A stretch of DNA of 64,000 nt, from positions 18,967 to 82,966 of the forward strand of contig JANWIO010000166.1 in NCBI GenBank assembly GCA_025449835.1. The letters run 5' to 3'. The position numbers and the translations under genes are program-made. Shown one piece after another: positions 1 to 64,000 of the stretch. The notes below the pieces were generated by a model. That model had not been told where the DNA came from. It was given only the letters and a program-made list of their open reading frames with translations, and did no database searches. Within the stretch, counting starts at the first letter, position 1, and every line of letters starts with the position of its first letter. This stretch comes from Vampirovibrionales bacterium. Its GTDB lineage: Bacteria > Cyanobacteriota > Vampirovibrionia > Vampirovibrionales > JAGQHJ01.

Positions 1-1457
1 CTTACCCCGTTCGCGTGGGGCTTTTGTCTCGTTTTCGGTCCGCCAAAGAGCAAAAAGAAGTCGTGGATCGCTTGGTTATTGGAGAATGTGACGTGGTGGT
101 GGGGACGCATCGTATTCTTCAGCGAGATGTTCATTTTAAAGACCTGGGCTTGGTGGTGGTGGATGAGGAACAACGTTTTGGTGTCTCTCATAAGGAGAAG
201 CTCAAGCAAATTCGCAAAGAAGTAGATGTGTTAACAATGTCTGCGACCCCCATCCCCCGGACTTTGTACATGGCCATGTCAGGCATACGGAATTTAAGTC
301 TGATTAATACTCCCCCGGTCAATCGCTCTCCCATTAAAACCTTTGTTGGGCCTTACAACCCAGCACAAGTTCGCATGGCAATGTTGCAAGAAGTGGATCG
401 AGGCGGACAGGTTTTCTTTGTCCATAACCGTGTTCAAACAATTTATGCCAAACTCAACGAACTCCAGGACTTAGTTCCTGAAGTTCGCTTTGCGGTGGGG
501 CATGGTCAAATGCATGAGCATGACCTGGAAACCGTTATGCTGGATTTTGCCCAGAAAGAATATGATGTGCTGATCTGTACCACCATTATCGAAAGTGGTC
601 TTGACCTGCCCAATGTCAATACAATAATAGTCGATCGAGCCGATCGGTTTGGATTGGCCCAACTTTATCAAATTCGAGGCCGGGTGGGACGTAGCGAAAC
701 ACAAGCCTATGCATATTGTTACTACAATCAAGACCAGATCTTAACCCAGGATGCCCAAGAACGCCTCCGGGCTATTCGGGAATTTACCACCCTTGGCAGT
801 GGGTATCAAATTGCCTTAAGAGACTTAGAGATTCGCGGGGTGGGAAATGTCCTTGGCTCTGAGCAACATGGCCATATGGTGGCCGTTGGGTTTGACATGT
901 ATTGTCAAATGCTGGAAGAGTCTATCAATGAACTGCAAGGCAAGATGACTGAGACCAAAGAAGATGCCATTATCGATCTCAACGTCACTGCCTTTATCCC
1001 CGATGAATGGGTGGGGGATAAAAACGTTAAACTCACTGAATACAAGCGTCTGGCCGATATCCGATCGGAACGGGCCTTGGATATTATCCAAGCCGAATGG
1101 AAGGATCGGTTTGGTGAGATTCCTTCAGAGGCTCAGCAATTGGTGAAGTTGGTTCGGCTTCGGATTTTAGCCACTGAGTTGAAAATTCCGGGTATCCGAG
1201 AGGATCAGGAGTATCTTCGCGTTTCAGTTCCTTATAGCTTAAAGGAATGGATGCAATACCAAGCGAAACTGCCTCCTGAGGTTGGCAATAAGGCCCGTTG
1301 GGTTCCTGCAGTAACTTCCAGAGAAAGTAGTTTGCCTGTACTCTTAATCAAACAACAAGCCATGAAAGGCGCTGATCAAATTGAGTTTATGGAAAAACTC
1401 CTAGGCCAGCTAAAAAGTCTAACCACAAAAGCCATGGCCGAGGCCACTAAAAAATAA
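1..1457 (+). CDS. mfd: Transcription-repair coupling factor Mfd, C-terminal ~480 aa; the 5' end lies upstream of the window
   Basis: The reading frame is open back to position 1. SF2 helicase motifs (DEEQRFGV, SATPIPRTL, QIRGRVGRS) and a TRCF C-terminal domain are present. TAA stop at 1455-1457. Confidence 0.9.
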   Translation, partial: YPVRVGLLSRFRSAKEQKEVVDRLVIGECDVVVGTHRILQRDVHFKDLGLVVVDEEQRFGVSHKEKLKQIRKEVDVLTMSATPIPRTLYMAMSGIRNLSLINTPPVNRSPIKTFVGPYNPAQVRMAMLQEVDRGGQVFFVHNRVQTIYAKLNELQDLVPEVRFAVGHGQMHEHDLETVMLDFAQKEYDVLICTTIIESGLDLPNVNTIIVDRADRFGLAQLYQIRGRVGRSETQAYAYCYYNQDQILTQDAQERLRAIREFTTLGSGYQIALRDLEIRGVGNVLGSEQHGHMVAVGFDMYCQMLEESINELQGKMTETKEDAIIDLNVTAFIPDEWVGDKNVKLTEYKRLADIRSERALDIIQAEWKDRFGEIPSEAQQLVKLVRLRILATELKIPGIREDQEYLRVSVPYSLKEWMQYQAKLPPEVGNKARWVPAVTSRESSLPVLLIKQQAMKGADQIEFMEKLLGQLKSLTTKAMAEATKK

Positions 1458-1491
1458 AATCCTTCCGCCATTAGAAAGGACACACGGGCTT

Positions 1492-2670
1492 GTGGGAAAA
1501 ACAGGATCATTGCTTTTAGAAATACTGCTCCTGGGATATATTACTTTTTATCTAAAGGTGCTCTGGGACACCCTTTTTGATTGGAAGTGTCTTCCAAAAC
1601 TAGAGAAAGTGAATCCTTTACCCCTTGATAACCTCCCACCTGTCTTGGATATTGTGATTCCGGCTCGCAATGAAGGAGAAAAAATTAGGCGATGTCTCAA
1701 AAGCCTCCAGAATCAGACTTATACGACTTTTCAAGTTTGGATGGTAAACGACCGATCCACCGATGAAACCGAGGCCATCATGAAAGAACTTGTCCAGGAA
1801 GATAGCCGATTTCATCTGATTCAAGGCATTGAACCTCCTCCAGGCTGGGTGGGCAAGGTAAATGCCATTGCCCAAGCCATCCCCTTTCTTTCAGCACCTT
1901 GGATTTTATTTTTAGATGCTGACACCTGGCTCCATCCTGAAACGCTCCAACGCTCCTTGACCTACACCCAACAGCACCAGGTTGAGTTTTTCACCTTAAT
2001 TCCTTATTTAGAGTGTGGTACCTTCTGGGAGCATGTCATTCTACCCGCCATGGTCTTTCTCATCAGCTTAGAGTTTCCCTCTCGGCAAGTAAACAACTCA
2101 CAAAAACCCAATATAGCCATTGCTAATGGCCAATATATTCTTATTCAACGCCCCATTTATGAGAAACTGGGGACGCATGCCACCGTTAAGGGGAGTGTAA
2201 TTGAGGATTTAGACTTGGCTCGCCTGGCAAAACGCCAAGGCATAAAACTGACCCTTGCAATAGGGGTTTCTTATTTTCATGTCCGCATGTATACCTCCTT
2301 TACAACCCTGCGAGAGGGTTGGACCAAAAATCTTTATCTCGGTAAACCGGATCTATCCCCATGGCTGACGGCCTTTAGAATAATGGGACTTTGGTTACTT
2401 GGTTTTTTACCCATTGTGACATTCTGCATCAGCCTGTTTTCTTCCTCTCATCATGCCCCCTTAATGTTTCTCAGTGCCTTGGCCTTGGGAACCCTGTTTT
2501 TGAGCATGGCCTTTAATCGCTGGGTTTACAAATGTTTTCCAGGATATGCCTTACTGCATCCCTTGGCCTTGTTTGTTATTGGATGTTTCTTGTATGAATC
2601 CAGACGTCTTGCACTTTCCCCACAAGGCATTCTCTGGAAAGGGCGTCACTATAAAACAAAACCTGAGTAA
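1492..2670 (+). CDS. Family 2 glycosyltransferase (GT-A fold) with a C-terminal multi-pass membrane region
   Basis: N-terminal DIVIPARNE and DAD motifs typical of GT2. The C-terminal half is hydrophobic with several predicted TM helices. Confidence 0.75.
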   Translation: MGKTGSLLLEILLLGYITFYLKVLWDTLFDWKCLPKLEKVNPLPLDNLPPVLDIVIPARNEGEKIRRCLKSLQNQTYTTFQVWMVNDRSTDETEAIMKELVQEDSRFHLIQGIEPPPGWVGKVNAIAQAIPFLSAPWILFLDADTWLHPETLQRSLTYTQQHQVEFFTLIPYLECGTFWEHVILPAMVFLISLEFPSRQVNNSQKPNIAIANGQYILIQRPIYEKLGTHATVKGSVIEDLDLARLAKRQGIKLTLAIGVSYFHVRMYTSFTTLREGWTKNLYLGKPDLSPWLTAFRIMGLWLLGFLPIVTFCISLFSSSHHAPLMFLSALALGTLFLSMAFNRWVYKCFPGYALLHPLALFVIGCFLYESRRLALSPQGILWKGRHYKTKPE

Positions 2671-2678
2671 TAAATGGT

Positions 2679-3980
2679 TTAGGTGTTTTTCGAAGAAAAA
2701 GAAGGCGCTCGGCGGTACACAAAAATTCCTCGCACCGGCTCCATTTCTAAAAATTTCTGAACCTGCCCCATGGTTTCTTTTGAAATTTCACAATCTTTGG
2801 GCAAAATTAAAACCCCCTTCATGGTTTTTAAATCTCGTGAGAGAACCATCCCTGGCATCATATCCCGGGCATTAATTTCCACCTCAATGGCATCCTCATT
2901 GGCATGATTTCCCTCATTAATGTATTGCGTAAATGCCGTTACAATAGCTGGGTCAAATTCTTTTAAGGATCGCTCTTTTAAAAACCGCAGCACTTTTTCA
3001 GGGGTTGTGGTGGAGAAAACCGCTCTTTCGTTCATTGCTTTATCGTAGGCATCTACAACGGCAATAATACGAGAGCCCAACGGAATTTGCTCTCCTCTAA
3101 GTTTATCCGGGTAACCGTTTCCATCAAACCGTTCGTGGTGATGACGCACAATGACGGCCACCTCATTTAAATTGGCCATCATGCCAATAATAGACTCGCC
3201 TAACATCACGTGGCGACGAAGCAGCTCTTGTTCTGCCGGTTTTAAGAATGCATCTCGCTTGAGTAAAATTTCAACAGGGACGCCAATTTTTCCAATATCG
3301 TGAAGGGTTGCAGCAATCTCAACCTCAATCAGCTCTTCTCCTGATCGCCCCAATTGTTGCGCAACCGCCTTACACAATGTAGCAACTCGTTTGGAATGGC
3401 TCCCAATAATGGGACTATGCAATTCTGAGAGTTTTGCCATCACCTGAATCGAGCTGAGAAAGCTTTTCTGTAGGGCCTTATTGAGTAGCGAAATCTGCTG
3501 TGTACGCTCTACAACTTTGTCTTCCAGATTTTTATTTAAATCTTTCAATTCTAAATTTTGTTCTTGAGTCAACGCTTCCAAACGTTTATTTTCAGAAACC
3601 AGCTCATAATATCCCACGGCTTGACGCAAGGTCAGCCGCATATCTTCATCATCCCAAGGTTTGGTTAAAAATCGATAAACCGCCCCTTCATTAATGGCGC
3701 TAATCGCCGCCTGGGTGTCTGCATAGCCCGTTAATAAAATCCGAACCGTATCGGGAGACAAACGTCGAACCTCCGCTAAAAGCTGGGTTCCTTCCATGCC
3801 AGGCATCCGTTGGTCAGAAACCACCACGGCATAGTCTTGTTGAGATATCATCTTTAAAGCCTCTTCAGGTGAAGTGGTCGTCTCTATCTCAAAACTTTCA
3901 TGATGCAACAGACGTTTGAGTGCATTAAGAATATTAATCTCATCATCAATGAATAAAATCCGTTGCATCGTCATCCGCAA
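2679..3980 (-). CDS. Response regulator with REC receiver plus HD-GYP c-di-GMP phosphodiesterase domain (RpfG-like)
   Basis: N-terminal ILFIDDEINILNALKRLL receiver. HD motif HDIGKIGVP and canonical HHERFDGNGYP motif. Last gene of a tightly packed minus-strand operon. Confidence 0.85.
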   Translation of the reverse strand: MRMTMQRILFIDDEINILNALKRLLHHESFEIETTTSPEEALKMISQQDYAVVVSDQRMPGMEGTQLLAEVRRLSPDTVRILLTGYADTQAAISAINEGAVYRFLTKPWDDEDMRLTLRQAVGYYELVSENKRLEALTQEQNLELKDLNKNLEDKVVERTQQISLLNKALQKSFLSSIQVMAKLSELHSPIIGSHSKRVATLCKAVAQQLGRSGEELIEVEIAATLHDIGKIGVPVEILLKRDAFLKPAEQELLRRHVMLGESIIGMMANLNEVAVIVRHHHERFDGNGYPDKLRGEQIPLGSRIIAVVDAYDKAMNERAVFSTTTPEKVLRFLKERSLKEFDPAIVTAFTQYINEGNHANEDAIEVEINARDMMPGMVLSRDLKTMKGVLILPKDCEISKETMGQVQKFLEMEPVRGIFVYRRAPSFSSKNT

Positions 3981-3983
3981 TTA

Positions 3984-5204
3984 TTATCCTATCCTAGAAG
4001 CCAAGGTTTCACCCAACCAAGCTTCTAAACGCTCCAGATGAACCGAATGGTTGATGGTTGTTTTGTTCTCATTTTGCCATTTTGCAAAATTTAAAACAGG
4101 CAAATGGGAGCGATAAATAAATTCTTGTAATGTAGGTGACACCACTTCATCTATAATAACACCGGCTAAGGCTTGTTCATTATTAATATCCAATGAGGTC
4201 ACCACATGGTATCCCAAACGCTGGAGTACCATGGAAACAAACCCTTCTTCAACAGAGTTTTTCAGTAAAACTGCAACCCGATTCGAAGGAATATCCTCCG
4301 TTTCTTTGACATTCAGCGGTTTCGCCACCAAATCAAAGAAGACTTCCGCCTTTTGAATTTCGGTCGGTAAATCCACCAACAATTGAAACACATGATCTGG
4401 CAGCACTTTTTCAACGGCCAGTAATTGCATAAAATCCATTTTAACGTGGGGATCACCACTCGCACCTACACGAGCAATTTTAGCCACATTATCGGCCACT
4501 TGAATCAAGTTCACCATCCGACCTTCATGGCCATCTTGACCTTTTAAAACCGGTTGTTTTTGGGGATGGGAAGAATGATGATCTGCAACCGCCTGAATAA
4601 ATATATGAGGCAATTTCCAATGCTCACATAACTTGCCACCCAAAGCGGCATGATCAATGCCAAACGCTTCCCGCTCCAAGGAAATCAAAGATTTCTCACC
4701 CACCTCCGCTTTTTTAAGCAATTCAATATATTGCTCTGTGAAATATTCCATAAAAATGGCCCGCCCGATGTCATGAATTAGCCCGGATGTATAAGCCTCC
4801 TCAGGGTTTGGAATTCGAAATAGCGGGCTCAGAATCCTTGAAGAGCAAGCTACCCCTAAAGAATGTCGCCAAAAATCTTCTCGATTAAAAGAAACGTCCG
4901 GCACATTTTTATGAAAAAATTCAAAAACCGAAATCCCCAATGACAGATTTTTAACCCCTTGAAACCCCAAAATCATTACCGCCTGAGAAATGGTACTGAC
5001 GCGATGGGAAAGCCCATAAAAAGCTGAATTGGACACACGAAGCACTTTGGTGGTTAAAGCCTGATCACCGGATATGGTTTGGGTAATATCACGAATATCC
5101 GTATTGGGATCATCTGCCAACTGAAATAATCGCCCCACAGAAGAGGGTAAAGGAGGCAATGATTGTATTTTAAACAACACATCCCGAATAACTTTATTTT
5201 CCAT
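3984..5204 (-). CDS. HDOD-domain signalling protein with a C-terminal receiver-like region
   Basis: HDOD signature (TKVLRVSNSAFYGLSHRVSTISQAVMILGFQGVKNLSL). Lies 3 bp upstream of the HD-GYP gene and overlaps the upstream REC gene by 11 nt. Confidence 0.8.
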   Translation of the reverse strand: MENKVIRDVLFKIQSLPPLPSSVGRLFQLADDPNTDIRDITQTISGDQALTTKVLRVSNSAFYGLSHRVSTISQAVMILGFQGVKNLSLGISVFEFFHKNVPDVSFNREDFWRHSLGVACSSRILSPLFRIPNPEEAYTSGLIHDIGRAIFMEYFTEQYIELLKKAEVGEKSLISLEREAFGIDHAALGGKLCEHWKLPHIFIQAVADHHSSHPQKQPVLKGQDGHEGRMVNLIQVADNVAKIARVGASGDPHVKMDFMQLLAVEKVLPDHVFQLLVDLPTEIQKAEVFFDLVAKPLNVKETEDIPSNRVAVLLKNSVEEGFVSMVLQRLGYHVVTSLDINNEQALAGVIIDEVVSPTLQEFIYRSHLPVLNFAKWQNENKTTINHSVHLERLEAWLGETLASRIG

Positions 5205-6006
5205 TCAAACAATCCTCCATCACAAGGATACACCCCCGTAGGGTATTCCGTTCTTGTAAAGACTTAATCCGTAATCGAAGCTTTTGCCCTTGAATTTGAA
5301 AAGGGGATATTTCTTGGACCAGGTTCCGATCCATACATTGCCTCACCATATTCACAACGTCAGTCGGAAAAATCTCCTGAATATCCATCCCAACTGCCAT
5401 GGGACAGAGGGCCACAAATCGGCTCCGAATCATTTCATTGGTAAAAACCACCATACCTTCTTCACTTACCCCAATAACAGGAACCGGTAGCTTTTCCAAA
5501 ATCTCCTGTGAAAGCTGCAACGCTTTAGTTCGTTCAGCCACAGCCTCCTCTAAACGATCATTTAAAGTACGCAGTTTTTCATTTTGAACTTGAATCTGCT
5601 CCATCAGCAAGCGGTTTTCCAACATCAAATCATAGTGGGCTAAGCATTGGTTTATAGAAACCTTCAATTCTTCGTCATTCCAGGGTTTGGTTAAAAACCG
5701 ATAAATTTCACCCTTGTTAATGGCATCCAAAATAACGCTGACGTCCGCATAACCTGAAAGAACAACCCGCACCGTATCTGGAGAAACTTCTTTGACTTTT
5801 TGAAGAAAGGCAGTCCCCATCATCTCTGGCATCATTTGATCAGAGAGTACCAGGTGAACTGGCTGTTTTTCAATCAATGCAATCCCTTCTAAACCACTAT
5901 TTGCCGTAAGTAAGTTATACTCTTCCTTACGAAGTAAGCGTTTGAGGGCGTTTAAGATGTTGATTTCATCATCAACACAGAGAACGGTTTTTCGATCGGT
6001 CTTCAT
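5194..6006 (-). CDS. Response-regulator receiver protein with coiled-coil and PAS-like C-terminal region
   Basis: VLCVDDEINILNALKRLL receiver with conserved Asp and Lys positions. ATGA start/stop overlap with the upstream histidine kinase. Confidence 0.75.
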   Translation of the reverse strand: MKTDRKTVLCVDDEINILNALKRLLRKEEYNLLTANSGLEGIALIEKQPVHLVLSDQMMPEMMGTAFLQKVKEVSPDTVRVVLSGYADVSVILDAINKGEIYRFLTKPWNDEELKVSINQCLAHYDLMLENRLLMEQIQVQNEKLRTLNDRLEEAVAERTKALQLSQEILEKLPVPVIGVSEEGMVVFTNEMIRSRFVALCPMAVGMDIQEIFPTDVVNMVRQCMDRNLVQEISPFQIQGQKLRLRIKSLQERNTLRGCILVMEDCLNGK

Positions 6007-6980
6007 AATGGCTCATTGGTTTCAATTGGTAATTTGATGCTAAACGTTGTACCTTCACCCACCTTACTTTCCACATCAATGGTTCCGTGATGTTTTTGAA
6101 TAATCCCGTAAGAAATTGAAAGGCCCAGCCCAGTTCCGGTTCCCACAGGCTTGGTGGTATAAAAGGGGTTAAATATGTGGGACATATGTTTTTCCGGAAT
6201 ACCCACACCAGTATCTGAAATACGAATGACAATATGGGTATCTGTTGCTTCCGTCTCTATGATAATTTCCCCCTTTTCAGGAATGGCTTGCGCTGCATTC
6301 ACCAAAAGATTCATCAAAACCTGATTTAGCTGCCCCGGATAACACAGAATAGAAGGGACTTCTCCAAGATTTGTCGTCACTTGACATTTGTATTTCAACT
6401 CATTCCACACCATTTTTAAGGTATCTTGTATCCCATCATTCACATTGGCTTCTTTTAACTCAGACTCATCCAGACGGGCAAAGCTTTTTAAGTTTTGAAC
6501 AATGTCTTTAACCCGATGTAACCCTTGTTGAGACTCTAAAATCAAGGCATCAACATCCCCCATAGCATAATTAAGATCTTCCTCCTCACAAACTTTATGA
6601 ATCGCCTCTAACAGAGCTTGAATTTCATCTGCATGGCCTTCTTGATAGTGGGTTACCAACGTATCATACTGGGCAATAAGATCTTTAAAAGTGGTGACAT
6701 ATTCCATCAAGGTGCCCAAGTTCGACATGACAAATCCCACGGGATTATTAATTTCATGGGCAACCCCCGCAGCCAGTTGTCCTAACGAGGCCATTTTTTC
6801 TGAGTGAACGAGTTGAGCTTGATTTTCTTTCAGTTTCTCGTGGGCATGATGCAATTCAGAGGTTTTTTCTTCCAACAACGATTCGGCCCGTTGCCGTAAA
6901 GCTCTTTCCCATTGAAGAGCCTCTTCTAAGGATTCAAATGTTTGAGATTTCTCTACCAAATGCTTGGCCATCGAACGCAC
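6003..6980 (-). CDS. Soluble sensor histidine kinase (coiled coil, HisKA, HATPase_c)
   Basis: H-box AAGVAHEINNPVG, then N-box, G1 and G2 (GTGLGLSIS). No TM segments. First gene of the HK/REC/HDOD/HD-GYP operon. Confidence 0.85.
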   Translation of the reverse strand: MRSMAKHLVEKSQTFESLEEALQWERALRQRAESLLEEKTSELHHAHEKLKENQAQLVHSEKMASLGQLAAGVAHEINNPVGFVMSNLGTLMEYVTTFKDLIAQYDTLVTHYQEGHADEIQALLEAIHKVCEEEDLNYAMGDVDALILESQQGLHRVKDIVQNLKSFARLDESELKEANVNDGIQDTLKMVWNELKYKCQVTTNLGEVPSILCYPGQLNQVLMNLLVNAAQAIPEKGEIIIETEATDTHIVIRISDTGVGIPEKHMSHIFNPFYTTKPVGTGTGLGLSISYGIIQKHHGTIDVESKVGEGTTFSIKLPIETNEPL

Positions 6981-7268
6981 TCCAATGCTTAACGCATCCT
7001 AAAATAAAATTGTGCCCAGGGTGAGTCAGTCACCTGCCAAATCTCAAATGAGTCACAACTTCTGTAGAGGTTATCGTCATTTGTTGAATTGACTTTAAAA
7101 ATTTGAAAAAAGAAGGTAACATCCCATTTTTTGGTACTCACAAAACGATTCAAAAATAATTCTTTTTACCTTTTAAGCTTAACAGGCAGCCTTGTTCAAC
7201 AAAGAAGCCCTCCTCTGATAAGAAGGGCTTCATATGAATTTAAGGATAAGCTTCGTAAACTACGCTGC

Positions 7269-7556
7269 TTACTTTACTTTGTTGCTGCTGGTTTTGGTGG
7301 TTTTGGTGGTCATCATGTTTTTAGCCAATTTGGTATGATGACTGGATTTAGCAGCCATTTTGGTGCTGTGATGATGTTTAGCAGCTATCTTATGATGATG
7401 GCTGGTATGTTTGGTTGCCATTTTATGATGGGTTGCAGCAGCATGGTGTTTTGGGGTAGCTGCTTTGTGGTGCGTTGTTGCTGATGTAGCAGCAAAAGCC
7501 CCAGCAGTGGTCAACAAGAAAAGGCTCACGATACCTAATGATAATGCTTTTTTCAT
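7269..7556 (-). CDS. Small secreted histidine-rich protein (about 17 His in a ~72-aa mature chain); putative periplasmic metal-binding protein
   Basis: Start ATG at 7556 with an AAGGAG SD 10 nt upstream. Signal peptide MKKALSLGIVSLFLLTTAGAFAA. Repeated HHK / HHH motifs. Intrinsic terminator just downstream. The overlapping plus-strand ORF 7131-7484 is its antisense shadow. Confidence 0.6.
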   Translation of the reverse strand: MKKALSLGIVSLFLLTTAGAFAATSATTHHKAATPKHHAAATHHKMATKHTSHHHKIAAKHHHSTKMAAKSSHHTKLAKNMMTTKTTKTSSNKVK

Positions 7557-7832
7557 TTTTAAAAACTCCTTTGTCAATTTAATAATGTGATTCAAATAAC
7601 TGCAACGGGTATTTTCCCCAATACCCTAATTCTAGTATTCTCCTAAAATGCTTTTGTCTTACTAACCAAAAGAGCTACTCCTTAGAGTAGTTTTTTCGTT
7701 ACCCCTCACAAACGAAACATCAGAATACATTTACAGAGACAAAAATGATATCAGAGGTCCTTTCACAGCAGTACATGACTCGATTATTCAAGAAGTTCGT
7801 ATTTTATAAAACTTAATATTCTTCAAATTCTA

Positions 7833-8456
7833 GTGTTTAAATTGGATCATTTTTTTGAGAAAATGTTATATCGCAGGTTGTTATTTATTCTGGAGATCCG
7901 TGATTTTATGAACGTTGGAATGATGCCATGTGTGGCCACGGTTCGATTTCGGGGAAAACCCACCTCCAAGCAGAGTATTCGCCTGATTGAACCCAGGGAC
8001 GGTAAGGCCATGGGGCAGGTTATTATTCAAGTGCTAAGTGAATGGCAGTGCGACTCGGTGTATTTTTCCAAACCCCAACTGCTGGATAACCTCGCTGAGG
8101 ATTACCAGAAACCTGGCGCCAAGTATTGGGTGGTAACCGACAAGGCTACCGGCAAAATACTGGGTGGCGCAGGTTACGGGCAATTGGAAGGCACCCGGGC
8201 CGAATACAAAACTTGAGAGCTGCAAAAGATGTATCTTTTGCCTGAAGCTCGGGGCAAGGGTAACGGTAAGAAGCTGATGGAGCGTATTCTCAAGGATGCC
8301 AAACAGGATGGGTATCAAACCATTTATCTCGATACCGACGTGAAGCTGACCAGCTCTATTGGACTCTATAAAAAATACGGGTTCCAACAGCTCAACACTC
8401 CCATTGGCAACACTGGACACAACACATGCGGGGTTTATATGAGCCGAAGCCTATAA
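7833..8456 (+). pseudogene. GNAT family N-acetyltransferase interrupted by an in-frame TGA at 8214-8216 (pseudogene or sequencing error); likely true start ATG at 7908
   Basis: ORFs 7833-8216 and 8229-8456 are in the same frame. The GNAT acetyl-CoA motif (ELQKMYLLPEARGKGNGKKLM) continues immediately after the stop. TGA is used as a stop elsewhere (e.g. 32641-32643). Confidence 0.6.
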
Positions 8457-8550
8457 TCGGCGCTGGTGTTAAGATACTGGGCCAAAACAGTGGGGAGGCT
8501 AGGAGCGGCCCAGTTGGTCATTCACCATGCCATCGATCAGGCGTTAATCA

Positions 8551-9702
8551 TCAATGTAAAACTTCTGGCACCGGCATCTGTTGAAGTCGTTGATGAAAGG
8601 CTTTCAGTGCTTCAATGGTTCGTTCCGCAGCTTTTCCATCTCCATAAGGGTTCAATGCCTGGGCCATTTCTTGATATGCAGCAGGACTATCTAAAAGGCG
8701 TTGTGTTTCCTCTAGAATTCGGTCTCGGTGAGGGCCGACAAGCTTAACCGTTCCCATTTCAACAGCTTCAGGGCGTTCTGTTTCATCTCGAAGCACCAAA
8801 ACCGGTTTACAAATAGAAGGTGCCTCCTCCTGGATCCCCCCCGAATCGGTTAAAACGAGATACGCTCGGCTTAAAAGCTGACAAAAAGGTGCATAATCCA
8901 TGGGTTCAATCAGATGAATCCGCTCCACACCAGCAAGGATTTCAAAAACAACGGAACGGACATTGGGGTTGAGATGAACGGGAAGAACCATCTCAACATC
9001 GGGGTTATTCATCACAATGGTTTTTAAAGCATCACAAATTTCAACCATGGGAGCCCCAAAGTTCTCACGCCGATGCACTGTCACCAAGATCATACGATTA
9101 TCCGGGTCCAAAGCCATGGGAAACGCTTCATCCTTGGTTTTGGCCAAGGTGTAATGCAAAGCATCAATTACCGTATTGCCGGTTAAAATAATGGCCGACT
9201 CCGACACACCCATCTCGCGCAAGTTGTTTTGTGAGCGTTGAGTGGGCGCAAAAAACAGGGTTGCCACACTATCCGTCACAACCCGATTAATCTCTTCTGG
9301 AAAAGGGTAGTATTTATCAAAGGTCCGGAGACCCGCTTCTACATGCCCTACCGGAATTTTGGCATAAAATGCAGCAAGGCTTGCCGCCATGGTTGTTGTT
9401 GTGTCGCCATGTACCAGCACAATATCTGGCTTGTATTGGTTTAGCACATCTCGCATGGCTAAAAGTACTTTACTGGTGAGATCATAGAGATCTTGGTTTG
9501 GCCGCATCAGATCCAAGTCCACATCTGGCTGAATATCAAACAGATTCAAAACCTGATCCAGCATCTGACGGTGTTGCGCCGTCACACACAAAATCGATTC
9601 AAAAGTAGCCTCATGCGCTTTTAAAGCCATCACCACCGGCGCCATCTTAATGGCCTCTGGACGAGTCCCAAAAACAGTCATCACTTTTAGCCGGTTTGAC
9701 AT
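8551..9702 (-). CDS. wecB: UDP-N-acetylglucosamine 2-epimerase (non-hydrolysing)
   Basis: MTVFGTRPEAIKMAPV N-terminus and full-length similarity to WecB/MnaA. Confidence 0.9.
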   Translation of the reverse strand: MSNRLKVMTVFGTRPEAIKMAPVVMALKAHEATFESILCVTAQHRQMLDQVLNLFDIQPDVDLDLMRPNQDLYDLTSKVLLAMRDVLNQYKPDIVLVHGDTTTTMAASLAAFYAKIPVGHVEAGLRTFDKYYPFPEEINRVVTDSVATLFFAPTQRSQNNLREMGVSESAIILTGNTVIDALHYTLAKTKDEAFPMALDPDNRMILVTVHRRENFGAPMVEICDALKTIVMNNPDVEMVLPVHLNPNVRSVVFEILAGVERIHLIEPMDYAPFCQLLSRAYLVLTDSGGIQEEAPSICKPVLVLRDETERPEAVEMGTVKLVGPHRDRILEETQRLLDSPAAYQEMAQALNPYGDGKAAERTIEALKAFHQRLQQMPVPEVLH

Positions 9703-9705
9703 TGT

Positions 9706-10764
9706 TTATCCCCGAATTATGCTGACAATACTATAGAATAGAAAGGCAGTATAGAACAAGCCTCCAATCAGCAAAACCCGTGGGGAAAGCCGACGGCCAT
9801 ACACCACACTGGCGTAAATAATCCCCGCTGAGAGAAAACACAACAGAACACTCAAAGTGCCATGCACATCCAAAACCCATGGCGTAAACGAAAGTCCAAT
9901 GGCCGTTGGGATACAGCTTTGAAACACCATGGCCCCGGTAATATTGCCTAATGCGAGATTATCTTTCTTTTTGGAAATCCAGACCACACTATTAAACTTC
10001 TCTGGCAATTCCGTGGCAATGGGGGCAATAATCAAACTCAATAACAGTGCAGAGACGCCCAATATGGTTGCAACACTATGGATTTCTTGCACAAAAAGAT
10101 GGGCCATCAGCAAAATACCAAACAATCCTAATAAGGTTTGAAAGACAATCATAGTAGTGGGTGGCTCTGAGCTCTTCGGTGCCAATGTCAGGGGTTCCAG
10201 GGAGAATTCTGCATCCGGCACATGCTCTATCCGAAGGGTTCGATAAACATAGATGCCATAAAAAGCCAGTAAACCGATGGCAATAGCCCACTTTACGGGG
10301 TGAGAGGGGATAAAACTCGCCAGAAACACCATGCCATACGCCGGAAAAAAATAACTTAAATCTCGCTTAAACAAGTGTAAATCCAGGTGCAACACCACCC
10401 CTCGTTTTTGCAGAGAGGCAAAATAAAACACGGCTAACCCCACTAAAAACATCCCCAAGGTGCTCAGGAGAAAGGGCGCTCCTAAAATAGCCCCAACACC
10501 AATATGCTCAGCCTCTTTGGAAAAATGGTGGGTCATATCATGGAGATGCCCCATTTGCGCCAGATGTCCTTCAAACAATGCGACAGCCGGCACCAAAGTT
10601 TCCGGAAGAGCCGTCCCAACGGCAGCCAAAACACTTCCAACTGCCCCTTTTGACAGTTGAAATCTTTCTCCCATCCACTCAATGGCATTGGTAAAAATGG
10701 AACATGACCACACAATGCCTAAAAGGAGAAGAAAGGTAATAAAAAGAGATTCCAGTAAAGCCAT
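9706..10764 (-). CDS. CaCA-family cation/Ca2+ exchanger (YrbG-like) membrane protein
   Basis: About 10 TM helices with two alpha-repeat motifs (GTALPE... and GNITGAMVFQ). Lies 3 bp downstream-adjacent to wecB. Confidence 0.7.
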   Translation of the reverse strand: MALLESLFITFLLLLGIVWSCSIFTNAIEWMGERFQLSKGAVGSVLAAVGTALPETLVPAVALFEGHLAQMGHLHDMTHHFSKEAEHIGVGAILGAPFLLSTLGMFLVGLAVFYFASLQKRGVVLHLDLHLFKRDLSYFFPAYGMVFLASFIPSHPVKWAIAIGLLAFYGIYVYRTLRIEHVPDAEFSLEPLTLAPKSSEPPTTMIVFQTLLGLFGILLMAHLFVQEIHSVATILGVSALLLSLIIAPIATELPEKFNSVVWISKKKDNLALGNITGAMVFQSCIPTAIGLSFTPWVLDVHGTLSVLLCFLSAGIIYASVVYGRRLSPRVLLIGGLFYTAFLFYSIVSIIRG

Positions 10765-10888
10765 GAGAGTACCATTACTTCAATGCTGCCTCAGCTTTCA
10801 TTATATACCAGCAGCAACGTTTCCCCTGTCTTCAGTGATGGACCCTTCTCAACAGAAAATACGCTCTAAATCATGCTTTTCAAGTATC

Positions 10889-11752
10889 TTACAAATTAAA
10901 TTCAAGGTGATTTTCCAGATCAAATTCATCCAAAATTCGAGACCCCATGGTTTCTCCAAGAATATCAGCCCCAGCTTCTAAGAGTGCCATGGCTCTTTCA
11001 ATACTTACAATCTCCCCATTGGCTTTAATCCCAGGCTTTCTGTCCATCCGAGCCCCATGAATCACCTGGTGAATCATTTCCACATTTTCAACCCTTGCCC
11101 CTCGCCCATCTCTTAACATCCCCGAAGAGGTCTCAACCACCAAAATACCCACATTCATGGCAGCTTCGGTGGCCAATACAATCTCATCATCGGTTAACAA
11201 ATCGGTTTCAATGATAAGCTTCATGGGAACATCGGGGGCATTCTCCACAAGCTGTGCCAATTCATATTGTTCCGGTTCATCATGAGCCGACAGTAAATTT
11301 TGCTTGAAATAAGGGACATTCATCATCACATCCAACTCATCCGCCCCATCGAGCAAGGCTTTGCGAATTTCGTCAATCTTCTCTTCCACAGAAATATTCC
11401 CAAAAGTTGGGTTCAAGCGCTGGTGGTCCAAAGAATCCATGGACTTTGGGAACCCAATAACAGCCGAAATTCTGACAGGAGAGCCTTCTAAAATTCGTTT
11501 TGCAAGCGTAACATACTCAGGGCGAATACAAACTGCCCGAAAGCCTTCATTTTTAGCATTATTGCATAAGGCCCGAATCGTTTCTTCCGGGTCTTCTTCC
11601 GGCCAAAATACCACTTTGGTCTCATCAAGATGTTGTGCAAGATCATGCCGATTTTTTAGAGCAATCCTTGGACCTGAAGCTCCCACACGAATAATCATCC
11701 CCAAACCCCCTCTTCGCAGCTGAATCGATTCTCTGTAACCAGTTTGAAGCAA
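10889..11752 (-). CDS. DeoC/LacD-family class I aldolase (deoxyribose-phosphate aldolase-like) with an atypical active-site pocket
   Basis: Alignable to E. coli DERA (ALC..AK...A.CI.P, GADELDV, KLIIET Schiff-base Lys). The FIKTSTG lysine is replaced, giving VVETSSG. Confidence 0.65.
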   Translation of the reverse strand: MLQTGYRESIQLRRGGLGMIIRVGASGPRIALKNRHDLAQHLDETKVVFWPEEDPEETIRALCNNAKNEGFRAVCIRPEYVTLAKRILEGSPVRISAVIGFPKSMDSLDHQRLNPTFGNISVEEKIDEIRKALLDGADELDVMMNVPYFKQNLLSAHDEPEQYELAQLVENAPDVPMKLIIETDLLTDDEIVLATEAAMNVGILVVETSSGMLRDGRGARVENVEMIHQVIHGARMDRKPGIKANGEIVSIERAMALLEAGADILGETMGSRILDEFDLENHLEFNL

Positions 11753-11795
11753 AAATCAGGAGATGATAACTCCCCAGGGAAGCAATTTTATGGGA

Positions 11796-12032
11796 TTAGA
11801 GTTTTGAATGGGTCCCATCACAAAACGGTTTATTTTGAGTATGTTTGCAATTGCAAAGGGCAACCTGTTTGGTCTCCTCGACGGTAAACCGATGTGGCGC
11901 AAACCCGGTTCCAGCGTGGGAGCCATCACAATAGGGCTGTTTTTTTGAATGGCCACATTGGCACCACGCATACGTTCCTGGTTCCAAAGTTAATACAGCG
12001 GGACGTTTTTCCGCAATATGAGGTTCACTCAT
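11796..12032 (-). CDS. CDGSH iron-sulfur domain protein (two CDGSH motifs)
   Basis: C-x-C-x...CDGSH motif occurs twice (CQCGHSKKQPYCDGSH and CNCKHTQNKPFCDGTH). Confidence 0.85.
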   Translation of the reverse strand: MSEPHIAEKRPAVLTLEPGTYAWCQCGHSKKQPYCDGSHAGTGFAPHRFTVEETKQVALCNCKHTQNKPFCDGTHSKL

Positions 12033-12091
12033 CGATTTTTCTCCTATCGAATACTTTTTTCAAACGAGACGGTTTGGTATCTTCATGCATG

Positions 12092-12751
12092 TTACCCCGA
12101 AAGGGACTCGTGGTAATACCCACCCCCACACACCGACTCTAGAATTTTTAAGAGAAACTGTTGCGTGGCTTCGGCCTGATGAAAAAAGAACTCTTCCTTG
12201 CGATGGTGAAATTTCATCACAGCAGGCTGCACTGGAGAGGCGGGTATATATAAAGAAGCCAATTCATCCTCTAAAACATCCGGATACTCTTGAGAAGGCA
12301 GCATGTAAACATTCTCCTGATAATCTCCTAAGAGGGCGATAATTCTGCCTGTGAACAAAGGATCTCGCCCATTCCGTTGCAAGGCCATGGGTTTAATGTT
12401 TCCTCTGGTGGTAAAGCTAATGGTGTGCCACATCAAATGAAGTATCCCAACTGATCGATCCGCATCAATTTTGGCATAGACGCTTCCTACGGGCACTTCT
12501 CTTTTCATAAATGACTGTTGAAAGCTCACAACGGTCTCTTCCAATTGGCAAAGCAATTGTTCAAACATATCAACGGTACGCTTTTGAGCCGCTTCATGCT
12601 CTTTCAACTGATAAAACATATGGGATGCCATAAAATCAATCTGTTTGCGCAACCCACCCCCAATAGTCTCGTTCTGAACGATTGGGCTCTCTCGCTTCGG
12701 ACACCGGGGTTCTTTGGGAATACCGGTAAAATGTTCGAGATCAAATGCCAA
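12092..12751 (-). CDS. Hypothetical protein (219 aa), co-oriented between ugd-like and CDGSH genes
   Basis: Long ORF with no recognisable motif; tight co-directional spacing suggests operon membership. Confidence 0.4.
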   Translation of the reverse strand: MAFDLEHFTGIPKEPRCPKRESPIVQNETIGGGLRKQIDFMASHMFYQLKEHEAAQKRTVDMFEQLLCQLEETVVSFQQSFMKREVPVGSVYAKIDADRSVGILHLMWHTISFTTRGNIKPMALQRNGRDPLFTGRIIALLGDYQENVYMLPSQEYPDVLEDELASLYIPASPVQPAVMKFHHRKEEFFFHQAEATQQFLLKILESVCGGGYYHESLSG

Positions 12752-12832
12752 TTATCTACTCTCCATCGTGCCTGCCAGAGCTCATCCTCATTTTAGGAGT
12801 AGGTTCTAAAAAGGGCAAGAGGGGCTAGAATC

Positions 12833-14218
12833 CTATACTTTTTCCAAAGGCTTGTTAGATGCACTGGATCCTTTAGAAGAAGATTTTCCAGAGGCTTTTG
12901 CCGTTGTTGTTGGAACTGCCGGCACCCTTCCCATACTAATGTAGGTAAACCCAAGATCCATCATTCTTCCAGGCTTATAAAGATTTCGGCCATCAATAAT
13001 CAGTCGGCATTTTGTTGATTCTTTAAGATGCTTAAAGTTAATATGCTCAAATTCGCTCCACTCCGTTAAAATCAGGATCGCATCAGCATCCTTGGCAGCT
13101 TCATAAGCATTTTCACAGTACTCTAAATGGGGAAAGATATTCCGAGTCACTTCCATGGCCAAGGGATCAAAGGCTTTAATTTTGGCTCCTCGATTTTGCA
13201 GACTCCGAATAATGGTTTGGCTCGGTGCATCACGCATATCATCGGTATTCGGGCGATATGCTAACCCCCAAAGCCCCAAGGTTTTGCCTTCCAAGTTGCC
13301 GCCTAACGCCTGTTCAATTTTTTCAATGAACAGCAACCGTTGATACCGGTTAATCGTTTCAACCGATTTGAGAATATCCAGGTTTAAACTGTATTGATCG
13401 GCAATGGCCACCAATGAGGCAATATCTTTTGGGAAAAAGATGCCACCATAGCCCACGCCTGCATTTAAGTATTCTGCATTAATCCGGCGATCCAGCCCAA
13501 TCCCTTTTGCCACTTTAATAATATCGGCACCGGTTTTTTCACAAATTTGGGCAATGGAATTAATAAAGGAAATCTTCATGGCCAAATATGCATTAGAGGC
13601 GTGCTTAATCAGCTCCGCACTATTAATATCAGTAATTAAAAGCGGCGCATTTAAAGGTTGATAGACTTGCACCAGCATATCAATGGCTTTTTGGCTGCTT
13701 GCACCAATCACCACCCGATCTGGCTTCATAAAATCCTGAACGGCATACCCTTCTCTTAAAAATTGAGGCACTGCCGCCACATCAAATTCGATGCCCGGCT
13801 TGATATCTTCTCGAAGCTTTTGCTCCAGCCATTCCCCAGTCCGGATAGGCAGTGTGCTTTTTTCAACAATCAAAGTATAGCCTGTTAAGGCATGAGAAAT
13901 ATCATGAATGGCATCTTCCAACGGTTTCATATCTGGTTTGCCGTTAGGTAAAGGAGGCGTTCCAACACAGATAAAAACGATTTCTGCATCTTTCACAACA
14001 GCCTTATTGTCTGAAACAAAATGCAGCCGCCCATCTTCTAAATTGGTTCTTAAAAGCGGTTCTAATTGGGCTTCAAAAAAGGGCAGTTCCCCACGATTCA
14101 GTTTGTCAATCCGCTTCTTGTCCATATCCGAGCATGTCACTTCATGTCCTAGCTCAGCCAAACATGTCCCGGTGACTGTACCCACATAACCTGCACCAAT
14201 AACACCAATTTTCATAAC
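12833..14218 (-). CDS. UDP-glucose/GDP-mannose dehydrogenase family enzyme (Ugd or WecC-like) with a Ser/Lys-rich C-terminal tail
   Basis: MKIGVIGAGYVGTVTG Rossmann N-terminus. Start placed at the internal ATG 14218, preceded by an AGGAG SD. Divergent from flagellin 1. Confidence 0.85.
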   Translation of the reverse strand, partial: VMKIGVIGAGYVGTVTGTCLAELGHEVTCSDMDKKRIDKLNRGELPFFEAQLEPLLRTNLEDGRLHFVSDNKAVVKDAEIVFICVGTPPLPNGKPDMKPLEDAIHDISHALTGYTLIVEKSTLPIRTGEWLEQKLREDIKPGIEFDVAAVPQFLREGYAVQDFMKPDRVVIGASSQKAIDMLVQVYQPLNAPLLITDINSAELIKHASNAYLAMKISFINSIAQICEKTGADIIKVAKGIGLDRRINAEYLNAGVGYGGIFFPKDIASLVAIADQYSLNLDILKSVETINRYQRLLFIEKIEQALGGNLEGKTLGLWGLAYRPNTDDMRDAPSQTIIRSLQNRGAKIKAFDPLAMEVTRNIFPHLEYCENAYEAAKDADAILILTEWSEFEHINFKHLKESTKCRLIIDGRNLYKPGRMMDLGFTYISMGRVPAVPTTTAKASGKSSSKGSSASNKPLEKV

Positions 14219-14492
14219 CGTCCTCTCCTTATTTAAAAGACAAAGAGCCCCAAACACGACTTCGAAAAGAGATTAAGCAAAAAAGTCTGGATTGCTTTTT
14301 ACAAAGACGAATGCTCCTCTTCGTATCCGGCAAACCCTTATTACCCTCTGACAAATAACCCAAATAGATTTGCCTATGCACACTGTAGCATAAATGAACC
14401 CGATGAGGGAAGGGGCGACCCTCTGCACCATCTGGAGGAGTTTTACTGAATTTGCTTAAAGATTTCCCAAAGGATCCCGATATCCCCCTTAA

Positions 14493-14514
14493 GTACAGAG
14501 AAGCTGTACCTTTT
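14493..14514 (+). terminator. Weak orphan hairpin plus T-run upstream of flagellin 1
   Basis: GTACAG-agaag-CTGTAC followed by CTTTT. No plus-strand gene upstream. Confidence 0.25.
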
Positions 14515-14600
14515 GGAAGAAGAAAAGGATAACAAAGAGAAAAACAGGGAAATTTCAATTTTATAAAATTACAATTAATTGTTTAGAAACTACTTTGGCA

Positions 14601-14620
14601 CTATTTGCAGTTGCAAATAG
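14601..14620. promoter_or_regulatory. Inverted repeat CTATTTGCA-gt-TGCAAATAG, 40 bp upstream of the flagellin-1 start, overlapping a TTGGCAC sigma54-like half site
   Basis: Two 9-bp arms read directly from the sequence. Confidence 0.5.
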
Positions 14621-14659
14621 TACACGGAAGTGCTTTAGCGAGTTAAGGAGAACACGCAA

Positions 14660-15529
14660 GTGCCGATAGTTGTAAATACCAATATTGCATCTTTAATTGC
14701 ACAACAAAATTTATCAGTGAATACCAATAACGTTAATGGTTCACTGGAAAAATTATCCTCCGGCTATAAAATCAATCATGCCTCTGACGATCCAGCAGGA
14801 TTAAGCATCTCAGAAACACTTAATAGCCAGATTTCCGGGATCCAAACAGCTTTGCAAAACGCCCAAGAGGGAAACAGCATTTTGCAAGTTGCAGAAGGAA
14901 CTTTAAGTGTTATCGGTGATAACCTCCAACGGATTCGAGAGCTAACCGTTGAAGCTGCTAACGATACCAACAGTAGCACTCAGCGGGCAGCCCTTGCCAG
15001 TGAAATTAAGGCTCGCTTAAATGACAACCAACGCATGGTTCAAGCGGCACAATTTAATGGCATTAATCTGCTAACGGGATCAGCCGTCAGTGCTCGCCTT
15101 CAAATTGGACCCGATGCAAGCATTGCCGACAATACCATTAACATTGCCAGTGTCCTCGCCACGGCCACAGCAACAGCCATTGGTATTCTGGGAGCTGCCA
15201 CTTCCACAAAATGGGGAACTATCGGCAGCATTAACATTACCAATGGTAGCGTTGCCAGAAGCTTCTTAGGTGAGATAGATAAAGCTATTCAAGCCATCTC
15301 TTCAAGACGCACATTGATTGGTGCTTACCAAAACCAGTTAAGCAGCGCCATCTCCAATTTACAGTTGGGTTCACAGAACCTGACCTCCTCAGAATCCAAT
15401 ATCCGAGATGTGGATGTTGCTGCAGAAAGCGCTAAATTAACCCAATCTCAAATCTTACAACAGGCATCCGTTAGTATCCTGACACAGGCCAATCAAACCC
15501 CCTCAATGGTTCTTAAACTACTACAGTAA
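14660..15529 (+). CDS. fliC: Flagellin (copy 1 of 6, 289 aa, GTG start), the most divergent paralog
   Basis: Conserved flagellin D0/D1 termini (MPIVVNTNIASL... and ...LQQASVSILTQANQTP..LKLLQ). AAGGAG SD 9 nt upstream. Confidence 0.9.
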   Translation: MPIVVNTNIASLIAQQNLSVNTNNVNGSLEKLSSGYKINHASDDPAGLSISETLNSQISGIQTALQNAQEGNSILQVAEGTLSVIGDNLQRIRELTVEAANDTNSSTQRAALASEIKARLNDNQRMVQAAQFNGINLLTGSAVSARLQIGPDASIADNTINIASVLATATATAIGILGAATSTKWGTIGSINITNGSVARSFLGEIDKAIQAISSRRTLIGAYQNQLSSAISNLQLGSQNLTSSESNIRDVDVAAESAKLTQSQILQQASVSILTQANQTPSMVLKLLQ

Positions 15530-15634
15530 CCCTTACATAACCATAAGGAAAGCCCCATGAATACAACCCCCTAAGTTATACCCGCTCCCTCCCATGAACC
15601 TGGTCCATGCCCCAAATCATCACTGAACCAGACT

Positions 15635-16075
15635 CATGTGAGGACCTCCAAAGTTTTCACATGACCCCAGTATCTGCCCACATTAAACCTCAACATTAAC
15701 CCTTCGTGGATGGATACCCAACTCAATAACACCTGTAAAACGCTTCTGTGCATTAGCGTGGCGACCATCAAATTAAAAATAAAGATGCTGTCGACACCAG
15801 CTTCATGACTCAGATACCACTTTACAGGCTCAAAGAACCTCTTTCATGACTGAAAAGGATGAAAGCCTGGGCGCTAAAACGCTCCCGGGATGGGGTTCCC
15901 TACAATAAAATACCGAAACCCTTATATGTGCCTGATTCAGGGTGCCTTGGGCATCATTTTTTGAATCAGCCCCATGTGAGGATTCTTCGGACCTCTCACA
16001 TGACCCGATGTAAAACCGAGTTCGTGCCACTTGGCATGGATGTTTAAACCCAAACCGTTTGAACCGGCTTTACAT
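15635..16075 (+). repeat. Structured intergenic region with two copies of a CATGTGAGGA...CACATGACCC hairpin motif and further inverted repeats
   Basis: Copy A 15635-15667 and copy B 15973-16006 share 10-nt flanks that form 7-8 bp stems. Adjacent inverted repeats CTGATTCA/TGAATCAG (15933-15970) and GATGTAAA/TTTACATC (16007-16075). Confidence 0.5.
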
Positions 16076-16271
16076 CAAATTCATCAAGAATAAACCCCAT
16101 GTCTTATTTGGCATGAATGGATTAGAAATAAAGTTTTGTCTCTATTTCTACCCAGATCAAGCCTTTATAAGGCATTTTGAAAGAACCAACCTAACTCATA
16201 ATACACAACACGTTTGGAAAAACGCCACTTGACAAGGATGGAAAGTGAGAAAAAGCAAAAGGAGTTGAACT

Positions 16272-17114
16272 ATGCCACTCGTTATTAATACAAACGTAAA
16301 TTCATTAAATGCCCAACGGCTCTTGTCACAAAACACGATGAATCTGTCTAAAGATTTAGAGCAATTGGCCTCTGGTTATCGGATTAACCATGCCAGCGAT
16401 GATGCCGCAGGATTACAGATTTCTGAAAATTTTACTGCCCAAATCCGAGGCACTGAACAAGCCATTAACAATGCACAAGATGGCCTTAACCTCTTGTCTG
16501 TTGCAGAAGGTACCTTGAGCGTTGTGGCAAACAACCTGCAACGGATCCGGGAGCTCGCTGTGGAAGCTGCCAACGATGTGAACGGTTCAACCCAAAGATC
16601 TGCTATTAAGCAAGAAATTGATGCCCGAATCGCCGATATCAACCGAATGACCAAAGCAACACAATTTAACGGTGTCAATGTTCTTCAAAAGATCCCTAAT
16701 GTCAGCCTTAGACTACAGGTGGGTGCCAATGGTGTTGCATCACAAGACACCATCAATATCGCTTCTGCACTGGGAAGTGCAACCGCTACGGGACTTGGCC
16801 TTACAGCCACAGCCAATATGATTTCATCTAACAGTAATGCTCGGGCATTTTTGGCCAATGTAGATAGTGCTATGAATAACCTATCCAGCAGAAGAGCGGT
16901 AATCGGTTCATTCCAAAACCGATTACAAAGCGCTATTGATAACTTACAAATTGAAGATCAAAACTTCCAAGCTTCTGAATCTCAAATTAGAGACGTGAAT
17001 GTGGCCAAAGTTACGGCCGATCTTTCTAAAAACCAGATTTTACAACAAGCCTCTGTCAGCATCTTGGCGCAAGCAAATCAATTGCCGGCTCTGGCACTTA
17101 AATTAATCGGGTAA
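16272..17114 (+). CDS. fliC: Flagellin (copy 2 of 6, 280 aa)
   Basis: Flagellin N- and C-terminal helices. About 93% aa identity to copy 3 with many synonymous nucleotide differences. Confidence 0.9.
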   Translation: MPLVINTNVNSLNAQRLLSQNTMNLSKDLEQLASGYRINHASDDAAGLQISENFTAQIRGTEQAINNAQDGLNLLSVAEGTLSVVANNLQRIRELAVEAANDVNGSTQRSAIKQEIDARIADINRMTKATQFNGVNVLQKIPNVSLRLQVGANGVASQDTINIASALGSATATGLGLTATANMISSNSNARAFLANVDSAMNNLSSRRAVIGSFQNRLQSAIDNLQIEDQNFQASESQIRDVNVAKVTADLSKNQILQQASVSILAQANQLPALALKLIG

Positions 17115-17137
17115 GCCTGTTGTTTACCCATTTTTTA
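17109..17137 (+). terminator. Probable intrinsic terminator of flagellin 2
   Basis: GGGTAA-gcctgttgt-TTACCC followed by ATTTTTT; overlaps the stop codon. Confidence 0.55.
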
Positions 17138-17284
17138 TACCCAATCACTTACATAACTTAGAAAGGAGAAACAGATAAGACCTAAAATCACCTCATTTAC
17201 ATTACAGTACGTTACTTGTGTTTAACAAAAATACCTCATTATTAACAAGGATGGAAATAATAAGAAAGCAAAAGGAGTTGTACT

Positions 17285-18127
17285 ATGCCACTCGTTATTA
17301 ATACCAATGTCAATTCATTAAACGCTCAGCGACTCTTGTCGCAAAACACCATGAATCTCTCCAAAGACCTAGAGCAATTAGCCTCTGGTTATCGTATTAA
17401 CCATGCCGGTGATGACGCCGCAGGTCTCCAGATTTCTGAAAATTTTACTGCCCAAATCAAAGGGACAGAGCAAGCCATTAACAACGCACAGGATGGCCTT
17501 AACCTCTTGTCTGTTGCTGAAGGCACCCTAAGTGTTGTTCAGGATAACCTCCAGCGGATCCGCGAGCTAACTGTACAAGCGGCTAACGATGTTAACGGCT
17601 CCTCTCAAAGAACCGCTATTAAGCAAGAAATTGATGCCCGAATCGCCGACATCAACCGAATGACCAAAGCCACACAGTTTAACGGTGTCAATATTCTTAA
17701 AAGCATTGCAAATGTGAGTTTTCGCCTGCAAGTTGGTGCCAATGGTGTTGCATCCCAGGATACCATCAACATTGCATCAGCCTTGGGTAGTGCAACAGCC
17801 ACGGGGCTTGGATTAAAGGCAACGACCAATATGATTTCATCCAACAGCAATGCCCGTGCTTTTTTAGCCAATGTGGATAGTGCCATGAATAACCTATCCA
17901 GCAGAAGAGCGGTTATCGGTTCATTCCAAAACCGACTGCAAAGTGCCGTGAGTAACTTACAAATTGCAGATCAAAACTTCCAGGCCTCTGAATCTCAGAT
18001 CAGAGACGTTAATGTGGCCAAAGTTACTGCCGATCTCTCTAAAAACCAGATTCTGCAACAAGCTTCTGTCAGTATCTTGGCACAAGCAAACCAATTGCCG
18101 GCTTTGGCACTCAAACTTATCGGCTAA
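17285..18127 (+). CDS. fliC: Flagellin (copy 3 of 6, 280 aa)
   Basis: Flagellin termini. Leader shares the AAGGATGGAAA...AAGGAG motif with copy 2. Confidence 0.9.
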   Translation: MPLVINTNVNSLNAQRLLSQNTMNLSKDLEQLASGYRINHAGDDAAGLQISENFTAQIKGTEQAINNAQDGLNLLSVAEGTLSVVQDNLQRIRELTVQAANDVNGSSQRTAIKQEIDARIADINRMTKATQFNGVNILKSIANVSFRLQVGANGVASQDTINIASALGSATATGLGLKATTNMISSNSNARAFLANVDSAMNNLSSRRAVIGSFQNRLQSAVSNLQIADQNFQASESQIRDVNVAKVTADLSKNQILQQASVSILAQANQLPALALKLIG

Positions 18128-18317
18128 TTATCGAGCTCATTTGGCTTAAAACGCCTGTCGATAAATTTATTCTCACCTCATCAATGAGAAAAAAACAACA
18201 AAGGAGAATCTCCCTAATGACTTAAAACAATAATCCATCTGATTGAAACCTCTCACGTGTGGTGCAATCAGCCACTTACTTAAATTTGAATCAGGAAATA
18301 ACAGTAGGAGAAAAACT

Positions 18318-19157
18318 ATGCCACTGGTTATTAATACGAATACTAACTCATTAAACGCACAGCGGCTCTTGTCACAAAACACCATGAATCTCTCCAAAGA
18401 CTTAGAGCAGTTGGCCTCCGGTTATCGAATCAATCACGCATCGGACGACGCGGCAGGGCTACAAATCTCCCAGAATTTGCAGTCTCAATACCGTGGTATT
18501 GAGCAGGCCGTTCGAAACTCACAAGATGGACTTAACCTCTTGTCTGTTGCTGAAGGCACCTTGAGTGTTGTTCAAGATAACCTCCAGCGGATACGAGAAC
18601 TCGCTGTACAAGCAGCCAACGATGTTAACGGTACATCTCAAAGAACCGCTATTAAACAAGAGATAGATGCTCGAATTGCTGACATTAATCGAATGACCAA
18701 AGCCACGCAATTTAACGGTGTTAATATCCTTCAAAGCATCAAAGGCAGCTTCAATCTTGAAGTGGGTGCCAATGGTGCAGCATCCACAAATACCATTAAC
18801 ATTGCTTCAGCACTAGGTAGTGCAACAGCCACAGGGCTTGGACTAAAGGCAACCACCAATATGATTGCCGCCAACAGTAATGCTAGAGCCTTTTTAGGAA
18901 ATGTTGATTCAGCCATTGCAAATGTGTCAACAAGACGTGCAACCATTGGTTCATTCCAAAACCGGCTGCAAAGTGCTATTGCAAACTTACAAATTGCAGA
19001 TCAAAACTTCCAAGCTTCTGCGTCTCAAATTAGAGATGTGAATGTGGCTGCAGTCACTGCGGATCTGTCTCGAAATCAGATTCTGCAGCAGGCTTCCGTC
19101 AGCATTCTGTCTCAAGCAAATCAACTACCGGCCTTAGCACTCAAACTTATCGGATAA
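18318..19157 (+). CDS. fliC: Flagellin (copy 4 of 6, 279 aa); start corrected to ATG 18318
   Basis: MPLVINTN start preceded by a TAGGAG SD. The extra 25 codons of track ORF 18243 lack an RBS and break the paralog alignment. Confidence 0.9.
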   Translation: MPLVINTNTNSLNAQRLLSQNTMNLSKDLEQLASGYRINHASDDAAGLQISQNLQSQYRGIEQAVRNSQDGLNLLSVAEGTLSVVQDNLQRIRELAVQAANDVNGTSQRTAIKQEIDARIADINRMTKATQFNGVNILQSIKGSFNLEVGANGAASTNTINIASALGSATATGLGLKATTNMIAANSNARAFLGNVDSAIANVSTRRATIGSFQNRLQSAIANLQIADQNFQASASQIRDVNVAAVTADLSRNQILQQASVSILSQANQLPALALKLIG

Positions 19158-19315
19158 AAATATACACAAACAATCTTTAATAACAAAATAACCTGAAAGG
19201 AGGCTGATTATCCCGGAAAAATAGAACTCTTAGATTATCTAAATCCACACTTTACAAAACACAAACACTTTTTTTTGGAAGGAAAAGTGAAAAAACAACA
19301 TAAAGGAGTTAAATT

Positions 19316-20155
19316 ATGCCACTTGTTATTAATACAAACGTAAACTCGTTAAATGCACAGCGGCTCTTGTCACAAAACACCATGAATCTCTCCAAAGACT
19401 TAGAGCAGTTGGCCTCCGGTTATCGAATCAACCACGCATCTGACGACGCAGCCGGGCTACAAATCTCCCAGAATCTGCAGTCTCAATACCGTGGTGTCGA
19501 GCAGGCCGTTCGAAACTCACAAGACGGGTTAAACCTCTTGTCTGTTGCTGAAGGTACCCTGAGTGTCGTTCAAGATAACCTCCAGCGGATCAGAGAGCTT
19601 GCTGTACAGGCGGCCAACGATGTGAACGGTACATCTCAAAGAACTGCTATTAAGCAAGAGATGGATGCCCGGATTGCTGACATCAACCGAATGACCAAAG
19701 CAACGCAATTTAACGGTGTTAATATCCTTCAAAGCATCAAAGGAAGCTTTAACATTCAAGTTGGTGCCAATGGTGCAGCATCCACAAACTCCATTAACAT
19801 TGCGTCTGCACTGGGTAGCGCAACAGCCACAGGCCTTGGCTTAAAGGCAACCGCAAATATGATTGCCGCCAACAGTAATGCCAGATCCTTTTTATCCAAT
19901 ATCGATACAGCCATTGCAAACGTCTCAACAAGACGTGCAACCATTGGTTCGTTTCAAAACCGGCTACAAAGTGCTATTGCAAACCTACAAATTGCTGACC
20001 AAAACTACCAAGCTTCTGCATCTCAAATTCGAGATGTGAACGTGGCTTCAGTCACTGCGGATCTGTCTCGAAACCAGATTCTGCAGCAGGCTTCCGTCAG
20101 CATTCTGTCTCAAGCAAATCAACTACCGGCCTTAGCACTCAAACTCATTGGTTAA
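19316..20155 (+). CDS. fliC: Flagellin (copy 5 of 6, 279 aa)
   Basis: Near-identical to copy 4, including a ~78-nt identical tract near the 5' end. Confidence 0.9.
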   Translation: MPLVINTNVNSLNAQRLLSQNTMNLSKDLEQLASGYRINHASDDAAGLQISQNLQSQYRGVEQAVRNSQDGLNLLSVAEGTLSVVQDNLQRIRELAVQAANDVNGTSQRTAIKQEMDARIADINRMTKATQFNGVNILQSIKGSFNIQVGANGAASTNSINIASALGSATATGLGLKATANMIAANSNARSFLSNIDTAIANVSTRRATIGSFQNRLQSAIANLQIADQNYQASASQIRDVNVASVTADLSRNQILQQASVSILSQANQLPALALKLIG

Positions 20156-20180
20156 TCATCTATAACCAGTGCTTAAGCCT

Positions 20181-20212
20181 GCAGGAGACCCTTTTGGGGT
20201 CTCCTGTTTTTT
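20181..20212 (+). terminator. Strong rho-independent terminator after flagellin 5
   Basis: CAGGAGACCC-tttt-GGGGTCTCCTG followed by TTTTTT. Confidence 0.85.
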
Positions 20213-20501
20213 CACGCATTTCCATCTTCCTTCTTTACAACCCTTTGTTTTTAAAATTTAAACATAGATTGTAACAGATTGTTTCAATTTCCACTGAATG
20301 ATTTATGTTTCCGATGACCCTGTCGAAATCACATCAGGGACACCTCAAAAATGTTCCCACCCCAAGGGCACATCCCTGTAAAAGCACCTACCATAGAATT
20401 ATATGATGCAGCTTTAGGCTAACTCGGCTGGGTTAGAATGGCTTTTGCAGTGCGTTTCCTTAGGGTTCATGGATGAAATAATATTGTAAGGAGACAATAC
20501 T

Positions 20502-21341
20502 ATGTCACTAGTCGTGAATACAAACATTTCTTCTTTGAACGCTCAAAGAAACCTTGCTAATAACACAATGAGCCTTAACCGATCGTTAGAGCGGTTATCC
20601 TCCGGTTTACAGATTAACCATGCTTCTGATAACGCTGCAGGGTTACAAATTTCTCAAAATTTGCAAGCCCAAGTTAATGGTGTCAACCAAGCAGTTTCCA
20701 ATGCACAGGATGGCAACAATCTTCTGTCTGTTGCTGAGGGTACCTTGAGTGTTGTTCAAGATAACCTCCAACGGATTCGGGAATTGACTGTGCAAGCCGC
20801 CAACGATGTAAACGGTACATCTCAAAGAACTGCTATTAAGCAAGAGATCGATTCCCGGATTGCTGACATCAACCGAATGACCAAAGCGACCCAATTTAAT
20901 GGTATCAATATCCTTCAAAGCATCAAAGGAAGCTTTAACATTCAAGTTGGTGCCAATGGTGCAGCATCCACAAACTCCATTAACATTGCTTCAGCACTGG
21001 GTAGCGCAACAGCCACGGGGCTTGGGTTAAAAGCAACCACCAATATGGTTGCTGCAAATAGTAATGCTAGGGCCTTTTTGGCCAATGTGGATACGGCCAT
21101 TTCAGCTGTCTCAACCCGAAGAGCAACGATCGGTTCTTATCAAAACCGGTTACAAAGTGCTATCAGTAACTTACAGATTACGTCTCAAAATTTCGCTGCT
21201 TCTGAATCTCAAATCAGAGACGTGAATGTCGCTTCAGAAACGGCAAACTTAACCCGTTCTCAAATTCTGCAGCAAGCTTCTGTAAGCATCTTGGCACAAG
21301 CAAACCAATCATCAGCTCTGGCACTCAAACTCATCGGTTAG
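20502..21341 (+). CDS. fliC: Flagellin (copy 6 of 6, 279 aa), mosaic: divergent N-terminus, central block identical to copy 5
   Basis: MSLVVNTNISSLNAQR... N-terminus. A ~63-nt block (20927-20989) is identical to 19741-19803 of copy 5. Confidence 0.9.
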   Translation: MSLVVNTNISSLNAQRNLANNTMSLNRSLERLSSGLQINHASDNAAGLQISQNLQAQVNGVNQAVSNAQDGNNLLSVAEGTLSVVQDNLQRIRELTVQAANDVNGTSQRTAIKQEIDSRIADINRMTKATQFNGINILQSIKGSFNIQVGANGAASTNSINIASALGSATATGLGLKATTNMVAANSNARAFLANVDTAISAVSTRRATIGSYQNRLQSAISNLQITSQNFAASESQIRDVNVASETANLTRSQILQQASVSILAQANQSSALALKLIG

Positions 21342-21707
21342 TACTCGTCGCTTAAAAAACAATCGAGTATTACCAACCCGTAGCTGAGTGGAGATCCTGA
21401 GATGGTTGAACCAAAACCCAAGCATCGGGATCTCTCCTCCCCTCCTCTACCTGAAGATCATGTCCAACCGACTGATATTCAGCTAACCTTAGAGGCTTCA
21501 ACCCAACGAGATATTCAATACCTTAACCAACTCAGTGCATTGATATCTCTTTACCTGGTAGACCAAGCCTGTGCATTTATCCGAGCCGGATAACACCAAT
21601 CTAAGGTCTTAAAATAGACGAGGAGACTAGAGAAACCGAGTCATAAAACAAAGAAGCACTTAGACAAATACGTCTAGGTGCTTCTGATTTGTTTAAACCA
21701 ACACAGC

Positions 21708-22184
21708 TTACACGCTCATATGCGGGTCATCTTCCACTTCCATAATGGCGGGGTCTAACGGACGGTTTTTATAGTACACCACGGTAATCTCAGTTTGTGG
21801 AGACACATCTTTTTGATAGGTTTCAGCCAAAAATTGAATGACCTGAGCCGCTGTTTTGAGCCCCTGCTTTTGCGCTTCATAATCTGAGTCGTCCAGCTCT
21901 TGAATCAAACAGCATTTGAGATCACCTTGAATCACCCCCTTACGAATAATTTTGTGATTCACCCGGATATCAACCTCTTCGCCATCCACCCAGTAGTGAT
22001 TGTCATAATATAAACGTCCCAGGCGAAATGCCACACGAAGCTGATCAATGGATTCGTTTATCACGTCTTCCCGAAACTGAGCTGGCCAATTAATTGCTTT
22101 TGACACCTTGTTTACTCCTCCACATCCATAGATGATTCTATTGTAACGGCTCCGTGACAAGCAGTAACAATTTTTATCAAACAC
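21708..22184 (-). CDS. Hypothetical protein (158 aa) immediately downstream of the flagellin array
   Basis: Long ORF with no recognisable motifs. Confidence 0.35.
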   Translation of the reverse strand: MFDKNCYCLSRSRYNRIIYGCGGVNKVSKAINWPAQFREDVINESIDQLRVAFRLGRLYYDNHYWVDGEEVDIRVNHKIIRKGVIQGDLKCCLIQELDDSDYEAQKQGLKTAAQVIQFLAETYQKDVSPQTEITVVYYKNRPLDPAIMEVEDDPHMSV

Positions 22185-22338
22185 TTGACTTGCTTATCTC
22201 TCAGCCATTTTGTCTTTTCCATAGGGTATTGTAGTAAATTTTTCTCATTGCATGCCTTGGTCATGTTTCTTATCATACCCAATACGTTCTTGATGTTTCG
22301 AATAAATCTCGTGGGGTGCTTTGGCAGGAGGTTAGAGT

Positions 22339-22620
22339 ATGCCAGAAAGTGCTGGCAAAAAACGTGTTTCAAAATCAAAACAGAAAAAACCAACAAATTC
22401 TGATTTGCAAGGGGTTTTAGGGCGCCAAAAAGCCCTCTCTCGGGCAAAAGCCTTACGGCGAATGACCCAGATTCTAACGCTGGATAACATTATTTGTGAT
22501 GAGGTCGTTCAGTTGATGACGTTCTTTGATTTCCATATTGATGAGCTCACAGAAGCCGGTGTGCCCTATGAAGTGGTTCGGGCTCTGGAAAAGCGCTACC
22601 CATTACTCCTTCATGAGTAA
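22339..22620 (+). CDS. Hypothetical small basic protein (93 aa)
   Basis: The ORF is followed by a clean intrinsic terminator at 22665-22697. Confidence 0.45.
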   Translation: MPESAGKKRVSKSKQKKPTNSDLQGVLGRQKALSRAKALRRMTQILTLDNIICDEVVQLMTFFDFHIDELTEAGVPYEVVRALEKRYPLLLHE

Positions 22621-22664
22621 ATCAGACAGATCAATGGTTTTATTCTGATCTGTTTCCCCTCATT

Positions 22665-22697
22665 CCCTCTCTAACTTCAGAGAGGGTTTGTTTTTTT
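22665..22697 (+). terminator. Rho-independent terminator
   Basis: CCCTCTCT-aacttc-AGAGAGGG followed by TTTGTTTTTTT. Confidence 0.75.
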
Positions 22698-22711
22698 GTC
22701 TTTGATAATGC

Positions 22712-23536
22712 TTACTCTTTCACACTGCCTTGCAGAATCCCCTGAATAAACTGGCGCTGCCCCATTAAAAAGACCAACACGATGGGCACAATGGAAATCG
22801 TTGAAGCCGCCATGAGCATGCTCCAATCCGTAATATCCCGATAACTACTTTTTAATGCGGCAATTCCCACGGGTAAGGTTCTTAATGTATCGGATTGGGT
22901 AATAATTAAGGGCCAGAGAAAGCTGTTCCAGCTACTAATAAACACAAAAATACCTAAGGCTACCAAGGCCGGCTTTGCTAAGGGAAGCGCAACGTAGATA
23001 AAAATCTGAAACGGGTTACACCCATCCATACGGGCTGCTTCTTCCAACTCTTTAGGCAGGCCGTTAAACCATTGCCGCAGCAAGAAAACCCCAAAAGCCG
23101 CAAATAGTCCCGGAACAATTAAGCCTGGATAGGTATCCACCCAATGAAAGGTCTTCATCACAAAAAACAACGGCACAATATTCACTTGGGGCGGAATCAT
23201 CATGGTGATCAGAAACACCATGAAAATCAGGTTTTTTTTCGGAAACTCCAATCGAGAAAAGCCATAGGCCGCCATGGCAGAGAAAAGCACTTGCCCCACG
23301 GTAGTACAGATAGAAACGACAACACTATTGAAAAAATAACGGGCCATAGGAACCTGTTGAAACACCTTCAGATAGTTCTCCCAATGAACAGGATGAGGCC
23401 AAAAATCCGGCGGGAATTGAAAGACTTGCTCCGTACTCATTAACGAGGTGGAAATCATCACCCAAAAAGGCCCCACCATGGCAAGGGAACCCAAAATCAG
23501 TATCGATAGCCAGACAAACTTAGGATTCAGCTTCAT
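22712..23536 (-). CDS. ABC sugar transporter permease (MalG/UgpE-like, CUT1 family)
   Basis: Six TM helices. EAA-like loop (EEAARMDGCNPFQIFIYVALPLAKP). Confidence 0.8.
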   Translation of the reverse strand: MKLNPKFVWLSILILGSLAMVGPFWVMISTSLMSTEQVFQFPPDFWPHPVHWENYLKVFQQVPMARYFFNSVVVSICTTVGQVLFSAMAAYGFSRLEFPKKNLIFMVFLITMMIPPQVNIVPLFFVMKTFHWVDTYPGLIVPGLFAAFGVFLLRQWFNGLPKELEEAARMDGCNPFQIFIYVALPLAKPALVALGIFVFISSWNSFLWPLIITQSDTLRTLPVGIAALKSSYRDITDWSMLMAASTISIVPIVLVFLMGQRQFIQGILQGSVKE

Positions 23537-24428
23537 GAAGCACCCACCGTTTTCTGAGCCACCACTGAATTAACGTAATGATAAGAATAATGACAAATAA
23601 AATATAGGCAATGGCCGAAGCTGGCCCCACTTTGTAGAATTCAAAAGCATTTTTGAACAACCAGTACACCAACACCTGGGTACTGTTTTGAGGACCGCCT
23701 TGGGTCAAAAGATAAACCGAATCAAACGCCTGAAACGCATTAATGAGCGAAACCGTAATAACAAAAAACAGGGTAGGGCTTAACATGGGCAATGTAATCC
23801 GGGTAAATCGCTGCCAAGCCCCCGCCCCATCCAGTGCCGCTGATTCGTATAAATGAAGCGGAACACCTTGGAGACCTGCCAGTAAAATCACCATGTTATA
23901 GCCCATGTCTTTCCACACCCGAAGCATAATAATGCCCAGCATGGCCCAGTGCGGATCGTATAGCCAGGCAATGGGCTTTTGACCCACCAGTTTGAGCCCC
24001 CAGTTCAACCACCCATAGCTCGGGTCATACATCCATCCCCACACCAATGCCACACTGACCATAGGCGTAATCACTGGTAAGAAAAAAATGGTTCGGAAAA
24101 GACCGATTCCTCGAATCGACTTGTTCACCAAAAGGGCCGCTCCCAAAGCCAATACCACTTCTAAAGAAACCGTTGCTACCACAAACACCAGGGAATTTTG
24201 AAGGGTTTTCCAGAACAAGGCATCCTGAAAAACAGTGATATAGTTTTCAAGCCCCACATAATGCGGCGACCCCAAGAGATTCCAATACGAAAAACTAAGC
24301 CCCAATGACATTAAAACCGGGATATAGGTAAAAAGCAGCAGTCCTAAAAAGCACGGCAGAATAAAGACCATCGGCCATCCCCACGTTTTCCAGAACGAAT
24401 TGGGCCTTGCCCCTGCGGGATGACTCAT
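23520..24428 (-). CDS. ABC sugar transporter permease (MalF/UgpA-like)
   Basis: Multi-TM permease with EAA loop (ESAALDGAGAWQRFTRITLP). Overlaps both neighbouring genes. Confidence 0.8.
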   Translation of the reverse strand: MSHPAGARPNSFWKTWGWPMVFILPCFLGLLLFTYIPVLMSLGLSFSYWNLLGSPHYVGLENYITVFQDALFWKTLQNSLVFVVATVSLEVVLALGAALLVNKSIRGIGLFRTIFFLPVITPMVSVALVWGWMYDPSYGWLNWGLKLVGQKPIAWLYDPHWAMLGIIMLRVWKDMGYNMVILLAGLQGVPLHLYESAALDGAGAWQRFTRITLPMLSPTLFFVITVSLINAFQAFDSVYLLTQGGPQNSTQVLVYWLFKNAFEFYKVGPASAIAYILFVIILIITLIQWWLRKRWVLHEAES

Positions 24429-25741
24429 TGTAGCAACTTCTCAATCTTCGGTGACACAGATTCAATGGCCTGCTTTGCCGTAGTGGTCCCTTCCCACACC
24501 GGTTCTAAAGCAAGATCCAGTTCTTCTGAGATTTCATCCCATCGCACAGGAGTATGAGAAGGCTGACCCTGGGCAATGACACTGATAAAATAACGGCCAT
24601 GAGCCGGAGGATTTTTTAAAAACCCCGCAGACTGAGCAACATCAATTCGAGCTGGCACAATGAGCCCACTTTGAGAAAAAATCTGTTGCGCATGGTGACT
24701 GGATAAAAACTGGACCAATTCCCAACTTTCCTGAGGGTGTTGGGTTACTTTTGATATGGCATAGCCCGACGCATCCACCCCCACAACAGATCCGGCATTA
24801 CCTTGAGGAAACGGAACCACGTCCCAGTGAAACTTCGCCTGCTTTCGCAAGATAGGAACACTCCAGCGCCCACTCACCATCATCGCAAGCTTTCCCTGTA
24901 AAAAAAGCTGACTCATGGTGGCACTCCCCACTTCTTCTAAACGCGGAGCCACATGCCATCGGTTTCTTAAATCCCCATAAAACTGAAGGGCTTGAACGGC
25001 TTTGGGTTGATTTAATTGAAATTGGGTTAAGCCAGGATTAAACAGATGTCCACCAGTACTCCACACAAAGGGTAGCCAGAACAAAGGCGGCTTAGCATAA
25101 AAAGAAATCCCGAATTGATCTTGAACACCATCGCCATTGGTATCTCGTGTCAATTTTTGTGCCATGACCAGCATCTCTTGTAATGTCCAGTTGGGTTTTG
25201 GAGGCAGTAAACCCGCCTGTTTAAAAAGATCGGCATTGTAATACACCACCAAGTCAGAGACATCCCGTGGAATGGCATATAAATGCTCTTTCCAACTTAA
25301 AGCTTTCAGGGCCGGTTCAAAAAATGTTTTTTGGTTTAAAGGGCTTTGAGGCTTACCTAAGAAGCTCTCCAAAGGCAAAAAAATGTTATTATCGGCATAA
25401 ACGGGTAAACTAAGGCTATTCATAAACACCACATCTGGTGTTAACCCACCTGCAATTAGAATATGCAGCTTCTGAAAATAGTTTTCAGGGATATGAAGCA
25501 CTTGAATGTGAATATGAGGATGCTTCGCTTCAAAAGTGTTTAAAAGGGAGTTTAAAACGACCATTTCTTCAGCGCTCCCCCAGGTTGAAAATCGCAGGGT
25601 CACCACATCATTTTTGGTCTGGGTCCCACAACTGGCAAAAATAACCGCTCCCAACATCAACAATAAAGCCATCGCAACCGAAAGGCACTTTGATGAAAAA
25701 AAGTTCAAAATTTTACTTAATAAATGTTGGGAATTGCGCAA
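24425..25741 (-). CDS. Extracellular solute-binding lipoprotein of a carbohydrate ABC transporter
   Basis: Signal peptide with lipobox (IFASCG). SBP family 1 architecture. Operon with two permeases; no ATPase gene in the locus. Confidence 0.8.
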   Translation of the reverse strand: MRNSQHLLSKILNFFSSKCLSVAMALLLMLGAVIFASCGTQTKNDVVTLRFSTWGSAEEMVVLNSLLNTFEAKHPHIHIQVLHIPENYFQKLHILIAGGLTPDVVFMNSLSLPVYADNNIFLPLESFLGKPQSPLNQKTFFEPALKALSWKEHLYAIPRDVSDLVVYYNADLFKQAGLLPPKPNWTLQEMLVMAQKLTRDTNGDGVQDQFGISFYAKPPLFWLPFVWSTGGHLFNPGLTQFQLNQPKAVQALQFYGDLRNRWHVAPRLEEVGSATMSQLFLQGKLAMMVSGRWSVPILRKQAKFHWDVVPFPQGNAGSVVGVDASGYAISKVTQHPQESWELVQFLSSHHAQQIFSQSGLIVPARIDVAQSAGFLKNPPAHGRYFISVIAQGQPSHTPVRWDEISEELDLALEPVWEGTTTAKQAIESVSPKIEKLLQ

Positions 25742-26127
25742 TTTTCAATCGGACCCTTTTTTATTTGTAGAGGAACCACCCTTTATTGTACGGTCGAATG
25801 GAAGTATTTATCCAAAACTGCCCTTATGAAACATCACATTAACCTTATTTTAAACCAGTTTCCGCCACTCAAACGTAAACCACTCCTGAGATGGTTCAGT
25901 GAATCTGAGGTTGGTCGGAAATCTTGTCATCAAGCATTTTTAGCCTGCTTGCAAGAAGTTTCGGCGTCTCAACCTGAATTGGATCGGCGAAGTAAAATTG
26001 CCTTTAGCCTGGTCCATGAATTTGGCCTGCCCTTTTCAAAACAAACCCTTTATAAACCATTGATTGACGCCGTCGAAGAACGTTTAATCCAAAAGTCTCA
26101 TATTTCCTAGCCGCAAAAACAGGCAAC

Positions 26128-27549
26128 TCACGAAGGTTCATTAACAGGTTGTGCCGAGGTTTTATCAACCCAACCCTCAATCTGGGTTTGGCGGGCACGG
26201 GCAATGGCTAAATCGCCGGACTCAACATCTTCTGTAATAACAGAGCCAGCGGCAATACAAGAACGCTGATGCAGTGTGACTGGCGCAATCAAAACGCTGT
26301 TGCACCCCACTTTAACCCCGTTTTCAATCACAGTCCGATGTTTTGCATCGCGAATCGGATCATAGTTGGCCACAATCGTTCCAGCCCCCATATTCACATC
26401 ATCGCCCACATCCGCATCCCCTAAATAACAAAGGTGTGCCGCATTGGAACGATCACCAATTTGCGTTTCTTTCACTTCTACAAAATTCCCCACCCGAACC
26501 GTTTCTCCGAGGATGGCGTTATCTCGAAGATGGGCAAAAGGACCAACATAACTATTTTTGCCAATAGCAACCCGACGCTCAAGATTGGAATAAACAACCC
26601 GACAGAAGTCACTTACTTCAATTTCTCCCCGCATGGTGGTGTACGGTCCAATTTCACAATGGAAGCCAATGACAACATCCCCTTCCAGGTAACATCCCGG
26701 ATATAAAACCGAATCTGCCCCAACCTGAATTTCAGGCGCCAATGTCATGCTTTGAGGATTAACAATGCTTACACCTTGATCCATTAAGCGCTTGGCTGTC
26801 CATCGGGATAAAATGCCACACGCTTCTGACAATTGGGATCGGCTATTGATGCCTAAAATTTCATCCGGGTCAGGCCATACAACCGGAATCACCTGTTTTT
26901 TGTCTTGAGCCAACAAACCTAACACATCGGTTAAATAAAACTCTCCTTGGGCATTATTTTGAGTAAGTTTTGCAAAATACCCTGAAAAAACAGGCCAGTT
27001 AACCGTATAAATTCCTGCATTAATCCATGGAATCTTTTTTTCTTCCAACGTGGCATCTTTTTCTTCCACAATACGCTGAAATTGATTCTCCTGATCTCGA
27101 ACTACCCGCCCATATCCTGTTGGGTCAGACATTGCCACTGTCACCATGGCCACCGCAGGCTGCTTTTGGTCATACAGTTTAAGCAATTCTTGATACCGTT
27201 CGGCCAAAACCAACGGCATATCCCCACAGGTAATTAACACGTCAGCTTGGGTTTCAGAAGGCAAAGCCTTTAAAACCTGCATCATGGCATGACCTGTTCC
27301 CAGTTGAGGCTCTTGAACGACAAAGTGAATAGAAAAAGGTAAATTCAAGTGGGAAATGACTTCCTCAACCTGCTGAGCCTGGTGACCAATCACCAAAATC
27401 ACCTGATCTAATTTTAAAGGGACAAAACTTTCTAACACCCGTTGAATCATGCTTTTGCCTAAAACCGGATGAAGCACCTTGGGCAAATCACTCTTAAGCC
27501 GGGTCCCTTTGCCAGCCGCCAATACCACACCAATCCGAAGCTTTGCCAT
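26128..27549 (-). CDS. glmU: Bifunctional UDP-GlcNAc pyrophosphorylase / GlcN-1-P acetyltransferase
   Basis: N-terminal LAAGKGTRLKSDLPKVLH nucleotidyltransferase signature. C-terminal left-handed beta-helix hexapeptide repeats. Confidence 0.9.
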   Translation of the reverse strand: MAKLRIGVVLAAGKGTRLKSDLPKVLHPVLGKSMIQRVLESFVPLKLDQVILVIGHQAQQVEEVISHLNLPFSIHFVVQEPQLGTGHAMMQVLKALPSETQADVLITCGDMPLVLAERYQELLKLYDQKQPAVAMVTVAMSDPTGYGRVVRDQENQFQRIVEEKDATLEEKKIPWINAGIYTVNWPVFSGYFAKLTQNNAQGEFYLTDVLGLLAQDKKQVIPVVWPDPDEILGINSRSQLSEACGILSRWTAKRLMDQGVSIVNPQSMTLAPEIQVGADSVLYPGCYLEGDVVIGFHCEIGPYTTMRGEIEVSDFCRVVYSNLERRVAIGKNSYVGPFAHLRDNAILGETVRVGNFVEVKETQIGDRSNAAHLCYLGDADVGDDVNMGAGTIVANYDPIRDAKHRTVIENGVKVGCNSVLIAPVTLHQRSCIAAGSVITEDVESGDLAIARARQTQIEGWVDKTSAQPVNEPS

Positions 27550-27558
27550 GAACCCTTC

Positions 27559-28404
27559 CTAAACCAAAATAGATTCTGGCTCTTGGACCTCTTGTTGGTT
27601 ATGTGGGGACTCCCCAGGCCGATGATGCTTGCTGCAAATGCCTCGCTTGGAGGACAGTACAAAATCCAAGAGTTCTTCTAGATAGTGATCCATTTCCAAA
27701 TTATCTCGAATGGCCTGAATCGCGTGGGTTTGATTTAACCCCGAAAACCAAAGATAGAAAAAGGCTTTTTTCAGCCGTTGCCGCTCTTCAGAACTAAGCC
27801 CTCGGCGCCGAAGCCCCACAGTGTTAACGCCTCGAATGGTTGTAGGCTTTCCATCACTCATTGAAAATGGTGGCAAATCTTGACTACATCCACTTGCACC
27901 CCCTAAAAATGCCATTCTGCCCACCACTACATGCTGATGGATGAGACTCCCACCACCGATAAAGGCATAATCCCCTAACTTAACATGGCCTGCAACCTGG
28001 ACTGCATTGGCCATAATCACATGATCTCCGGCTTGACAATTGTGTGCTAAATGACTGTATGCCATGAGAAAGCAGTTATCCCCGATAACGGTTTCATTGC
28101 CTTCACCGGTTGCCCGATTTAAGGTGACATATTCTCGAATCAATGCATTATCACCCACCCGAACCCGAGTTAGCTCTCCTTGATAAGCTAAATCCTGAGG
28201 AGCTCCTCCTAAAACAGCACCTGCTGCAATTCGGCAATTTTTCCCTAAAATCGTTCTGTCTTCCAGCACCACATGGGGGCCTAAAATTGTCTGTTCCCCA
28301 ATGTGGACATTGGCACCAATAACACTATAAGGGCCAACTTCAACGTCATCTTCCAGAATTGCCGACGGATCAATAATTGCCGTGGGATGAATTCGTTGTG
28401 TCAT
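27559..28404 (-). CDS. lpxA: UDP-N-acetylglucosamine O-acyltransferase
   Basis: Hexapeptide-repeat beta-helix (IHPTAIIDPSAILEDDVEVGPYSVIG...) with the LpxA C-terminal helical domain. Adjacent to fabZ. Confidence 0.9.
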   Translation of the reverse strand: MTQRIHPTAIIDPSAILEDDVEVGPYSVIGANVHIGEQTILGPHVVLEDRTILGKNCRIAAGAVLGGAPQDLAYQGELTRVRVGDNALIREYVTLNRATGEGNETVIGDNCFLMAYSHLAHNCQAGDHVIMANAVQVAGHVKLGDYAFIGGGSLIHQHVVVGRMAFLGGASGCSQDLPPFSMSDGKPTTIRGVNTVGLRRRGLSSEERQRLKKAFFYLWFSGLNQTHAIQAIRDNLEMDHYLEELLDFVLSSKRGICSKHHRPGESPHNQQEVQEPESILV

Positions 28405-28890
28405 CTATACCGTTCCCCCATTTTTAGGTTGAAGGAAAAAGAGAATTTCACCATCCGCAACCCGTTCACCATCAACGGTTGCTTTCCCATAGGCCTTGCC
28501 CAAGCTGCCTTTCAATTTAAGTAATTCTACATGTAGCTCCAATTTATCACCCGGAATAACCTGGCGGCGAAAACGAACCTCATTAATTCCTGCAAATAGG
28601 GCTATTTTACCCTCTCCCTCAGGCAGATAGCTTACTAAAATACTCCCCAGTTGTGCCAGGGATTCAATAATCAAAACGCCAGGCATTAAGGGCATATTCG
28701 GGAAGTGACCTTGAAAAAAAGCCTCGTTCATCGAAACATTTTTATACCCTGTAATGTATTTTCCTTGTTCCATCTCAGTAACACGATCCACCAATAAAAA
28801 AGGATATCGATGGGGAAGGGTTTCCATAATGGTGTGAATATCGAATCCGCTGGTTAAGGATTGTTCTGTCTTTTCAAGCATTTCAATCAA
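28405..28890 (-). CDS. fabZ: 3-hydroxyacyl-ACP dehydratase
   Basis: Hot-dog fold motifs LPHRYPFLLVDRV and HFPNMPLMPGVLIIESLAQ. Confidence 0.9.
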   Translation of the reverse strand: MIEMLEKTEQSLTSGFDIHTIMETLPHRYPFLLVDRVTEMEQGKYITGYKNVSMNEAFFQGHFPNMPLMPGVLIIESLAQLGSILVSYLPEGEGKIALFAGINEVRFRRQVIPGDKLELHVELLKLKGSLGKAYGKATVDGERVADGEILFFLQPKNGGTV

Positions 28891-28998
28891 AACTCATCCA
28901 CCTTGCTTTAATCTCAATAGAGTGTTCGTATTATACGTAAAAAATAAAGTAAAAACGATAGTTGTTTATTGGAGCCATCGCTTTCCCGTTACACCTTG

Positions 28999-29730
28999 TT
29001 ACAATGGCCGTTTTGCAGGAATCCCTGGCTGCCGAGGATACTTTGCAGGCGTAGATTTAACTTTTTGAATCACGGCCAGTGCATGGTTTTTCAATTCCGG
29101 CAGCGTAATAGGTTCAATCTTTGAGACCTTCCCTCCCATCTCGTGAATGGCATGCTGTGCCAAAGGAATTTCTGTTTCCAGTGAAGTATGGGTTTTCATG
29201 GCATAAAAAGTGCCTCCCGTTTTCAAAAAAGGCAAACACAGTTCCACCAAAACATTTAACGAAGCCACGGCTCTGGCTGTTACTACATCACATTGTTCAC
29301 GATATTTGGGTTCATGAGCCAGGGTTTCACTTCGTTCTGCTAACACCGAAACACCTGCAAGCTCTAAGGCTTCAGCAGCCTGAGTAATAAACCGGGCTTT
29401 TTTTTGAGCCGACTCTACCGCGATGATACGGGCCGGAGGAAAAACAATAGCCAAGGGTAATGCTGGAAAGCCAGCACCGCTTCCAATATCCATCAACATA
29501 AAGGATGATGGTAACGCTTTTAAAAAAGGCACCAGGGTTAAAGAATCCAGGAGATGTAGCGTTCCAAAATCCGCTAACGTGGTAATGCGGGTTAAATTAA
29601 TAGTTTTATTTTCCTGAATAAGTAGATTATACAGGGTTTGAAATTGCTGCATCTGATGCGCATCAAGAGATATGTCTAAAAAAGTGGATGCAGATTCCTG
29701 GAGGACCTGCCAATAACTTGTGAGTTCCAT
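28999..29730 (-). CDS. rsmG: 16S rRNA (guanine527-N7)-methyltransferase
   Basis: GidB-family SAM-MTase motifs (LMDIGSGAGFPALPLAI). Confidence 0.85.
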   Translation of the reverse strand: MELTSYWQVLQESASTFLDISLDAHQMQQFQTLYNLLIQENKTINLTRITTLADFGTLHLLDSLTLVPFLKALPSSFMLMDIGSGAGFPALPLAIVFPPARIIAVESAQKKARFITQAAEALELAGVSVLAERSETLAHEPKYREQCDVVTARAVASLNVLVELCLPFLKTGGTFYAMKTHTSLETEIPLAQHAIHEMGGKVSKIEPITLPELKNHALAVIQKVKSTPAKYPRQPGIPAKRPL

Positions 29731-29823
29731 AGTACAATCATTGTATCGGAATCCAACATTTACAGAAATGAATTATCCCGCCGATACATTGGATACCCAT
29801 TCATCCCCAACCAACAGAAGAAG

Positions 29824-32643
29824 ATGGCTTCAAACAATCTGTTTTTTATCCAACCCCACATTGTAGAGCGGTTAATCCGCCATGAATTTGTTGCCAAACG
29901 GCAGCAGAGTAAAGCTTATCGCATGCATGATAGACGCAATACCCTTTCACCCCTTAATGTTACCCGTCGGGCGATTCGCTATGAACCGTTGGTTTTCACC
30001 AATCGCCACGAAGAACTGGTTGATTGTATACAAACGCTTAATAGCCCAGACACCAAATTGCTTCTCATTTCTGGACCGCCTGGACGTGGTAAAACCAGCT
30101 TTATCCGAGCCCTTTCTGAAATGATGGATGGCAGCAAGGCACAACTTCTTTGGTTCGATGTCTCTAAACATACCGATTTTGATGAGGTAGTCCGATTTTT
30201 GGTCGAATATCTCACCTACATCTGCCGAAGTTTAGAGGAAACTCCGAAAGATGTTCCCAAAGATTCGGATCCTATTGAAATATTGGAACAGCTGTTAAAT
30301 CAAACGGCCAATTTTCCCATTTTAATTGCCATTGATAACATCGAGCATCTCGTCACACCCGATCAAACGGTTCGTTCTAGAGAACTCAAAGAAGCCTTTA
30401 ACTTTTTACTCTCCTTTCCCAACGTCAAACTCATTCTCTCAGGCAAAACCCTACCCCTATCGGATATGAACCCGGCTGCCGAAGCCGTTTACCATTTACC
30501 CTTAGAGCCCTTCAACACGATACAAAGTGAGGCTTTGGTAAAACAGCTTTTTCACCATGACGCAACAAAATCTCAAAACATCACAGAACTGGTCCCTTTT
30601 TTTCACGGCGAACCCTACCTCCTCTTTTTGTTCGCCACGCTTTTTGAGCGTCATGCGAACACGCCTTTATGGTTTGAAACCCTTAGCCAAGCCCCTGATA
30701 ATCCAGAAAAAGTGTTGCTTTCCTTTCTGTACCCCCACCTTTCTGATATCGAGAAAAAGGTTTTAAGAATTTTAGCACTCATTCGCCATGGGGCAACCCC
30801 TTCTGGGCTTCAAGTAATTGTTCGCTACTGTAATCCCACCTTAAAAACCTTTGATTTTAAGCAAATAAACAAATCAATACTCCGGCTTCTCTTTAAAAAA
30901 GTATATCCCCCGCAAATGGTATTGGAAAAGTTAAGACACCGACCAGAAAACCATGGAGAGAATGATACCATTGAAGCGTATTATCAACTTTTTGAATTGG
31001 TGCAAGAAGATATCGTTCAAACGATCCCAGAAGAAGAACGGATTCAAACCCATGAACGTCTGCATCAGTTTTATCTCGCCGAAAAAAATAAGCATATTAT
31101 CGACCGAATTTACCAGACCCGCACCCTACATCTTGCCGCAGAGGCCCAATATCACTTTACCCACAGCAAACGGCGTAGATCCTCGCCAGTTTCTTCAGAG
31201 CCTTTTACCCTTGATTCCATTCATCCTCAGGCAAGTGATGGAATGAGTACACCTGAGCGCTACCTATACATGCAGCACACTGCCCCCCAGCATTTTAGTG
31301 AACTGTCTTCAGAAAAAAGTATTCCGTGGCCCAACTTGGAGACATCAGAAGAGGATGAAGTTTCAGGGGCATATGAAATCACCCAGTCCGTTGGCAGCAG
31401 CCACAAAAAAGGGAAATCGGATTCTGTATCCTCCACCGTCCCCATCTCCATCCAAATTGAGCCTTCTGCCACTTTAAACACCCCAACCGTAAGGCTTACC
31501 GATGAAGATTTAGAGAAATTGGCCCAATTGATTACACGAACAAGCCATCATACTTCATCATCTACCAATCCTTATATACAATCCCACCTAGAACTCCCTC
31601 TTGATACAAAGCCAGAAGCGGTTTTTGATATACCAGAAGCGGAAACGGAAATTTTATCGGATTTAGAAGAAGCGCCTTCCCTAGATCTCGAAGAGCAGGA
31701 AATTCAAAACCGGTTAAGTTACGCGATTACCCAACATGATCGCAAGAAAATTGCAGAAGAACTCCTTCAACTTGGCCGATATCGGATCCAAAAAGGGCTT
31801 TCTGAAAATGGGGAAGCTTGCTTAATCAAAGCCTTAGAGTATGCCGAAGACATCTCTGATACCATCCTACAAGCGGCTATTTATAGTACTTTAGGACATT
31901 CTTATCGAGAACATTTCCAGCACAACAAAGCCTTACGGCATTTAAGAGAGGTAGAACACCTTTATGAAAAGGGCAATAAAAGCGCAAAAGAGCAAGAAGT
32001 TTTGCCTCAGACCTATTGGGACATGGCTGAAATTTATTTTTACCGTAAAGAACTCGAAAAAGCACAATATTTTTATAAAAAAAGCTTGTCGTTTCAGACC
32101 ATTGATACCCCTTTTAAAGCAGAAGTGCTCTTTCGGTTAGCCTTAACATTGGATGATTCCGGAGAAATCGACGAAGCAACCCGTTATTATCGGCAAAGTT
32201 TTGAAGTTAGCTCAGCAATTCATGATAATTATACGTGCGCGGCAACATTGTATAACCTGGCCAGCCTTTATTTCGAACATGCTCAGTTTGAAGAAGCCAA
32301 GAAAACCCTACAAGAGTGTTTGGTTTATGATAAACAAAACGGAATTGAAAAAGACATTCTGCGATCCTTGATCCAACTTTCCAAGATTTGTGAAGCCCAA
32401 CACATACTCCCAGATGCAAAACAATACGCCACTGAGGCCTATGAATTTGCAAAAGGTGCTTCTAATAAAACCAATTTAGCGTCTGTTTGCTTGCACCTAG
32501 GGCATTTGGCCGAAACTGCTCAATCCTGGGAAGAAGCTGCTCGATATTATCAACAAGCTGAATCGGCAGCAAGTGAATTATCAGAAGAAAGCCGCCAACG
32601 GATCCGTCAAAAACAAGAAGCCTTAAAGGATTATCTCTCATGA
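29824..32643 (+). CDS. Large (939 aa) STAND-like P-loop NTPase with an acidic/Ser-rich linker and C-terminal TPR repeats
   Basis: Walker A LLLISGPPGRGKTSF near residue 85 and Walker B-like ILIAIDNIEHL. Residues ~430-640 are low-complexity and acidic. The C-terminal ~300 aa contain multiple TPR-like repeats. TGA stop overlaps the pyrE start. Confidence 0.6.
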   Translation: MASNNLFFIQPHIVERLIRHEFVAKRQQSKAYRMHDRRNTLSPLNVTRRAIRYEPLVFTNRHEELVDCIQTLNSPDTKLLLISGPPGRGKTSFIRALSEMMDGSKAQLLWFDVSKHTDFDEVVRFLVEYLTYICRSLEETPKDVPKDSDPIEILEQLLNQTANFPILIAIDNIEHLVTPDQTVRSRELKEAFNFLLSFPNVKLILSGKTLPLSDMNPAAEAVYHLPLEPFNTIQSEALVKQLFHHDATKSQNITELVPFFHGEPYLLFLFATLFERHANTPLWFETLSQAPDNPEKVLLSFLYPHLSDIEKKVLRILALIRHGATPSGLQVIVRYCNPTLKTFDFKQINKSILRLLFKKVYPPQMVLEKLRHRPENHGENDTIEAYYQLFELVQEDIVQTIPEEERIQTHERLHQFYLAEKNKHIIDRIYQTRTLHLAAEAQYHFTHSKRRRSSPVSSEPFTLDSIHPQASDGMSTPERYLYMQHTAPQHFSELSSEKSIPWPNLETSEEDEVSGAYEITQSVGSSHKKGKSDSVSSTVPISIQIEPSATLNTPTVRLTDEDLEKLAQLITRTSHHTSSSTNPYIQSHLELPLDTKPEAVFDIPEAETEILSDLEEAPSLDLEEQEIQNRLSYAITQHDRKKIAEELLQLGRYRIQKGLSENGEACLIKALEYAEDISDTILQAAIYSTLGHSYREHFQHNKALRHLREVEHLYEKGNKSAKEQEVLPQTYWDMAEIYFYRKELEKAQYFYKKSLSFQTIDTPFKAEVLFRLALTLDDSGEIDEATRYYRQSFEVSSAIHDNYTCAATLYNLASLYFEHAQFEEAKKTLQECLVYDKQNGIEKDILRSLIQLSKICEAQHILPDAKQYATEAYEFAKGASNKTNLASVCLHLGHLAETAQSWEEAARYYQQAESAASELSEESRQRIRQKQEALKDYLS

Positions 32644-33233
32644 GCCAACACACCCAAACCCTGAAAGAGGCCCTCTTTAAACTCCTTCTGGAACATTCCT
32701 TTCAACAGGGAGAATTTACCCTGTCATCGGGCAAAAAATCAAGCTACTACTTAGATGGCCGCATGACCACATTATCGGCCGAAGGAGCCAAAGTGATTGG
32801 CGAAATTCTATATGATTGGATTGCACCTTTAAATGTTGATGCCGTTGGCGGCATGACCATGGGAGCCGATCCCATTGTTACGGCCATCAGCCTCACCAGT
32901 GCGCTCAAAGGAAATCCACTCAATGGCTTTCTCATCCGAAAAGAAGCAAAGGCCCATGGCATGGGACGCCAAATTGAAGGGCATCTTCAGCCCGGGAATC
33001 GGGTTGTTTTAATTGAAGATGTTATGACCACCGGTCAATCTTTTTTAAAGGCTATTGAGGCCGTTCATTATTTTTCATCCGATATTGAAATTGTCCAACT
33101 TATTGCGTTGGTTGATCGAAATGAAGGTGCAACTGAAGTGCTTAAGCCAACTCAGATTCCGGTTCAGGCTCTATTTCCAATTGACGCATTTCTTCAGGCA
33201 CATACTTCTGCCAATTCTCATCCAAGTTGTTAA
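32640..33233 (+). CDS. pyrE: Orotate phosphoribosyltransferase
   Basis: PRPP-binding motif (VVLIEDVMTTGQS) and the conserved EFTLSSGKKSSYYLD N-terminus. Confidence 0.9.
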   Translation: MSQHTQTLKEALFKLLLEHSFQQGEFTLSSGKKSSYYLDGRMTTLSAEGAKVIGEILYDWIAPLNVDAVGGMTMGADPIVTAISLTSALKGNPLNGFLIRKEAKAHGMGRQIEGHLQPGNRVVLIEDVMTTGQSFLKAIEAVHYFSSDIEIVQLIALVDRNEGATEVLKPTQIPVQALFPIDAFLQAHTSANSHPSC

Positions 33234-33552
33234 AGAACTCATGGGCGTCTAAAACATCATCATACCCAATAGGCTCAAAGATAGATAAACGCTCAAGCTC
33301 ATCCGGCGTTAATTCGGGATCTTCGTACTGTTCATTGGAGCGAGATGTTAATTCAGATCCTTCTAAGCCCACCAAGGCGATCCCCATTTGGCGACTACAG
33401 TGTGTGCAATGAACATTCACGACATACACCCCTTTATCGTGGCGAATCAGCTCAATACCCTCAGGTTCCAAGTGCGAAGAACAAAAATTGCAACGCATTC
33501 TTGTAAAAAAGTTTTGTATAATACTAAAACCATCCATGAGTCTGATTTCCAC
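33142..33552 (-). CDS. Hypothetical zinc-ribbon protein (CxxC...CxxC) with an acidic C-terminus; convergent overlap of ~92 bp with the pyrE 3' end
   Basis: Two Cys pairs (CNFCSS, CTHCSRQ). ORF overlaps pyrE 33142-33233 on the opposite strand. Confidence 0.4.
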   Translation of the reverse strand: MEIRLMDGFSIIQNFFTRMRCNFCSSHLEPEGIELIRHDKGVYVVNVHCTHCSRQMGIALVGLEGSELTSRSNEQYEDPELTPDELERLSIFEPIGYDDVLDAHEFFNNLDENWQKYVPEEMRQLEIEPEPESELA

Positions 33553-33676
33553 ACCTCGTATCTCTTATTTTAGTATAGCGCTTTTCCAAAAAATTTTGCA
33601 AAATTATTGATTATTCATTACATTTTTACATATATCTTTAGAGGGAGTGGAACGTCACAGTTTGTCGTGAGTCACC

Positions 33677-34081
33677 ATGAAAGAATATAGTTTTAACTAC
33701 GATGTCCATATTTTTGATACCGATTGTTATGGGGTAGTCTGGCATGGGTCCTACACCAAATGGCTGGAAATGGGACGAGTCAACTTATTTAAGACTTTAG
33801 ATGTTGATATGAAGCAAATGTCAGATGAGCATGACATTATCTTCCCCGTAACTGAGCAGAACATTCGGTTTAAATCACCCGCCCGCTTTGGAGATGTGTT
33901 GCGACTAACCACATGGGCCCGTCTGGATAGCCCAAAGATTATCTTCTTTCAGGAAGTTCGGGATCTGCACAGTGAAAAACTCATTGTAGAAGCCCGAACC
34001 GACATTGTGATGATTAATAGCCAAGGCAAAATGTACCGCCGCTTCCCAGAGGTGCTTCAGGAGAAGTTGAAAAACCTTTAG
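33677..34081 (+). CDS. 4HBT-type acyl-CoA thioesterase (YbgC-like hot-dog fold)
   Basis: N-terminal YSFNYDVHIFDTDCYGVVWHGSYTKWLE resembles the YbgC/4HBT catalytic region. Confidence 0.75.
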   Translation: MKEYSFNYDVHIFDTDCYGVVWHGSYTKWLEMGRVNLFKTLDVDMKQMSDEHDIIFPVTEQNIRFKSPARFGDVLRLTTWARLDSPKIIFFQEVRDLHSEKLIVEARTDIVMINSQGKMYRRFPEVLQEKLKNL

Positions 34082-34117
34082 CACTGAGTGTAGTGATGCC
34101 AGTTATCGAAATACGAT

Positions 34118-34999
34118 TTATCGGAACTCAGATAAAACGCAACTGTCGATGTTTTCAGAGGACTCATCTGCGCCAATAAACACAATTTCTGGTTTTTCTG
34201 ACAGAAGGCCAATTCCGTATCCTCTAAAAAGCAGCAGTCGAACAGCTTTTTGAATTTCTAAATCGACATTCAGCGTCATATCATTTACATACATGCCCAC
34301 AAACCGATCGAGCAAAGATTCATCCAAGTCTTTGGCAAATGATTTTGCATACGCCAAGGCTTCTTCTCGATGTTCGAGACCATGCTGAATGCTGCGTTTT
34401 AAGACCCGTGCAATTTTTTGGCAGGTTTCAGGCCCTAAGTCCCGCCGAACGGCATTTCCCCCTAAGGGTAATGGTAAACTACATTCTTGAAACCACCATT
34501 CGCCCAAATCCACCACTTTATGAAAGCCCTTTTCTCGGTAGGTCAACTGGCCTTCATGGATAATGAGTCCAGCCACATAGGTTCCATCAGCAACTTTGTC
34601 CATAATTTGATTGAAAGGCACCACCTCGGTTTTGGCCTCAGGGTACCAAACTTTTAAAGCCAGATAGGCAGTGGTCATTTCACCGGGGATGGCAATGGTT
34701 TTTCCAGCCAAATCTTCTTTTTTCAAGGGTGTTTTGGCAATCACCACTGGACCATACTTATCCCCAATACTGGAGCCACAGGCTAAGAGTGCATATTTAT
34801 CTTGAATAAAGGGATACGCATAATACGAAATGGCCGTTAGTTCATATTGACCCACTTTGGCAGCTTCGTTTAAGGTTTGGATATCATCTAAATGATGAAT
34901 AAACTTCAAACCTTCCGTATCCACTAAGTCATGGGCTAAGGCCCAAAACATAAACGCATCATCACTATCGGGGCTGTGAGCAACATGAATTTCTTGCAT
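34118..34999 (-). CDS. MqnA/MqnD-family protein (futalosine menaquinone pathway, probably 1,4-dihydroxy-6-naphthoate synthase)
   Basis: VAHSPDSDDAFMFWAL resembles the MqnD HSPCPNDTF signature. Periplasmic-binding-protein-like fold length. Confidence 0.5.
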   Translation of the reverse strand: MQEIHVAHSPDSDDAFMFWALAHDLVDTEGLKFIHHLDDIQTLNEAAKVGQYELTAISYYAYPFIQDKYALLACGSSIGDKYGPVVIAKTPLKKEDLAGKTIAIPGEMTTAYLALKVWYPEAKTEVVPFNQIMDKVADGTYVAGLIIHEGQLTYREKGFHKVVDLGEWWFQECSLPLPLGGNAVRRDLGPETCQKIARVLKRSIQHGLEHREEALAYAKSFAKDLDESLLDRFVGMYVNDMTLNVDLEIQKAVRLLLFRGYGIGLLSEKPEIVFIGADESSENIDSCVLSEFR

Positions 35000-35281
35000 G
35001 GAGAGCCAAACCTTTCTGTCCTATCAAAAACCGTATGACCTACCATAACACAAGCAACCTCCCCAGACGACTCCAAAACACAGTTCGATGATCTCAATCG
35101 GTTTAAACCGATTGACCCATGGATCTCCGCCAAAAGATGGAGATTGAGAATTGATCCTTTAGTCAGTTGATGCATTGCGCAAAACAAAAGATAATGATGA
35201 TGTATAAAAGGCACAGACAGGTTGTTGATGGGTGCCGTGGTCGGATGATGGGAATCATACACAGAGAGAGGATTTGATTTT

Positions 35282-35653
35282 ATGGTTGATGGAATTTCAG
35301 GATCTCACAATAACGGGATTTCAGAATTAAAATCAGGTTTAATTAACCAGAATCAACAAGTTGAGCAGACCAATCAAGAGTCTTCTAATAGCCAACAGTC
35401 TGGTAACGTACTGAATTTGTTTGATCAGGCTGAAATTTCCAGCGATGCCAAAACCCGTTTTCAATCTGAAAAAGAGTTGATGAAATATTCCACCACCGCT
35501 TTTCGCCAAGATGAAGCTTTTAATACCGATAAAGTGAGTCAATTTAAATCCATGTTAGACTCTGGGCGGATTAATGACTACTTAAGTAGCCTCAACCCCA
35601 ATGATTTGGCCAATAACATTTTAAACAGCCCAGCAGCGGCACTGCTTAAATAA
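35282..35653 (+). CDS. flgM: Putative anti-sigma-28 factor FlgM
   Basis: Gln/Ser-rich disordered N-terminus. C-terminal FlgM-like helix region (KVSQFKSMLDSGRINDYLSSLNPNDLANNIL). Intrinsic terminator follows. Confidence 0.55.
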   Translation: MVDGISGSHNNGISELKSGLINQNQQVEQTNQESSNSQQSGNVLNLFDQAEISSDAKTRFQSEKELMKYSTTAFRQDEAFNTDKVSQFKSMLDSGRINDYLSSLNPNDLANNILNSPAAALLK

Positions 35654-35687
35654 GTTTTTCCTATCAACCCGAAAGGAACGGTTAGAT

Positions 35688-35716
35688 ACTCTCGACATCT
35701 TGTCGGGAGTTTTTTA
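35688..35716 (+). terminator. Intrinsic terminator after the flgM-like gene
   Basis: ACTCTCGAC-atctt-GTCGGGAGT (one G-U pair) followed by TTTTTA. Confidence 0.7.
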
Positions 35717-35757
35717 TGACCCTTGCACGCTTTCTCGAACAACCGCATCCAATAAAA

Positions 35758-35783
35758 AACCCTTCTTTTCTCAAAGAAGGGTT
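35758..35783. terminator. Second hairpin (10-bp stem) with T-runs on both strands
   Basis: AACCCTTCTT-ttctca-AAGAAGGGTT. Minus strand reads TTTTTTATT after the stem. Confidence 0.4.
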
Positions 35784-35971
35784 GAATCTTTTTAACGAGA
35801 TCCGAGAAAACAGAGAGATATTCGAGAAGAGAGGAGAAAGTGTTTGTTATTTATATAAAAACAGACTACTTTTCATTCAATGTTAGTTTTTAAAGAATTA
35901 TTTACATTCAATTTCATTTCGGTCTACCCTTATCAATAGACTTTACGAACCACTTCAGGGGAGAACACACC

Positions 35972-36463
35972 ATGATAAATCCGCTTCGATTTGGGGCTAT
36001 CACCGTTGCTCGCATGAAAAACGCGCCGCGTTCTTTTGATCGGGCAATTACGCAGCAAGCCGTGGCAAAATTTCAAGAAGGCATTAATGCCCACCTAAAA
36101 CAGTTAGAAACACAGCATCAAGGGGAAGCAGAATATTATGCAGCAGTTATTCCCTCTCTGTGGTGGGATCAGATGCTCATTGTGGATGGCCCCGAGTTTG
36201 ATCAGTTTGGTCGTGACAGCTTAAGACGACAACAACGAAACTTAAAAGCCATGGAGACCATTGCAAAAACCCAAACCCGTAATCCTCTCCGTTTTGATAA
36301 GAGAGAAGATTTTGAAACGGCTCCCACGCCTCAAATCTACAATTGGTGCGATGCCTATGCCTTAAACATCCCCAATATCAACGAAACAGCAACGGGGCTG
36401 GATCGATTTCTTGTCTCTGAATATTTAGGAAAAGCAACCCAGTATCTAGATATTGAAGTGTAA
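35972..36463 (+). CDS. Hypothetical protein (163 aa)
   Basis: ORF only; no recognisable motif. Confidence 0.4.
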   Translation: MINPLRFGAITVARMKNAPRSFDRAITQQAVAKFQEGINAHLKQLETQHQGEAEYYAAVIPSLWWDQMLIVDGPEFDQFGRDSLRRQQRNLKAMETIAKTQTRNPLRFDKREDFETAPTPQIYNWCDAYALNIPNINETATGLDRFLVSEYLGKATQYLDIEV

Positions 36464-36473
36464 ACGCTATGCT

Positions 36474-37208
36474 TTAATGGCCAAAGACCTTCATCAGCAA
36501 AATACTAAACCCATACAGCGCCACTAAACATACGGCCATCACCGTTTGTGAAAAGGGATCAACCGAAGGGGTTGCCACAGCCGCCAGGAAAAAGCTCATC
36601 ACAATGGCCCATTTCCACTGTTTGAGGAGCTTTGTTGAATTAATTAGCCCCGTAAATGAAATCAACAGCAAAAACAACGGAATTTGGAATAGTAAGCCAG
36701 AGGCAAAGAGAAAGCCCACACAAAAGTTAAGAAAAGAAGCAATACTCAGTTGGTTTTGGGCCACCGATTGCCCATACCCCAGCAGAAAATCCAACATAAA
36801 GGGTAAAATTCCGTAATACCCCACCAAAACACCCACCACAAACAATATAAACCCCAAAACCAGCATGGGCAGAATATAACGTTTTTCTTTGGGCTCAAGC
36901 CCGGGGGAGACAAAGCGAAAAATATGATACAAAATCACCGGCAAAGATAGCCCAATCCCAGCAAATACCGAAAGTTTGAAGCTTGCCAGAAACACTTCTC
37001 CTGGAGAAAGCTGCACAAAAACGGTTTTTGGCGGGACCAAGACCTGTAGTACGTGAATAATGGGATCTGCATACATAAAAGTGACCATGGAGAGAACCAC
37101 AACGGTCACCACACAAAAAATAATCCGGCGACGCAACTCGGCTAAATGCTCTGTAAAGGTCATGGCGTCATGGTGGATTACCGGGGGCTGTTGATTATCC
37201 GCGCTCAT
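36474..37208 (-). CDS. tatC: Sec-independent protein translocase subunit TatC
   Basis: Six TM helices and the TatC N-terminal motif (FTEHLAELRRRII). Confidence 0.85.
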   Translation of the reverse strand: MSADNQQPPVIHHDAMTFTEHLAELRRRIIFCVVTVVVLSMVTFMYADPIIHVLQVLVPPKTVFVQLSPGEVFLASFKLSVFAGIGLSLPVILYHIFRFVSPGLEPKEKRYILPMLVLGFILFVVGVLVGYYGILPFMLDFLLGYGQSVAQNQLSIASFLNFCVGFLFASGLLFQIPLFLLLISFTGLINSTKLLKQWKWAIVMSFFLAAVATPSVDPFSQTVMAVCLVALYGFSILLMKVFGH

Positions 37209-37315
37209 GTAATGTCATCCCAAAAACAATCTGGATTCATTCTCTCCTAGCGCTAATAGCGTAACACAGTTCATTCATGAGAACATATTTTTCCCAATGA
37301 ATGGCCCATAACCCG

Positions 37316-39961
37316 TTAATCGAGATCCGAAATTTCATTGAAGTGATAAAGCTGGTTAAAATATTGGTGTAATAGCCCTTCTTCTCGGCTCGGTTTCTCT
37401 TTTTGCAGGCTTTCTAAATAGTCTCGAATGGTCACAGATTCAGCAATGTTGCTCAAAGCCCGCTGAATCTCTTTTTCAGGCACTTTTAAATTCCGATCCA
37501 TACAGAGAATTCGAGCCAAATCTTTGAGGCTGGCTTCTAAGAAGGTATCCACCACATCGCCATCAAAATGGCGTTCTGATTCCAACCGAAGGATCTTCAT
37601 CACCCGATCAAAGGGCATTCTGCTTCGATACTGACGCTTTGAGGTGATAGCGTCAAAAACATCAGCAACGGCTAATATTCTGCCGCCTAAGGGAATATGT
37701 TCCCCCTTCAGATTACGAAAATAGCCGCTACCATCAATTTTTTCATGGTGCGCCGCTGCAATATCGGGAATATCGGCCAAATGCTTTTCAAAATGAATGT
37801 TTTTCAAAATGTCATGGGTGTACTGCACGTGTTGTTGGATATGCCGGTATTCATTTTCGGTTAAACGGCCCTCTTTCACCAAAACCTCTTCTTTTACCCC
37901 AATTTTACCAATGTCATGAAGCAAAGCAGCATATCTTAAGGCTTCCATCTCTTGATCTGAAAGATGCATTTTCTCACCAATCAAGACGGCATATTCCATC
38001 ACCCTTTCTGAGTGGCCTGCTGTAATCGGGTCTCTGGCATCAATAGTGGTTGAAAGGGTTTTCACAAAGCTTTCAAAGGTTACTTTCAATTCTCGATAAA
38101 GTTGTGCATTTTCAAGGGCAATCCCTGCACTAGAGGCAATGGCCACCAGCAGCTCTTCATCACTACGTCCAAAGATGGCGTTTTTCTTGTTCAACACCTG
38201 AAAAACCCCAATAATGTCTCCTTTTCGGTTCCGCATTGGCAGGCATAGCATACTTGTGGTTTTATAACCGGTTTGGCGATCCACTTCCGGATTAAATCGG
38301 GGGTCTTCGTAAGCATTTTGAACATTCAAGATCTCGCCAGTTTTGACCACATAGCCTGCAAGACCCTGATGCGCCGGAAAGCGGATTTCTTCGGTTTTAT
38401 CCAATCCAGATGCCAGCCGAGACCAAAGCTCATTGGTTTCGGCATCATATAAAAATACCGTACAACGATCGGCATGAAGGGCTCGCTCGGTTTCTTCCCG
38501 AATGAGTTGTAACAATTTATCCAAATCACGCTCGGCTGCCATGGCTTGCCCCACTTTCAGCAATGACACCAAGAAGGGAAGGCCCTGACCATGCATATGT
38601 TCTAATGCCGCATCCGGTTGTTCGGAATCTCGACTTTCCATGAGCTCCGTTAAGGCCTCCAGCAGAGAATGGCGTTTTTCAAAAATCCGCTCGTGCTTGG
38701 TTCGTTTATTAACAATCTCCTCCCAAGGAATCTCGTGGGTTCTAAAAATCTCATCTTCAATATAGGGCATCAGGTAGAACAAGCCATTTTCCTCAGCCAT
38801 CCGCAAGGCATCTAAAAAGCTGGCCAAGGCAAGTTTTTCGTTTCCGATCTCCTGATAAAATTTACCCAGCTCAAAATGCGATTTTGCAACCTCATCAATC
38901 ATATGCTCCCAACGAAACAGTTCAATGGCCTCACCAATCAGCTCAACGGGCTTTGTTGTATTCTGGGGATCAATGGCAAACTCTACCCAAGCCTGTAACC
39001 GTTTGGACATGGCCAGGCCCTTCTTAAACTGTAGTTTTTGAAAAACGGGCAATACCTCTTTTTCCAGCACTTTCATGGCTTTTTCAAATTCCCGACGGCG
39101 ATAGAGTAAATACACCTCATAAAAGCACGTCATACTATATTGAATTTTAAGATGGCGATTTTTACATTCCTGCCGAGCCTCTTCGATTAAAGTGACTGCT
39201 TCATCCTCTTTACCGCAACGTAAAAATAGACGAATCAACTCGTTTTTCAAAGAAGCTTTTCGTTTTTCATCTTTTAAAGCCGCACAAATCTCTAATGAAC
39301 GCTGCAAATGTTGGTACGCCAGTTCAAAATCTTCGTACAGCAAATGAAGTCGGCCTAAAATTTGGCACGTCACAGCAATTTCATGAATGGGCTCTTTGAG
39401 GTGAGTTTTAATGAGAAGCGCCGATTTTAGGTATCGAATCGCCCGATGAAAATCACCCGTCCGCTCATAATGCACCCCCAGGCTATCATAAAGCTTTGCG
39501 GCTTCAAGCCCTTGGGGATCACAAAAAGTGAGGCCCTGTTTAAAATATTTCAAAGCCGGTCCAAATTGCTCTGCCTGATAAAGCAGTAACCCTCGATAGT
39601 GCAAAAGCCTGGATCGGGCTTCATTCATGCCGGTTAAGGAGCCATGGGTCTCTAAAAGCCCTTCGGCATCTCGAAACATTTTTTCGCTCCTGGCCCGCTC
39701 TTGGGTTGAGCCATACAACCAAGCCAATTCAATCATGGCACAAGTAATCCCCAGGACATTTTTCTGTTGTTGAAAAAGACGAAACGCCTTTTCAACAACA
39801 TCAGTGGCTTGGGGAATCTCTTTTTTAAACCGAAGCACCATGCCTTTTTGTAACGCTTCGGTTGCAGCACCAGGAGGTAAAGCACCTTGCCCTTGTAACG
39901 CAATATTCTGGCTATCTGAAGAATCAATAAACGTGCTCATATCAAAAGGGATCTTTTTCAC
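37316..39961 (-). CDS. Large TPR-GAF-HD-GYP-type c-di-GMP phosphodiesterase-like protein (variant HHEKIDGSGYF motif)
   Basis: N-terminal TPR-like repeats, a central GAF region, and C-terminal HDIGKIGV plus HHEKIDGSGYF (GYF instead of GYP). Confidence 0.8.
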   Translation of the reverse strand: MKKIPFDMSTFIDSSDSQNIALQGQGALPPGAATEALQKGMVLRFKKEIPQATDVVEKAFRLFQQQKNVLGITCAMIELAWLYGSTQERARSEKMFRDAEGLLETHGSLTGMNEARSRLLHYRGLLLYQAEQFGPALKYFKQGLTFCDPQGLEAAKLYDSLGVHYERTGDFHRAIRYLKSALLIKTHLKEPIHEIAVTCQILGRLHLLYEDFELAYQHLQRSLEICAALKDEKRKASLKNELIRLFLRCGKEDEAVTLIEEARQECKNRHLKIQYSMTCFYEVYLLYRRREFEKAMKVLEKEVLPVFQKLQFKKGLAMSKRLQAWVEFAIDPQNTTKPVELIGEAIELFRWEHMIDEVAKSHFELGKFYQEIGNEKLALASFLDALRMAEENGLFYLMPYIEDEIFRTHEIPWEEIVNKRTKHERIFEKRHSLLEALTELMESRDSEQPDAALEHMHGQGLPFLVSLLKVGQAMAAERDLDKLLQLIREETERALHADRCTVFLYDAETNELWSRLASGLDKTEEIRFPAHQGLAGYVVKTGEILNVQNAYEDPRFNPEVDRQTGYKTTSMLCLPMRNRKGDIIGVFQVLNKKNAIFGRSDEELLVAIASSAGIALENAQLYRELKVTFESFVKTLSTTIDARDPITAGHSERVMEYAVLIGEKMHLSDQEMEALRYAALLHDIGKIGVKEEVLVKEGRLTENEYRHIQQHVQYTHDILKNIHFEKHLADIPDIAAAHHEKIDGSGYFRNLKGEHIPLGGRILAVADVFDAITSKRQYRSRMPFDRVMKILRLESERHFDGDVVDTFLEASLKDLARILCMDRNLKVPEKEIQRALSNIAESVTIRDYLESLQKEKPSREEGLLHQYFNQLYHFNEISDLD

Positions 39962-40051
39962 TCCTTATTTTCATTATCGATCAGATGTCATAAAAATTGA
40001 GTTGATAAAAGTCTTTGCATAAAATCAATCCCTGATTTTCTCAACCCAACA

Positions 40052-41674
40052 ATGGCCCCAAAAGGTCTAAAACAAGATTTCTCCAGATACAAAAAAGCGC
40101 CCTGTAAAAATATCCTCCAATGCCATTATTTCCATTATAATGGTGTGCAGGGTACTGCTAGAAAGATAAAACGATTGTCTTCACCAAATCAAACTGATAA
40201 TAAGGTTCTTCTCATCAGCACACAAAAGAGCCTGATTCAAAAAATATCGGCCCTGATGACCTCTGATTTTCAAGAGTTGGCTCTGGAAATTGCTGAAGCA
40301 GGGAGCAATGGCCTCACTCAAATTTATCATCACCCCCCTCGCTTGATTATTGTGGATAGCACTTTGCCCGATATCAGCGGATTGCAGATTTGTCGGGTTT
40401 TAAAGCATGATCCAGCCCTCCGCAAGCTACCCCTCATGCTTATTACCAAAGCCTTAAAAAAAGAATATGACAGATTGGGTGAACTGACCCTGATTGCAGA
40501 CGCCTTTTTGGAAGAGAAAAAAATCAACACGGCTTTTTGTACGGAAATCAAAATGCTCCTGAACCTGTTTAAGGGACTTGATGCTTCAGAACAACAACAA
40601 ATTCGACTCCTGCAACAAGACGCCGTACAGGTTGAACCCTTAAATCGGTTGGTTCAGCTCCTTGATCAATCCATTACAGAAACCACTTTAATGAATGCCT
40701 TCCAAAAGCTTTTCGACCTCGCCCCCTCAAAAAATATTCTGCATCATATGCTTTTTAGCCTCATGGAAACTGTTTTGGATTACGACGCAGCTGGGATTTT
40801 CTTTAACGATAAAACACGGGATACCCGTTTAATCACGTATCATCTGACCGATCAGGTGGCAATGAAAGATCAACAACTCCAAGAGTGGACAGACCAGGTT
40901 TTTGAGGAGCTCAAAAAGCAATCAAACGATCCTGCTCTGGAAATTCGTCCCTATCGCTATGAAACCATCTCTTCCAACATTTCTCCCGATACACCTGTAA
41001 AAACATCTAGCCTCAAACATCATTATCTTTACCCCTTTTTCATCGAAAACACCCTTGTTGGCGCCGTTGTCTTCTTAAATAAACAAAAAGTCAATTACGA
41101 TATCATCTTTCCCTTTTCTTTGCTGCTCCAGGAAATAAGCACTTTAATGCGGCTAAGGCATTACTATACAGAAGCGGAGATGCTCTCTATCTCCGACCCG
41201 TTAACAGGACTTTATACACACCAGCATTTTAGCTGGTCTCTTGATCGGGAGGTTCGCCAATCCAAACGGCATCAAACGCCCCTCACCCTGGTGATGATCA
41301 GCATCAATGATTTCCGGGAATTAAATACCCAGTGGGGTCATGCAATGGGAGATGAAGCGGTTAAGACCTTAGCACAACATGTGCAACAGAATGTTAGAAG
41401 CATTGACTACCTAGCACGTGCAGGAGGACGCAGCATTTTGGGGCTGTTCCCGAATACCTCTGCAAAAGATACCATGCATGCCCTCAAACGAATCCAAAAG
41501 TGGGTTTCAAGCAATCCGCTGACCTGGAAAGATTCAAAAATCTCTTTCAATTTAAGTATTGGCCTTGTAGAACTCAATGATTCCATCAATAACGCTTCAG
41601 AATTTATTGCCGCTGCAGAATCTGCAGTGGAGAATGCACGACAAAAAGGGGATAATATCGTTAAACACGTTTAG
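40052..41674 (+). CDS. Pseudo-receiver plus degenerate GGDEF protein (GGRSI in place of GGEEF, RxxD I-site retained); likely a c-di-GMP receptor rather than a cyclase
   Basis: Receiver-like region lacks the N-terminal acidic pair (KVLLISTQKS). GGDEF fold (DPLTGLYTHQHF...GHAMGDEAV...RSIDYLARAGGRSILGLFP). Confidence 0.75.
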   Translation: MAPKGLKQDFSRYKKAPCKNILQCHYFHYNGVQGTARKIKRLSSPNQTDNKVLLISTQKSLIQKISALMTSDFQELALEIAEAGSNGLTQIYHHPPRLIIVDSTLPDISGLQICRVLKHDPALRKLPLMLITKALKKEYDRLGELTLIADAFLEEKKINTAFCTEIKMLLNLFKGLDASEQQQIRLLQQDAVQVEPLNRLVQLLDQSITETTLMNAFQKLFDLAPSKNILHHMLFSLMETVLDYDAAGIFFNDKTRDTRLITYHLTDQVAMKDQQLQEWTDQVFEELKKQSNDPALEIRPYRYETISSNISPDTPVKTSSLKHHYLYPFFIENTLVGAVVFLNKQKVNYDIIFPFSLLLQEISTLMRLRHYYTEAEMLSISDPLTGLYTHQHFSWSLDREVRQSKRHQTPLTLVMISINDFRELNTQWGHAMGDEAVKTLAQHVQQNVRSIDYLARAGGRSILGLFPNTSAKDTMHALKRIQKWVSSNPLTWKDSKISFNLSIGLVELNDSINNASEFIAAAESAVENARQKGDNIVKHV

Positions 41675-41704
41675 CGTTTCTTGTCTTAAAAACACCGTCG
41701 GTTT

Positions 41705-42829
41705 ATGGTACTTTTCCAAATAATGACCAATACACAGCCACAACTTTCAACCCAATTGAGTGAAGATGTTCAAGATATTCTTCACTACGCCAAAAAGGCC
41801 GCTGCAAAAGATAAAAGCGCTGTGGTGACCGATCGCTATTTTCTAGCGGGCCTCTCCGAAATCAACCGGCTTTTTACCCATCTGGATGCCCTGCTCAAAA
41901 CTGCTGGGGTTCCACCCAAGAAGCTCTTTCAAGCTTATAAGGTAAACCAAAAAGGCTTTCAAGATTATCATGAGCCTGAAACGATTACGGCAAAGGCAAC
42001 GCAATTTGCATTAGAGGCTGCTTCAAAAGAAGAAACACCCCCTAAAAAAGTAAAAGTACAGATAGAGCATGTCTTGTTTGCACTTTCTGATTCACCGGAC
42101 CCATGCGTGAAAGCGGTTTTATCCCAAGCCGGACTCAATCGAGAGAAGCTTGAAAAAGCCATTCCTCAGGTGGAAGCAAAATCGCCGCTTCGGATTGTTT
42201 TTTATTGCATTCGTGAAACCTTAGAAGTTGTTGCAGTTGTCATTTTTTTATTGATTGTGATTAAGCAGGGGTTTGGGGAGTTTCGACTCATTCCCTCCGA
42301 ATCTATGCTACCCACATTGCATGTGGGTGATCGATTGGCAGTTGAAAAGGTATCCCATTGGTTTCGCCCCATCCATCGTGGCGATATCATGGTATTTTAT
42401 CCACCCCCACCCGAATCAACCCTGCCGCATGATCCGTGGAATGTGTTTCTTCGGTTAACAGGTTTTTCAGGCATTGTTTACAACAAAGACAGCCGGATTG
42501 ATACCGCTTACATCAAGCGAGTTATTGGGTTACCGGGAGATACACTTGAGGTAAAACCAGGCCAAGGCGTTTTTATTGATGGGCATCTTTTAAAAGAGCC
42601 TTATAAAACTGGGGTTTCCCAAATTTGTACCTTTATTGATTATTGCGGCCCCATCCAAGTGCCGCCTCATAGCTATTTCATGATGGGAGACAACAGAAAT
42701 CACAGTGCAGACAGTAGGTATTGGGGATTTATGCCTGAGAACCGTGTCATTGGCCGCGCAATTTTTCGGTTTTATCCATTCGACAATCGTATGGGCGTTT
42801 TTCAGACACCGCATTATTCTGTAAAATGA
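41705..42829 (+). CDS. lepB: Signal peptidase I with a ~160-aa cytoplasmic N-terminal extension resembling two Clp-N-type repeats
   Basis: SPase I boxes (IPSESMLPTL Ser, YIKRVIGLPGD Lys, GDNRNHSADSRYWG). Single TM. N-terminal repeats VTDRYFLAGLSEINRL and IEHVLFALSDSPD. Confidence 0.8.
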   Translation: MVLFQIMTNTQPQLSTQLSEDVQDILHYAKKAAAKDKSAVVTDRYFLAGLSEINRLFTHLDALLKTAGVPPKKLFQAYKVNQKGFQDYHEPETITAKATQFALEAASKEETPPKKVKVQIEHVLFALSDSPDPCVKAVLSQAGLNREKLEKAIPQVEAKSPLRIVFYCIRETLEVVAVVIFLLIVIKQGFGEFRLIPSESMLPTLHVGDRLAVEKVSHWFRPIHRGDIMVFYPPPPESTLPHDPWNVFLRLTGFSGIVYNKDSRIDTAYIKRVIGLPGDTLEVKPGQGVFIDGHLLKEPYKTGVSQICTFIDYCGPIQVPPHSYFMMGDNRNHSADSRYWGFMPENRVIGRAIFRFYPFDNRMGVFQTPHYSVK

Positions 42830-42946
42830 AATCCCTCACCTAGCCGATGAAAAACCCTTTAGAACCGATAAGGTATAAGCTATAATGATCATGTCTTTTT
42901 TGATATGATTTTGATGTATGTAAAAAAGAGGTTTTGATTCCGTCCC

Positions 42947-43462
42947 TTGTCAATGATTGAATTATTTGTAATGGGAATTGCCCTGGACACAAGGACAGGC
43001 ACCCCAATTGTTGTTTTAAATGATGCTGAAAACCGTCGAGCGCTCCCCATCTGGATTGGAACGGCAGAAGCCAGCGCAATTATTCGGCAACTGGAAAACA
43101 TTAAGTCCGCCCGCCCAATGACCCACGACTTAATGTTTAATATGCTCACCCAGTTGGGTTATCGCGTAACCCGCATTGAAATTAATGATCTGAATTCTGA
43201 TACCTACTACGCCAGCATTTATATTGAGGATCCGGCTGGTACAGAAAGTATTGTTGATTCTCGTCCCTCTGATGCAATTGCCTTGGCACTAAGGGCAGAG
43301 GCTACCATTTTTGCAACCGCCAATGTGGTTGCAGATGGCACAATTTCCACTGATCAAGCCCGTGATGAAGCTGAAGCAGAGGAGTTTCGCGAGTTTATTC
43401 AAGATATTAAGCCGTCTGATTTTAAATTTCGCTTTGGCGACGATATTGAATCCAATCAATAA
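42947..43462 (+). CDS. Bifunctional nuclease family (BFN/DUF151) protein
   Basis: PIVVLNDAENRRALPIWIGTAEASAI...RPMTHDLMFNML matches the DUF151 core. Confidence 0.7.
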   Translation: MSMIELFVMGIALDTRTGTPIVVLNDAENRRALPIWIGTAEASAIIRQLENIKSARPMTHDLMFNMLTQLGYRVTRIEINDLNSDTYYASIYIEDPAGTESIVDSRPSDAIALALRAEATIFATANVVADGTISTDQARDEAEAEEFREFIQDIKPSDFKFRFGDDIESNQ

Positions 43463-43470
43463 GCTGTCTG

Positions 43471-44235
43471 TTACTCAGCATTGATAGTTGATAATGGCTC
43501 CGCTTCAGGGGCGTGGTTTTGTAAAAGTAATTTCATCGCCAAATAGCCAATAGGTGTAATGTAGTCAGCACTGTTCCCTCCTTCACCTTGAGCACTGGTG
43601 CCATGCTCAATGATACCGATGGAACTTAGATGGCTATCAATAGAAATCGGCATTCCCACTGCTGGCATTTTTCCACCATTGTCCGCCATGAGTTTTTGAA
43701 AAAATGGATCTTTTGCAAAACGAGGGGGAAGCTTTTTCCTATCCTCCCAAGGCAAAACAAACAGTATAGACCCATTCCCCTCATAATCCACTTGTTTACG
43801 CAGTTGAAGCGCCCAATCAGTATGATCAACTCGTAATGGGCTTAAGGGCTGTTGTGGCTTCTTCATAAAAAATCTTTTCAATAGATTTTGGTGATGATAC
43901 ACCATTAACGCTTTTTGATAGTTTTGTAACGCTTTATCTGCATCTTTAAATTGCGCATCAATCAGCTCAACGAGGCTCCGAATAATCTGAATCCCTTTAA
44001 TATTGCCGTAGTCTGCGTTGGCAATCTCTTTTAGCTCTGACTGAAGCGCTAGAACCTCTTGGGATTTCTCAAAGGAGGCTTTCCGAACTTTACGAACCCA
44101 TCGAATGGGCTGGCCCGAAAACCGAACAGAGTCACCCGTGGGTTGTGGATTAGAGGATAACCGATTTTGAGTGAAAGACCTCGGTTGTTTTAAAGTACTT
44201 TGGATTCCCCTGTTTGCATTAATGCGGATAACCAT
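43471..44235 (-). CDS. Hypothetical protein (254 aa)
   Basis: ORF only. Confidence 0.4.
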   Translation of the reverse strand: MVIRINANRGIQSTLKQPRSFTQNRLSSNPQPTGDSVRFSGQPIRWVRKVRKASFEKSQEVLALQSELKEIANADYGNIKGIQIIRSLVELIDAQFKDADKALQNYQKALMVYHHQNLLKRFFMKKPQQPLSPLRVDHTDWALQLRKQVDYEGNGSILFVLPWEDRKKLPPRFAKDPFFQKLMADNGGKMPAVGMPISIDSHLSSIGIIEHGTSAQGEGGNSADYITPIGYLAMKLLLQNHAPEAEPLSTINAE

Positions 44236-44385
44236 TTCAAACCTCCTTCAACACACCTTACACCATTGTCCCCTTAGGGTTTTAGAATGGAGGTCATGCT
44301 ATCACGACTTCATCCAGCAAAACAAATCTTGAGTTGGTCACTCAAAATTATGAAAAGTCTATGCTTTTGATCTTTATGAAAGAAA

Positions 44386-45315
44386 TTAATAAACTTCAAC
44401 TCGCCAACGTTTTTCAGCATTATATTTTGCAAGAAGCTCGTTCCAGTCGAGACCTCTCTCACGAGCGGCAGCGGTTAGGGCTTCTAAAATGCCATTCTCC
44501 ATACCCCGAAGACCACAAATATAGACATAGGTATTGGGCTGTAATAACAGATCCATTAACGCTTGCCGATGCTCGGTTAGCCGATTTTGCACATACATTT
44601 TATCGCCATCAGCAGTCTTTTGTTCCCGGCTAAAGGCCGTTACCAAGTGATAGTCTTCATATTTTTCATAGCTTTCCAGCTCTTCCGCATAGAGATAATC
44701 AGAGTAATGCTGTACGCCAAAAAACAACCATGTTTGGCCTTTATCGGCAACCCGTTGTTGATATCGGGTCCGTAAAAAAGCCCGAAAGGGTGCAATACCG
44801 GTACCAGTGGCAATCATGACAATATTGGCATCTTTGACTTCGGGTAATAAAAAGGCTTTCCCCGCAGGACCCGTCACCGCTACCTCATCACCCACGTTGA
44901 GATCACACAAATAATTAGAACAAACCCCTCGGCGCTCTTCACCCGTTTCGGGATCGTTATACACAACCCGTTTTACACATAAACTCAGGCTTGTACCATC
45001 CCCTTGATCGCCATCCCCAGGAGATGCAATGGAATAAAGACGAATTTTATGAGGTTTACCCGCCGGATCGGTTCCAGGGGGAACAATCCCTGCACTTTGA
45101 CCATCCAAGTAGCGGTAATCTGTTTTGGCGAATTGAAAAACAATGTGATGCACATCATTGGGAGAGCTATCTCCCGTCAGCCTTCTATTTTCTACCACTT
45201 TTACTTTTAAAGGGGCAGCCTGCTTATACAAATTAAACGGAATTTCTGTCGGGGCATAGGGGGCTGAATCTTGGCCAAAGGTCACTGTATCACTCATTTT
45301 TCCAAAGCACTCCAC
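44386..45315 (-). CDS. Plant-type ferredoxin-NADP+ reductase
   Basis: FAD-binding RLYSIASP motif, GTGIAPFRAF NADP motif, C-terminal ...VEVY. Confidence 0.85.
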   Translation of the reverse strand: MECFGKMSDTVTFGQDSAPYAPTEIPFNLYKQAAPLKVKVVENRRLTGDSSPNDVHHIVFQFAKTDYRYLDGQSAGIVPPGTDPAGKPHKIRLYSIASPGDGDQGDGTSLSLCVKRVVYNDPETGEERRGVCSNYLCDLNVGDEVAVTGPAGKAFLLPEVKDANIVMIATGTGIAPFRAFLRTRYQQRVADKGQTWLFFGVQHYSDYLYAEELESYEKYEDYHLVTAFSREQKTADGDKMYVQNRLTEHRQALMDLLLQPNTYVYICGLRGMENGILEALTAAARERGLDWNELLAKYNAEKRWRVEVY

Positions 45316-45493
45316 TCATGAACATCGTTTTTTCTATAGTAACACGGAAAAGCGCTCTGTGACTATGGACCAACTGCTGTATTCCGTTTATGCAGAAGCG
45401 CCTTTTTCAAAAAATGAGGCAAGATGCCTCAAATGTAAACGCCGCTTCATCAGGAATTACCCAAGAAGAGAGGTTCTGTACTAGAATAGAGTT

Positions 45494-47188
45494 ATGTTAA
45501 TCCGGTTGACCCTGCAAAATATTGCCATTATCGAAACCCTGGATCTGGAGTTTCAGGGGGGACTTAATGTGCTGACGGGCGAAACGGGGTCAGGGAAAAG
45601 CTTAATCCTAGAGGCGATTCATCGGGTATTTGATAAACGAACCAGTCCAAAAGACTTGTTGCGTCATGGCACCAGCCGAGGGCGCATTGAAATCACGTTT
45701 GACTTGAGTCGGATTCATAACCGGCAACAGATTGAAGCACTTCTTCAGGAAGCAGGCGTTGAACTGTTACCTGAAGAAAACGAATTGGTGTTGGGTCGGG
45801 AGTTTTCACTTTCCAGCAGTCGGTGTCGGGTGAACGGATGCCAAGTTCCTTTGGATCTGATGGCCCGATTAGGCACCTTGGTGATGGAAATTTATGGCCA
45901 GCATGATCTTCATGATCTTTTTTCCACAGCCCGTCAACGAGACTTGCTGGACAATTTAGGCGGAGATCCCTTATTAAAACTTCGCCAAGAAATTCGCCAA
46001 ACCTTTCGGGGACTTCAGAAATTAAAAGCCGAAATGAACGCCCTTAGGCAACAACAACAGGATCAGGAGCGTCAAATTGATTTTCTCACCTTCCAAATCC
46101 AAGAAATTGCTCAAGCGGAACTGATGGCCCCAGATGAAGATGAAGGCCTTCAAAAAGAGCGAGAAAGGCTAACCCATTGTGAGACTTTGCGTCAGGCGGT
46201 TTTAGCATCCAATTACGTTCTCCAGGGAGACGATCACGGCGAGACACCCTCTGTTTTTAAACTTTTGGGGCAGATTCAAAAAACATTAAGTCATGGAACA
46301 GCCTTGGATCCCCAACTCAACCGTTGGTACGAAAGCATGGCTGAGATTCAAGAGCAACTGAGAAGCATTGCGCATGAGTTTTCACACTATGAATCCTCCC
46401 TAGACAGCCGCCCTGAAAGAATGCAAGAAATTGTGGATCGCCTCGATACCTTGGAAAAACTCAAGCGAAAATATGGGGGATCTCTGGAGTCTGTTTTAAA
46501 AACCGCCGTTTCTCTCGAAGCGCAGCTTGAAGCCTTGCAACAAAATGACATTTATTTAACCCAGCTTGAAACCCAATGCCAAAACGAAGAAAGCCGCTAT
46601 ACCCAGCTTTGCCTCGCCTTATCCGAACTACGGCAAAAACTGGCACAGTCCTTAGAAGAAACCATTTCTGAAGAACTCAAAACCCTCATGCTGCCAGCAG
46701 CCCAATTTCAAATTCAAATAATCCCCAGCCCAGCCACTGAAAATGGCCAAGATCAAATTACATTTTTATTCTCAGCCAATCCCGGCGAACCCTTAAAACC
46801 CCTTTCTCAGGTTGCTAGCGGCGGCGAACTGGCCAGACTGATGCTGGCATTAAAAATCCAAACAGCTCATGCTGATTCCTTAACCACCCTGGTTTTAGAT
46901 GAAATTGACACCGGAATGAGTGGCTTAGCCGTAAGAACCGTTGCGGAAAAATTATGTGCCCTCCAACATCATTGTCAGATTATTGTGGTGACCCATCAGC
47001 CTATTGTGGCAGCCAAGGCCCAATGGCATTTACATGTTCAAAAGCACCTCCATCAGGATAAAGTAGAGGTTAATGTTCATCCATTAACCCACCGGGAGGA
47101 GCGGAAAACTGTTTTAAGCCAATTGGCCTCTGGTTTTACAGAAGGGGACGCCATTACGGCGCAATTTATTGAACAGCTTTTAGTGTAA
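45494..47188 (+). CDS. recN: DNA repair protein RecN
   Basis: N-terminal Walker A GETGSGKSLILEAI, long coiled coil, C-terminal signature/Walker B region. Confidence 0.9.
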   Translation: MLIRLTLQNIAIIETLDLEFQGGLNVLTGETGSGKSLILEAIHRVFDKRTSPKDLLRHGTSRGRIEITFDLSRIHNRQQIEALLQEAGVELLPEENELVLGREFSLSSSRCRVNGCQVPLDLMARLGTLVMEIYGQHDLHDLFSTARQRDLLDNLGGDPLLKLRQEIRQTFRGLQKLKAEMNALRQQQQDQERQIDFLTFQIQEIAQAELMAPDEDEGLQKERERLTHCETLRQAVLASNYVLQGDDHGETPSVFKLLGQIQKTLSHGTALDPQLNRWYESMAEIQEQLRSIAHEFSHYESSLDSRPERMQEIVDRLDTLEKLKRKYGGSLESVLKTAVSLEAQLEALQQNDIYLTQLETQCQNEESRYTQLCLALSELRQKLAQSLEETISEELKTLMLPAAQFQIQIIPSPATENGQDQITFLFSANPGEPLKPLSQVASGGELARLMLALKIQTAHADSLTTLVLDEIDTGMSGLAVRTVAEKLCALQHHCQIIVVTHQPIVAAKAQWHLHVQKHLHQDKVEVNVHPLTHREERKTVLSQLASGFTEGDAITAQFIEQLLV

Positions 47189-47380
47189 ATTGGGGTTCAA
47201 TTTTAACCGTCTTCAAACCCTGATTTTTTCAGGCTTCTAAAGCATTTTTCAGATTTAATTATTTTTTAATATATCTTAATTGTATATAAATTTGTAACGA
47301 TTTTTTCTATTCTTTCAAGCGACGTTATCTCATCGCCGATACGTTCCCCACGGTAAGTTAGGAACTGAGAAGAGATACGT

Positions 47381-47968
47381 ATGGGACAATTCCCTTGGGC
47401 ACAGCGATTTTTAACCTTCAGCTTAATTGCGGGATGCCTCATGAATGTCGGTTTTTATTGCGCTCAAAACCACCAGCCCAAAGTGGTTCATCATATTTTA
47501 ATGGCTGCCTTTGGCCCCTTCCTGGATTCATCTTCAGAGGCACAAAATCCTTCTGTAAAAACAACGACCCCGGCCACCAACTATTTTATGGTTCCCCTCA
47601 AAAAAGATAACCGAGCCTTAATGTTGGACGCCACCTTAGATGATCAGGAAAATGCCACTTTAATCTTAGATACCGGCGCAACCTATACGGCTATCTCTCA
47701 GAGTCTTGCAAACCGATTGGGATATGATCTCACCACAGCGGATCGGGTAAACATTACAACCGCCAATGGCCAAGTTTCATTACCCAAAGTGGTTTTAAAA
47801 TCACTGACGTTAAATGGCTATACGGCCCATAACGTTGAAGCCACTGTTATGCCCCTTCCAAACAATGTCCCCTTCTCTGGATTACTGGGACTTAATTTTA
47901 TCCGCCAACACCGGATTACGATTGACGCAAAGGATCAAGACCTTGTCATCGAAGCAAAAGGGGCTTAG
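47381..47968 (+). CDS. Retropepsin-like (clan AA) aspartic protease, probable lipoprotein
   Basis: Lipobox-like LIAGC. Catalytic LILDTGATYTAIS motif. Confidence 0.7.
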   Translation: MGQFPWAQRFLTFSLIAGCLMNVGFYCAQNHQPKVVHHILMAAFGPFLDSSSEAQNPSVKTTTPATNYFMVPLKKDNRALMLDATLDDQENATLILDTGATYTAISQSLANRLGYDLTTADRVNITTANGQVSLPKVVLKSLTLNGYTAHNVEATVMPLPNNVPFSGLLGLNFIRQHRITIDAKDQDLVIEAKGA

Positions 47969-48123
47969 TAATCTAGCTATTTCACAGCGCTTTCAAATAA
48001 ACAACTCGCCAGTTGGGTAAACTTTGCAGACAATTCAATAGATTTATACCCTTTGAATCCCTCTCTGTCTGAAGTACAATAAACGGCATTCAATAGTGGA
48101 GCCTGTCAGCAGAGGGAATTATA

Positions 48124-49329
48124 ATGGTGTTAAAAACAATGCAAGAACGCTGTTCTGTGGAAGCCAATACCCGTTTAAAAAGTTTACCAACTTACGTTTT
48201 CGCCTGGTTAGACGAATTAAAAGAACAAGCCCGAAGCCGCGGAGCGGATTTGATTGATCTGGGGATGGGAAATCCAGATCAGCCCATGCCCAAACCCATT
48301 GTACAGGCCATTCAAAAGGCTTTTGAAGATCCCTCCAACCATGGTTACCCGGCCTTTAAAGGAAAAGACTCCTTTCGGCAAGCGGTTTCTAGCTGGATGA
48401 AAACACGTTACGGTGTTGAAATTGACCCAAAAACAGAAACCCTTTGCCTGAGCGGTTCAAAAGAAGGTTTGGCCCACCTCACCATGGCCTATATTGGCGA
48501 ACATGATGTTAGCCTTGTGCCCGAAATTTATTACCCAGTTCATAGCCGAGCCACCTGGCTGGTGGGCGGTGATGTTCACCACTTGCCCATGAAGGCTGAG
48601 AATGGCTTTCTACCCGATTTGAACAATATTCCAGCAAGCGTTTTGGAAAAAGCCCGACTCCTCTTCCTCAATTATCCCAATAACCCAACAGGTGCCGTGG
48701 CCAATATCGATTTTTATCAAAAAGCCGTTGCCTTTTGCAAACAGCACAACATTATTTTGGTGAGTGATTTGGCGTATGGCGAAATTACCTACGATGGTTA
48801 CGTGGCCCCCAGTATTTTTGAAGTTCCGGGTGCCAAAGATATTGCCATTGAGTTTCACTCTTTCTCCAAAAGCTTTAATATGGCAGGTGCCCGTATTGGT
48901 TTTGCAGTAGGTAATGCGGATATTATTCAAAATCTGTATGCCTTACGTACCAATGTTGGGTACGGTACCCCCTCTGCCCTTCAAGATGGTGCCGTTGCCG
49001 CATTAAACAATGGTCCTCTCTATTTAAAAGACATTGTTGCCACCTATAAAGAACGCCGAGATGTGGTGGTCAATGGCTTCAAATCATTGGGTTGGCCCGC
49101 TGAAGCCCCAAAAGCAACTTTATACGTGTGGCTGAAGGTTCCTAAAGGCTTTACCTCTCCGGAATGGACCCAGCATCTAATGGATACGGCAGACGTGGTT
49201 GTTTCTCCGGGCCATGCTTTTGGTACGGGAGGCGAAGGCTATTTTCGGGTCTCCTTGGTTTCACCAGTTGAAACCCTACAAAAAGCCATTGCCCGCTTGG
49301 AAGCCAATGGCATCCGGTACATTTCATGA
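48124..49329 (+). CDS. Class I PLP aminotransferase, LL-diaminopimelate aminotransferase (DapL)-like
   Basis: PLP-lysine motif HSFSKSFNMAGARIG; aminotransferase class I length and motifs. Confidence 0.7.
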   Translation: MVLKTMQERCSVEANTRLKSLPTYVFAWLDELKEQARSRGADLIDLGMGNPDQPMPKPIVQAIQKAFEDPSNHGYPAFKGKDSFRQAVSSWMKTRYGVEIDPKTETLCLSGSKEGLAHLTMAYIGEHDVSLVPEIYYPVHSRATWLVGGDVHHLPMKAENGFLPDLNNIPASVLEKARLLFLNYPNNPTGAVANIDFYQKAVAFCKQHNIILVSDLAYGEITYDGYVAPSIFEVPGAKDIAIEFHSFSKSFNMAGARIGFAVGNADIIQNLYALRTNVGYGTPSALQDGAVAALNNGPLYLKDIVATYKERRDVVVNGFKSLGWPAEAPKATLYVWLKVPKGFTSPEWTQHLMDTADVVVSPGHAFGTGGEGYFRVSLVSPVETLQKAIARLEANGIRYIS

Positions 49330-50327
49330 CGTCCCCGCACCAACATAAAACGTATTTGATTACCGGGGGTGCCGGATTTATTGGATCACATCTTTGCCGA
49401 ACCTTGTTAAATCAGGGTGCCCGGATGATTAACATTGATAACTATAATGATTTCTACGATCCCGCCTTAAAAGAGCATAACGTAAAGCCCTTTTTAACTA
49501 ATCCCGATCAGTTTATCGATAAACGGGTTGATATCCAAGATATTGAAGGCCTTTCAGAGGTGTTTCAACAGTGGGGTCCTCACATTGATCAGGTGATTCA
49601 TCTGGCTGCCCGGGCCGGGGTTCGACCATCCCTTAAAGAGCCTCGATTGTATTTAGAAACCAATGTGACTGGTACATTGAATCTGTTGGAATTGATGCGC
49701 ACCCATCAAATCCCTAAGATGGTTTTTGCCTCTTCCAGCTCTGTGTACGGCAGCCGGACCAACCCGCCCTTTCGGGAAGATGAAGATATCTCAAAACCCA
49801 TTTCGCCTTATGCTGCCACCAAAGTGATGGGTGAGAACCTGCTGTACACTTATAGTCACCTTTATCAAATCAACGTGGTGGCCTTACGATTCTTTACGGT
49901 ATATGGCCCTGGCCAACGTCCTGACTTAGCCATTCATAAATTTACCCGCATGATTGAACAAGGCAAGTCCATTCCGGTTTTTGGCGACGGCAGCTCTCAA
50001 CGTGATTACACCTATATTGAAGATATTCTTCAAGGTGTTTTAGGTGCCATGGACTATACCCAAAAGCAGTTTGATATTTTCAATCTGGGAGAATCCCAGC
50101 CTGTTAGGCTCATGAAGCTTATTGCACTTTTAGAAGAAGCCTTGGGGAAAAAAGCGCTATTGGATTACCACCCTATGCAACCGGGCGATGTCCCCCTGAC
50201 CTGTGCAGACATCTCCAAGGCCCAGCAATTTTTGGGCTATAATCCAGTAACGCCCATCACACAAGGACTCCATCAATTTGTGGATTGGTATCGTCATCAA
50301 GCACCCCAATCACTGTTGACCCCGTAA
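49326..50327 (+). CDS. NAD-dependent nucleotide-sugar epimerase (UDP-glucuronate/UDP-glucose 4-epimerase-like)
   Basis: GGAGFIGSHL Rossmann motif; YxxxK in ...SPYAATKVMGE. Translationally coupled upstream; followed by ugd. Confidence 0.85.
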   Translation: MTSPHQHKTYLITGGAGFIGSHLCRTLLNQGARMINIDNYNDFYDPALKEHNVKPFLTNPDQFIDKRVDIQDIEGLSEVFQQWGPHIDQVIHLAARAGVRPSLKEPRLYLETNVTGTLNLLELMRTHQIPKMVFASSSSVYGSRTNPPFREDEDISKPISPYAATKVMGENLLYTYSHLYQINVVALRFFTVYGPGQRPDLAIHKFTRMIEQGKSIPVFGDGSSQRDYTYIEDILQGVLGAMDYTQKQFDIFNLGESQPVRLMKLIALLEEALGKKALLDYHPMQPGDVPLTCADISKAQQFLGYNPVTPITQGLHQFVDWYRHQAPQSLLTP

Positions 50328-50366
50328 ATAGCACGTATTTCCAATGGCAAAGGAGGAAAACGCTTT

Positions 50367-51731
50367 ATGAAAGTCTGTATTATTGGTACCGGATATGTTG
50401 GATTGGTCACAGGTTCTGGCCTTGCCGAAATGGGAAATGATGTGATTTGTGTTGACAAAGATGAAGCCAAAATTGCAAAGCTTCAAGCGGGTGAGGTGCC
50501 AATTTATGAACCCGGGCTGGAAGAATTACTCCAATCCAACGTCAGAGAAGGTCGACTTCGATTTACCACCGACTTATCCACAGCTGTTAAATCCTGCGCT
50601 ATTTGCATGATCGCCGTCGGGACACCTCAAGATGATGATGGGGCTGCCGATCTGTCCTTCGTATTTGAAGTAGCCAAAGAAATTGCCCAGGCCATGAATG
50701 ATTATAAAGTCATTGCCACCAAAAGTACTGTGCCTGTGGGAACTGCTGATAACATTAAAGAAATTATCGCCTCCATCACAGAATATCCGTTTGCCGTTGT
50801 CTCCAACCCTGAGTTTTTAAAGCAAGGGGGCGCCGTAGAAGATTTTCTAAAACCAGATCGGGTTATTTTGGGGTCCGACGACAACCGGGCGGGTGATATG
50901 ATGCGGGAATTGTATGCGCCCTTCTTAAGAACTGGGAATCCTGTGATTTACATGGATATTCGCTCTGCTGAAATGACCAAGTATGTTGCCAATGCGTTTT
51001 TGGCCACCAAAATTTCCTTTATTAATGAAATGGCCAATCTCTGTGAAAAAGTAGGGGCCGATATCGGTGAGGTTCGTATTGGTATTTCAAGCGATCGCCG
51101 AATTGGACCACAATTTCTCTTTCCTGGTGTTGGCTATGGGGGGTCTTGTTTCCCGAAAGACGTAAAAGCATTGATTAAAACGGCTGAATCCTATGGCTAT
51201 TCAACTGGATTGCTGAAACAGGTGGATAGCATCAATCAACAGCAACGCGATATCTTTTTAAGTAAAATATTGGCTCATTTTGAAGGCAACATTACGGGTA
51301 AAACCTTTGGTGTTTGGGGGCTTTCATTTAAACCCCGTACCGATGATATGCGAGAAGCCCCGGCAAAAACCATTATCGAAGCCTTATTATCAAAAGGAGC
51401 CAAAATTCGAGCCTTTGATCCCAAAGCCATGGCAACTGCCAAACGGATTTTTGGAGACCGTATTTACTACGCATCAGGTGCTTACGATGCCTTAGAGGGA
51501 TCTGACGCCATGCTCCTTCTCACAGAATGGAACGAATTCCGTAGGCCCGATTTTGACCGGCTAAAGACACTTTTAAAAACACCCATTATCTTTGATGGTC
51601 GAAATCAATATGATTCAGACCGAATGGCAGCCAGAGGTTTTGACTACATCAGCATTGGAAAAACACCCTTACCGCCACAGCCTCAAAACCAGGAAAACAA
51701 TCTGGCCCCTTTTGAAAAAGAACCCGTCTAG
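50367..51731 (+). CDS. ugd: UDP-glucose 6-dehydrogenase
   Basis: MKVCIIGTGYVGLVTG, GEVPIYEPGLEEL, catalytic Cys region GGSCFPKDV. Confidence 0.9.
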   Translation: MKVCIIGTGYVGLVTGSGLAEMGNDVICVDKDEAKIAKLQAGEVPIYEPGLEELLQSNVREGRLRFTTDLSTAVKSCAICMIAVGTPQDDDGAADLSFVFEVAKEIAQAMNDYKVIATKSTVPVGTADNIKEIIASITEYPFAVVSNPEFLKQGGAVEDFLKPDRVILGSDDNRAGDMMRELYAPFLRTGNPVIYMDIRSAEMTKYVANAFLATKISFINEMANLCEKVGADIGEVRIGISSDRRIGPQFLFPGVGYGGSCFPKDVKALIKTAESYGYSTGLLKQVDSINQQQRDIFLSKILAHFEGNITGKTFGVWGLSFKPRTDDMREAPAKTIIEALLSKGAKIRAFDPKAMATAKRIFGDRIYYASGAYDALEGSDAMLLLTEWNEFRRPDFDRLKTLLKTPIIFDGRNQYDSDRMAARGFDYISIGKTPLPPQPQNQENNLAPFEKEPV

Positions 51732-52072
51732 AACCGATTTATCCGCCGGGGGCTTTTTTAAATTGTTAAAATTTGAAACACTTTTAACCAAAATCTGATC
51801 TTTAAAGCCTTATCTCAAGTAAAATAAGGTCTCTAAGTTTATTTTAGGGCTTACCCAGGGAGGATTATCATGTCACTCACACAAATTCGGTTTAGCCAAC
51901 ACCCAAAATCATTACCCACACCAGCTCCTCAAAAAAGCCATGCGAGTGTTTTGCTTGCATCGCTTCAGGGCGGTCAAGCACCCAAATTTGGATGCGGCTC
52001 TCACCCCACCTTTGCCTCCAATCTATTGAGCCCCTATGCTCCTAATGCAGGCCGTAAGCTTTCATACAAAGC

Positions 52073-52675
52073 CTAATTTTCGATCATAAATCGTAACGGT
52101 TCCGAGGCTGGAATTTTGGTTTCAGGTTGATTTTGCTTGCCGCAAAGAAAAAACGCTGCCTGAATTTGATATTCTCCCGGTTTCCAAAAAAGGACAGGGC
52201 TGGGTACCCGGTTTTTCAGATTAAAGATCACGCGATAATTTTGGCCTGGTGATAACGTGACATTTTTGATCGTAGATATCTCTTTCCGACTCAGTTGTAC
52301 CACCTCTGGCGGAATCTTTAGCTTGCCAGCCCCACCCCGATAGACTTCAACGCCAAAGTCTAACTCCGGCTGCTCACGGTTCAAGCATAGCGTCACAGGT
52401 TGTTGAGCCGTAAAATTTGCTTCAATGGGAATCTCCGCATTAGGGCCAAAAATATCCTGGGTAGTCGTGAGGGTAAACGTCACTGGCGCAGCGGGTTGTG
52501 TCGAATCTGTTGACTGAGGGGGCGTTGTCTGAGGCGAGCTTGAGGAAGAAGAGGCGGGCGGGGTCGAAATATTATTTTGCGCATTGGCCAATAAAGCACC
52601 CGATGAGACAATAGAAAGTATGATCAGCCCATAAGTAAAAGATTGAATTTTCATAATGCCCACTCCCGATATCAC
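52073..52675 (-). CDS. Secreted hypothetical protein with signal peptide and Ser/Pro/Thr-rich linker
   Basis: N-terminal hydrophobic signal (IILSIVSSGALLANA) followed by a low-complexity PST region. Confidence 0.45.
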   Translation of the reverse strand: MISGVGIMKIQSFTYGLIILSIVSSGALLANAQNNISTPPASSSSSSPQTTPPQSTDSTQPAAPVTFTLTTTQDIFGPNAEIPIEANFTAQQPVTLCLNREQPELDFGVEVYRGGAGKLKIPPEVVQLSRKEISTIKNVTLSPGQNYRVIFNLKNRVPSPVLFWKPGEYQIQAAFFLCGKQNQPETKIPASEPLRFMIEN

Positions 52676-53426
52676 ACTGACCTTATTGTATCAAGCCTCA
52701 CTGCTAGCACCCTACAGTGAAAAACTGATTCATGGGTTTACGGGCAAATCCGCCTCTTTTGGGGGACCTGATACTCCCCAAAATCGGAGAGAAACGGTTC
52801 TTTCAAACCGGCAAACGTTGCTAAATCAGTTGGGTATTTCCTCTCAAAAAGAATGGATCATTCCCCAACAGATCCATGGGCACCGTCTGGGGCGTACAGG
52901 AGATCAATCGTTCAGCCAAACCGATGGGATTCTCCTGCTTCATCCCCATCAACCTGTGATGTTACTCTTTGCTGACTGTGTTCCTATCTTATTCTATGAC
53001 CCAAGCCATCATGCGGGGGCCATTGTCCATGCCGGTTGGCGGGGAACATCTCAAAAAATTGTTGCCGAGGCCGTCATTGCCTTACAAAATTGCATTGGAT
53101 CAAACCCTCAAGAACTCATTGCTATCATTGGGCCAGCGATTGGACAGTGCTGTTTTCAGGTTTCTCTGGAAGTGGCACAAACCATCGCCCAATCCCAAGG
53201 GCTTTCTCTCAAAGAACTCCAACTCAAAGGCATCTTAGTCTGGGATCAAGACTATCCAGAGAACCCTAGGCTTGATTTAAAAGCCATGAATCGCATGCAA
53301 CTTATCGGTTCCGGGGTTCAACAGATTGAAACACTTCCCCACTGCACGCGTTGCCTGGAAGCGGAACTTTTTTCCTATCGGCGTGGTGAAGATGGCCGAA
53401 ACAGCGCCTTTATGATGCTGCAATAA
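52656..53426 (+). CDS. pgeF: Purine nucleoside phosphorylase/laccase-domain protein PgeF (YfiH, DUF152)
   Basis: HAGWRGT and CVPILFYD motifs. Confidence 0.8.
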   Translation: MPTPDITLTLLYQASLLAPYSEKLIHGFTGKSASFGGPDTPQNRRETVLSNRQTLLNQLGISSQKEWIIPQQIHGHRLGRTGDQSFSQTDGILLLHPHQPVMLLFADCVPILFYDPSHHAGAIVHAGWRGTSQKIVAEAVIALQNCIGSNPQELIAIIGPAIGQCCFQVSLEVAQTIAQSQGLSLKELQLKGILVWDQDYPENPRLDLKAMNRMQLIGSGVQQIETLPHCTRCLEAELFSYRRGEDGRNSAFMMLQ

Positions 53427-53431
53427 AACAT

Positions 53432-54085
53432 TTACTTCAAGGATGCCAGATAGTCCAAAACAAAAGGATTGGTCATGCGTTCTTGCCCAATAGTTGTGCT
53501 TGGGCCATGGCCCGGATAAACGATGGTTTCATCGGGAAGTGTCAGGATCTGAGTCTCAATAGAATCCATTAATTCTTGGAAATCACCTTTTGGAAAATCT
53601 GTTCTTCCAATAGAACCTGCAAAAATGGTATCTCCCGTAAATAAGAATGGTCCTTCTTTGACGTAATAACTAATGCCGCCAGGGGTATGACCGGGGCAAA
53701 AACGAACTTCCAAGGTAAAGTGATTGAGGGTGAAAATTTGCCCTGGTGTCACAAAGCCTGTTATCACCGGGGGCTCCGGAATAGGCATCTGAAACATTTG
53801 GGCTTGCATCGGCAAGGCTTCCACCCAAAATTGTTCTTCAGGATGCATCCAAGCCGGTAAATCCGGGTATGCCTGACGAATGGTCCCGTGGCCTTCCACA
53901 TGATCAATATGGGTATGGGTGTATAAAAGAAGCTTTAAATCCAAGGATTCAGTTGCAATCGCTTGCAGAATCGGCTCTGGATCTTTTCCCGTATCAATTA
54001 AAACGGCTTCTCGGGTATCGGTATCGTAAAGCAGGTAATTATGAACCTGAAAAGCTCCCAGTGTAAACGATTTTACCTTTAACAT
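53432..54085 (-). CDS. MBL-fold metallo-hydrolase (glyoxalase II-like)
   Basis: HTHIDHVEG metal-binding motif. Confidence 0.8.
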   Translation of the reverse strand: MLKVKSFTLGAFQVHNYLLYDTDTREAVLIDTGKDPEPILQAIATESLDLKLLLYTHTHIDHVEGHGTIRQAYPDLPAWMHPEEQFWVEALPMQAQMFQMPIPEPPVITGFVTPGQIFTLNHFTLEVRFCPGHTPGGISYYVKEGPFLFTGDTIFAGSIGRTDFPKGDFQELMDSIETQILTLPDETIVYPGHGPSTTIGQERMTNPFVLDYLASLK

Positions 54086-54096
54086 CTACTTAATTC

Positions 54097-56175
54097 CTAA
54101 GATTTTTCGGATGAAACCGAGTCGTGTTTAGGTTTTTGAGCATTCAACAGTTTTTGAATAATTTCAATCCGCTGCTTCGCTAAAGAAACATAACTCCCTG
54201 AAGGCGGGGCTTTTTCAACGTATTGCTGATATACCTGCATGGCTTGCTTCAGCTTTTTCTGCTTTTCTAGCGTAGTTCCCATCCCATAGTAGGTCTCTAA
54301 AAATTGCGGATCATCTTGGATGGCTTCTTTGTACTCTTTTAAGGATAAGTCTAACTGATCTTTTAAATTGTAGAGGCTTCCCAGATTATAATGAATCAAA
54401 GCATTATCTGGAGACTGGGTTTGAGCCATCTCATAGGCATGTTGCGCCCGTTCCAAGTCACCTATCTGGCGCCAGGCATTTCCATAGCCAATTAACATGG
54501 CTGAATCCGTGGGTTGTAACTCTAATGCCTTTTTATAATTGACGATGGCATTCCCATAATCTCCCAATGACTCATATACTTGGGCCAGCATTTTATAAGC
54601 ATCCACAAAGTCAGGATTATTTTTGACAATCCACCGTAAATTCTCCGTTGCCTGGATATAATTGCGTTGTTTAATATCGAGCTGGGCTTTATTGAGCCGT
54701 GCCACAAAATTTGCTGGATCTTTTTCTAAAACACTTTGATAGGTGGTATAGGCAACGTCATAATTTTGAAGTGCATACTGTGCATTGGCCATTCCCAGCA
54801 ACGCTGGGGTATTTTTCTCATTATCCAAAAGAAATGCATCCTGATAATGATTCATGGCCGTTTGATAATCTTTGTTTTTAAACGCCTGATCGCCTAACGC
54901 CAACAGCACCTGGCCCATATCTTTTTTCAGGAGGGGAGATTGTGGCGTTTGCGTCAGTAACTTACGGTAAAGCACCAAGGCTTTCTCATAATGACCTTGT
55001 TTATGATACGCCAAGGCCAAGTTTAAGCGGGTTTGATAGTTATCTTGAATGGCCAGAGACTTTTGATACGCCTGAATGGCATCCTCCAACTTCCCTTGCA
55101 TCTGATCCGCATAGCCCAGGTTCCGTAAAACAGCACCTTCAGAAGACGGATCCATTGATTTTGGCTGTTTTAAAGCGTCTTGATAAGTAGATTCTGCTAA
55201 ATCATAAGATTTTTTCTGAAGATACAGATTCCCTAAGCTTTTAGTAATTTGCGCATTGTCCGGGTGATATTTTAAATACGCTTTCAGCGCGTCAATGGCT
55301 TTATCTGGCTCATTTAAGGAGGATGCAATGTCTGCCATCTTGAGGTAAAGGCCATTTTTTTCATCTGGAGACAGTGCAATGGCATTTTGATACGCGTGGT
55401 ATGCGTCAGGCAGCCGATTTAACTTTTCATAGGCCATGCCTTCTTCTTCATATAACAACGGCGTTGGGGTTTTAATGGTTTTAAAAACCGACAAAGCCTT
55501 TTCGGACTGATCTGCGTTATTTAAAGCCACCCCATAGGCCAAGTTATCTTTGAATTTACTGGCATCCAACGCTTTTAAGTTTTTGTATGTTTCAGCCGCT
55601 TGGCTATAGTTTTTATTCACCAGCAGTAGGGCTGCCAGTTCCCGTTGAGCATCATAATGCTTGGGGTAGGATTTTAAAAAAATCTGATAATCGGCAATCG
55701 CTTGTGGGGAATCTTTAAGCGTTTTTTCCAACCGGGCCATGGGTAAGTACGCATAGGGATAATCAGGATTGCTGGCAACCAAGGCCTTATACTCTCCCAA
55801 GGCTTTATCAGATTGATTCTCCGCTTCATAGACCTGCGCAATAGAAAGATGAATCATTGTATCTTTGGGATTTAGCTGAAATGCATTTTTATAGAACTCA
55901 AGGGCTTCACCATATCGATTATCCCGCTCAACCAAGTATGCTAATTTAAGGTATGTTAGGCTATCATACGGATCCAGCCCAATTGCCAAACGATACTCCC
56001 GCTCTGCCCCACGAAAATCTTGAGATTTTTCGAGTTGAACACCTTTTTGGTAATGGCTGTAAGCATCAGGCGTCATTGCAGATGCTGGCAAAACAGCAAA
56101 AGTACCTGCCATAATTGATAGAATTATTGTAGAGAGAGCAATACGACGAATCACCATGGCTTGACCAAACTCCAC
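54097..56175 (-). CDS. Secreted multi-TPR repeat protein (692 aa)
   Basis: Signal peptide followed by more than 15 TPR units. Confidence 0.75.
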   Translation of the reverse strand: MEFGQAMVIRRIALSTIILSIMAGTFAVLPASAMTPDAYSHYQKGVQLEKSQDFRGAEREYRLAIGLDPYDSLTYLKLAYLVERDNRYGEALEFYKNAFQLNPKDTMIHLSIAQVYEAENQSDKALGEYKALVASNPDYPYAYLPMARLEKTLKDSPQAIADYQIFLKSYPKHYDAQRELAALLLVNKNYSQAAETYKNLKALDASKFKDNLAYGVALNNADQSEKALSVFKTIKTPTPLLYEEEGMAYEKLNRLPDAYHAYQNAIALSPDEKNGLYLKMADIASSLNEPDKAIDALKAYLKYHPDNAQITKSLGNLYLQKKSYDLAESTYQDALKQPKSMDPSSEGAVLRNLGYADQMQGKLEDAIQAYQKSLAIQDNYQTRLNLALAYHKQGHYEKALVLYRKLLTQTPQSPLLKKDMGQVLLALGDQAFKNKDYQTAMNHYQDAFLLDNEKNTPALLGMANAQYALQNYDVAYTTYQSVLEKDPANFVARLNKAQLDIKQRNYIQATENLRWIVKNNPDFVDAYKMLAQVYESLGDYGNAIVNYKKALELQPTDSAMLIGYGNAWRQIGDLERAQHAYEMAQTQSPDNALIHYNLGSLYNLKDQLDLSLKEYKEAIQDDPQFLETYYGMGTTLEKQKKLKQAMQVYQQYVEKAPPSGSYVSLAKQRIEIIQKLLNAQKPKHDSVSSEKS

Positions 56176-56589
56176 GTTGTGACTGCGGTTGCTTTATTAT
56201 ACTGCGAACCCAAAAAAAACTGTAGGCGGGTCACCTTTTCAACAACATCTCAGTGTAAATCTTAGCTAACTATTTTCAGCCTTTTATGGGCTCTAAAAAT
56301 CCCCCAACGCCTTCGCCTAGAACTGTTTATTGACGGGAATAAGCATCCGTTTAAAAGGCGTCATTTTGTCTAATTTATTAAAAAAATATTAATGGTGGCA
56401 AAAAACAGGCAATTTTTCATTTTGAATGTTTTTATTTATATACAACACCTTCCTCTTCACACACCCCTTATCTGTTTCAAGGCCTCTCACCTTAAAAAAC
56501 AGATTTTAAAAAAGTTAATCCCGACTCCCTTACTACCGGTTATCATCTGATCACTTATTCTACTCTCTTCTTTTGCACACTTTACTGGT

Positions 56590-56631
56590 ATCAAAAGGGG
56601 GATCTTCTGACCGCACTGAAGCATCCCCCTT
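56590..56631 (-). terminator. Intrinsic terminator of the 56674-57105 gene
   Basis: GGGGGAT-19 nt-ATCCCCC; on the minus strand it is followed by TTTTGATACC. Confidence 0.5.
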
Positions 56632-56673
56632 CCCGGTAAAGTGGTTATGGCTTTTCTACAAAAGGTTGGCAGG

Positions 56674-57105
56674 TTAGCGAATAAATAATTCCATATTAAA
56701 GTAACCCAAGTGGGTGTCTCCACTCCAAAGCTCATATAGCACTTCAATGAGGCCACCACTGGGCGTTAAAGCATAATCAAGCTTTTTGGTGAAATTACGG
56801 CAGATAATACTGCCCCCACCATAGAAAAATTGTGATGCAAGCCATTGATCCGGCGCAAAAGTTTGGCGACTATGAACATCCCCAATTTTGACCAGGGAAA
56901 GTGTATCGTTTCCAATTTTAACGGTGGTGGTTACCTTACGGCCATTCAGATGGCTATCATAAGCCAAAATATAGGTTTGACGATCGACTTGGTAAAGGGC
57001 CCCTTCAGCATCTTCTTCAATTTCAATCGGATCTAATCCATTCAAGCTTTGTGTTTGGCAGATATCTACCGAAACCAACCGTTTTAATTTCTTCAAATCA
57101 CTCAC
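56674..57105 (-). CDS. Hypothetical protein (143 aa)
   Basis: ORF with a downstream terminator. Confidence 0.4.
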   Translation of the reverse strand: MSDLKKLKRLVSVDICQTQSLNGLDPIEIEEDAEGALYQVDRQTYILAYDSHLNGRKVTTTVKIGNDTLSLVKIGDVHSRQTFAPDQWLASQFFYGGGSIICRNFTKKLDYALTPSGGLIEVLYELWSGDTHLGYFNMELFIR

Positions 57106-57276
57106 TGGAAAAATCCTCTTCTTCTACTTCTCTTAGGGGTGTGTGAGACCTTTGGTTTTATTCAGAACCTCTCAGTTTTTACGGTATCGGCAAAGATCAA
57201 AAAATATGTAGGAAAATCTCCTTCCTATTTTTGAAATGCGTGAGACACACCATTAAAAATAAGGGTTTCGTCCCGG

Positions 57277-57777
57277 TTATTTGTGGTAAGGTTCGTTGTT
57301 GGCAATCGTAAACGCTCGATAGAGCTGTTCTACCAAAATCAATCGAACCATTTGATGCGGAAAAGTGAGTGGAGAAAGAGAAATTGAGAATGACACCTTC
57401 TCAACAAGCTTTTCCGACGTGCCATAGGCTCCACCGATAATAAATATCATAGGGTCCCATCCCTCATGGTGGGGACCTCCATTGAGAGGATTTCCTCCTA
57501 AAAACCAATTTGAAAACGCATGAGAATCCAATAAGCGTCCTCGTTCACTTAAAAGCACCCGATTATCCCAACCCTCACAATGCTTTAAAATAGCCTGGGC
57601 TTCCTGCTCTAAAACCTGGGTAACTGTTCTTGTAGGGCTCGGTGGCACTTCCGGCACTTCAACCCACTCTATTTTCGCAAAGTGCGAAAGACGTTTTTGG
57701 TACAATTGAATACCCGTTTCAAGATATTTGGCCGACTGCTTGATTTTGCCAACCGCAACAATTCGGATGCTGCGCAT
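57277..57777 (-). CDS. rlmH: 23S rRNA (pseudouridine1915-N3)-methyltransferase RlmH (SPOUT)
   Basis: IRIVAVGKIK N-terminus and SPOUT knot region. Length 166 aa. Confidence 0.85.
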   Translation of the reverse strand: MRSIRIVAVGKIKQSAKYLETGIQLYQKRLSHFAKIEWVEVPEVPPSPTRTVTQVLEQEAQAILKHCEGWDNRVLLSERGRLLDSHAFSNWFLGGNPLNGGPHHEGWDPMIFIIGGAYGTSEKLVEKVSFSISLSPLTFPHQMVRLILVEQLYRAFTIANNEPYHK

Positions 57778-57840
57778 GGTATCCTCTTCATTGTAATATT
57801 GAGTTCCAGTGTACTGGCAGCAGAGAGGAGTAGCAAACCC

Positions 57841-59136
57841 ATGGTTACGATTCGCCCCTTTAAAGGTCTCCGATACAGTATGAAGGAACTTGCCAACATT
57901 GAAGATGTGGTCGCACCGCCTTATGATGTAATTTCACCGCAAGAGCAACAAGCCCTTTACCAAAAAAGCCCCTATAACATTGTGCGTCTCATTTTAGGAC
58001 TTAAACAACCCAGCGATACCGATGCAGAAAATATTTACAGCCGGGCCCATACATTTTTAGAAACCTGGAAACAACAGGGCGTTTTGCAGCCTGAAGGAAC
58101 ACCCGCCCTCTACGCTTACTCTCAAACCTGGGACAATATTGAAAGACGGGGCTTTATTGCCACCCTGCAAATAGAGCCCTATGAAACGGGAAAAGTTTTG
58201 CCCCATGAATTTACGTTGGGAGGCCCTAAAGCCGATCGGCTTGCCTTAATGAAGGCTACGGGAAACATTCTAAGCCCCATTTTTTGCCTTTATCATGACC
58301 CGCAAAAGTGGATGGAATCCTTATTGTTTGCCTCTCCTATTCCCACAAACGCCATTGAAATTGAAGATCAAGATCAAGTGCTGCATCGTTTCTGGCCGGT
58401 CACCGATCCCCACATTTTTGAATCCTTGCAAACGTTATTGAAAGAAAAAACAGCCCTGATTGCAGATGGTCACCATCGTTATGAAACGGCCATGGCCTAT
58501 CAGGCTTGGCGTAGAGAGCAAGATCATCAAGAAAGCACTCCATCCGGCAGTTTCCCTTGGGATTTCACCATGGCCTTTTTCACCAATATGGCAGATTCGG
58601 GATTAAAGATTTATCCAACCCACCGAGTTTTTACCAGCTTACCCAGTGGCTGGACAGCAGAGTCACTTATTCAAGCATTATCCAATTATTTTGAACCTAC
58701 CGCCCCAGAAAAAGCCCTATTTTGGGTACAGCATGGCCTTAGTGAAAAGCAAGCCTACCAACTGAAATCCACCGTCGATCTCTCTGCCATGCCAGAATCT
58801 TTAAGAACACTGGATGTTGCCTTACTGGATCAATTTGTTTTTCAAACCCTCTTAAAACAACCTGCCAACCAATTAAAGCAAGACGGCTACTTGGAATTTA
58901 TCCGGGATGAAGCAGCGGTACGCACCCTGTTACAAGAAGGCGCCCTGGCATTTTGGGTTCATGCTCCCAGTGTCGATGCCGTTCGGACCATCTGTGAATC
59001 AGGACTGCGGATGCCCCAAAAATCCACTTACTTTTACCCAAAACTCTTGAGTGGTTTAGTTTTATATGATCACAGCCTCCAGAATGCCTCTGACGAAGCC
59101 TTCAAACAAAATCAATTTTCAAAAAGTATTGGTTAA
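57841..59136 (+). CDS. DUF1015-family protein; start corrected to ATG 57841
   Basis: MVTIRPFKGLRY... is the typical DUF1015 N-terminus. GAGAGGAG SD upstream. The track ORF's first 53 codons overlap rlmH. Confidence 0.6.
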   Translation: MVTIRPFKGLRYSMKELANIEDVVAPPYDVISPQEQQALYQKSPYNIVRLILGLKQPSDTDAENIYSRAHTFLETWKQQGVLQPEGTPALYAYSQTWDNIERRGFIATLQIEPYETGKVLPHEFTLGGPKADRLALMKATGNILSPIFCLYHDPQKWMESLLFASPIPTNAIEIEDQDQVLHRFWPVTDPHIFESLQTLLKEKTALIADGHHRYETAMAYQAWRREQDHQESTPSGSFPWDFTMAFFTNMADSGLKIYPTHRVFTSLPSGWTAESLIQALSNYFEPTAPEKALFWVQHGLSEKQAYQLKSTVDLSAMPESLRTLDVALLDQFVFQTLLKQPANQLKQDGYLEFIRDEAAVRTLLQEGALAFWVHAPSVDAVRTICESGLRMPQKSTYFYPKLLSGLVLYDHSLQNASDEAFKQNQFSKSIG

Positions 59137-59261
59137 TCGTTCCAAAAGGTTTCATCAGCCTAAGACGCTGATCACATCCGAATTAGAATTTGCAGTTAGA
59201 CGTCGATGTCTTCTATAATATCGATGGCATTGCATGCACAAAACCAAGAGGTTTCATCACC

Positions 59262-59501
59262 ATGTCCACCACAGCTCCCAAAACGCCTGAACAATTGAAA
59301 AAAGAAGCTGAGCATCAGGCACAGTTTCGTGCAGCCCGGAACGTCTATTTGATTATTGTTGCATCCTTTCTAACGGTTTGTACCGTTGCAGTGATCATTA
59401 CAATGAAAACAGCCGCTTCACAAACCGGTTTTCAAGCGATCCACACTTCAACACCCATTGCCTTTTTCGACAAAACCTACATGGTTCATAAGAAAAAATA
59501 A
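59262..59501 (+). CDS. Small single-TM membrane protein (about 79 aa)
   Basis: Internal ATG with an AGAGG SD. One hydrophobic helix (VYLIIVASFLTVCTVAVIIT). Confidence 0.35.
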   Translation: MSTTAPKTPEQLKKEAEHQAQFRAARNVYLIIVASFLTVCTVAVIITMKTAASQTGFQAIHTSTPIAFFDKTYMVHKKK

Positions 59502-59512
59502 TTTAACACGCC

Positions 59513-60571
59513 CTAAAGGGTTAATAACGCATAGCGTAACCACGGGTTCCGGGGTTTTGGCTTATTCGAATAATAATAAACCACCAAAAGTTGATTTAAG
59601 TCCTCCAGCCAGATCATGTCCCCATAGCCCCCATCATAGTGGTTACCATTATAAGTTTCCACAACAAAGGGCGTTGAGAAACCTTTGGTTGTTGGATTAA
59701 ACTCCGCCAAGGAAAAAGTGCCTCCTTGCTCTGGATCTTTTTCGAGAAATCCACGAAAGCAGGTTAAAATCTGGCCGGAAGGCAGCACATAAAACATGGG
59801 GGCCTCCCCAAAAAGCGCCGTCTTTTCCGGCAAACTCCAGGTTTTGCCTTCATCTTTACTATAAGCCAGAAAAAGCGCCCCTGGATATTCCCCAGCAGTT
59901 CGCATCAATGTATACAGCACACCATTGGCATACACCATTGCGGTTTCATTGGCACAAATATTCGGTGCAAGATAAATAGGGGTTATCCAACTCAAAAACT
60001 GCCAGGTGCTTCCTTGATCTAAGGACTGGTAAAGTCCTGGACGGGTGACGCGTTTTTCCTTTGCTTCGAGCGGCATATCCGTACTCCCCCCATAAAAGAC
60101 CTGAAGCCATTTTTTTCCTGAATCAATGGCAACCACACGACCCCATTGGGCCCCAATTTTAAAAATATCATCTGAGGGAAAAAGCTGTGTCGAAGCCAAG
60201 GCGTGAATGGAAGGACCTTTTGTGTAAAAAACGGGATTATCATTGGGATAACGCCGTAAAAACATCATTAACTCTGACCCCACGGTGGTAATGTTGCCAT
60301 CAATCAATCCAGGAGGGTAGTCGTTTCCCTGATAAAGAAGATTTTCTGCTAAAAATTGCTTTTGGGTGGTGGAAAATGGCTTAAAATACAAATTGCCTTC
60401 CAGGCCATGGGCTCCCATGCCCGGGCGCTTATCTTTATCGTCATAAATCGCTCGTCGGTAGAGTAAAATAATCTCATTTGTTTGGGGATCCTGTGCCAAT
60501 GAGGGAAAACTAGCATAACCCCCTTTCTGTTTTTTGACGGCATCGCCTTGTTGAATCACTCGAAAATCCAT
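59513..60571 (-). CDS. Cytoplasmic BNR/Asp-box repeat protein (sialidase/glycosyl-hydrolase-like beta-propeller)
   Basis: Asp-box motifs SLDQGSTW and SKDEGKTW. No signal peptide. Confidence 0.6.
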   Translation of the reverse strand: MDFRVIQQGDAVKKQKGGYASFPSLAQDPQTNEIILLYRRAIYDDKDKRPGMGAHGLEGNLYFKPFSTTQKQFLAENLLYQGNDYPPGLIDGNITTVGSELMMFLRRYPNDNPVFYTKGPSIHALASTQLFPSDDIFKIGAQWGRVVAIDSGKKWLQVFYGGSTDMPLEAKEKRVTRPGLYQSLDQGSTWQFLSWITPIYLAPNICANETAMVYANGVLYTLMRTAGEYPGALFLAYSKDEGKTWSLPEKTALFGEAPMFYVLPSGQILTCFRGFLEKDPEQGGTFSLAEFNPTTKGFSTPFVVETYNGNHYDGGYGDMIWLEDLNQLLVVYYYSNKPKPRNPWLRYALLTL

Positions 60572-60577
60572 GAGACC

Positions 60578-61129
60578 TCACATAATTAACTGCTGAACCG
60601 CTTTAAACTGGGGATGTTGTGAGGTTCGCATCAGTTCAAAAAGGGCCATTTCTACACTACTGGGGATAGCGCCTAACTGTGCAAGCTTTCTGAGGGCAAC
60701 ATCATAATTCCGTGGATACCGAGTGCCAATGGCATCTTCAATTAAATAAACCTGATATCCAAGTTCCAGAAGCCGGACGACTGTTTGATTTACACAGATA
60801 TGGGCTTCAATCCCACACACTAGAATTTGCTTTCGCTCAAATCCTAAAAGTTTTTCTTCAATCAAAGGCTCATCACAGCAACCAAAATGGTTTTTTTCAA
60901 AGACCAGATCCGTGTCGGTAAGCGTATTTTTAAGTTCTAAAACCGTATGACCCAAGCCTTTTGGGTATTGTTCACTCACAATCACCGGTACCCCCAGATA
61001 ATGGCACCCCCTGATCATCTGCTGGGTTCCTTGCACCACCTGATCCGCATTGAATAAAATCGGTTTAAATTTATCCTGGATGTCAATCACCAGCAGTAAA
61101 GCATTATCGATAGAGAGAAGTTGGCTCAA
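60578..61129 (-). CDS. Isochorismatase-family cysteine hydrolase
   Basis: ALLLVIDIQDKF start and catalytic Cys context (LVCGIEAHICV). Confidence 0.8.
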   Translation of the reverse strand: MSQLLSIDNALLLVIDIQDKFKPILFNADQVVQGTQQMIRGCHYLGVPVIVSEQYPKGLGHTVLELKNTLTDTDLVFEKNHFGCCDEPLIEEKLLGFERKQILVCGIEAHICVNQTVVRLLELGYQVYLIEDAIGTRYPRNYDVALRKLAQLGAIPSSVEMALFELMRTSQHPQFKAVQQLIM

Positions 61130-61216
61130 AATTCAAAACTCCATAAACGCTTCATTCTATTATAAATCAAGAAATGCCCTTCCCCCAATATCCACACACA
61201 AGGCCAGCAAAAAGAA

Positions 61217-61242
61217 ATCACACTGTTCCAACACAGTGTGAT
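61217..61242. promoter_or_regulatory. Perfect 10-bp inverted repeat ATCACACTGT-tccaac-ACAGTGTGAT in the divergent isochorismatase/ssb intergenic region
   Basis: Read directly from the sequence; contains a CTGT-N6-ACAG core. Confidence 0.45.
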
Positions 61243-61660
61243 AAACAAACGAGGTGGTTGTTGTGGATCATTTTTAGTATAAGAGCGACTTTTATCTCAC
61301 CTCATCCACCGAAGAGTTGAAGCTTGAGGAAGATCTCCAAAACCATTGCCATTTGCGGGAAAAAAGATATCTTTTTATCCCATTGAACCACTCGTGATGC
61401 TTCAAATACACGAATCTCAGACCTCCTTCAGGATGAATTTCTATAAAGTTTTGTATCATTTGTGAAAAATTTTTCTAAAAAAGCCCTAAAACACTTAATT
61501 TTATGTTCTATAAATCCTTGGGACAGAAGGATTTTAGGCCATTTTTAAAGTCATTCCAAGAATTCATCGAAAAACAAACTGTAGGGACTGCAATAGAAAA
61601 GATTTGCTTTTTCTCCCCTCTTATCAACCCTTCAACGCAGCAGTAACTCCTCGTAACGCC

Positions 61661-61688
61661 GCACAACAGATTTGTTGTGCTTTTTTTT
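61661..61688 (+). terminator. Orphan strong intrinsic terminator 155 nt upstream of ssb; candidate 3' end of an sRNA or leader attenuator
   Basis: GCACAACA-gattt-GTTGTGC followed by TTTTTTTT. No plus-strand CDS upstream. Confidence 0.6.
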
Positions 61689-61843
61689 GTCTTTATTTTA
61701 CGGCTTACACCTTAAGAAATACAAAAACCGCCTCTATTTTAACCCATCGGTCTATAATCGTCTGGGCAGAATGGATTTGCTGTTGAAGAATGCTTTACGT
61801 ATAATATACCATTCAGATACAGACAAAGAAAAAGGGCAGTGCC

Positions 61844-62257
61844 ATGCAAGAAAATGAAAAGTCTTCAGGGAATCTCAACAGTGTTGTCGTTGTGGGTCGT
61901 GCCGGACGCGATCCTGAGATTAAATATTTTGAATCTGGAAGCGTGAAAGCCACTTTTTCAATGGCCGTAGATCGAGTCAGCTCTAAAGAAAATCGAGAAA
62001 CCGATTGGTTTAATATTGAAGTGTGGGGACGAACCGCTGAAGTAGTGGGAGAATACCTTAAAAAAGGAAATCAAGCCGCTGTGGCCGGTCGGTTAAGTGT
62101 GCGCAAATGGAATGATGACGCTGGCAATGAACGAGATTATCTGTCTGTGGTTGCCACTGATGTTCGCTTTTTAGGAAGCCGCCGGGATTCTGAAGGGTCT
62201 GGTAACTATGGAAGCTATAATAATAAAGCTGATAGCGGTCAAAGAGCTCCGTTTTAA
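61844..62257 (+). CDS. ssb: Single-stranded DNA-binding protein
   Basis: OB-fold motifs (NSVVVVGRAGRDPE, WFNIEVWGR). Gly/Ser-rich tail ending ...APF. Confidence 0.85.
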   Translation: MQENEKSSGNLNSVVVVGRAGRDPEIKYFESGSVKATFSMAVDRVSSKENRETDWFNIEVWGRTAEVVGEYLKKGNQAAVAGRLSVRKWNDDAGNERDYLSVVATDVRFLGSRRDSEGSGNYGSYNNKADSGQRAPF

Positions 62258-62279
62258 AAGTTGGATGGTGATTTAATCA

Positions 62280-63623
62280 ATGCAAATACCAGGTGAATCC
62301 ATTGGTATTATTGCAGATGACCTAACAGGTGCCTGTGATACCGCCTTGCAATTCCATATGGAAAACGCCAATACCCGAATTTTGTTAGATTACACGGTTG
62401 CAACGCAAACCAATAGCACCCAAACATGGCTTGTTAATACCGATTCCAGACATCTAGATCAGCTTGATGCCATTGCAACGGTTAAAAAATCAGTTCGCTT
62501 TTTACGCCAACAAGTCAGTTTAGATCGCTTTTATAAAAAAGTGGATTCGACCTTACGCGGCCATATCGCCCAAGAATGTTTAGCCATTCTGGACGAGCTT
62601 CGCTGGAAGGCAGTAATTGTCGCCCCCGCCTATCCAGATGAAGGACGCCGAACCATTGGAGGCTATCAAATTGTTCGCGGGTTACCCGTTGGACAAACGG
62701 AAATTGTCCGGGATCCCCTTTTTCCAGTGCGAGAATCTCATCTCCCAACCCTACTGGGAAAAACATCGGATCCTTCCATTGTGGGCTATATTCCCTTATC
62801 CAAGGTGATGGATGGGGCAGGCCCCATTTTAATGGCCATTCAAGAGCAGATTGCCGAAAATAAAAAATTGATTGTGGTGGATGCTTGCTCTGATACCGAC
62901 TTGGAGCAACTCAGCTTAGCTATTAACAAAATGCCTTCCGACATTAATGTGTTGCCATGCGGTTCTGCTGGCTTAGCTAAAGCCTTAAGCCGAAAATGGA
63001 TTGTTCAAAAAGAACACCCTTCACGTCCCCAAATGGTAATTGAGCGGACCCCATTGTTGTTTGTGATTGGAACCACCAGCCAAACGACCCATGATCAAAT
63101 TAAAGTACTCCTTGAGAACTTTGGAGACATTTCGACCGACGGCCGCTTAGAAATTTTTAATTTCACCCCACCCCAGATTTTAGGCCTCGCCCCCATTGAG
63201 GAAGATCTCTCACAGATTTTACAGGCCCTGCGGAACCAATCCACTGTCATCATCACCACCTCTTTCACCGAAGACAGCTTACGAAAAACATTTATCCTGG
63301 CAGAAGAGCATGATATGACGCCTAACGAAGCCTCCGCCATGGCATCTACCCTCTTGGCAAAAGTGACTAAAGAGGTGGTTTCTCAGATTCCGGTCAAACT
63401 TTTGTTATCCGGCGGAGAAACAGCAAACACCATTTGTAAGGCCATTGGGAGCCGTTCTCTTCAGATTATCGATCAAATTGAGACCTCAATTCCCCTGATG
63501 ATTGATGATCAGGCTCGATGGATTATTACCAAATCTGGTGGTTTTGGCACCTCCATGAGCCTCCTCAACATTTTTCGGAATCTAAAGCGCCTGGAGTCCC
63601 AGGAGGAACCTCAAAGTGTCTGA
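62280..63623 (+). CDS. Four-carbon acid sugar kinase (DUF1537/DUF2090, OtnK/PdxA2-partner family)
   Basis: N-terminal IGIIADDLTGACDTA motif. Stop overlaps the pdxA-like start. Confidence 0.7.
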   Translation: MQIPGESIGIIADDLTGACDTALQFHMENANTRILLDYTVATQTNSTQTWLVNTDSRHLDQLDAIATVKKSVRFLRQQVSLDRFYKKVDSTLRGHIAQECLAILDELRWKAVIVAPAYPDEGRRTIGGYQIVRGLPVGQTEIVRDPLFPVRESHLPTLLGKTSDPSIVGYIPLSKVMDGAGPILMAIQEQIAENKKLIVVDACSDTDLEQLSLAINKMPSDINVLPCGSAGLAKALSRKWIVQKEHPSRPQMVIERTPLLFVIGTTSQTTHDQIKVLLENFGDISTDGRLEIFNFTPPQILGLAPIEEDLSQILQALRNQSTVIITTSFTEDSLRKTFILAEEHDMTPNEASAMASTLLAKVTKEVVSQIPVKLLLSGGETANTICKAIGSRSLQIIDQIETSIPLMIDDQARWIITKSGGFGTSMSLLNIFRNLKRLESQEEPQSV

Positions 63624-64000
63624 GCAAACCCTTTGCATTACCCCAGGTGACCCCATGGGGATTGGGCCTGAAATTACCGTTAAGCTTCTACATGCCCATC
63701 ACAAAGAATTCCCAGACCAGACTTTTCGCATTATTGGATCTCTTCCAGCCCTTGAGCACTCTGCACAACGGCTTAATCTTCCATTGCCTCAATCCCATCA
63801 AATTGAATATGAAAATATCGAAGGAGAAACCCCAGGAGAAGTTGCTTATCAGTCCATTGAGCGAGCCATCGAAGTGATTGCCCAGGGTAAAGCCAAGGCA
63901 TTGGTGACCGGACCGATTCATAAAAAGAATCTACAAGACGCCGGGATTCTGGCCAGTGGCCATACTGAGATTTTAGAGCTTTTGGCCAGGCGGTTTTATC
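63616..64000 (+). CDS. pdxA: 4-hydroxythreonine-4-phosphate dehydrogenase family (PdxA/PdxA2), N-terminal fragment running off the window
   Basis: GTG start overlapping the kinase stop. ITPGDPMGIGPEI signature. Open frame to position 64000, not in the ORF track because it has no stop. Confidence 0.8.
   Translation, partial: MSEQTLCITPGDPMGIGPEITVKLLHAHHKEFPDQTFRIIGSLPALEHSAQRLNLPLPQSHQIEYENIEGETPGEVAYQSIERAIEVIAQGKAKALVTGPIHKKNLQDAGILASGHTEILELLARRFY

What the first reader, a model, noticed from the sequence alone, without database searches (positions are those of the whole stretch)
2679..6980. Four-gene signalling operon (histidine kinase, REC-PAS, HDOD, REC-HD-GYP) 7.7 kb from the flagellin array
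The genes are translationally coupled (ATGA overlap, an 11-nt overlap, a 3-bp gap). The operon combines a soluble coiled-coil histidine kinase, two receiver proteins, an HDOD protein and a canonical HD-GYP (HHERFDGNGYP) phosphodiesterase. In Xanthomonas RpfC/RpfG and Pseudomonas the HD-GYP/HDOD combination controls motility through c-di-GMP. Its position next to six flagellins suggests flagellar control.
Basis: partly seen in the sequence, partly recalled or inferred. Interest (0 to 1): 0.55.

Follow-up and report, generated by a model that had tools for sequence, protein, structure and literature searches.

The report
Conserved four-gene c-di-GMP signalling operon
This is a real, tightly packed four-gene operon in which a sensor-less histidine kinase probably controls a c-di-GMP-degrading HD-GYP enzyme; the same cassette recurs in other uncultured bacteria, and its only link to flagella here is a flagellar-type (sigma-28-like) promoter motif, not its distance from the flagellin genes.

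Summary
Four minus-strand genes (6980→2679) are joined by an ATGA overlap, an 11-nt overlap and a 3–9-nt gap. They encode a soluble, sensor-less histidine kinase, a REC–long helix–divergent PAS protein, an HDOD protein and a REC–HD-GYP protein with every catalytic motif intact.

New findings:
- The HDOD protein carries an unannotated C-terminal receiver-like fold that lacks the phospho-acceptor pocket. It keeps the H…HD…H…HH residues that align with those of the di-iron HDOD structure 3HC1.
- The gene order HK–REC-PAS–HDOD–REC-HD-GYP recurs in 7 of 10 independent related contigs. The kinase input varies: none, PAS, HAMP-PAS, GAF, or an adjacent H-NOX gene.
- The two receivers are paralogues with an identical α1 helix, which suggests one kinase feeds both.
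- No H-NOX or FIST (NosP-type) sensor gene is in the window.

Proximity to the flagellins is not evidence of flagellar control: seven unrelated ORFs intervene and no related cassette sits near flagellar genes. However, the best sigma-28 consensus match in the 64 kb lies in the operon's promoter region.

Verdict: a new variant of the RpfG/Hno/NosR-type two-component c-di-GMP modules. Interest is moderate to low. The flagellar link is plausible but unproven.

The parts
7204..7231 (-). Intrinsic terminator of the upstream small secreted-protein gene. It marks the upstream boundary of the operon's transcription unit.
   Evidence: 12-bp stem with 6 G-C pairs and a 4-nt loop, followed by TTTGTT. The sequence was read.
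7071..7097 (-). Sigma-28 (FliA)-like promoter motif, TAAAGTCAATTCAACAAATGACGATAA, about 100 nt upstream of the kinase ATG.
   Evidence: one of only 2 matches in 64 kb to TAAA-N15-GCCGATAA at ≤1 mismatch (expected 0.34). It is intergenic and on the correct strand. Searches show a motif with the same spacing upstream of flagellin 1. It is not conserved in related loci.
6003..6980 (-). Soluble, sensor-less histidine kinase (325 aa from GTG 6980; 322 aa from ATG 6971). H-box AHEINNP at 6741-6761 (phospho-His75). N-box 6285-6311, G1 6198-6215, F 6150-6173, G2 6117-6137.
   Evidence: The catalytic core is 55-63% identical to cassette kinases whose inputs are PAS, HAMP-PAS, GAF or an adjacent H-NOX gene. 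There is no transmembrane segment. tblastn with relatives' full-length kinases found no match to their sensor domains anywhere in the window.
5194..6006 (-). REC–long helix–divergent PAS response regulator (270 aa). Asp pocket D12/D13 (5965-5979), phospho-Asp56 (within 5827-5847), S84, K107. Single long helix at residues 111-171. PAS-like fold at residues 177-265.
   Evidence: The AlphaFold model has pLDDT 91.5. All 120 homologues listed are 43-63% identical, nearly all over the full length.
3984..5204 (-). HDOD protein with a C-terminal pseudo-receiver (406 aa). The HDOD helical domain spans about residues 1-290, with putative di-metal ligands H114, H144-D145, H185 and H208-H209. A receiver-like β/α domain spans residues 309-402. 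It keeps D352 but lacks the DD, T/S and K residues of a phosphorylatable receiver.
2679..3980 (-). REC–HD-GYP response regulator of the RpfG family (433 aa from TTG 3980; 431 aa from ATG 3974). Phospho-Asp56 (within 3801-3821). HD at 3288-3305. RHHHERFDGNGYP at 3108-3146. D311 (431-aa numbering) within 3042-3059. An unassigned, conserved C-terminal stretch of about 70 aa lies at 2679-2900.
   Evidence: (NCBIfam NF053512, 450.7 bits against a cut-off of 400).

Best explanation
This is a self-contained, branched two-component module that sets the local c-di-GMP level.

Shown by sequence:
- The four genes form one transcription unit with overlapping or nearly abutting reading frames.
- The unit is bounded upstream by the neighbour's terminator and downstream by a convergent gene.

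Inferred mechanism:
1. The cytoplasmic kinase has no input domain. It autophosphorylates on His75. Its H-E-x-x-N motif suggests it is also a phosphatase.
2. It transfers the phosphoryl group to Asp56 of two paralogous receiver proteins whose α1 helices are identical.
3. Phosphorylation of the REC–HD-GYP protein switches on hydrolysis of c-di-GMP. The product is most likely pGpG, because the third-metal Glu of PmGH is absent.
4. The REC–PAS protein acts as a competing phosphate acceptor and/or pairs with the phosphodiesterase through the homologous long helix that follows both receivers.
5. The HDOD–pseudo-receiver protein is a non-phosphorylatable, probably di-metal-binding accessory. It docks on the kinase or the phosphodiesterase.
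6. The input signal must come in trans, from a partner sensor encoded elsewhere (relatives use H-NOX), through the PAS domain, or through the HDOD metal site.
7. A sigma-28-like promoter suggests the operon is expressed with late flagellar genes. That would keep c-di-GMP low in motile cells, as E. coli PdeH does (recalled from my own knowledge, not checked here).
For: - Operon anatomy.
- Intact catalytic and phospho-acceptor residues in the kinase, both receivers and the HD-GYP domain.
- RpfG-family members with the full residue set are phosphorylation-dependent c-di-GMP phosphodiesterases (bioRxiv 10.1101/2021.11.05.467447).
- The two REC+linker modules are 47% identical over 165 residues without gaps, and DDEINILNALKRLL is identical in both. 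The family consensus sequences share the same α1.
- The order HK–REC-PAS–HDOD–REC-HD-GYP is kept in L001, L163, L165, L166/L167, L169, L170 and L171.
- Kinase cores are 55-63% identical while the inputs vary. Two relatives have H-NOX immediately upstream.
- HDOD fold, conserved ligands and the receiver-like C-terminus.
- Sigma-28 consensus match in the promoter region.
- Branched kinase-to-several-receivers logic with an HD-GYP receiver has precedent in the Shewanella Hno network (PMC6335343, PMC8846402) and in Burkholderia NosRPK (PMC12570481).
Against: - There is no biochemical evidence. Phosphotransfer, substrate and product are all inferred.
- No sensor was found: no H-NOX homologue by six-frame search and no FIST or HNOB domain in the larger ORFs (Pfam). 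The input is therefore unknown.
- The HDOD role is speculative. Studied HDOD proteins lacked c-di-GMP hydrolysis (PMC4114195). For SadB, c-di-GMP binding was reported in P. fluorescens (PMC6543031) but not seen in P. aeruginosa (PMC12075610).
- The sigma-28 motif is absent upstream of the cassette in relatives. It was noticed after looking at the sequence. No fliA gene is in the window. Flagellins 2-6 lack the motif.
- The closest solved HD-GYP by sequence is a cGAMP-specific enzyme (5Z7C).
Confidence: 0.6

Rival explanations
1. The operon is the output half of a gas or redox (NO/O2) sensing pathway of the H-NOX/NosP type. The kinase is silent or constitutive on its own and is gated by a haem protein encoded elsewhere in the genome. 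The physiological signal would then be NO or oxygen rather than anything flagellar.
For: - The kinase is 57.5% identical over 332 residues to the equally short kinase that follows H-NOX in L162, and 63% identical over 292 residues to the kinase core that follows H-NOX in L163.
- The REC-HD-GYP protein passes NCBIfam's NosR-family cut-off.
- NosK of B. pseudomallei is likewise sensor-less and carries the same HEINN motif (PMC12570481).
Against: - There is no H-NOX homologue in 64 kb (tblastn, best E 0.38) and no FIST or HNOB domain in the larger ORFs.
- Most cassette relatives use PAS, HAMP or GAF inputs or none, not H-NOX. Gas sensing is therefore one option among several for this cassette.
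Confidence: 0.25
2. The operon has no specific connection with flagella. It is one of many c-di-GMP modules in this genome, it controls something else (for example exopolysaccharide or biofilm), and the sigma-28-like motif is a chance match.
For: - Seven unrelated ORFs separate the operon from the flagellins.
- The cassette is never near flagellar genes in relatives.
- The motif is not conserved in relatives.
- Another match of equal quality lies on the wrong strand between flagellins 3 and 4.
- Polysaccharide genes flank the operon: a GT2 gene at 1492-2670 and WecB/WecC-like genes.
- A second HD-GYP/GGDEF pair lies in the same window.
Against: - A ≤1-mismatch match to the a-priori consensus is expected 0.34 times in 128 kb of strand. 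Landing in the roughly 220-nt promoter region on the right strand has a chance of about 6e-4 (my arithmetic).
- Flagellin 1 carries a motif with the same spacing.
Confidence: 0.4
3. The HD-GYP enzyme degrades 3'3'-cGAMP (V-cGAP-like) rather than, or as well as, c-di-GMP.
For: The best PDB sequence match for the catalytic domain is V. cholerae V-cGAP3 (5Z7C, E 7.8e-29). Like V-cGAP3 and PA4781, it lacks the third-metal Glu.
Against: - Scores against the c-di-GMP enzymes PmGH (1.8e-26) and PA4781 are similar.
- The Pfam scans of the window's larger ORFs showed no cGAMP synthase-type (CD-NTase) domain, whereas a GGDEF protein is present.
- Characterised RpfG-family enzymes act on c-di-GMP.
Confidence: 0.08

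Closest known systems
Shewanella oneidensis / Vibrio cholerae Hno network (HnoX H-NOX, HnoK and HnoS kinases, HnoB REC-EAL, HnoC, HnoD REC-HD-GYP)
   Same: - A sensor-less soluble kinase feeds several receiver proteins, one of which is REC-HD-GYP.
- Two relatives of this cassette have H-NOX directly upstream (L162, L163).
- Several relatives carry an HTH_17-REC gene nearby. I recall this as HnoC-like; that resemblance was not tested.
- Some relatives carry two kinases of the family (L163, L170), as with HnoK and HnoS.
   Different: - HnoD's HD-GYP is degenerate and works by inhibiting the EAL enzyme HnoB (PMC6335343). Here the HD-GYP is canonical and no EAL protein is present.
- The second receiver carries only a PAS domain.
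- An HDOD–pseudo-receiver gene is inserted in the cassette.
- No H-NOX gene is in this window.
Burkholderia pseudomallei NosR–NosP–NosK (PMC12570481); NCBIfam NF053512 'NosR family'
   Same: - The REC-HD-GYP protein scores above the family cut-off (450.7 against 400 bits, over model positions 1-416 of 422).
- The kinase has no sensor domain and carries the HEINN phosphatase motif.
   Different: - NosR's motif is degenerate (HG…GTP); here it is HD…GYP.
- No FIST/NosP gene is present here.
- The REC-PAS and HDOD genes are extra.
   Same: REC–HD-GYP architecture under two-component control.
   Different: - RpfC is a membrane hybrid kinase working with the DSF synthase RpfF. The window scans found neither a hybrid kinase nor an enoyl-CoA-hydratase-type protein.
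- X. campestris RpfG has little phosphodiesterase activity and acts by protein contacts.
HDOD proteins GsmR (Xanthomonas, REC-HDOD), SadB (Pseudomonas, YbaK-HDOD) and GSU HDOD 3HC1
   Same: - Five His and one Asp that align with conserved residues of 3HC1, whose pocket holds two iron ions.
- GsmR and SadB influence motility and biofilm.
   Different: - The domain order is HDOD followed by a degenerate receiver, the reverse of GsmR.
- SadB lacks most of the His ligands and acts as a proteolysis adaptor.
- No HDOD protein has been described inside a kinase/HD-GYP cassette in the papers I could search.
E. coli PdeH (YhjH), a sigma-28-dependent c-di-GMP phosphodiesterase (recalled from my own knowledge, not checked with the tools)
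   Same: A c-di-GMP phosphodiesterase placed under a late flagellar promoter, so that motile cells keep c-di-GMP low. The sigma-28-like motif here suggests the same logic.
   Different: PdeH is a stand-alone EAL enzyme without two-component control. The promoter here is only a sequence match.

Membership tests
RpfG family (REC–HD-GYP response regulators) | N-terminal receiver with an intact acidic pocket, phospho-Asp, T/S and K | tested here: met
   D10, D11, D54, T82 and K105 (431-aa numbering) are invariant in the alignment of 36 homologues. Response_reg 1.9e-23.
RpfG family (REC–HD-GYP response regulators) | Full HD-GYP residue set: H, HD, H, HHE, GYP, D and the c-di-GMP-binding Lys | tested here: met
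   H193, H225-D226, K229, H255, H279-H280-E281, G287-Y288-P289 and D311 align with PmGH 4MCW and V-cGAP3 and are invariant or nearly so in the family alignment.
RpfG family (REC–HD-GYP response regulators) | Third-metal acidic residue (PmGH E185). It marks the trinuclear, GMP-producing subclass and does not define the family. | tested here: not met
   The aligned residue is Ile (SPIIGSH against DPETQNH). This places the protein in the binuclear subclass, like PA4781 and V-cGAP3.
RpfG family (REC–HD-GYP response regulators) | Phosphorylation-dependent c-di-GMP hydrolysis | not testable with these tools
   Needs an enzyme assay.
NCBIfam NF053512, NosR-family response regulator / NosRPK system | Whole-protein score at or above the curated cut-off | tested here: met
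   450.7 bits against a cut-off of 400, covering model positions 1-416 of 422.
NCBIfam NF053512, NosR-family response regulator / NosRPK system | Adjacent NosP (FIST) haem sensor gene | tested here: not met
   No FIST domain in the ORFs scanned across the window, which covered nearly all ORFs of at least 110 aa (Pfam). Smaller ORFs next to the operon have no Pfam hit.
H-NOX / Hno signalling network | H-NOX (HNOB) gene next to the kinase | tested here: not met
   tblastn with two H-NOX proteins taken from relatives found nothing better than E 0.38 in the window. H-NOX is present in relatives L162 and L163.
H-NOX / Hno signalling network | Sensor-less kinase homologous to H-NOX-associated kinases | tested here: met
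   57.5% identity over 332 residues to the L162 kinase and 63% over 292 residues to the L163 kinase.
HisKA-type histidine kinase | H-box His plus N, G1, F and G2 boxes | tested here: met
   AHEINNP, NLLVNAAQA, DTGVGI, FNPFYTTK and GTGLGLS. HATPase_c 4.7e-28. HisKA scores 25.0 bits, slightly below the 26.9 cut-off, but the H-box aligns with ZraS 9JFJ.
HDOD domain (PF08668) | Profile match and HDOD fold | tested here: met
   [not shown]
Receiver (CheY-like) domain, for the HDOD protein's C-terminus | Flavodoxin-like (βα)5 fold | tested here: met
   [not shown]
Receiver (CheY-like) domain, for the HDOD protein's C-terminus | Phospho-acceptor pocket (DD after β1, D after β3, T/S after β4, K after β5) | tested here: not met
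   K314-N315 follow β1, and no conserved T/S or K is present. Only D352 is kept. There is no Response_reg hit even at E ≤ 10. It is therefore a pseudo-receiver.
PAS domain, for the 270-aa receiver protein | Profile match at Pfam's threshold, or a PAS fold | tested here: inconclusive
   The window protein scores 20.7 bits against a cut-off of 22.6. Of 46 homologues, 20 hit PAS and 8 hit PAS_4. The AlphaFold secondary structure at residues 177-265 is PAS-like. Foldseek hits were dominated by the REC domain, so the fold was not confirmed independently.
Sigma-28 (FliA) flagellar regulon | Promoter matching TAAA-N15-GCCGATAA at a suitable distance upstream | tested here: met
   11 of 12 specified bases with exact spacing at 7071-7097, about 100 nt before the ATG.
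Sigma-28 (FliA) flagellar regulon | Conservation of the promoter in orthologous loci, and FliA-dependent transcription | tested here: not met
   No such motif lies upstream of the cassette in L001 or L162-L168. The dependence of transcription on FliA cannot be tested here, and no fliA gene is in the window.
Xanthomonas Rpf (DSF) system | RpfC hybrid sensor kinase and RpfF synthase encoded with RpfG | tested here: not met
   The operon's kinase has no receiver or HPt domain. The Pfam scans of the window's larger ORFs found no enoyl-CoA hydratase-type domain.

The most novel reading that the evidence does not exclude
The HDOD–pseudo-receiver protein is the missing functional piece of the cassette. 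One version: it is a di-iron protein that senses O2, NO, redox state or iron through the conserved five-His/one-Asp pocket, and uses its degenerate receiver domain to dock on the kinase's DHp domain or on the HD-GYP receiver. It would then be the auxiliary sensor for kinases that have no input domain, the role H-NOX and NosP play elsewhere. Alternative version: it is the pGpG-hydrolysing partner of a binuclear HD-GYP enzyme that stops at pGpG. Either version would give the HDOD domain, whose mechanism is still undefined, a first defined role inside a conserved two-component cassette.
Probability: 0.13. Interest if true: 0.6.

Novelty: new variant of a known kind. Interest (0 to 1): 0.35.

Why it matters
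Each domain here is well known, and REC–HD-GYP regulators number in the thousands, so the operon alone would not surprise a specialist.

Three points are worth keeping:
1. A fixed gene order, HK–REC-PAS–HDOD–REC-HD-GYP, recurs in assemblies of uncultured bacteria while the kinase's input domain is swapped (none, PAS, HAMP-PAS, GAF, or adjacent H-NOX). Homologues of its components carry names from several phyla. This looks like a portable output module for c-di-GMP control.
2. It places an HDOD protein, with residues aligned to those of a di-iron HDOD structure plus a previously unannotated pseudo-receiver, in a defined genetic context. That offers a tractable system for working out what HDOD domains do.
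3. A sigma-28-type promoter would make this a two-component-gated analogue of the flagellar-regulon phosphodiesterase idea.

All three points can be tested with standard biochemistry.

Tried and rejected
- **Genome-contig scan with the single HDOD protein** found no relatives. Only L002, L046 and L078 matched beyond the HDOD domain.
Its best hit was only 44% identical, so it mainly showed that distant REC-HD-GYP genes lack the HDOD neighbour.
- **Source record:** the window's own HD-GYP protein is not in the contig index. All 14 window proteins looked up are singletons at 90% identity with no names. The organism could not be identified.
- **Pfam at E ≤ 10** gave nothing for the pseudo-receiver, for the C-terminal 79 residues of the HD-GYP protein, or for the neighbouring small ORFs.
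- **Sensor and partner genes:** tblastn found no H-NOX homologue and no homologue of the relatives' HTH_17-REC protein in the window. The relatives' full-length kinases matched only the catalytic core, so no degraded sensor lies upstream of the kinase.
- **Sigma-54 promoter:** no better than chance (72 matches against 65 expected), and none upstream of the operon.
- **Rfam:** no riboswitch or leader in the 5' region and nothing in the whole window.
- **Sigma-70 scan:** at chance level.
- **Rejected: flagellar control inferred from position.** No synteny with flagellar genes in any related cassette.
- **Rejected: membership of the Rpf/DSF system.** No hybrid kinase and no RpfF-type protein were found.

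Full report
**1. The observation**

Searches list four minus-strand ORFs at exactly the reported coordinates. In order of transcription they are 6003-6980 (325 aa), 5194-6006 (270 aa), 3984-5204 (406 aa) and 2679-3980 (433 aa). I read the junctions directly.
- The first stop and second start share ATGA.
- The second and third genes overlap by 11 nt, with GGAGGA 8 nt before the ATG.
- The fourth gene starts 3 nt after the third gene's stop if TTG 3980 is used, or 9 nt after it if ATG 3974 is used.

The proteins held in the public collection start at ATG 6971 (kinase, 322 aa) and ATG 3974 (HD-GYP protein, 431 aa).

Upstream, a strong intrinsic terminator (7231-7204) ends a small secreted-protein gene and leaves about 220 nt of promoter region. 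Downstream, a GT2 glycosyltransferase gene converges with an 8-bp gap. No terminator-like site inside the operon stands out from chance (7 found against 5.4 expected). The operon structure is therefore as described.

**2. The four proteins**

*Kinase.* It has HATPase_c (4.7e-28) and a HisKA H-box, AHEINNP, that aligns with ZraS. The N, G1, F and G2 boxes are all present. H-E-I-N-N is the phosphatase-type motif also noted for Burkholderia NosK (PMC12570481). About 70 residues precede the phospho-His. No transmembrane-like segment is present. NCBIfam's best hit covers only the C-terminal half of a 574-residue model.

*Second protein.* It has an intact receiver (D12, D13, D56, S84, K107), then a single long helix (residues 111-171), then a PAS-like α/β domain (residues 177-265) in a confident AlphaFold model (pLDDT 91.5). 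The Pfam PAS hit is just under threshold here, but 20 of 46 homologues reach it.

*Fourth protein.* It is a REC–HD-GYP regulator with every receiver and catalytic residue intact. It lacks the acidic residue that binds a third metal in PmGH (Ile in its place), so it belongs to the binuclear subclass. It passes NCBIfam's 'NosR family' cut-off (450.7 against 400 bits). It ends in a conserved stretch of about 70 residues with no Pfam assignment.

**3. Relatives and gene context**

The nearest non-self homologue of the HD-GYP protein is 57% identical. Every window protein tested is a singleton at 90% identity on one 83-kb NCBI contig. The lineage has been sampled once and I could not name it.

I examined ten independent contigs carrying close homologues. 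The order kinase–REC-PAS–HDOD–REC-HD-GYP is kept in seven of them: L001, L163, L165, L166/L167, L169, L170 and L171 (confirmed by tblastn).
- Kinase cores are 55-63% identical to the window's, but the N-termini differ. L165 has none (as here), L166 and L171 have PAS, L001 has HAMP-PAS, L170 has GAF/PilJ-like, and L163 has a weak GAF-like region with an H-NOX gene immediately upstream.
- L162 has H-NOX, a short kinase (57.5% identical over 332 residues), a receiver protein and REC-HD-GYP, but no HDOD.
- L164 has the HD-GYP gene alone. L168 has the HDOD gene alone.

This is a heuristic, not a direct check.

Some betaproteobacterial loci (L034, L077, L080) hold the same four components in another order. 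More distant REC-HD-GYP genes (30-44% identity) usually lack the HDOD neighbour.

A full HMMER scan of 1.84 billion representatives shows HDOD is huge (55,677 hits). Only about half of the top 150, roughly 75 clusters at 50% identity, match over the whole ~400 residues including the pseudo-receiver.

**4. How it most likely works**

The two receiver modules, with their following helices, are 47% identical over 165 residues without a gap. Their α1 helices (DDEINILNALKRLL) are identical, and the two family consensus sequences share this helix. From established knowledge of two-component systems, α1 is the main determinant of kinase–regulator specificity. I therefore infer that one kinase phosphorylates both proteins.

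RpfG-family proteins with the full residue set are phosphorylation-dependent c-di-GMP phosphodiesterases (bioRxiv 10.1101/2021.11.05.467447). The output is thus most likely c-di-GMP hydrolysis, probably to pGpG.

The REC-PAS protein may compete for phosphoryl groups or pair with the enzyme through the homologous helix. The HDOD–pseudo-receiver protein is probably a metal-binding accessory. These last two roles are speculative.

The input is unknown. No H-NOX homologue is present by six-frame search, and no FIST or HNOB domain appears in the larger ORFs of the 64 kb.

**5. The flagellar claim**

Position alone does not support it.
- Seven unrelated ORFs on both strands intervene.
- The window contains a second c-di-GMP pair, TPR-GAF-HD-GYP at 37316-39961 and REC-GGDEF at 40052-41674.
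- No related cassette lies near a flagellin. By contrast, 5 of 80 generic short-HDOD loci do.
- No other flagellar genes accompany the six flagellins.

While reading the promoter region I found TAAAGTCAATTCAACAAATGACGATAA at 7071-7097 on the operon's strand. Against the classical sigma-28 consensus TAAA-N15-GCCGATAA at ≤1 mismatch, the window has two matches (0.34 expected; 2 of 100 shuffles reach two). The other lies between flagellins 3 and 4 but on the wrong strand. A motif with the same spacing, TAAA-N15-CCCGATAT, lies about 180 nt upstream of flagellin 1.

From, the chance of such a match falling in this ~220-nt region on the right strand is about 6e-4. However, the test was made after seeing the sequence. 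The motif is not found upstream of the cassette in relatives. Flagellins 2-6 lack it. No fliA gene is in the window. I treat sigma-28 control as a lead with roughly one chance in three of being real.

No sigma-54 site, riboswitch or other Rfam element is present.

**6. Comparison with known systems**

Functionally the operon resembles the Shewanella/Vibrio Hno network, in which sensor-less kinases branch to several receivers including a REC-HD-GYP (PMC6335343, PMC8846402). It also resembles Burkholderia NosRPK (PMC12570481). It differs in four ways:
- the HD-GYP is catalytic rather than degenerate;
- there is no EAL partner;
- there is no adjacent haem sensor;
- REC-PAS and HDOD–pseudo-receiver genes are present.

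It is a member of the RpfG family by architecture and residues. It is not part of an Rpf/DSF system.

No paper in the searchable library mentions HDOD together with H-NOX. Of the five papers that mention HDOD, HD-GYP, histidine kinase and operon together, I read passages of two, and neither describes this cassette. Its conservation therefore appears undescribed, within the limits of that library.

**7. Verdict**

The domain interpretation is correct and can be extended. The mechanism is an ordinary two-component-controlled c-di-GMP phosphodiesterase embedded in a conserved four-gene cassette of modest novelty. The flagellar inference from proximity is unsupported, but it is partly rescued by a promoter motif.

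Interest is 0.35. The most novel reading still open is that the di-metal HDOD–pseudo-receiver protein is the cassette's sensor or its pGpG-processing partner.

Noticed in passing
window 7269-7556 (-): A small (95 aa) secreted protein with a clear signal peptide, followed by a His/Lys/Ala/Thr-rich repetitive region (HHK, HH and KHH motifs). It has no Pfam hit and its own strong terminator. It could be a periplasmic metal-binding peptide. It sits immediately upstream of the operon but is separated from it by the terminator.
   Followed up: partly
window 37316-39961 (-) and 40052-41674 (+): A second c-di-GMP module in the same window: a TPR–GAF–HD-GYP protein (881 aa) transcribed divergently from a REC-like–GGDEF protein (540 aa). 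This genome is evidently rich in c-di-GMP genes.
   Followed up: partly
window 14660-21341 (+): Six tandem flagellin genes with no other flagellar genes in the 64 kb. Flagellins 2-5 are 83-95% identical to each other, flagellin 6 is 74-83% identical to them, and flagellin 1 only 53-56%. Only flagellin 1 has a sigma-28-like motif (14457-14483). The listed ORF for flagellin 4 (TTG 18243) is over-extended; the conserved start MPLVINTN is at about 18315.
   Followed up: partly
window 18117-18143 (-): A 1-mismatch match to the sigma-28 consensus (CAAA-N15-GCCGATAA) lies in the intergenic region between flagellins 3 and 4, but on the strand opposite to the flagellin genes. It could be an antisense promoter or a chance match.
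   Followed up: no
window 2679-2900 (-), C-terminus of the REC-HD-GYP protein: A conserved stretch of about 70 residues after the HD-GYP domain (EVEI…D…PGMVLSRDL…G.L.LPK…GIFVYR, with a dozen invariant or near-invariant positions in 36 homologues). It has no Pfam assignment, though NCBIfam's NosR model covers it.
   Followed up: partly
window 29824-33233 (+): A 939-aa STAND-type NTPase (AAA_22/NACHT/nSTAND6) with C-terminal TPR repeats. Its reading frame overlaps by 4 nt a 197-aa phosphoribosyltransferase-domain protein. The pair might be a defence or signalling system.
   Followed up: no
window 1492-2670 (+), 8551-9702 (-), 12833-14257 (-): Polysaccharide genes flank the operon. A processive-type GT2 glycosyltransferase converges on it with an 8-bp gap. 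WecB-like UDP-GlcNAc 2-epimerase and WecC-like UDP-sugar dehydrogenase genes lie between the operon and the flagellins. Exopolysaccharide synthesis is a common c-di-GMP target, so these are alternative candidate outputs.
   Followed up: no
L163 2016-6014; L170 1398-5236: Two related cassettes each carry two kinases with the same catalytic core (56-63% identical to the window's) but different inputs: CHASE plus an H-NOX-linked GAF kinase in L163, and an unassigned input plus PilJ/GAF in L170. This echoes the HnoK/HnoS two-kinase arrangement.
   Followed up: partly
L001 1-15, L162 4218-4823, L165 5621-6223, L170 86-664: An HTH_17–REC response regulator of about 200 aa (50-59% identical among three of the loci) is encoded just upstream of several related cassettes. 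It has no counterpart in the window.
   Followed up: partly
whole window: All 14 window proteins looked up are single-member clusters at 90% identity, each recorded on one NCBI contig of 83,261 bp. The organism is represented by a single assembly. Its taxon could not be determined with the tools left.
   Followed up: partly

Follow-up and report, generated by a model that had tools for sequence, protein, structure and literature searches.

The stretch of Vampirovibrionales DNA analysed here (the window, 64,000 nucleotides) carries on its minus strand a short open reading frame (ORF) for a histidine-rich precursor, MKKALSLGIVSLFLLTTAGAFAATSATTHHKAATPKHHAAATHHKMATKHTSHHHKIAAKHHHSTKMAAKSSHHTKLAKNMMTTKTTKTSSNKVK, of 95 amino acids followed by a TAA stop codon; with the predicted cleavage marked by a slash, the precursor reads MKKALSLGIVSLFLLTTAGAFA/ATSATTHHKAATPKHHAAATHHKMATKHTSHHHKIAAKHHHSTKMAAKSSHHTKLAKNMMTTKTTKTSSNKVK. 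Upstream of this ORF, across an intergenic region, lie divergent genes for a GNAT acetyltransferase, wecB, a Na/Ca exchanger, an aldolase and a UDP-glucose dehydrogenase. Downstream and on the same strand, past an intrinsic terminator and about 220 nt, lie genes for a sensor-less histidine kinase, a REC protein, an HDOD protein and a REC-HD-GYP phosphodiesterase (6980 to 2679). The positions of the features discussed below are collected in Table 1.

In terms of host, the RecN protein encoded in the window is 35-41% identical to its named relatives from Vampirovibrio, Vampirovibrionales and Gastranaerophilales, and 59-70% identical to relatives from metagenomes. The window also carries LpxA, FabZ, many c-di-GMP signalling genes and six tandem flagellin paralogues of about 280-304 amino acids (14660-21341, plus strand). 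The presence of LpxA and FabZ together with the flagellins points to a diderm, LPS-bearing, motile, Vampirovibrionia-like bacterium, and "periplasm" is thus a valid compartment in which to think of an exported protein. The divergent GNAT gene (7908-8456, plus strand) is broken by an in-frame TGA at 8214-8216 (AEYKT-stop-ELQKMYLLPEARGKG), which represents a pseudogene, a sequencing error, or a site of read-through or recoding. The alternative genetic code that this TGA brings to mind was rejected, as TGA serves as the stop codon of 9 of the 48 long ORFs.

Table 1. Features of the histidine-rich locus and their positions in the window
Feature	Positions	Strand	Description
Histidine-rich ORF (CDS)	7269-7556	minus	95-aa precursor; ATG at 7556, TAA at 7271-7269
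Shine-Dalgarno sequence AAGGAG	7566-7571	minus	9 nt 5' of the ATG at 7556
Predicted Sec (SPase I) signal peptide	7491-7556	minus	Residues 1-22, MKK / ALSLGIVSLFLL / TTAGAFA; cleavage after AFA
Predicted mature chain	7272-7490	minus	About 73 aa; seven His clusters, then Thr/Lys/Ser tail NMMTTKTTKTSSNKVK
Intrinsic terminator	7194-7231	minus	12-bp stem 7231-7220 / 7215-7204, loop 7219-7216, tail UUUGUUGAAC at 7203-7194
Putative leader/promoter region	7557-7832	minus	Divergent intergenic; palindrome and A-run/hairpin/T-run
Antisense shadow ORF	7131-7484	plus	117 aa; TTG start, no Shine-Dalgarno sequence

The reading frame and its flanking signals

The first-pass annotation of this DNA had proposed a separate small gene for an exported His-rich protein, and the Shine-Dalgarno (SD) sequence, the features of the signal peptide, the coding frame and the terminator all agree with that proposal. 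The SD that the gene was said to possess is indeed present as AAGGAG (Table 1); it is strong and optimally spaced, which counts in favour of a real gene. The full AAGGAG is found at about 7 of 40 long ORFs of the window, and in its extended form, AAAGGAGTT, the SD is shared with three of the six flagellin genes (16272, 17285 and 19316).

The coding potential of the locus was scored by codon log-odds, the training set being 36 long ORFs of the window. The frame of the His-rich ORF scores +5.2 and is the sole positive one of the six, the other five ranging from -44 to -90. In comparison, 95-codon stretches of typical genes score 30 +/- 9; the low value of the His-rich ORF is attributed to the odd amino-acid make-up of its product and is thus expected, yet it is no proof of coding. 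The choice among synonymous codons for His, Lys and Thr matches that of the window genes (CAT 73% in both; AAA 88% in the ORF and 75% in the genes; ACC 75% and 47%) and likewise counts for a real gene. At the DNA level the ORF contains one tandem repeat only, 9 bp in 2.4 copies at 7289-7310, which encodes the TTKTTKT tail; the His clusters are repeats of the protein and no DNA microsatellite. The overlapping ORF on the opposite strand had been called an artefact and can be set aside as such: in coding score it falls to -44 (the His-rich frame has +5), its TTG start has no SD, and it runs through the terminator hairpin.

This hairpin begins 38 nt past the stop codon of the His-rich ORF and has a free energy of -19.8 kcal/mol (z = -5.0), none of 200 shuffled sequences being as stable; its U-tract exists for transcription of the minus strand only. 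The terminator had been described as perfect. A strong minus-strand hairpin does lie downstream of the gene, but two of its 12 base pairs are G-U pairs and the U-tract that follows the stem with its 4-nt loop is interrupted (UUUGUUG), so that the adjective does not hold. On the upstream side, a single sigma-70-like site is present on the minus strand at 7810-7783 (score 9/12); no convincing promoter was found upstream of the His-rich ORF, nor any sigma-28 or sigma-54 promoter motif, and an Rfam scan of the region for a metal riboswitch or other leader RNA returned no family matches. Two further elements mark this region, namely a perfect 7-6-7 palindrome at 7607-7626 (GGGTATT-N6-AATACCC), a candidate operator or RNA hairpin, and at 7669-7696 an A-run/hairpin/T-run resembling a bidirectional terminator or attenuator. 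Taken as a whole, 7269-7556 on the minus strand is very probably a genuine small gene whose product is strongly cationic and, by prediction, disordered and exported. As read from its sequence signals, this genuine-looking gene is probably monocistronic and separately expressed.

The predicted signal peptide and the mature chain

The canonical signal peptide announced by the first-pass annotation is predicted here as well. The N-terminus of the precursor is laid out as an n-region (MKK), an h-region of 12 residues and a c-region rich in small residues with A-F-A at -3/-1, and these regions and the AFA site pass a crude rule-based test. When window sequence is shuffled, 0.7% of its ORFs (8 of 1117) pass as well; in the real window, the other ORFs accepted by these rules are mostly long ones. 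As the precursor contains no Cys, the product is no lipoprotein. AlphaFold2 models residues 5-24 of the precursor as its sole helix. From features such as these we infer the export of the protein, its cleavage site, the location of the product and the whole of its function. Elsewhere in the window, the ORF at 52073-52675 (minus strand, ATG at 52654) combines a signal-peptide-like N-terminus with a Ser/Pro/Thr-rich low-complexity stretch, ANAQNNISTPPASSSSSSPQTTP, and may encode a second secreted low-complexity protein.

The mature chain is composed of 15 His (21%), 14 Lys (19%), 14 Thr (19%), 13 Ala (18%), seven Ser, four Met, two Asn, one Pro and a single Ile, Leu and Val; it is devoid of Asp, Glu, Cys, Arg, Gln, Gly and aromatic residues. 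His accounts for 2.4% of the residues in the long ORFs of the window. The length given earlier (about 72 residues) agrees with the 72-73 found, and the quasi-repeats in which HH and HHH are combined with Thr and Lys are present as described (THHK, SHHHK, KHHHS and SHHTK); the number of His residues, put at about 17, has to be corrected to 15. These residues are grouped in seven clusters (four HH, two HHH and one single H) that stand 3-12 residues apart and nearly always adjoin a Lys, and the final 20 residues of the chain are free of His and rich in Thr, Lys and Ser. The calculated pI is 11.1 and the calculated net charge rises from about +14 at pH 7.5 to +21 at pH 6 and about +29 at pH 4.5. 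The helical hydrophobic moment does not exceed 0.28 and there is thus no signature of an amphipathic helix. AlphaFold2, run on the single sequence, models the mature chain as coil (pLDDT 53-57), and the chain is predicted to be intrinsically disordered.

Homology searches and genomic setting

The His-rich mini-protein is an orphan without detectable relatives. Pfam gave only a meaningless match to AIF_C (E = 0.35), PHROGs gave matches no better than E = 0.16, and neither the PDB sequences nor, by tblastn, the plasmids gave any match. The sole family signal in NCBIfam is CopL (NF033807), which reaches 15.7 bits against a cutoff of 40 over residues 9-73 (E = 0.018); at such a score the match, which covers the signal peptide and the His-rich segment, is judged to be driven by composition. 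No homologue was found by a word/HMMER search of 5.8 billion clustered proteins, by running HMMER without filters on 1.84 billion representatives, or by a scan of metagenome contigs with the protein itself. The exact sequences of the sense and antisense ORFs, in all start variants, are absent from the protein collection, but this absence is uninformative: of the other proteins of that contig, the collection contains the kinase and RecN but neither wecB nor the response regulator.

The surroundings of the gene were compared with 80 genome loci around homologues of the kinase and 80 metagenome loci around homologues of wecB, to which nine contigs around the closest kinase homologues were added; the closest relative of the kinase is 66% identical. 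No syntenic counterpart was found in the 170 loci compared. None of the kinase and wecB loci carries a His-rich ORF with a signal peptide, the filter having been run on those collected earlier. The gene 5' of the kinase encodes an HDOD protein in the later contigs and an H-NOX protein or a response regulator in the earlier ones. The search for homologues with HHK repeats in relatives, which had been suggested as a check, thus yielded none, either in the sequence collections or in the 170 loci.

Among the genes scanned (15 to about 32600), there is no metal transporter, oxidase, metallochaperone, urease, hydrogenase or metal regulator, and none of the scanned genes on either side encodes a P-type ATPase, an RND pump, a multicopper oxidase or a metal ABC importer. 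Operons of the kinase/REC/HDOD/REC-HD-GYP type are headed by H-NOX in Verrucomicrobiota, "Deltaproteobacteria" and other MAGs, and the window carries no H-NOX gene anywhere. The His-rich ORF was considered as a replacement for H-NOX and rejected in this role: a Melainabacteria-like relative is also devoid of H-NOX, and the kinase, for which Pfam finds no sensor or membrane domain, looks cytoplasmic, which makes a functional link unlikely.

Possible functions of the mature chain

The best explanation of these features, drawn by analogy and held at a probability of about 0.38, is that the gene encodes an Asr-like, proton-titrated polycationic protectant of the cell envelope. Among well-studied bacterial proteins, E. 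coli Asr alone shares the physico-chemical profile of the chain. Asr, the acid-shock protein of Enterobacteria, has been described as a periplasmic chaperone that is intrinsically disordered and acts according to its net charge; it supports the integrity of the outer membrane and is massively induced at pH 4.4 (PMC10746267). Like the His-rich protein, Asr of Escherichia coli (b1597, PF06392) is made as a precursor of about 100 amino acids with a Sec signal peptide and a disordered chain; past the signal peptide it is rich in Ala, Lys, Thr, Gln, Pro and His, with a pI of 10.5 and a charge of +14 at pH 7.5 and +23 at pH 4.5. One trait of Asr, namely a Sec signal peptide followed by a basic, disordered mature chain rich in Lys, Ala, Thr and His, is by prediction present here. 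Both chains begin with a Thr/Ala-rich N-terminus, display T-HHK and KHH motifs (THHK and KKHHK in E. coli Asr) and have a pI above 10, and both genes stand alone with a terminator of their own. A filter for a signal peptide and at least 10% His, applied to the 170 loci and the window, retained four ORFs, of which the genuine exported His-rich ones are this ORF and E. coli asr.

In an Asr-like mechanism, Sec would export the precursor, and cleavage after AFA (residue 22) would free a polycation of about 73 residues, intrinsically disordered, into the periplasm or envelope. There, His pairs and triplets that alternate with Lys on an Ala/Thr/Ser background, with no acidic residue, would confer a large and tunable positive charge, the 15 imidazoles lifting the calculated value of about +14 at neutral pH to about +29 by pH 4.5. 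Upon acidification, this gain of charge would alter the binding of the chain to anionic envelope components and to client proteins, and the protein would act, like E. coli Asr, as a pH-titratable disordered periplasmic protectant or chaperone. The Lys-flanked His clusters and the lack of acidic residues argue for selection for a large positive charge that about doubles upon imidazole protonation within the physiological range of acidity, and against a classical set of metal ligands.

The resemblance to Asr lies in composition alone and may reflect convergence or coincidence. The Pfam model of Asr (PF06392) does not match the His-rich precursor even at E <= 10, whereas the E. coli Asr used as control reaches 47.8 bits (gathering threshold 24.9), and BLASTP of the precursor against E. 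coli Asr gives E = 6.4. Unlike Asr, the His-rich chain has no Gln/Pro-rich repeats and no Glu, it comes from a different phylum, and its His residues are more abundant (21% versus 10%) and more contiguous, with HHH triplets, a difference that favours metal chelation. That a lineage-restricted, possibly de novo gene has converged on the solution of Asr, with a charge switched by protons or transition metals, is an unlikely version of events. By analogy, the protein would be of the Asr/SilE-type kind of disordered, periplasmic, His-rich proteins, and a member of none of the families tested.

The HH/HHH clusters are expected to bind Ni, Zn or Cu, incidentally or physiologically, if the protein is Asr-like and equally if it is a metal buffer. 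As such binding is chemically expected, the two readings are non-exclusive, and metal binding cannot discriminate between them since any peptide with HH/HHH clusters sticks to an IMAC resin. A periplasmic metal buffer, sponge or metallochaperone, which would use its clusters to chelate incoming Ni(II), Zn(II), Cu(II) or Co(II) and thereby protect the cell or supply an importer, is a possible function, although a somewhat unlikely one. The high share of His (21%) in contiguous pairs and triplets, the four Met of the mature chain, including one in an HxxM motif, and the sub-threshold match to CopL (E = 0.018) speak for it. Zn, Cu and Ni also bind to other peptides that are cationic and His-rich, histatins among them. 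The His-rich loops of ZnuA and RcnA, by comparison, mix His with acidic residues. The predicted export and disorder of the chain recall apo-SilE (PMC5008109), but its 14 Lys with no Asp, Glu or Cys make it a +14 chain that repels cations, unlike Hpn and SilE/PcoE, in which His is accompanied by acidic residues, Met or Cys as ligands (PMC5008109, PMC4671568). The scanned genes include no metal-homeostasis genes and no metal riboswitch could be recognised, which also weighs against such a function.

Hpn, to which the protein had been likened, is similarly small, of low complexity and very His-rich. However, about 47% of Hpn is His, its other residues including Glu, Gly, Cys and Gln; its net charge at neutral pH is negative, and it is not known to carry a signal peptide. 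The His-rich ORF, in comparison, has a signal peptide, 21% His and no Cys, Glu or Gln. Given its charge of +14, its lack of acidic residues and the absence of sequence similarity, the likeness to Hpn is not supported. Hpn and Hpn-2 are cytoplasmic and transfer nickel to urease and hydrogenase, Hpn-2 having a Gln-rich C-terminus besides its His-rich part (PMC4671568); no genes for the maturation of urease or [NiFe]-hydrogenase are found among the window genes scanned. SilE and PcoE, which possess ten conserved His and ten to fifteen Met in spaced motifs (PMC5008109), resemble the predicted product in being small, exported and intrinsically disordered, with many His and some Met; by this analogy the His-rich chain would plausibly bind several metal ions. 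Their motifs MxxHxxxxxHxxM and HxxMxxxHxxM (PMC5008109) nonetheless occur zero times in the chain when searched as regular expressions, the HxxM being a single one. While SilE/PcoE are encoded in metal-resistance operons and have spaced His residues, the His-rich gene has clustered His, a strongly polycationic product and no neighbours of the sil/pco/cus type; unlike CopL, it has no cop genes nearby. Of the initial interpretation, the secreted His-rich gene stands; the periplasmic Zn/Cu/Ni chaperone is a possible reading that draws no independent support from the SilE motifs, which are absent, from CopL, which is below its cutoff, or from the neighbouring genes scanned, which include none for metals.

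An exported polycation of another sort, such as a histatin-like peptide for antimicrobial action or predation, an adhesin or matrix component with affinity for anionic polymers, or a binder of heme or porphyrin like HRP2 of Plasmodium, is by these analogies improbable. Its charge of +14 and its His/Lys/Ala make-up would suit such roles, and by RecN the predatory genus Vampirovibrio is among the closest named relatives. For heme binding in particular, KHHAAATHHK recalls the AHH-type repeats of HRP2, and the group to which the adjoining kinase belongs usually partners a heme H-NOX sensor; the kinase, however, looks cytoplasmic by Pfam, so that a periplasmic partner is implausible. The low helical moment (at most 0.28) gives no signal of an amphipathic helix, and the nearby genes include neither a bacteriocin-type leader nor an immunity gene or dedicated exporter. 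Histatins are secreted, cationic, disordered and rich in His and Lys, but they are eukaryotic, much shorter, and carry ATCUN and HEXXH motifs, both of which are absent from the His-rich chain.

It is similarly improbable that the locus makes no functional protein, being either a chance or very young (de novo) ORF or a translated His/Thr leader that would attenuate read-through into the kinase operon. The failure of every search to find a homologue, the absence of the exact sequence from the collection and the low coding score (+5) would fit a chance ORF, and the equally long antisense ORF shows that a sequence of this composition stays open easily. Yet an SD, a signal peptide, a TAA and a strand-specific terminator are jointly unlikely by chance, and absence from the collection says nothing when other proteins of the same contig are also missing. 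As to a leader, the Rfam model Thr_leader (RF00506) matches 7198-7330 on the minus strand with 20.2 bits (E = 0.32), against a gathering threshold of 55; the match is judged to be coincidental, a Thr-codon-rich ORF end being followed here by a terminator. The attenuator was rejected on further counts as well, since the ORF has 95 codons with a signal peptide, the fold contains no antiterminator pairing, and the downstream genes are signalling genes and not genes for His or Thr biosynthesis.

Lineage-specific, low-complexity secreted mini-proteins are common, and should this one turn out to be a metal-sticky orphan and nothing else, it would be of little import beyond annotation; small, low-complexity secreted ORFs are easily missed or placed on the wrong strand by gene callers. 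If instead the protein is of the Asr-like kind, it would offer a compact natural model of how His/Lys patterning sets pH and metal switching, having 15 His and 14 Lys in a chain of about 73 residues. Provided that it is expressed and titratable by protons or metals, charge-regulated disordered periplasmic protectants would not be confined to enterobacteria. The principle embodied by Asr would then be recurrent without shared ancestry, having been independently invented a second time in a non-photosynthetic relative of cyanobacteria that belongs to a barely studied phylum.

Follow-up and report, generated by a model that had tools for sequence, protein, structure and literature searches.

A tandem array of six short flagellin genes, probably shaped by amplification and recombination, in a Vampirovibrionia bacterium

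The analysed stretch of DNA, 64 kb in length and referred to here as the window, carries six intact, co-oriented flagellin genes (f1 to f6) that span positions 14660-21341 (Table 1). All six match Flagellin_N (PF00669; E = 4e-34 to 1e-38, above the curated cut-off) and Flagellin_C (PF00700; E = 2e-19 to 2e-23) in Pfam and have no other domain content, and each is preceded by an AGGAG-type Shine-Dalgarno site 6-9 nt 5' of its start. The start of f4 was assigned by homology to the ATG at 18318 in place of the upstream TTG (18243) of the ORF listing; with this start, the spacers measure, in order, 742, 170, 190, 158 and 346 bp. A repeat search returned start-to-start spacings of 1013, 1033, 998 and 1186 nt. 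An earlier note on this DNA had described six co-oriented flagellins of 279-289 aa, each with its own Shine-Dalgarno site and separated by 158-742 bp, a description with which the ORFs, the Pfam matches, the ribosome-binding sites and the spacer range (the third being 190 bp) agree. Judged by sequence, f1-f6 are members of the bacterial flagellin family (FliC/Hag/FlaA) and are predicted to polymerise into a filament. No flagellin fragments beyond f1-f6 were found in the window; a weak flagellin-like tblastn match at 40816-40959 proved to be a GGDEF response regulator and not a hook-associated protein. No Rfam family or tRNA was detected in the window.

The Pfam N-terminal domain ends at residue 141 and the C-terminal domain starts at residues 193-204, leaving a gap of ~50 residues, and residues 3-278 of f5 align with solved flagellins of 270-286 aa (9hpz, 9lah, 9oxk, 6t17, 9pim). 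These end-to-end sequence matches bear out the minimal D0/D1 size and tiny variable domain proposed earlier: by alignment, f1-f6 are short D0/D1-only flagellins without a D2/D3 insertion.

Table 1. Features of the flagellin array and its surroundings (positions in the window).
Feature	Position	Strand	Remark
f1 leader	14595-14659	+	10-bp inverted repeat, small hairpin CAC-GGAA-GUG (GGA in loop), then Shine-Dalgarno AAGGAG
f1	14660-15529	+	289 aa, GTG start
Hairpin CAUGUGAGG...CACAUG, first copy, f1-f2 spacer	15634-15664	+	-15 kcal/mol, z = -3.0
Same hairpin motif, second copy, f1-f2 spacer	15973-16002	+	z = -1.3 only
f2	16272-17114	+	280 aa, type A
Weak terminator-like hairpin and T-run	17109-17129	+	overlaps f2 stop codon
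f3	17285-18127	+	280 aa, type A
f4	18318-19157	+	279 aa, type A, ATG start
f4/f5 identical tract, 77 nt	18357-18433 = 19355-19431	+	weak as conversion evidence
f5	19316-20155	+	279 aa, type A
f5 central tract common to f6	19630-19852	+	likely donor
Strong intrinsic terminator 3' of f5	20181-20207	+	12-bp stem and T-run, -24.4 kcal/mol, z = -5.3
f6	20502-21341	+	279 aa, type B
f6 putatively converted tract (aa ~105-180)	20816-21038	+	f5-like centre
Conserved 63-aa ORF	21402-21593	+	3' of every type B flagellin in related loci
Terminator-like hairpin	21652-21685	+	closes the unit of f6 and small ORF

Among the matches listed, the nearest flagellins and Mfd homologs come from Melainabacteria, Vampirovibrio and Obscuribacterales. 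We take the array to be, very probably, the flagellin locus of a bacterium within the Vampirovibrionia (Melainabacteria) that is related to the predatory Vampirovibrio; this degree of confidence applies jointly to the assignment and to the classes, amplification and recombination described below. Tandem arrays of short flagellins occur in 54 of 83 related loci. In the relative's locus L002, full synteny extends over both sides of the array, with 57-83% identity between flanking proteins, yet there are only three flagellins; the locus L001 of a second relative has five copies; the class order is the same in L001, L002 and f1-f6. Mutual identity among f2-f6 is 75-95%, and none of them exceeds 71% identity to any copy in L001-L003; within L001 and within L002, paralogs are likewise more alike than orthologs between genomes. 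The first gene stands apart, with ~57% amino-acid identity to f2-f6 and a 10-residue insertion. Its ortholog in L002 is the first flagellin there (289 aa, 64% amino-acid identity), which has the same leader, GTTAAGGAGAACACGC.

The sequences immediately upstream of the genes fall into three types common to several genomes. The leader of f2 ends in AAAAGGAGTTGAACT, an ending that type A genes in L001 and L002 share, and the f6 leader, GTAAGGAGAC, is common to L1_4, L1_5, L2_3 and L3_1. The small ORF 3' of f6 is found 3' of these same four genes only; it belongs to no known family, and a phmmer search of 1.84 billion representative proteins returned solely the ORF itself. Leaders and small ORF together define three apparently older classes: the divergent f1, type A (f2-f5) and type B (f6). 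The residues of f6 add to this picture, since those common to foreign type B copies are concentrated at the termini (8/8) and those common to f2-f5 only in the middle (16/18), a difference with a Fisher p of 2.9e-5 for boundaries set after the data were seen. Bootstrap support for the clade {f6, L1_4, L1_5} is 47% in trees of the ends and 0% in those of the middle; because end-region support reaches only 47%, the age of the A/B split rests mainly on the leader motifs, which are short, and on the small ORF linked to type B.

Several features argue for probable separate regulation of the genes, namely their own Shine-Dalgarno sites, the putative terminators after f2, f5 and the small ORF, and hairpins that display GGA. 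Two GGA motifs, one upstream and one in the Shine-Dalgarno site, are present in all six leaders, and the upstream motif lies in the loop of a predicted minimum-free-energy hairpin in f1, f2, f3 and f5; counted more widely, it occupies a hairpin loop in 10 of 15 flagellin leaders versus none of 46 other ORFs. Over a stretch of 37 nt, the f1 and L002 leaders show 84% conservation, and the first copy of the hairpin motif in the f1-f2 spacer has a counterpart at equal offset 3' of the f1 ortholog in L002; the motif is not a dispersed repeat within the window. By analogy with known systems and from the predicted folds, each flagellin mRNA may be under separate, CsrA-type translational control that would act through the GGA hairpin and the Shine-Dalgarno GGA. 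A search for sigma-28 promoters (TAAA-N15-GCCGATAA, with 1+2 mismatches allowed) turned up nothing convincing in the 200 nt 5' of each copy, and a sigma-70 scan returned sites no more numerous than in shuffled sequence. A sigma-54 candidate upstream of f1, TTGGCACTATTTGCA, was rejected: its GG and GC elements stand two bases too close together, and it forms one arm of the 10-bp inverted repeat. A sub-threshold FlgM-like ORF lies at 35282-35653.

Within type A, the f2 and f3 proteins share 93.6% identity and their genes 84.5%; the dS is 0.91 and the dN/dS 0.05, values that uphold the earlier reading of this pair as an old duplication under purifying selection. The f3 gene is most similar to f2 apart from two patches (~17518-17600 and ~17760-17825) that are f4-like, and the evidence supports these short patches as probable exchanged tracts. 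The f4/f5 pair is closer (95.3% in protein, 90.6% in DNA, dS 0.40) and shares a second identical tract of 71 nt (19077-19147 = 20075-20145) in addition to that in Table 1. The latter had been reported as ~78 nt long; the tract exists, with a length of 77 nt, and its f5 coordinates had been off by 13 nt. It is not independent evidence of conversion, because the 90.6% identity extends over the two genes as a whole and the most conserved N-terminal segment contains the tract. As conversion events, the f4/f5 tracts were rejected, their pairwise p values of 0.005-0.02 being lost on correction for 10 pairs.

The mosaic is clearest in the centre of f6. Over the tract shared by f5 and f6, 210 of 223 nt (94%) are identical, versus 69% in the upstream and 73% in the downstream flank, and the tract encloses a block of 63 nt (19741-19803 = 20927-20989) whose exact identity had already been noticed and was found again. 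Codons for the same amino acid are identical in 65 of 75 cases inside the tract versus 71 of 152 outside (p = 4e-9; segment limits used in the Fisher tests were picked after inspecting the data), and the raw proportion of synonymous differences (pS) between the two genes falls from 0.7-0.85 at the ends to 0.10-0.15 over alignment columns 300-480. A GENECONV-type recombination test, which the earlier note had named, finds significant tracts for f6 against f5/f4 in our permutation version (p <= 3e-4 with all polymorphic sites, 1e-3 with silent sites), and triplet recombination tests give p values of 2e-5 to 5e-4. The clade {f4, f5, f6} has 0% bootstrap in trees of the gene ends versus 100% in trees of the middle, and f6 is class-specific at its ends and f5-like in its centre. 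Gene conversion superimposed on older divergence, as the earlier note had suggested, is thus confirmed for f6 versus f5/f4 by the GENECONV-like, triplet and codon tests and by conflicting trees. The likely donor is f5, because f4 resembles f5 over the whole gene. Aligned to known flagellins, the tract would map to the second D1 helix, a beta-hairpin and the short loop found in place of D2/D3. The same central homogenisation is seen in L001 between L1_3 and L1_5 (p = 9e-5), where the clade {L1_3, L1_4, L1_5} has 2% bootstrap at the ends versus 89% in the middle; between L2_2 and L2_3, no discrete tract was found.

The f5/f6 tract, the synonymous contrast, the tree conflict, the three-flagellin L002 locus and the classes marked by leader and ORF lead us to propose tandem amplification of type A together with conversion of gene centres. 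Taken jointly with the lineage, it is highly likely that three old classes existed, that type A underwent tandem amplification, and that recombination moved internal tracts between copies, resulting in concerted evolution. Type A would have grown from one copy, as in the syntenic L002, to four in tandem, probably when repeats recombined unequally. Internal tracts would later have passed between neighbouring copies by homologous recombination that left the gene ends undisturbed, the clearest transfer being ~220 nt or more from f5 to f6, with smaller f4-like patches in f3. The outcome is a surface-forming protein centre that is nearly uniform across copies, with termini and mRNA leaders, which would bear export, chaperone and regulatory signals, staying class-specific. 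By analogy with Caulobacter, Bdellovibrio, Vibrio and Shewanella, the six products may co-assemble into one composite filament in which f1 is specialised.

A history of birth and death could in principle produce a similar array if f2-f6 were recent duplications within the lineage and the mosaic reflected varying selective constraint, without conversion. The closer relationship of f2-f6 to one another than to any foreign copy fits such a history, and long identical runs like the f4/f5 77-mer are unsurprising in a strongly conserved N-terminal segment. Protein constraint, however, cannot yield the approximately six-fold fall in synonymous differences inside the f5/f6 tract, nor can it account for the flip in tree support between ends and middle, and the leader type and small ORF that f6 has in common with the last flagellin in three other genomes are left unexplained; we regard this account as very unlikely. 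The divergence of f6 on both sides of the tract implies two breakpoints, and thus a conversion patch or a double exchange and not one crossover. This bears on the possibility that import of DNA from a foreign strain, or single unequal crossovers, made the mosaic in place of non-reciprocal conversion within the array. Unequal crossover is a likely route for the rise in copy number from three to six, and a near-identical foreign allele would look the same as an intragenomic donor, but the array itself contains a 94-100% identical donor at a distance of 1.2 kb, and we consider such an origin quite improbable.

It is extremely unlikely that the mosaic is an artefact of short-read metagenome assembly, with repeats or strain variants mis-joined or collapsed. 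The concern arises because the source contig is a single 83-kb NCBI record, probably metagenome-assembled, metagenomes account for almost all of the nearest matches, and repeats of 63-77 nt, such as those described here, are close in length to common assembler k-mers. Against it, the copies differ by 10-28% in DNA, the spacers are unique, all six ORFs are intact, and independent assemblies hold similar arrays (five copies in L001, three in L002) in the same class order. Assemblers should not be able to create identity between diverged genes, and a wrong path through a shared 77-mer would be expected to delete or loop a copy and not to keep the colinear order.

With tandem amplification and conversion of gene centres as the preferred reading, the locus offers a clean, statistically well-supported case of both processes acting on a family of genes for a structural protein. 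Its host belongs to the non-photosynthetic relatives of Cyanobacteria, for whose flagella genomes are the sole source of knowledge. In a minimal flagellin, the exposed centre appears free to homogenise while termini and leaders remain class-specific, and the conserved small ORF and the leader hairpin are candidate flagellar regulators. A more specific reading, which we offer tentatively and judge doubtful as a whole, is a lineage-specific Vampirovibrionia module made of a first flagellin with divergent sequence, a type A open to amplification and a type B invariably coupled to an undescribed ~62-aa protein, with conversion confined to the surface-forming centre. Were this so, the filament surface would stay uniform, class-specific termini and GGA-hairpin leaders would keep export and translation under separate control, and the small ORF would encode a flagellar factor not described before, either accessory or regulatory.

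The mosaic array is real and well supported, and its pattern is already known from other bacteria. Because such arrays are common and concerted evolution of flagellins has been published, the locus is less unusual than first judged and leaves the current understanding of flagellin evolution unchanged. At the level of the leaders, the two GGA sites, one in an upstream hairpin loop and one overlapping the Shine-Dalgarno site, resemble the Hag-FliW-CsrA system of translational control of flagellin mRNA in Bacillus subtilis (PMC6529632) and Campylobacter (PMC4894983). The likeness here is confined to motif and predicted fold, and two CsrA query sequences gave no credible tblastn match for csrA in the window or in L001-L004. 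Caulobacter crescentus, with six flagellins in a multi-flagellin filament (PMC10369909, PMC7591256), and Bdellovibrio bacteriovorus, with fliC1-6 (PMC2791853), also have six short flagellins (~273-285 aa), which are in part structurally redundant; among those of Caulobacter, one acts in regulation, and the divergent f1 might be compared with it. Their genes are spread over two or more loci, whereas those described here form a single array.

In the Alteromonadales, fla genes display long-lasting concerted evolution as an order-level pattern (PMC6053082), in which paralogs within a genome are more alike than orthologs between genomes over long spans, as in our loci. The Alteromonas loci compared also have three tandem flagellin copies. 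In contrast to that study (PMC6053082), the present case concerns a different phylum and resolves tracts and class markers within one locus. Concerted evolution of Campylobacter flaA/flaB was reported by Meinersmann & Hiett 2000, Harrington 1997 and Wassenaar 1995, as cited in PMC5126078. The flaA and flaB genes are likewise adjacent, co-oriented paralogs that are regulated separately and whose similarity is maintained by recombination within the genome, but they comprise two long glycosylated D2/D3 flagellins under sigma-28 and sigma-54 promoters, in contrast to the six short D0/D1-only genes in three classes found here, and the confinement of homogenisation to the gene centre distinguishes the present locus from that pair.

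As assembled, 14660-21341 on the + strand holds six intact co-oriented ORFs (f1 to f6, in order), all six of which match Pfam Flagellin_N and Flagellin_C and no other Pfam domain; no further flagellin fragment was found in the 64-kb window. The outline in the earlier note holds: an AGGAG-type ribosome-binding site precedes each of the six genes, and the spacers, described as 158-742 bp, measure 742, 170, 190, 158, and 346 bp from f1 to f6. The label of minimal D0/D1 flagellins is also right, since ~50 residues lie between the helical regions and f5 matches solved flagellins of 270-286 aa end-to-end. Copies f2 and f3, reported as ~93% identical in protein with many synonymous differences, share 93.6% protein and 84.5% DNA identity (dS 0.91, dN/dS 0.05). 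The corresponding values for f4 and f5 are 95.3% and 90.6% (dS 0.40), and f1 is only ~57% identical to f2-f6. All copies contain LQRIREL(A/T)V(Q/E)AAN at residues ~89-101 (14930-14970 in f1, 16540-16580 in f2, and equivalents in f3-f6), which resembles the TLR5-recognition segment of Salmonella FliC (compare Figure 7 of PMC3787301).

Coordinates of the flagellin genes, their leaders, and associated features in the window and in comparison loci L001-L003
Feature	Locus	Position	Strand	Leader	Remarks
f1	window	14660-15529	+	14595-14659	289 aa, GTG start
f2	window	16272-17114	+	16207-16271	280 aa
f3	window	17285-18127	+	17220-17284	280 aa
f4	window	18318-19157	+	18253-18317	279 aa; ATG start at 18318 placed by homology, not in-frame TTG upstream
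f5	window	19316-20155	+	19251-19315	279 aa
f6	window	20502-21341	+	20437-20501	279 aa
Small ORF	window	21402-21593	+		3' of f6
Small ORF	L001	4786-4971			3' of type B gene
Small ORF	L001	6203-6382			3' of type B gene
Small ORF	L002	12109-12303			3' of type B gene
Small ORF	L003	10928-11113			3' of type B gene
ORF	window	21708-22184	-		158 aa
ORF	window	22339-22620	+		93 aa
ORF	window	35282-35653	+		123 aa, sub-threshold FlgM match
ORF	window	35972-36463			163 aa
Spacer hairpin	window	15634-15664			f1-f2 spacer
Spacer hairpin	window	15973-16002			f1-f2 spacer
Spacer hairpin	L002	9304-9332			3' of f1 ortholog

Among the matches listed, the nearest flagellins outside the locus reach at most 68% identity (BLASTP), and those named belong to Melainabacteria, Vampirovibrionales, and 'Cyanobacteria bacterium UBA...'. 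The Mfd fragment at the window start matches a Vampirovibrio sp. protein at 73% and Obscuribacterales proteins at ~60%. These nearest relatives place the window in a member of Vampirovibrionia, the non-photosynthetic sister group of Cyanobacteria. Members are known as flagellated, with more than one flagellin copy (PMC3787301). The syntenic relative L002 (GCA_041697335.1) matches the window's gene order on either side of the array (flanking proteins 57-83% identical) and has only three flagellins, a 289-aa f1 ortholog (64% identity, same leader) followed by two 280-aa genes. Locus L001 carries five tandem flagellins on a 6.7-kb contig, and L003 and L004 carry one each. Between the array and ABC transporter genes lie a 158-aa and a 93-aa ORF with no family match; L002 has ORFs at both positions, the 158-aa one 62% similar in amino acids and the 93-aa counterpart assigned by position only.

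The mRNA leaders are of three types, each common to several genomes (window, L001-L003). The leader GTTAAGGAGAACACGC precedes f1 and L2_1 (the first flagellin of L002; other copies are named likewise), the type A leader AAAGGAGTT precedes f2, f3, f5, L1_1-3, and L2_2, and the type B leader GTAAGGAGAC precedes f6, L1_4, L1_5, L2_3, and L3_1. The f4 leader, TAGGAGAAAAACT, lacks the type A motif, and its assignment to type A follows from a coding sequence 95% identical to that of f5. Directly 3' of every type B flagellin, and of no other, is a conserved ORF of 61-64 aa (four related genomes) with the C-terminal motif I..LN..S....L..LDQ...L.R; the two type B genes of L001 are accompanied by two small ORFs, i.e., duplicated together. 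No family in Pfam or NCBIfam matched this ORF, and a phmmer search of 1.84 billion representative proteins returned a self match only. The shared leader types and the linkage of the small ORF to type B suggest that the ancestral locus probably comprised f1 plus a single gene of each of types A and B. How old the A/B split is has been read from brief leader motifs, from the small ORF linked to type B, and from a small number of residues. Type A would then have grown to four copies in the window's lineage.

Along f6, DNA identity to f2-f5 is 58-71% over the first ~200 nt and mostly ~70-76% over the last ~250 nt, and its middle is 83-98% identical to f4/f5. The best-defined tract pairs f6 20816-21038 with f5 19630-19852 (210/223 bases identical; 69% identity upstream, 73% downstream). 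The proportion of f5-f6 synonymous differences is 0.10-0.15 inside this tract and 0.7-0.85 at the ends; with boundaries set post hoc, identical codons account for 65/75 same-amino-acid positions inside versus 71/152 outside (p = 4e-9). The 63-nt block that the earlier note had described as identical in f5 and f6 was recovered exactly, and the gene conversion it proposed is borne out for this pair by a GENECONV-like permutation (p <= 3e-4 for all polymorphic sites, 1e-3 for silent sites). Triplet tests identify f6, f5, and f3 as mosaics (p = 2e-5 to 5e-4). Neighbour-joining bootstraps group f2-f5 without f6 at 100% for the ends and 0% for the middle, f4, f5, and f6 at 0% and 100%, and f6, L1_4, and L1_5 at 47% and 0%. 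All 8 f6 residues common only to foreign type B copies lie at the termini, and 16 of the 18 common only to f2-f5 lie in the middle (Fisher p = 2.9e-5 for the contrast). In L001, a type A gene and a type B gene are homogenised centrally in like manner (p = 9e-5), with L1_3, L1_4, and L1_5 grouped at 2% for the ends and 89% for the middle.

The f4/f5 tract, also put forward as a sign of conversion, exists as 77 nt at 18357-18433 = 19355-19431, the f5 coordinates first reported being 13 nt off, and a second identical tract of 71 nt lies at the 3' ends. Such tracts are expected for 90.6%-identical genes in a conserved segment and fail multiple-pair correction. Identical tracts of 63-77 nt could also reflect assembly rather than biology, as they are near common assembler k-mer sizes; however, the copies are 10-28% diverged elsewhere, with unique spacers, and independent assemblies have the same organisation. 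The paralogs are tandem, a syntenic locus differs in copy number, and neighbours have swapped internal tracts with two breakpoints, a combination that is the hallmark of non-reciprocal homologous recombination (gene conversion). Amplification by unequal exchange would have come first and conversion afterwards. Aligned with known flagellins, the swapped centre would correspond to the second helix of D1, the beta-hairpin, and the loop replacing D2/D3, presumably the exposed surface of a D0/D1-only filament. The export, chaperone, and polymerisation determinants would reside in the class-specific ends.

Terminators 3' of f2 (weak), f5 (strong, -24.4 kcal/mol), and the small ORF suggest the transcription units f1, f2, f3-f5, and f6 plus small ORF. 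No sigma-28 consensus was found upstream of any copy. Besides the Shine-Dalgarno GGA, another GGA lies ~35 nt 5' of the start codon in all six window leaders; in predicted minimum-free-energy folds this GGA occupies a hairpin loop in 10/15 flagellin leaders (window, L001, L002) versus 0/46 other ORFs, with stems that differ in sequence between leaders. The arrangement is reminiscent of the CsrA sites of flagellin mRNAs (PMC6529632, PMC4894983), but CsrA-type control is a lead only, because csrA was not seen in the 64-kb window (tblastn, two CsrA queries). Separately, the 742-bp f1-f2 spacer has two hairpins with the arm CAUGUGAGG, a motif that does not recur as a dispersed repeat in the window, and L002 has the same hairpin at an equal offset 3' of its f1 ortholog. 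The 123-aa ORF scores below the cut-offs for the anti-sigma-28 factor FlgM (Pfam 20.6 bits, cut-off 25; NCBIfam 23.8, cut-off 40.75); the next ORF, without a family match, could be a FlgN-like chaperone.

Of the 83 loci that flagellin queries retrieved, 54 have at least two flagellin matches within <=21 kb and ten have at least five; six occur in Magnetococcales, Myxococcota, Kushneria, and Rheinheimera loci, and ten in one MAG. The latter (L008; CAZFBA010000002.1, 2-11665), labelled 'uncultured Gammaproteobacteria', has ten tandem short flagellin genes, 53% identical to f5 and among the closest of the matches listed, and for this reason it may be taxonomically mislabelled. Multiple flagellin genes occur in about half of flagellated species (PMC6299084), and concerted evolution of flagellin paralogs has been published for Alteromonadales (PMC6053082) and, as cited in PMC5126078, for Campylobacter. 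Given this frequency and precedent, the array is a well-documented further case of a known phenomenon. Its most likely use would be a composite filament in which several flagellins are combined, as in Caulobacter, Bdellovibrio, Vibrio, or Shewanella (PMC10369909, PMC2791853, PMC6299084).

Follow-up and report, generated by a model that had tools for sequence, protein, structure and literature searches.

A candidate two-state RNA module in the spacer downstream of the first flagellin gene of a Vampirovibrionales bacterium

Flagellin genes of the analysed locus

Six flagellin genes, designated f1 to f6, share one orientation on the + strand of the window (the whole 64-kb stretch of DNA that was analysed). 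Sugar-nucleotide and ABC-transporter genes border this array. Among named sequences, the best relatives of the flagellins originate from Cyanobacteriota, Vampirovibrionales and Melainabacteria MAGs, and RecN is 40-41% identical to Vampirovibrio/Vampirovibrionales proteins; the organism is accordingly regarded as an uncultured member of the relatives of Vampirovibrionia. The flagellin genes, together with the spacer and the leader that separate f1 from f2, are located as follows.

14660-15529, + strand: f1 (flagellin-1), 289 aa by translation, GTG start
15530-16271, + strand: f1-f2 spacer, 742 nt, predicted highly structured RNA
16226-16271, + strand: f2 leader, comprising a hairpin (CACTT/AAGTG; loop containing AAGGATGGA) and, downstream of it, a Shine-Dalgarno sequence (AAGGAG, 16259-16264)
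16272-17114, + strand: f2 flagellin
17285-18127, + strand: f3 flagellin
18243-19157, + strand: ORF of the f4 flagellin, with a conserved ATGCCACT start at 18319
19316-20155, + strand: f5 flagellin
20502-21341, + strand: f6 flagellin

The GTG start codon of f1 corresponds to ATG at the aligned site in related genomes. A possible sigma-54 promoter upstream of this gene (TGGCAC...TTGCA) was rejected by eye, since its GG-to-GC spacing is 8 or 14 nt and not 10. As described in the first-pass annotation, the f1-f2 spacer (742 bp) is the longest of the array, the others being 170, ~191, 158 and 346 bp long, and the ORFs that it contains are short; they comprise only 45-66 aa and none of them is conserved in the relatives.

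The hairpin located at the 3' end of the spacer is part of f2 and does not belong to the module described below. The same leader arrangement recurs upstream of f3, f5 and the f2 genes of the relatives, and a copy at 17242-17284 is 86% identical to the leader of f2. Among the f2-type genes, a conserved leader of their own is located ~100-130 nt ahead of the ATG codon. Every flagellin leader at this locus bears CsrA-type (CsrA-like) GGA hairpins, and it is therefore probable that an RNA-binding regulator is at work here.

A duplicated two-hairpin module

The first-pass annotation had drawn attention to a hairpin motif that is present twice in the spacer. A search of the 64-kb window with the pattern CATGTGAGGA-N(10-18)-CACATGACCC gave exactly two matches (15635-15667 and 15973-16006), both on the + strand and with 13 or 14 nt between the arms. 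The pattern was matched in 0 of 100 dinucleotide shuffles, and the two halves of the motif do not recur beyond chance in the 64 kb. The stems of 7-8 bp that had been read from the sequence were borne out (CATGTGA/TCACATG, 7 bp, and CATGTGAG/CTCACATG, 8 bp); with G-U pairs they reach 12 and 9 bp, respectively.

Both copies of the motif constitute the second hairpin (P2) of a module of ~95 nt. Copy 1 is also preceded by a first hairpin (P1; CTGGTCCA/TGAACCAG, 15600-15607 with 15624-15631), missed in the earlier inspection, so that it is the whole two-hairpin module, and not just the CATGTGAGGA hairpin, that has been duplicated. In copy 2, P1 is formed by the inverted repeat CTGATTCA/TGAATCAG, which had been recorded as a neighbour of the motif; the repeat is indeed present, with each of its ends displaced by one base from the position originally reported. 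The two copies of the module are direct repeats located 338 nt apart.

On the + strand the module is composed of (i) a C/U-rich segment X (CCCTCnyATGa; CCCUCnyAUGa in RNA), (ii) P1, a stem of 8-11 bp (CTGGTYCA/TGAAYCAG; DNA consensus CTGGTTCA ... TGAACCAG, RNA consensus CUGGUUCA / UGAACCAG) enclosing a non-conserved loop of 9-30 nt, (iii) a linker of 2-3 nt, (iv) strand A', which reads CATGTGAGGA in the window, is also given as CATGTGAGG and has the RNA consensus CAUGUGAGGA, (v) a variable loop and (vi) segment B (yTTCACATG; yUUCACAUG in RNA), with the core TCACATG. Pairing of A' with B generates P2, which, including its inner extension, has 9-14 bp and an energy of -12.5 to -21 kcal/mol. Segment X is equally complementary to A', and the pairing X:A' extends P1 into a hairpin of ~19 bp. 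The elements of both copies and the adjacent structures of the spacer are listed below; bit scores were obtained with R1, a covariance model built from nine instances of the module.

15583-15675, + strand: module copy 1, R1 score of 73.9 bits
15588-15597, + strand: segment X of copy 1, CCTCCCATGA
15635-15644, + strand: strand A' of copy 1 (5' arm of P2), CATGTGAGGA
15656-15663, + strand: segment B of copy 1 (3' arm of P2), TTCACATG
15915-16014, + strand: module copy 2, R1 score of 76.8 bits
15920-15929, + strand: segment X of copy 2
15932-15939 with 15962-15969, + strand: P1 of copy 2, CTGATTCA/TGAATCAG
15941-15962, + strand: terminator-like GC hairpin (GGTGCC TTG GGCATC) with a T6 run, from consensus scans
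15973-15982, + strand: strand A' of copy 2
15995-16002, + strand: segment B of copy 2, CTCACATG
16007-16076, + strand: third hairpin, GATGTAAAACCG/CGGCTTTACATC (inverted repeat I6, 12 nt), with two inner hairpins
16099-16175, + strand: stable hairpin domain, -25.6 kcal/mol in the local fold

An inverted repeat (I1) spans 15917-15939 with 15962-15984 in copy 2. The terminator-like site, which is the first one downstream of f1, is nested in the P1 loop of this copy, and further sites of this kind are found downstream at 17109-17129 and 20181-20207. The arms of the third hairpin (16007-16018 and 16065-16076) are 92% complementary; this repeat had also been recorded, as 16007-16075, which is correct to within one base. 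It sits in a local domain (spacer positions 465-560, -29.5 kcal/mol) and is not conserved in L004, one of the related contigs described below. The domain at 16099-16175 contains the inverted repeat I2 (16110-16133 with 16140-16163). The spacer of the window also has an excess of CATG (12 observed vs 4 expected) that is absent from the relatives.

Occurrence of the module in related genomes

The module was identified after the stop codon of the f1 orthologue in eight other Vampirovibrionia-like contigs, in one copy each, 50-190 nt downstream. The whole set comprises 10 instances from 9 genomes: two from the window and one each from L004, L005, L006, L008, L009, L011, L014 and L015 (L010 is identical to L009). 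The f1 protein represents a distinct flagellin type, whose orthologues are 60-68% identical. Of the contigs in which the gene upstream of f1 was readable, most (L004, L005, L006, L008, L009 and L011) have a divergent UDP-glucose dehydrogenase gene adjoining the f1 orthologue; the contig of L015 breaks off within the gene that precedes f1. Wherever the contig is long enough, a long spacer and an f2-type flagellin gene come next after f1.

Comparison of the spacers by blastn revealed similarity solely within a block of ~100 nt near their 5' end, which holds the motif hairpin, and tblastx detected no similarity between them. A search of 197 kb of related loci with R1 recovered only the known sites of the module. 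L015, which was not used to build the model, scored 52.6 bits (E ~1e-14) at a site 100 nt after the f1 stop codon. L014 was found by a degenerate, context-blind pattern scan of metagenomes, as the single true match, located between two flagellin genes. Two other metagenome matches (L012 and L013) were rejected as due to chance; they correspond to a terminator with a ribosome-binding site behind it, and to a coding region resembling a tRNA synthetase gene, respectively.

No further copies of the module were found in the 64-kb window or in the 197 kb of related loci. An exact scan for the motif in 185,579 species genomes gave one chance match (L001, an unrelated GC-rich gene junction of Planctomycetota), the scan of viral contigs gave none, and the spacer sequences do not recur elsewhere in their own locus. 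The searched sequence thus held no sign of the REP-like dispersal against which the first-pass annotation had cautioned, and a dispersed repeat of the REP/BIME or MITE type was rejected, since the scans of the window, related loci, species genomes, metagenomes and viral contigs yielded no dispersed copies. Judging by these searches, the module is restricted to one lineage.

Covariation and alternative folds

In the alignment of the 10 instances, pairing amounts to 97.5% for P1+P2, where both partners have changed in 6 of the pairs, and to 93.3% for the alternative X+P1 helix, where this applies to 8 pairs. Controls in which the partner was slid by 1-3 columns gave 20-38% pairing for P1+P2 and 20-41% overall. 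The observed values were reached by almost no shuffle (0 or 1 of 500 for P1+P2), a result to be read as supportive and not as final, since it concerns only 10 sequences of one lineage, whose relatedness inflates the shuffle statistics. A MAFFT-only alignment of eight sequences led to the same outcome for both P1+P2 and X+P1. Within P2, position 4 is G-C, G-U or A-U, position 5 is U-A, U-G or C-G, and position 6 is G-C or A-U, depending on the instance. L015 has G instead of A at position 2 of A', and C instead of U at the pairing position of X as well as of B.

The alignment contains 19 G-U cells. Since these become mismatches on the opposite strand, pairing falls from 97.5% on the + strand to 86.8% on the - strand. 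The R1 scores differ likewise, ranging from 52 to 82 bits in the + orientation vs 10 to 41 bits in the - orientation. The conservation in 9 genomes, the covariation of all three helices and the strand bias support the view that the module is a selected RNA structure.

The two partners of A', X and B, are mutually exclusive. Folds constrained to contain X:A' or A':B differ by -4.5 to +4.3 kcal/mol, and by no more than 1 kcal/mol in 5 of the 10 instances, the total fold energies of which range from -19 to -40 kcal/mol. The unconstrained minimum free energy (MFE) fold contains P1+P2 in seven instances and the X form in two; for L005 the MFE and centroid folds disagree by 0.2 kcal/mol. The consensus form chosen by RNAalifold is the long X+P1 hairpin. 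In the window, copy 1 has P1+P2 as its MFE fold (-19.6 kcal/mol; the two conformers have -18.6 and -19.6 kcal/mol), and copy 2 has the long X+P1 hairpin (-33.7 kcal/mol, z of -3.5). Given the near-equal predicted energies of the X:A' and A':B folds, the module looks like a conserved bistable, i.e. two-state, RNA element.

The conserved positions are those of the stems. The loops of P1 and P2 vary in both length and sequence and no aptamer-like core is visible; with loops of this kind, no ligand pocket can be discerned. Both folds engage the GAGG sequence of A' in base pairs and thus expose neither a Shine-Dalgarno sequence nor a CsrA site.

Predicted structure of the whole spacer

The spacer of the window has a predicted MFE of -203.6 kcal/mol, with a z-score of -5.7 to -6.0 on the + strand vs -3.4 on the - strand. 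All 8 of the 8 complete spacers are predicted to be unusually structured on the + strand (z of -5 to -13); flagellin coding sequences, used as controls, gave z-scores of -0.1 to -2.8. The lengths of the f1-f2 spacers and their z-scores relative to dinucleotide shuffles (+ strand / - strand) are given below.

Window: 742 nt, z of -5.7 / -3.4
L004: 802 nt, z of -7.1 / -3.4
L005: 1042 nt, z of -13.1 / -4.1
L008: 843 nt, z of -6.4 / -4.6
L009: 836 nt, z of -10.6 / -2.2
L011: 444 nt, z of -7.8 / -3.2
L014: 780 nt, z of -6.9 / -3.8
L015: 804 nt, z of -5.0 / -0.2

After removal of the module and the f2 leader, the z-scores were -9.2 vs -3.7 for L005 and -4.3 vs -0.7 for L009; the structure signal was kept in the pieces of the window spacer and was weak in L004. 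The segment 15901-16200 (+ strand) has a z-score of -8.6, the most extreme of 426 segments of 300 nt in the 64 kb, for which the background is -0.58 +/- 1.37. According to local folds, the spacers are almost gap-free chains of stable hairpin domains. Their sequence is conserved solely in the module; the remainder is fast-evolving yet predicted to be structured.

The proposal of the first-pass annotation that the spacer encodes a candidate non-coding RNA is therefore supported by the retention of the module at the same position in 9 genomes, the compensatory changes, the strand-specific G-U pairs and the structured spacer. The candidate is real, and better supported than inspection of the sequence alone could show.

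Comparison with known families and systems

The Rfam scan that had been recommended was carried out and revealed no known family in the window or the relatives. With Rfam 15 at the gathering score, the 64-kb window gave no match; at E<=10, the region 15400-16400 gave only RsaF (23.8 bits, threshold 60) and SNORD94 (11.9 bits, threshold 60). A search for tRNA or tmRNA found none. In 62 kb of related loci the sole Rfam match was a tRNA located elsewhere. Our search of the literature on flagellin RNA elements of Melainabacteria found nothing relevant. The spacer is not a flagellin pseudogene, since tblastn with the six flagellins gave a best E of 0.07 over 29 residues and no collinear matches.

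The arrangement of one strand with two competing partners is shared with three-segment attenuators and the expression platforms of riboswitches; in the module both competing helices are supported by covariation, and the two folds have near-equal energies. However, no Shine-Dalgarno sequence is released, there are no conserved unpaired aptamer nucleotides, and the module is located after a stop codon instead of in a 5' leader. Neither helix is followed by a U tract; the sequence after P2 is A/C-rich in 10 of 10 instances. P2 was therefore rejected as an intrinsic terminator or part of a classical attenuator. A layout of the attenuator or antiterminator kind, with a conserved terminator downstream of the module, was rejected as well, since a terminator-like site follows the module in the window only and has no equivalent in the relatives.

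A long structured region behind the coding sequence of a strongly expressed gene is also a feature of the regulatory 3' UTR of Staphylococcus aureus icaR, which is long and contains an anti-SD motif, UCCCC (PMC3868564), and of Bacillus subtilis hbs, with its interaction between 5' and 3' UTRs (PMC5737220). The resemblance extends to a C/U-rich, anti-SD-like tract (CUCCCUCCC) at the start of the structured region. In contrast to these systems, pairing between the module and the initiation region of f1 is not consistent, and the conserved partner of the C-rich tract lies inside the module. The best duplexes between the module and the f1 5' UTR (RNAduplex) use different segments in each genome and have z-scores of -0.7 to +1.5 in 7 of 8 genomes, with -2.7 in L011 only; 3' UTR-5' UTR pairing of the icaR/hbs type was accordingly rejected.

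Proposed function and alternative explanations

Bacteria with several flagellins must balance the amount of each. The known controls of flagellin synthesis act at promoters or 5' leaders (sigma factors, CsrA/FliW). We know of no RNA regulation described for the Vampirovibrionia/Melainabacteria relatives.

The best reading of the data, to which we give about an even chance, is that the module is a new cis-acting, two-state structured RNA in the 3' region of f1, transcribed together with this gene and deciding the fate of the transcript. The module and the structured RNA behind it would be transcribed from the f1 promoter, as the 3' UTR of f1 or as f1-f2 intercistronic RNA, with the module forming the beginning of an untranslated RNA, 0.45-1 kb long and densely folded, between f1 and f2. 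Acting in cis, the competition of X and B for A' would set the fate of the transcript, and what it controls may be how stable the 3' end is or how it is processed, or else the extent of transcription towards f2-f6. As conservation is confined to the stems and does not extend to the loops, a small ligand is a less likely trigger than a protein or the kinetics of folding. If this reading is correct, a two-state element placed after the first flagellin gene adds a 3'/intercistronic control point.

It is unlikely that the spacer encodes a free-standing, trans-acting non-coding RNA (an sRNA or a large ncRNA) with its own promoter, serving e.g. as a sponge or scaffold for a flagellar post-transcriptional regulator. 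Such an RNA would be in keeping with the highly structured, strand-biased character of the whole spacer, with the regulator made probable by the GGA hairpins of all the flagellin leaders, and with the strong hairpins found just after the f1 stop codon in L004, L005, L009, L011 and L014, which could end the f1 transcript; in L004, L005, L009 and L014 they could be real f1 terminators, in which case the module would be on a separate transcript. However, only 3-5 nt lie between the module and the strong hairpin that follows the f1 stop codon in L004 and L005. This leaves no room for a promoter of its own, a layout that favours an element acting in cis, in the 3' UTR or intergenic, over an independent sRNA gene. 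In addition, no conserved promoter-like sequence was found upstream of X, and sequence conservation between genomes does not extend beyond the module. As a multi-hairpin RNA in a flagellin context the spacer resembles CsrB/RsmZ, but GGA is not enriched in it: the density is ~1.9 per 100 nt, compared with ~6 per 100 nt in CsrB. A CsrA sponge of this type was rejected, since GGA was observed 124 times vs 109 expected over 9 spacers and the GGA of the module, within P2, is base-paired whichever fold is adopted; across the spacers, GGA is unpaired with a mean probability of 0.22-0.39, below the average of all triplets. An excess of the 4-mers AAGG and AGGA appears to be mainly due to the f2 leader motifs. 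Improbable, too, is a processive antitermination or read-through element, formed by the module or by the whole structured RNA, that would allow polymerases started at f1 to pass the terminators of the array. Long structured RNAs with such activity are known, such as the two stem-loops of HK022 put, B. subtilis EAR and the 452-nt canT of Tn916 (PMC11658703). Like these, the module is a cis-encoded structured RNA in a co-oriented array with intrinsic terminators, here predicted (the three terminator-like sites downstream of f1), and its two adjacent hairpins with conserved stems, heading a long structured body, would make it a candidate for this activity. Against it stand the lack of a match to any Rfam family, EAR included, the relatives without a terminator-like site after the module, the single flagellin gene that follows the spacer of L005, and the separate leaders of the f2-type genes.

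A DNA-level element, i.e. a hairpin-ended mobile remnant (an IS200/IS605-like PATE, REP or MITE) or a palindrome for recombination or protein binding, is very unlikely, even though there is an imperfect inverted repeat of ~20 bp with a third related segment, the two direct copies 338 bp apart in the window would be the ends of such an element, and G-T pairs are also tolerated by hairpins of single-stranded DNA. The module shares with REP/BIME elements the imperfect palindromes just downstream of a gene, which could shield the upstream mRNA from 3' exonucleases. However, tens to hundreds of scattered copies are typical of REP elements, and the module was found at a single locus in each contig examined. 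It has kept one orthologous position in 9 genomes next to flagellins that are just 60-68% identical, compensatory changes have kept its hairpins intact, no transposase or recombinase gene lies nearby, and the spacing of the arms (9 to 30 nt) is unfit for a dimeric DNA-binding site. We regard as highly improbable that P2 is the translation initiation region of a small ORF, with GAGGA as the Shine-Dalgarno sequence and ATG of the 3' arm as the start codon, in spite of the nearly invariant GAGG and ATG and an A-rich stretch after ATG in most instances. By reading of the sequences, the ORFs that begin at the conserved ATG have 8-46 codons and are mutually dissimilar. ATG is missing at this site in L008, the distance between the Shine-Dalgarno sequence and ATG is mostly 13-17 nt, and GAGG is sequestered by pairing; the conservation of ATG is explained by the self-complementary CATG at the stem base. 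A small protein gene or leader peptide was rejected also because tblastx gave nothing between the spacers and no frame is open through the module in all instances. Finally, it is scarcely credible that a long spacer without function acquired its repeats and hairpins by chance: most of the spacer sequence is indeed not conserved, but the motif pair did not arise in any of the 100 shuffles, an independent instance was found at E ~1e-14, covariation is present, and the most extreme structure z-score of the window is accompanied by the same property in all of the complete spacers examined.

Beyond the cis-acting two-state element favoured here, the whole 0.45-1 kb f1-f2 spacer might represent a new class of large structured bacterial RNA, with the two-state switch at its head, controlling the output of the flagellin paralogues; as a complete proposal this is doubtful. 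In non-photosynthetic relatives of cyanobacteria such an RNA could, for example, bring about antitermination or control read-through without a protein, or serve a flagellar RNA-binding regulator as its scaffold. There is a moderate chance that the module marks a new large regulatory RNA. On present sequence comparisons it is a putative orphan structured-RNA motif, matching no described family. Many orphan RNA motifs come from comparative genomics, and for this one R1 is a ready covariance model.

Putative CsrA-type sites in the flagellin leaders

The leader of the first flagellin gene (f1) is nearly invariant in eight genomes (alignment A6), comprising the window (14615-14659) and the related contigs L004, L005, L006, L008, L009, L011 and L015. 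It contains a small hairpin, whose loop carries UACA(A/C/U)GGA(A/U)GUA and which is followed by GCGAGUUAAGGAGAACACGCA and then by the AUG. The loop sequence matches the CsrA SELEX consensus (RUACARGGAUGU). Two further motifs (AAACAGGA/AAACAGGGAA) are located approximately 110-140 nt upstream. This arrangement suggests that f1 is subject to CsrA/FliW-type translational control in this lineage.

The leaders of the f2-type flagellin genes share a hairpin with a GGA loop, e.g. CACUUUC-UUUGGAAG-GAAAGUG, placed about 20 nt before an AAGGAG Shine-Dalgarno sequence (alignment A3). The relatives with such a leader in this alignment are the f2 genes of L004, L005, L008, L009, L014 and L015, and such leaders lie in the window at the following positions:

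16226-16264, leader of f2
17236-17280, leader of f3
19262-19312, leader of f5

The combination of a GGA hairpin and a Shine-Dalgarno sequence corresponds to the two-site layout of the CsrA-regulated hag and flaA leaders.

Conserved sequences upstream of the f2-type genes

Approximately 80-110 nt upstream of the start codons of the f2-type flagellin genes, the sequence GAAAGGAG(G/A) is conserved. It is identical in sequence to STAB-SD, the 5′ stabiliser of the cryIIIA mRNA of B. thuringiensis. In L004, L005, L008, L009, L011, L014 and L015 it lies about 100 nt upstream of the ATG of f2; f2 of the window has a degenerate version, TTTGAAAGAACC (~16177-16188). The copies in the window are:

~17163-17170, GAAAGGAG(G/A) upstream of f3
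~18190-18197, GAAAGGAG(G/A) upstream of f4
~19195-19203, GAAAGGAG(G/A) upstream of f5

A CGATAA/ACATAA motif, resembling the -10 element of sigma-28 promoters, precedes GAAAGGAG(G/A) by 10-20 nt.

The closest non-paralogous f2-type flagellin, P0006 (69% identity; L002 1-9700 and L003), stands alone among mobile and defence genes, encoding an integrase, a DNA methylase, a ParB-like protein, a TIR-domain protein and a DDE transposase. Neither an f1 gene nor the two-state RNA module is present at this locus.

Gene ends and spacer composition

Canonical intrinsic terminators (a GC hairpin and a T run) follow two of the flagellin genes:

17109-17129, +, terminator after f2
20181-20207, +, terminator after f5

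f1 has no such terminator directly 3′ of its stop codon; in L004, L005, L009 and L014 this gene is instead followed by a very stable hairpin lacking a T run.

The f1-f2 spacer (15530-16271) contains 12 CATG tetranucleotides, compared with approximately 4 expected from its dinucleotide content (16 per kb versus 4.4 per kb elsewhere in the window). This excess was not seen in the spacers of the relatives.

Other genes and structured regions

Two further reading frames of the window are:

12092-12751, -, 219-aa protein with no Pfam match
7269-7595, -, 108-aa ORF

Proteins of 217-221 aa with no Pfam hit, likened to the former by size and position, are encoded at the equivalent place in L004, L005, L006, L008 and L009, where they likewise adjoin the UDP-glucose dehydrogenase/f1 pair. 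In the 108-aa ORF, a repetitive histidine/lysine/alanine-rich body (HHKAATPKHHAAATHHK...) follows a signal-peptide-like N terminus, and a strong terminator hairpin lies 3′ of the ORF; the region of this ORF (7201-7500, -) gave the second most extreme structure score of the 300-nt window scan (z -5.8). The third (z -5.4) was that of 39601-39900 (+), located near the 5′ end of a GAF/HD-domain gene (37316-39961, -) and opposite a GGDEF response-regulator gene starting at 40052 (+).
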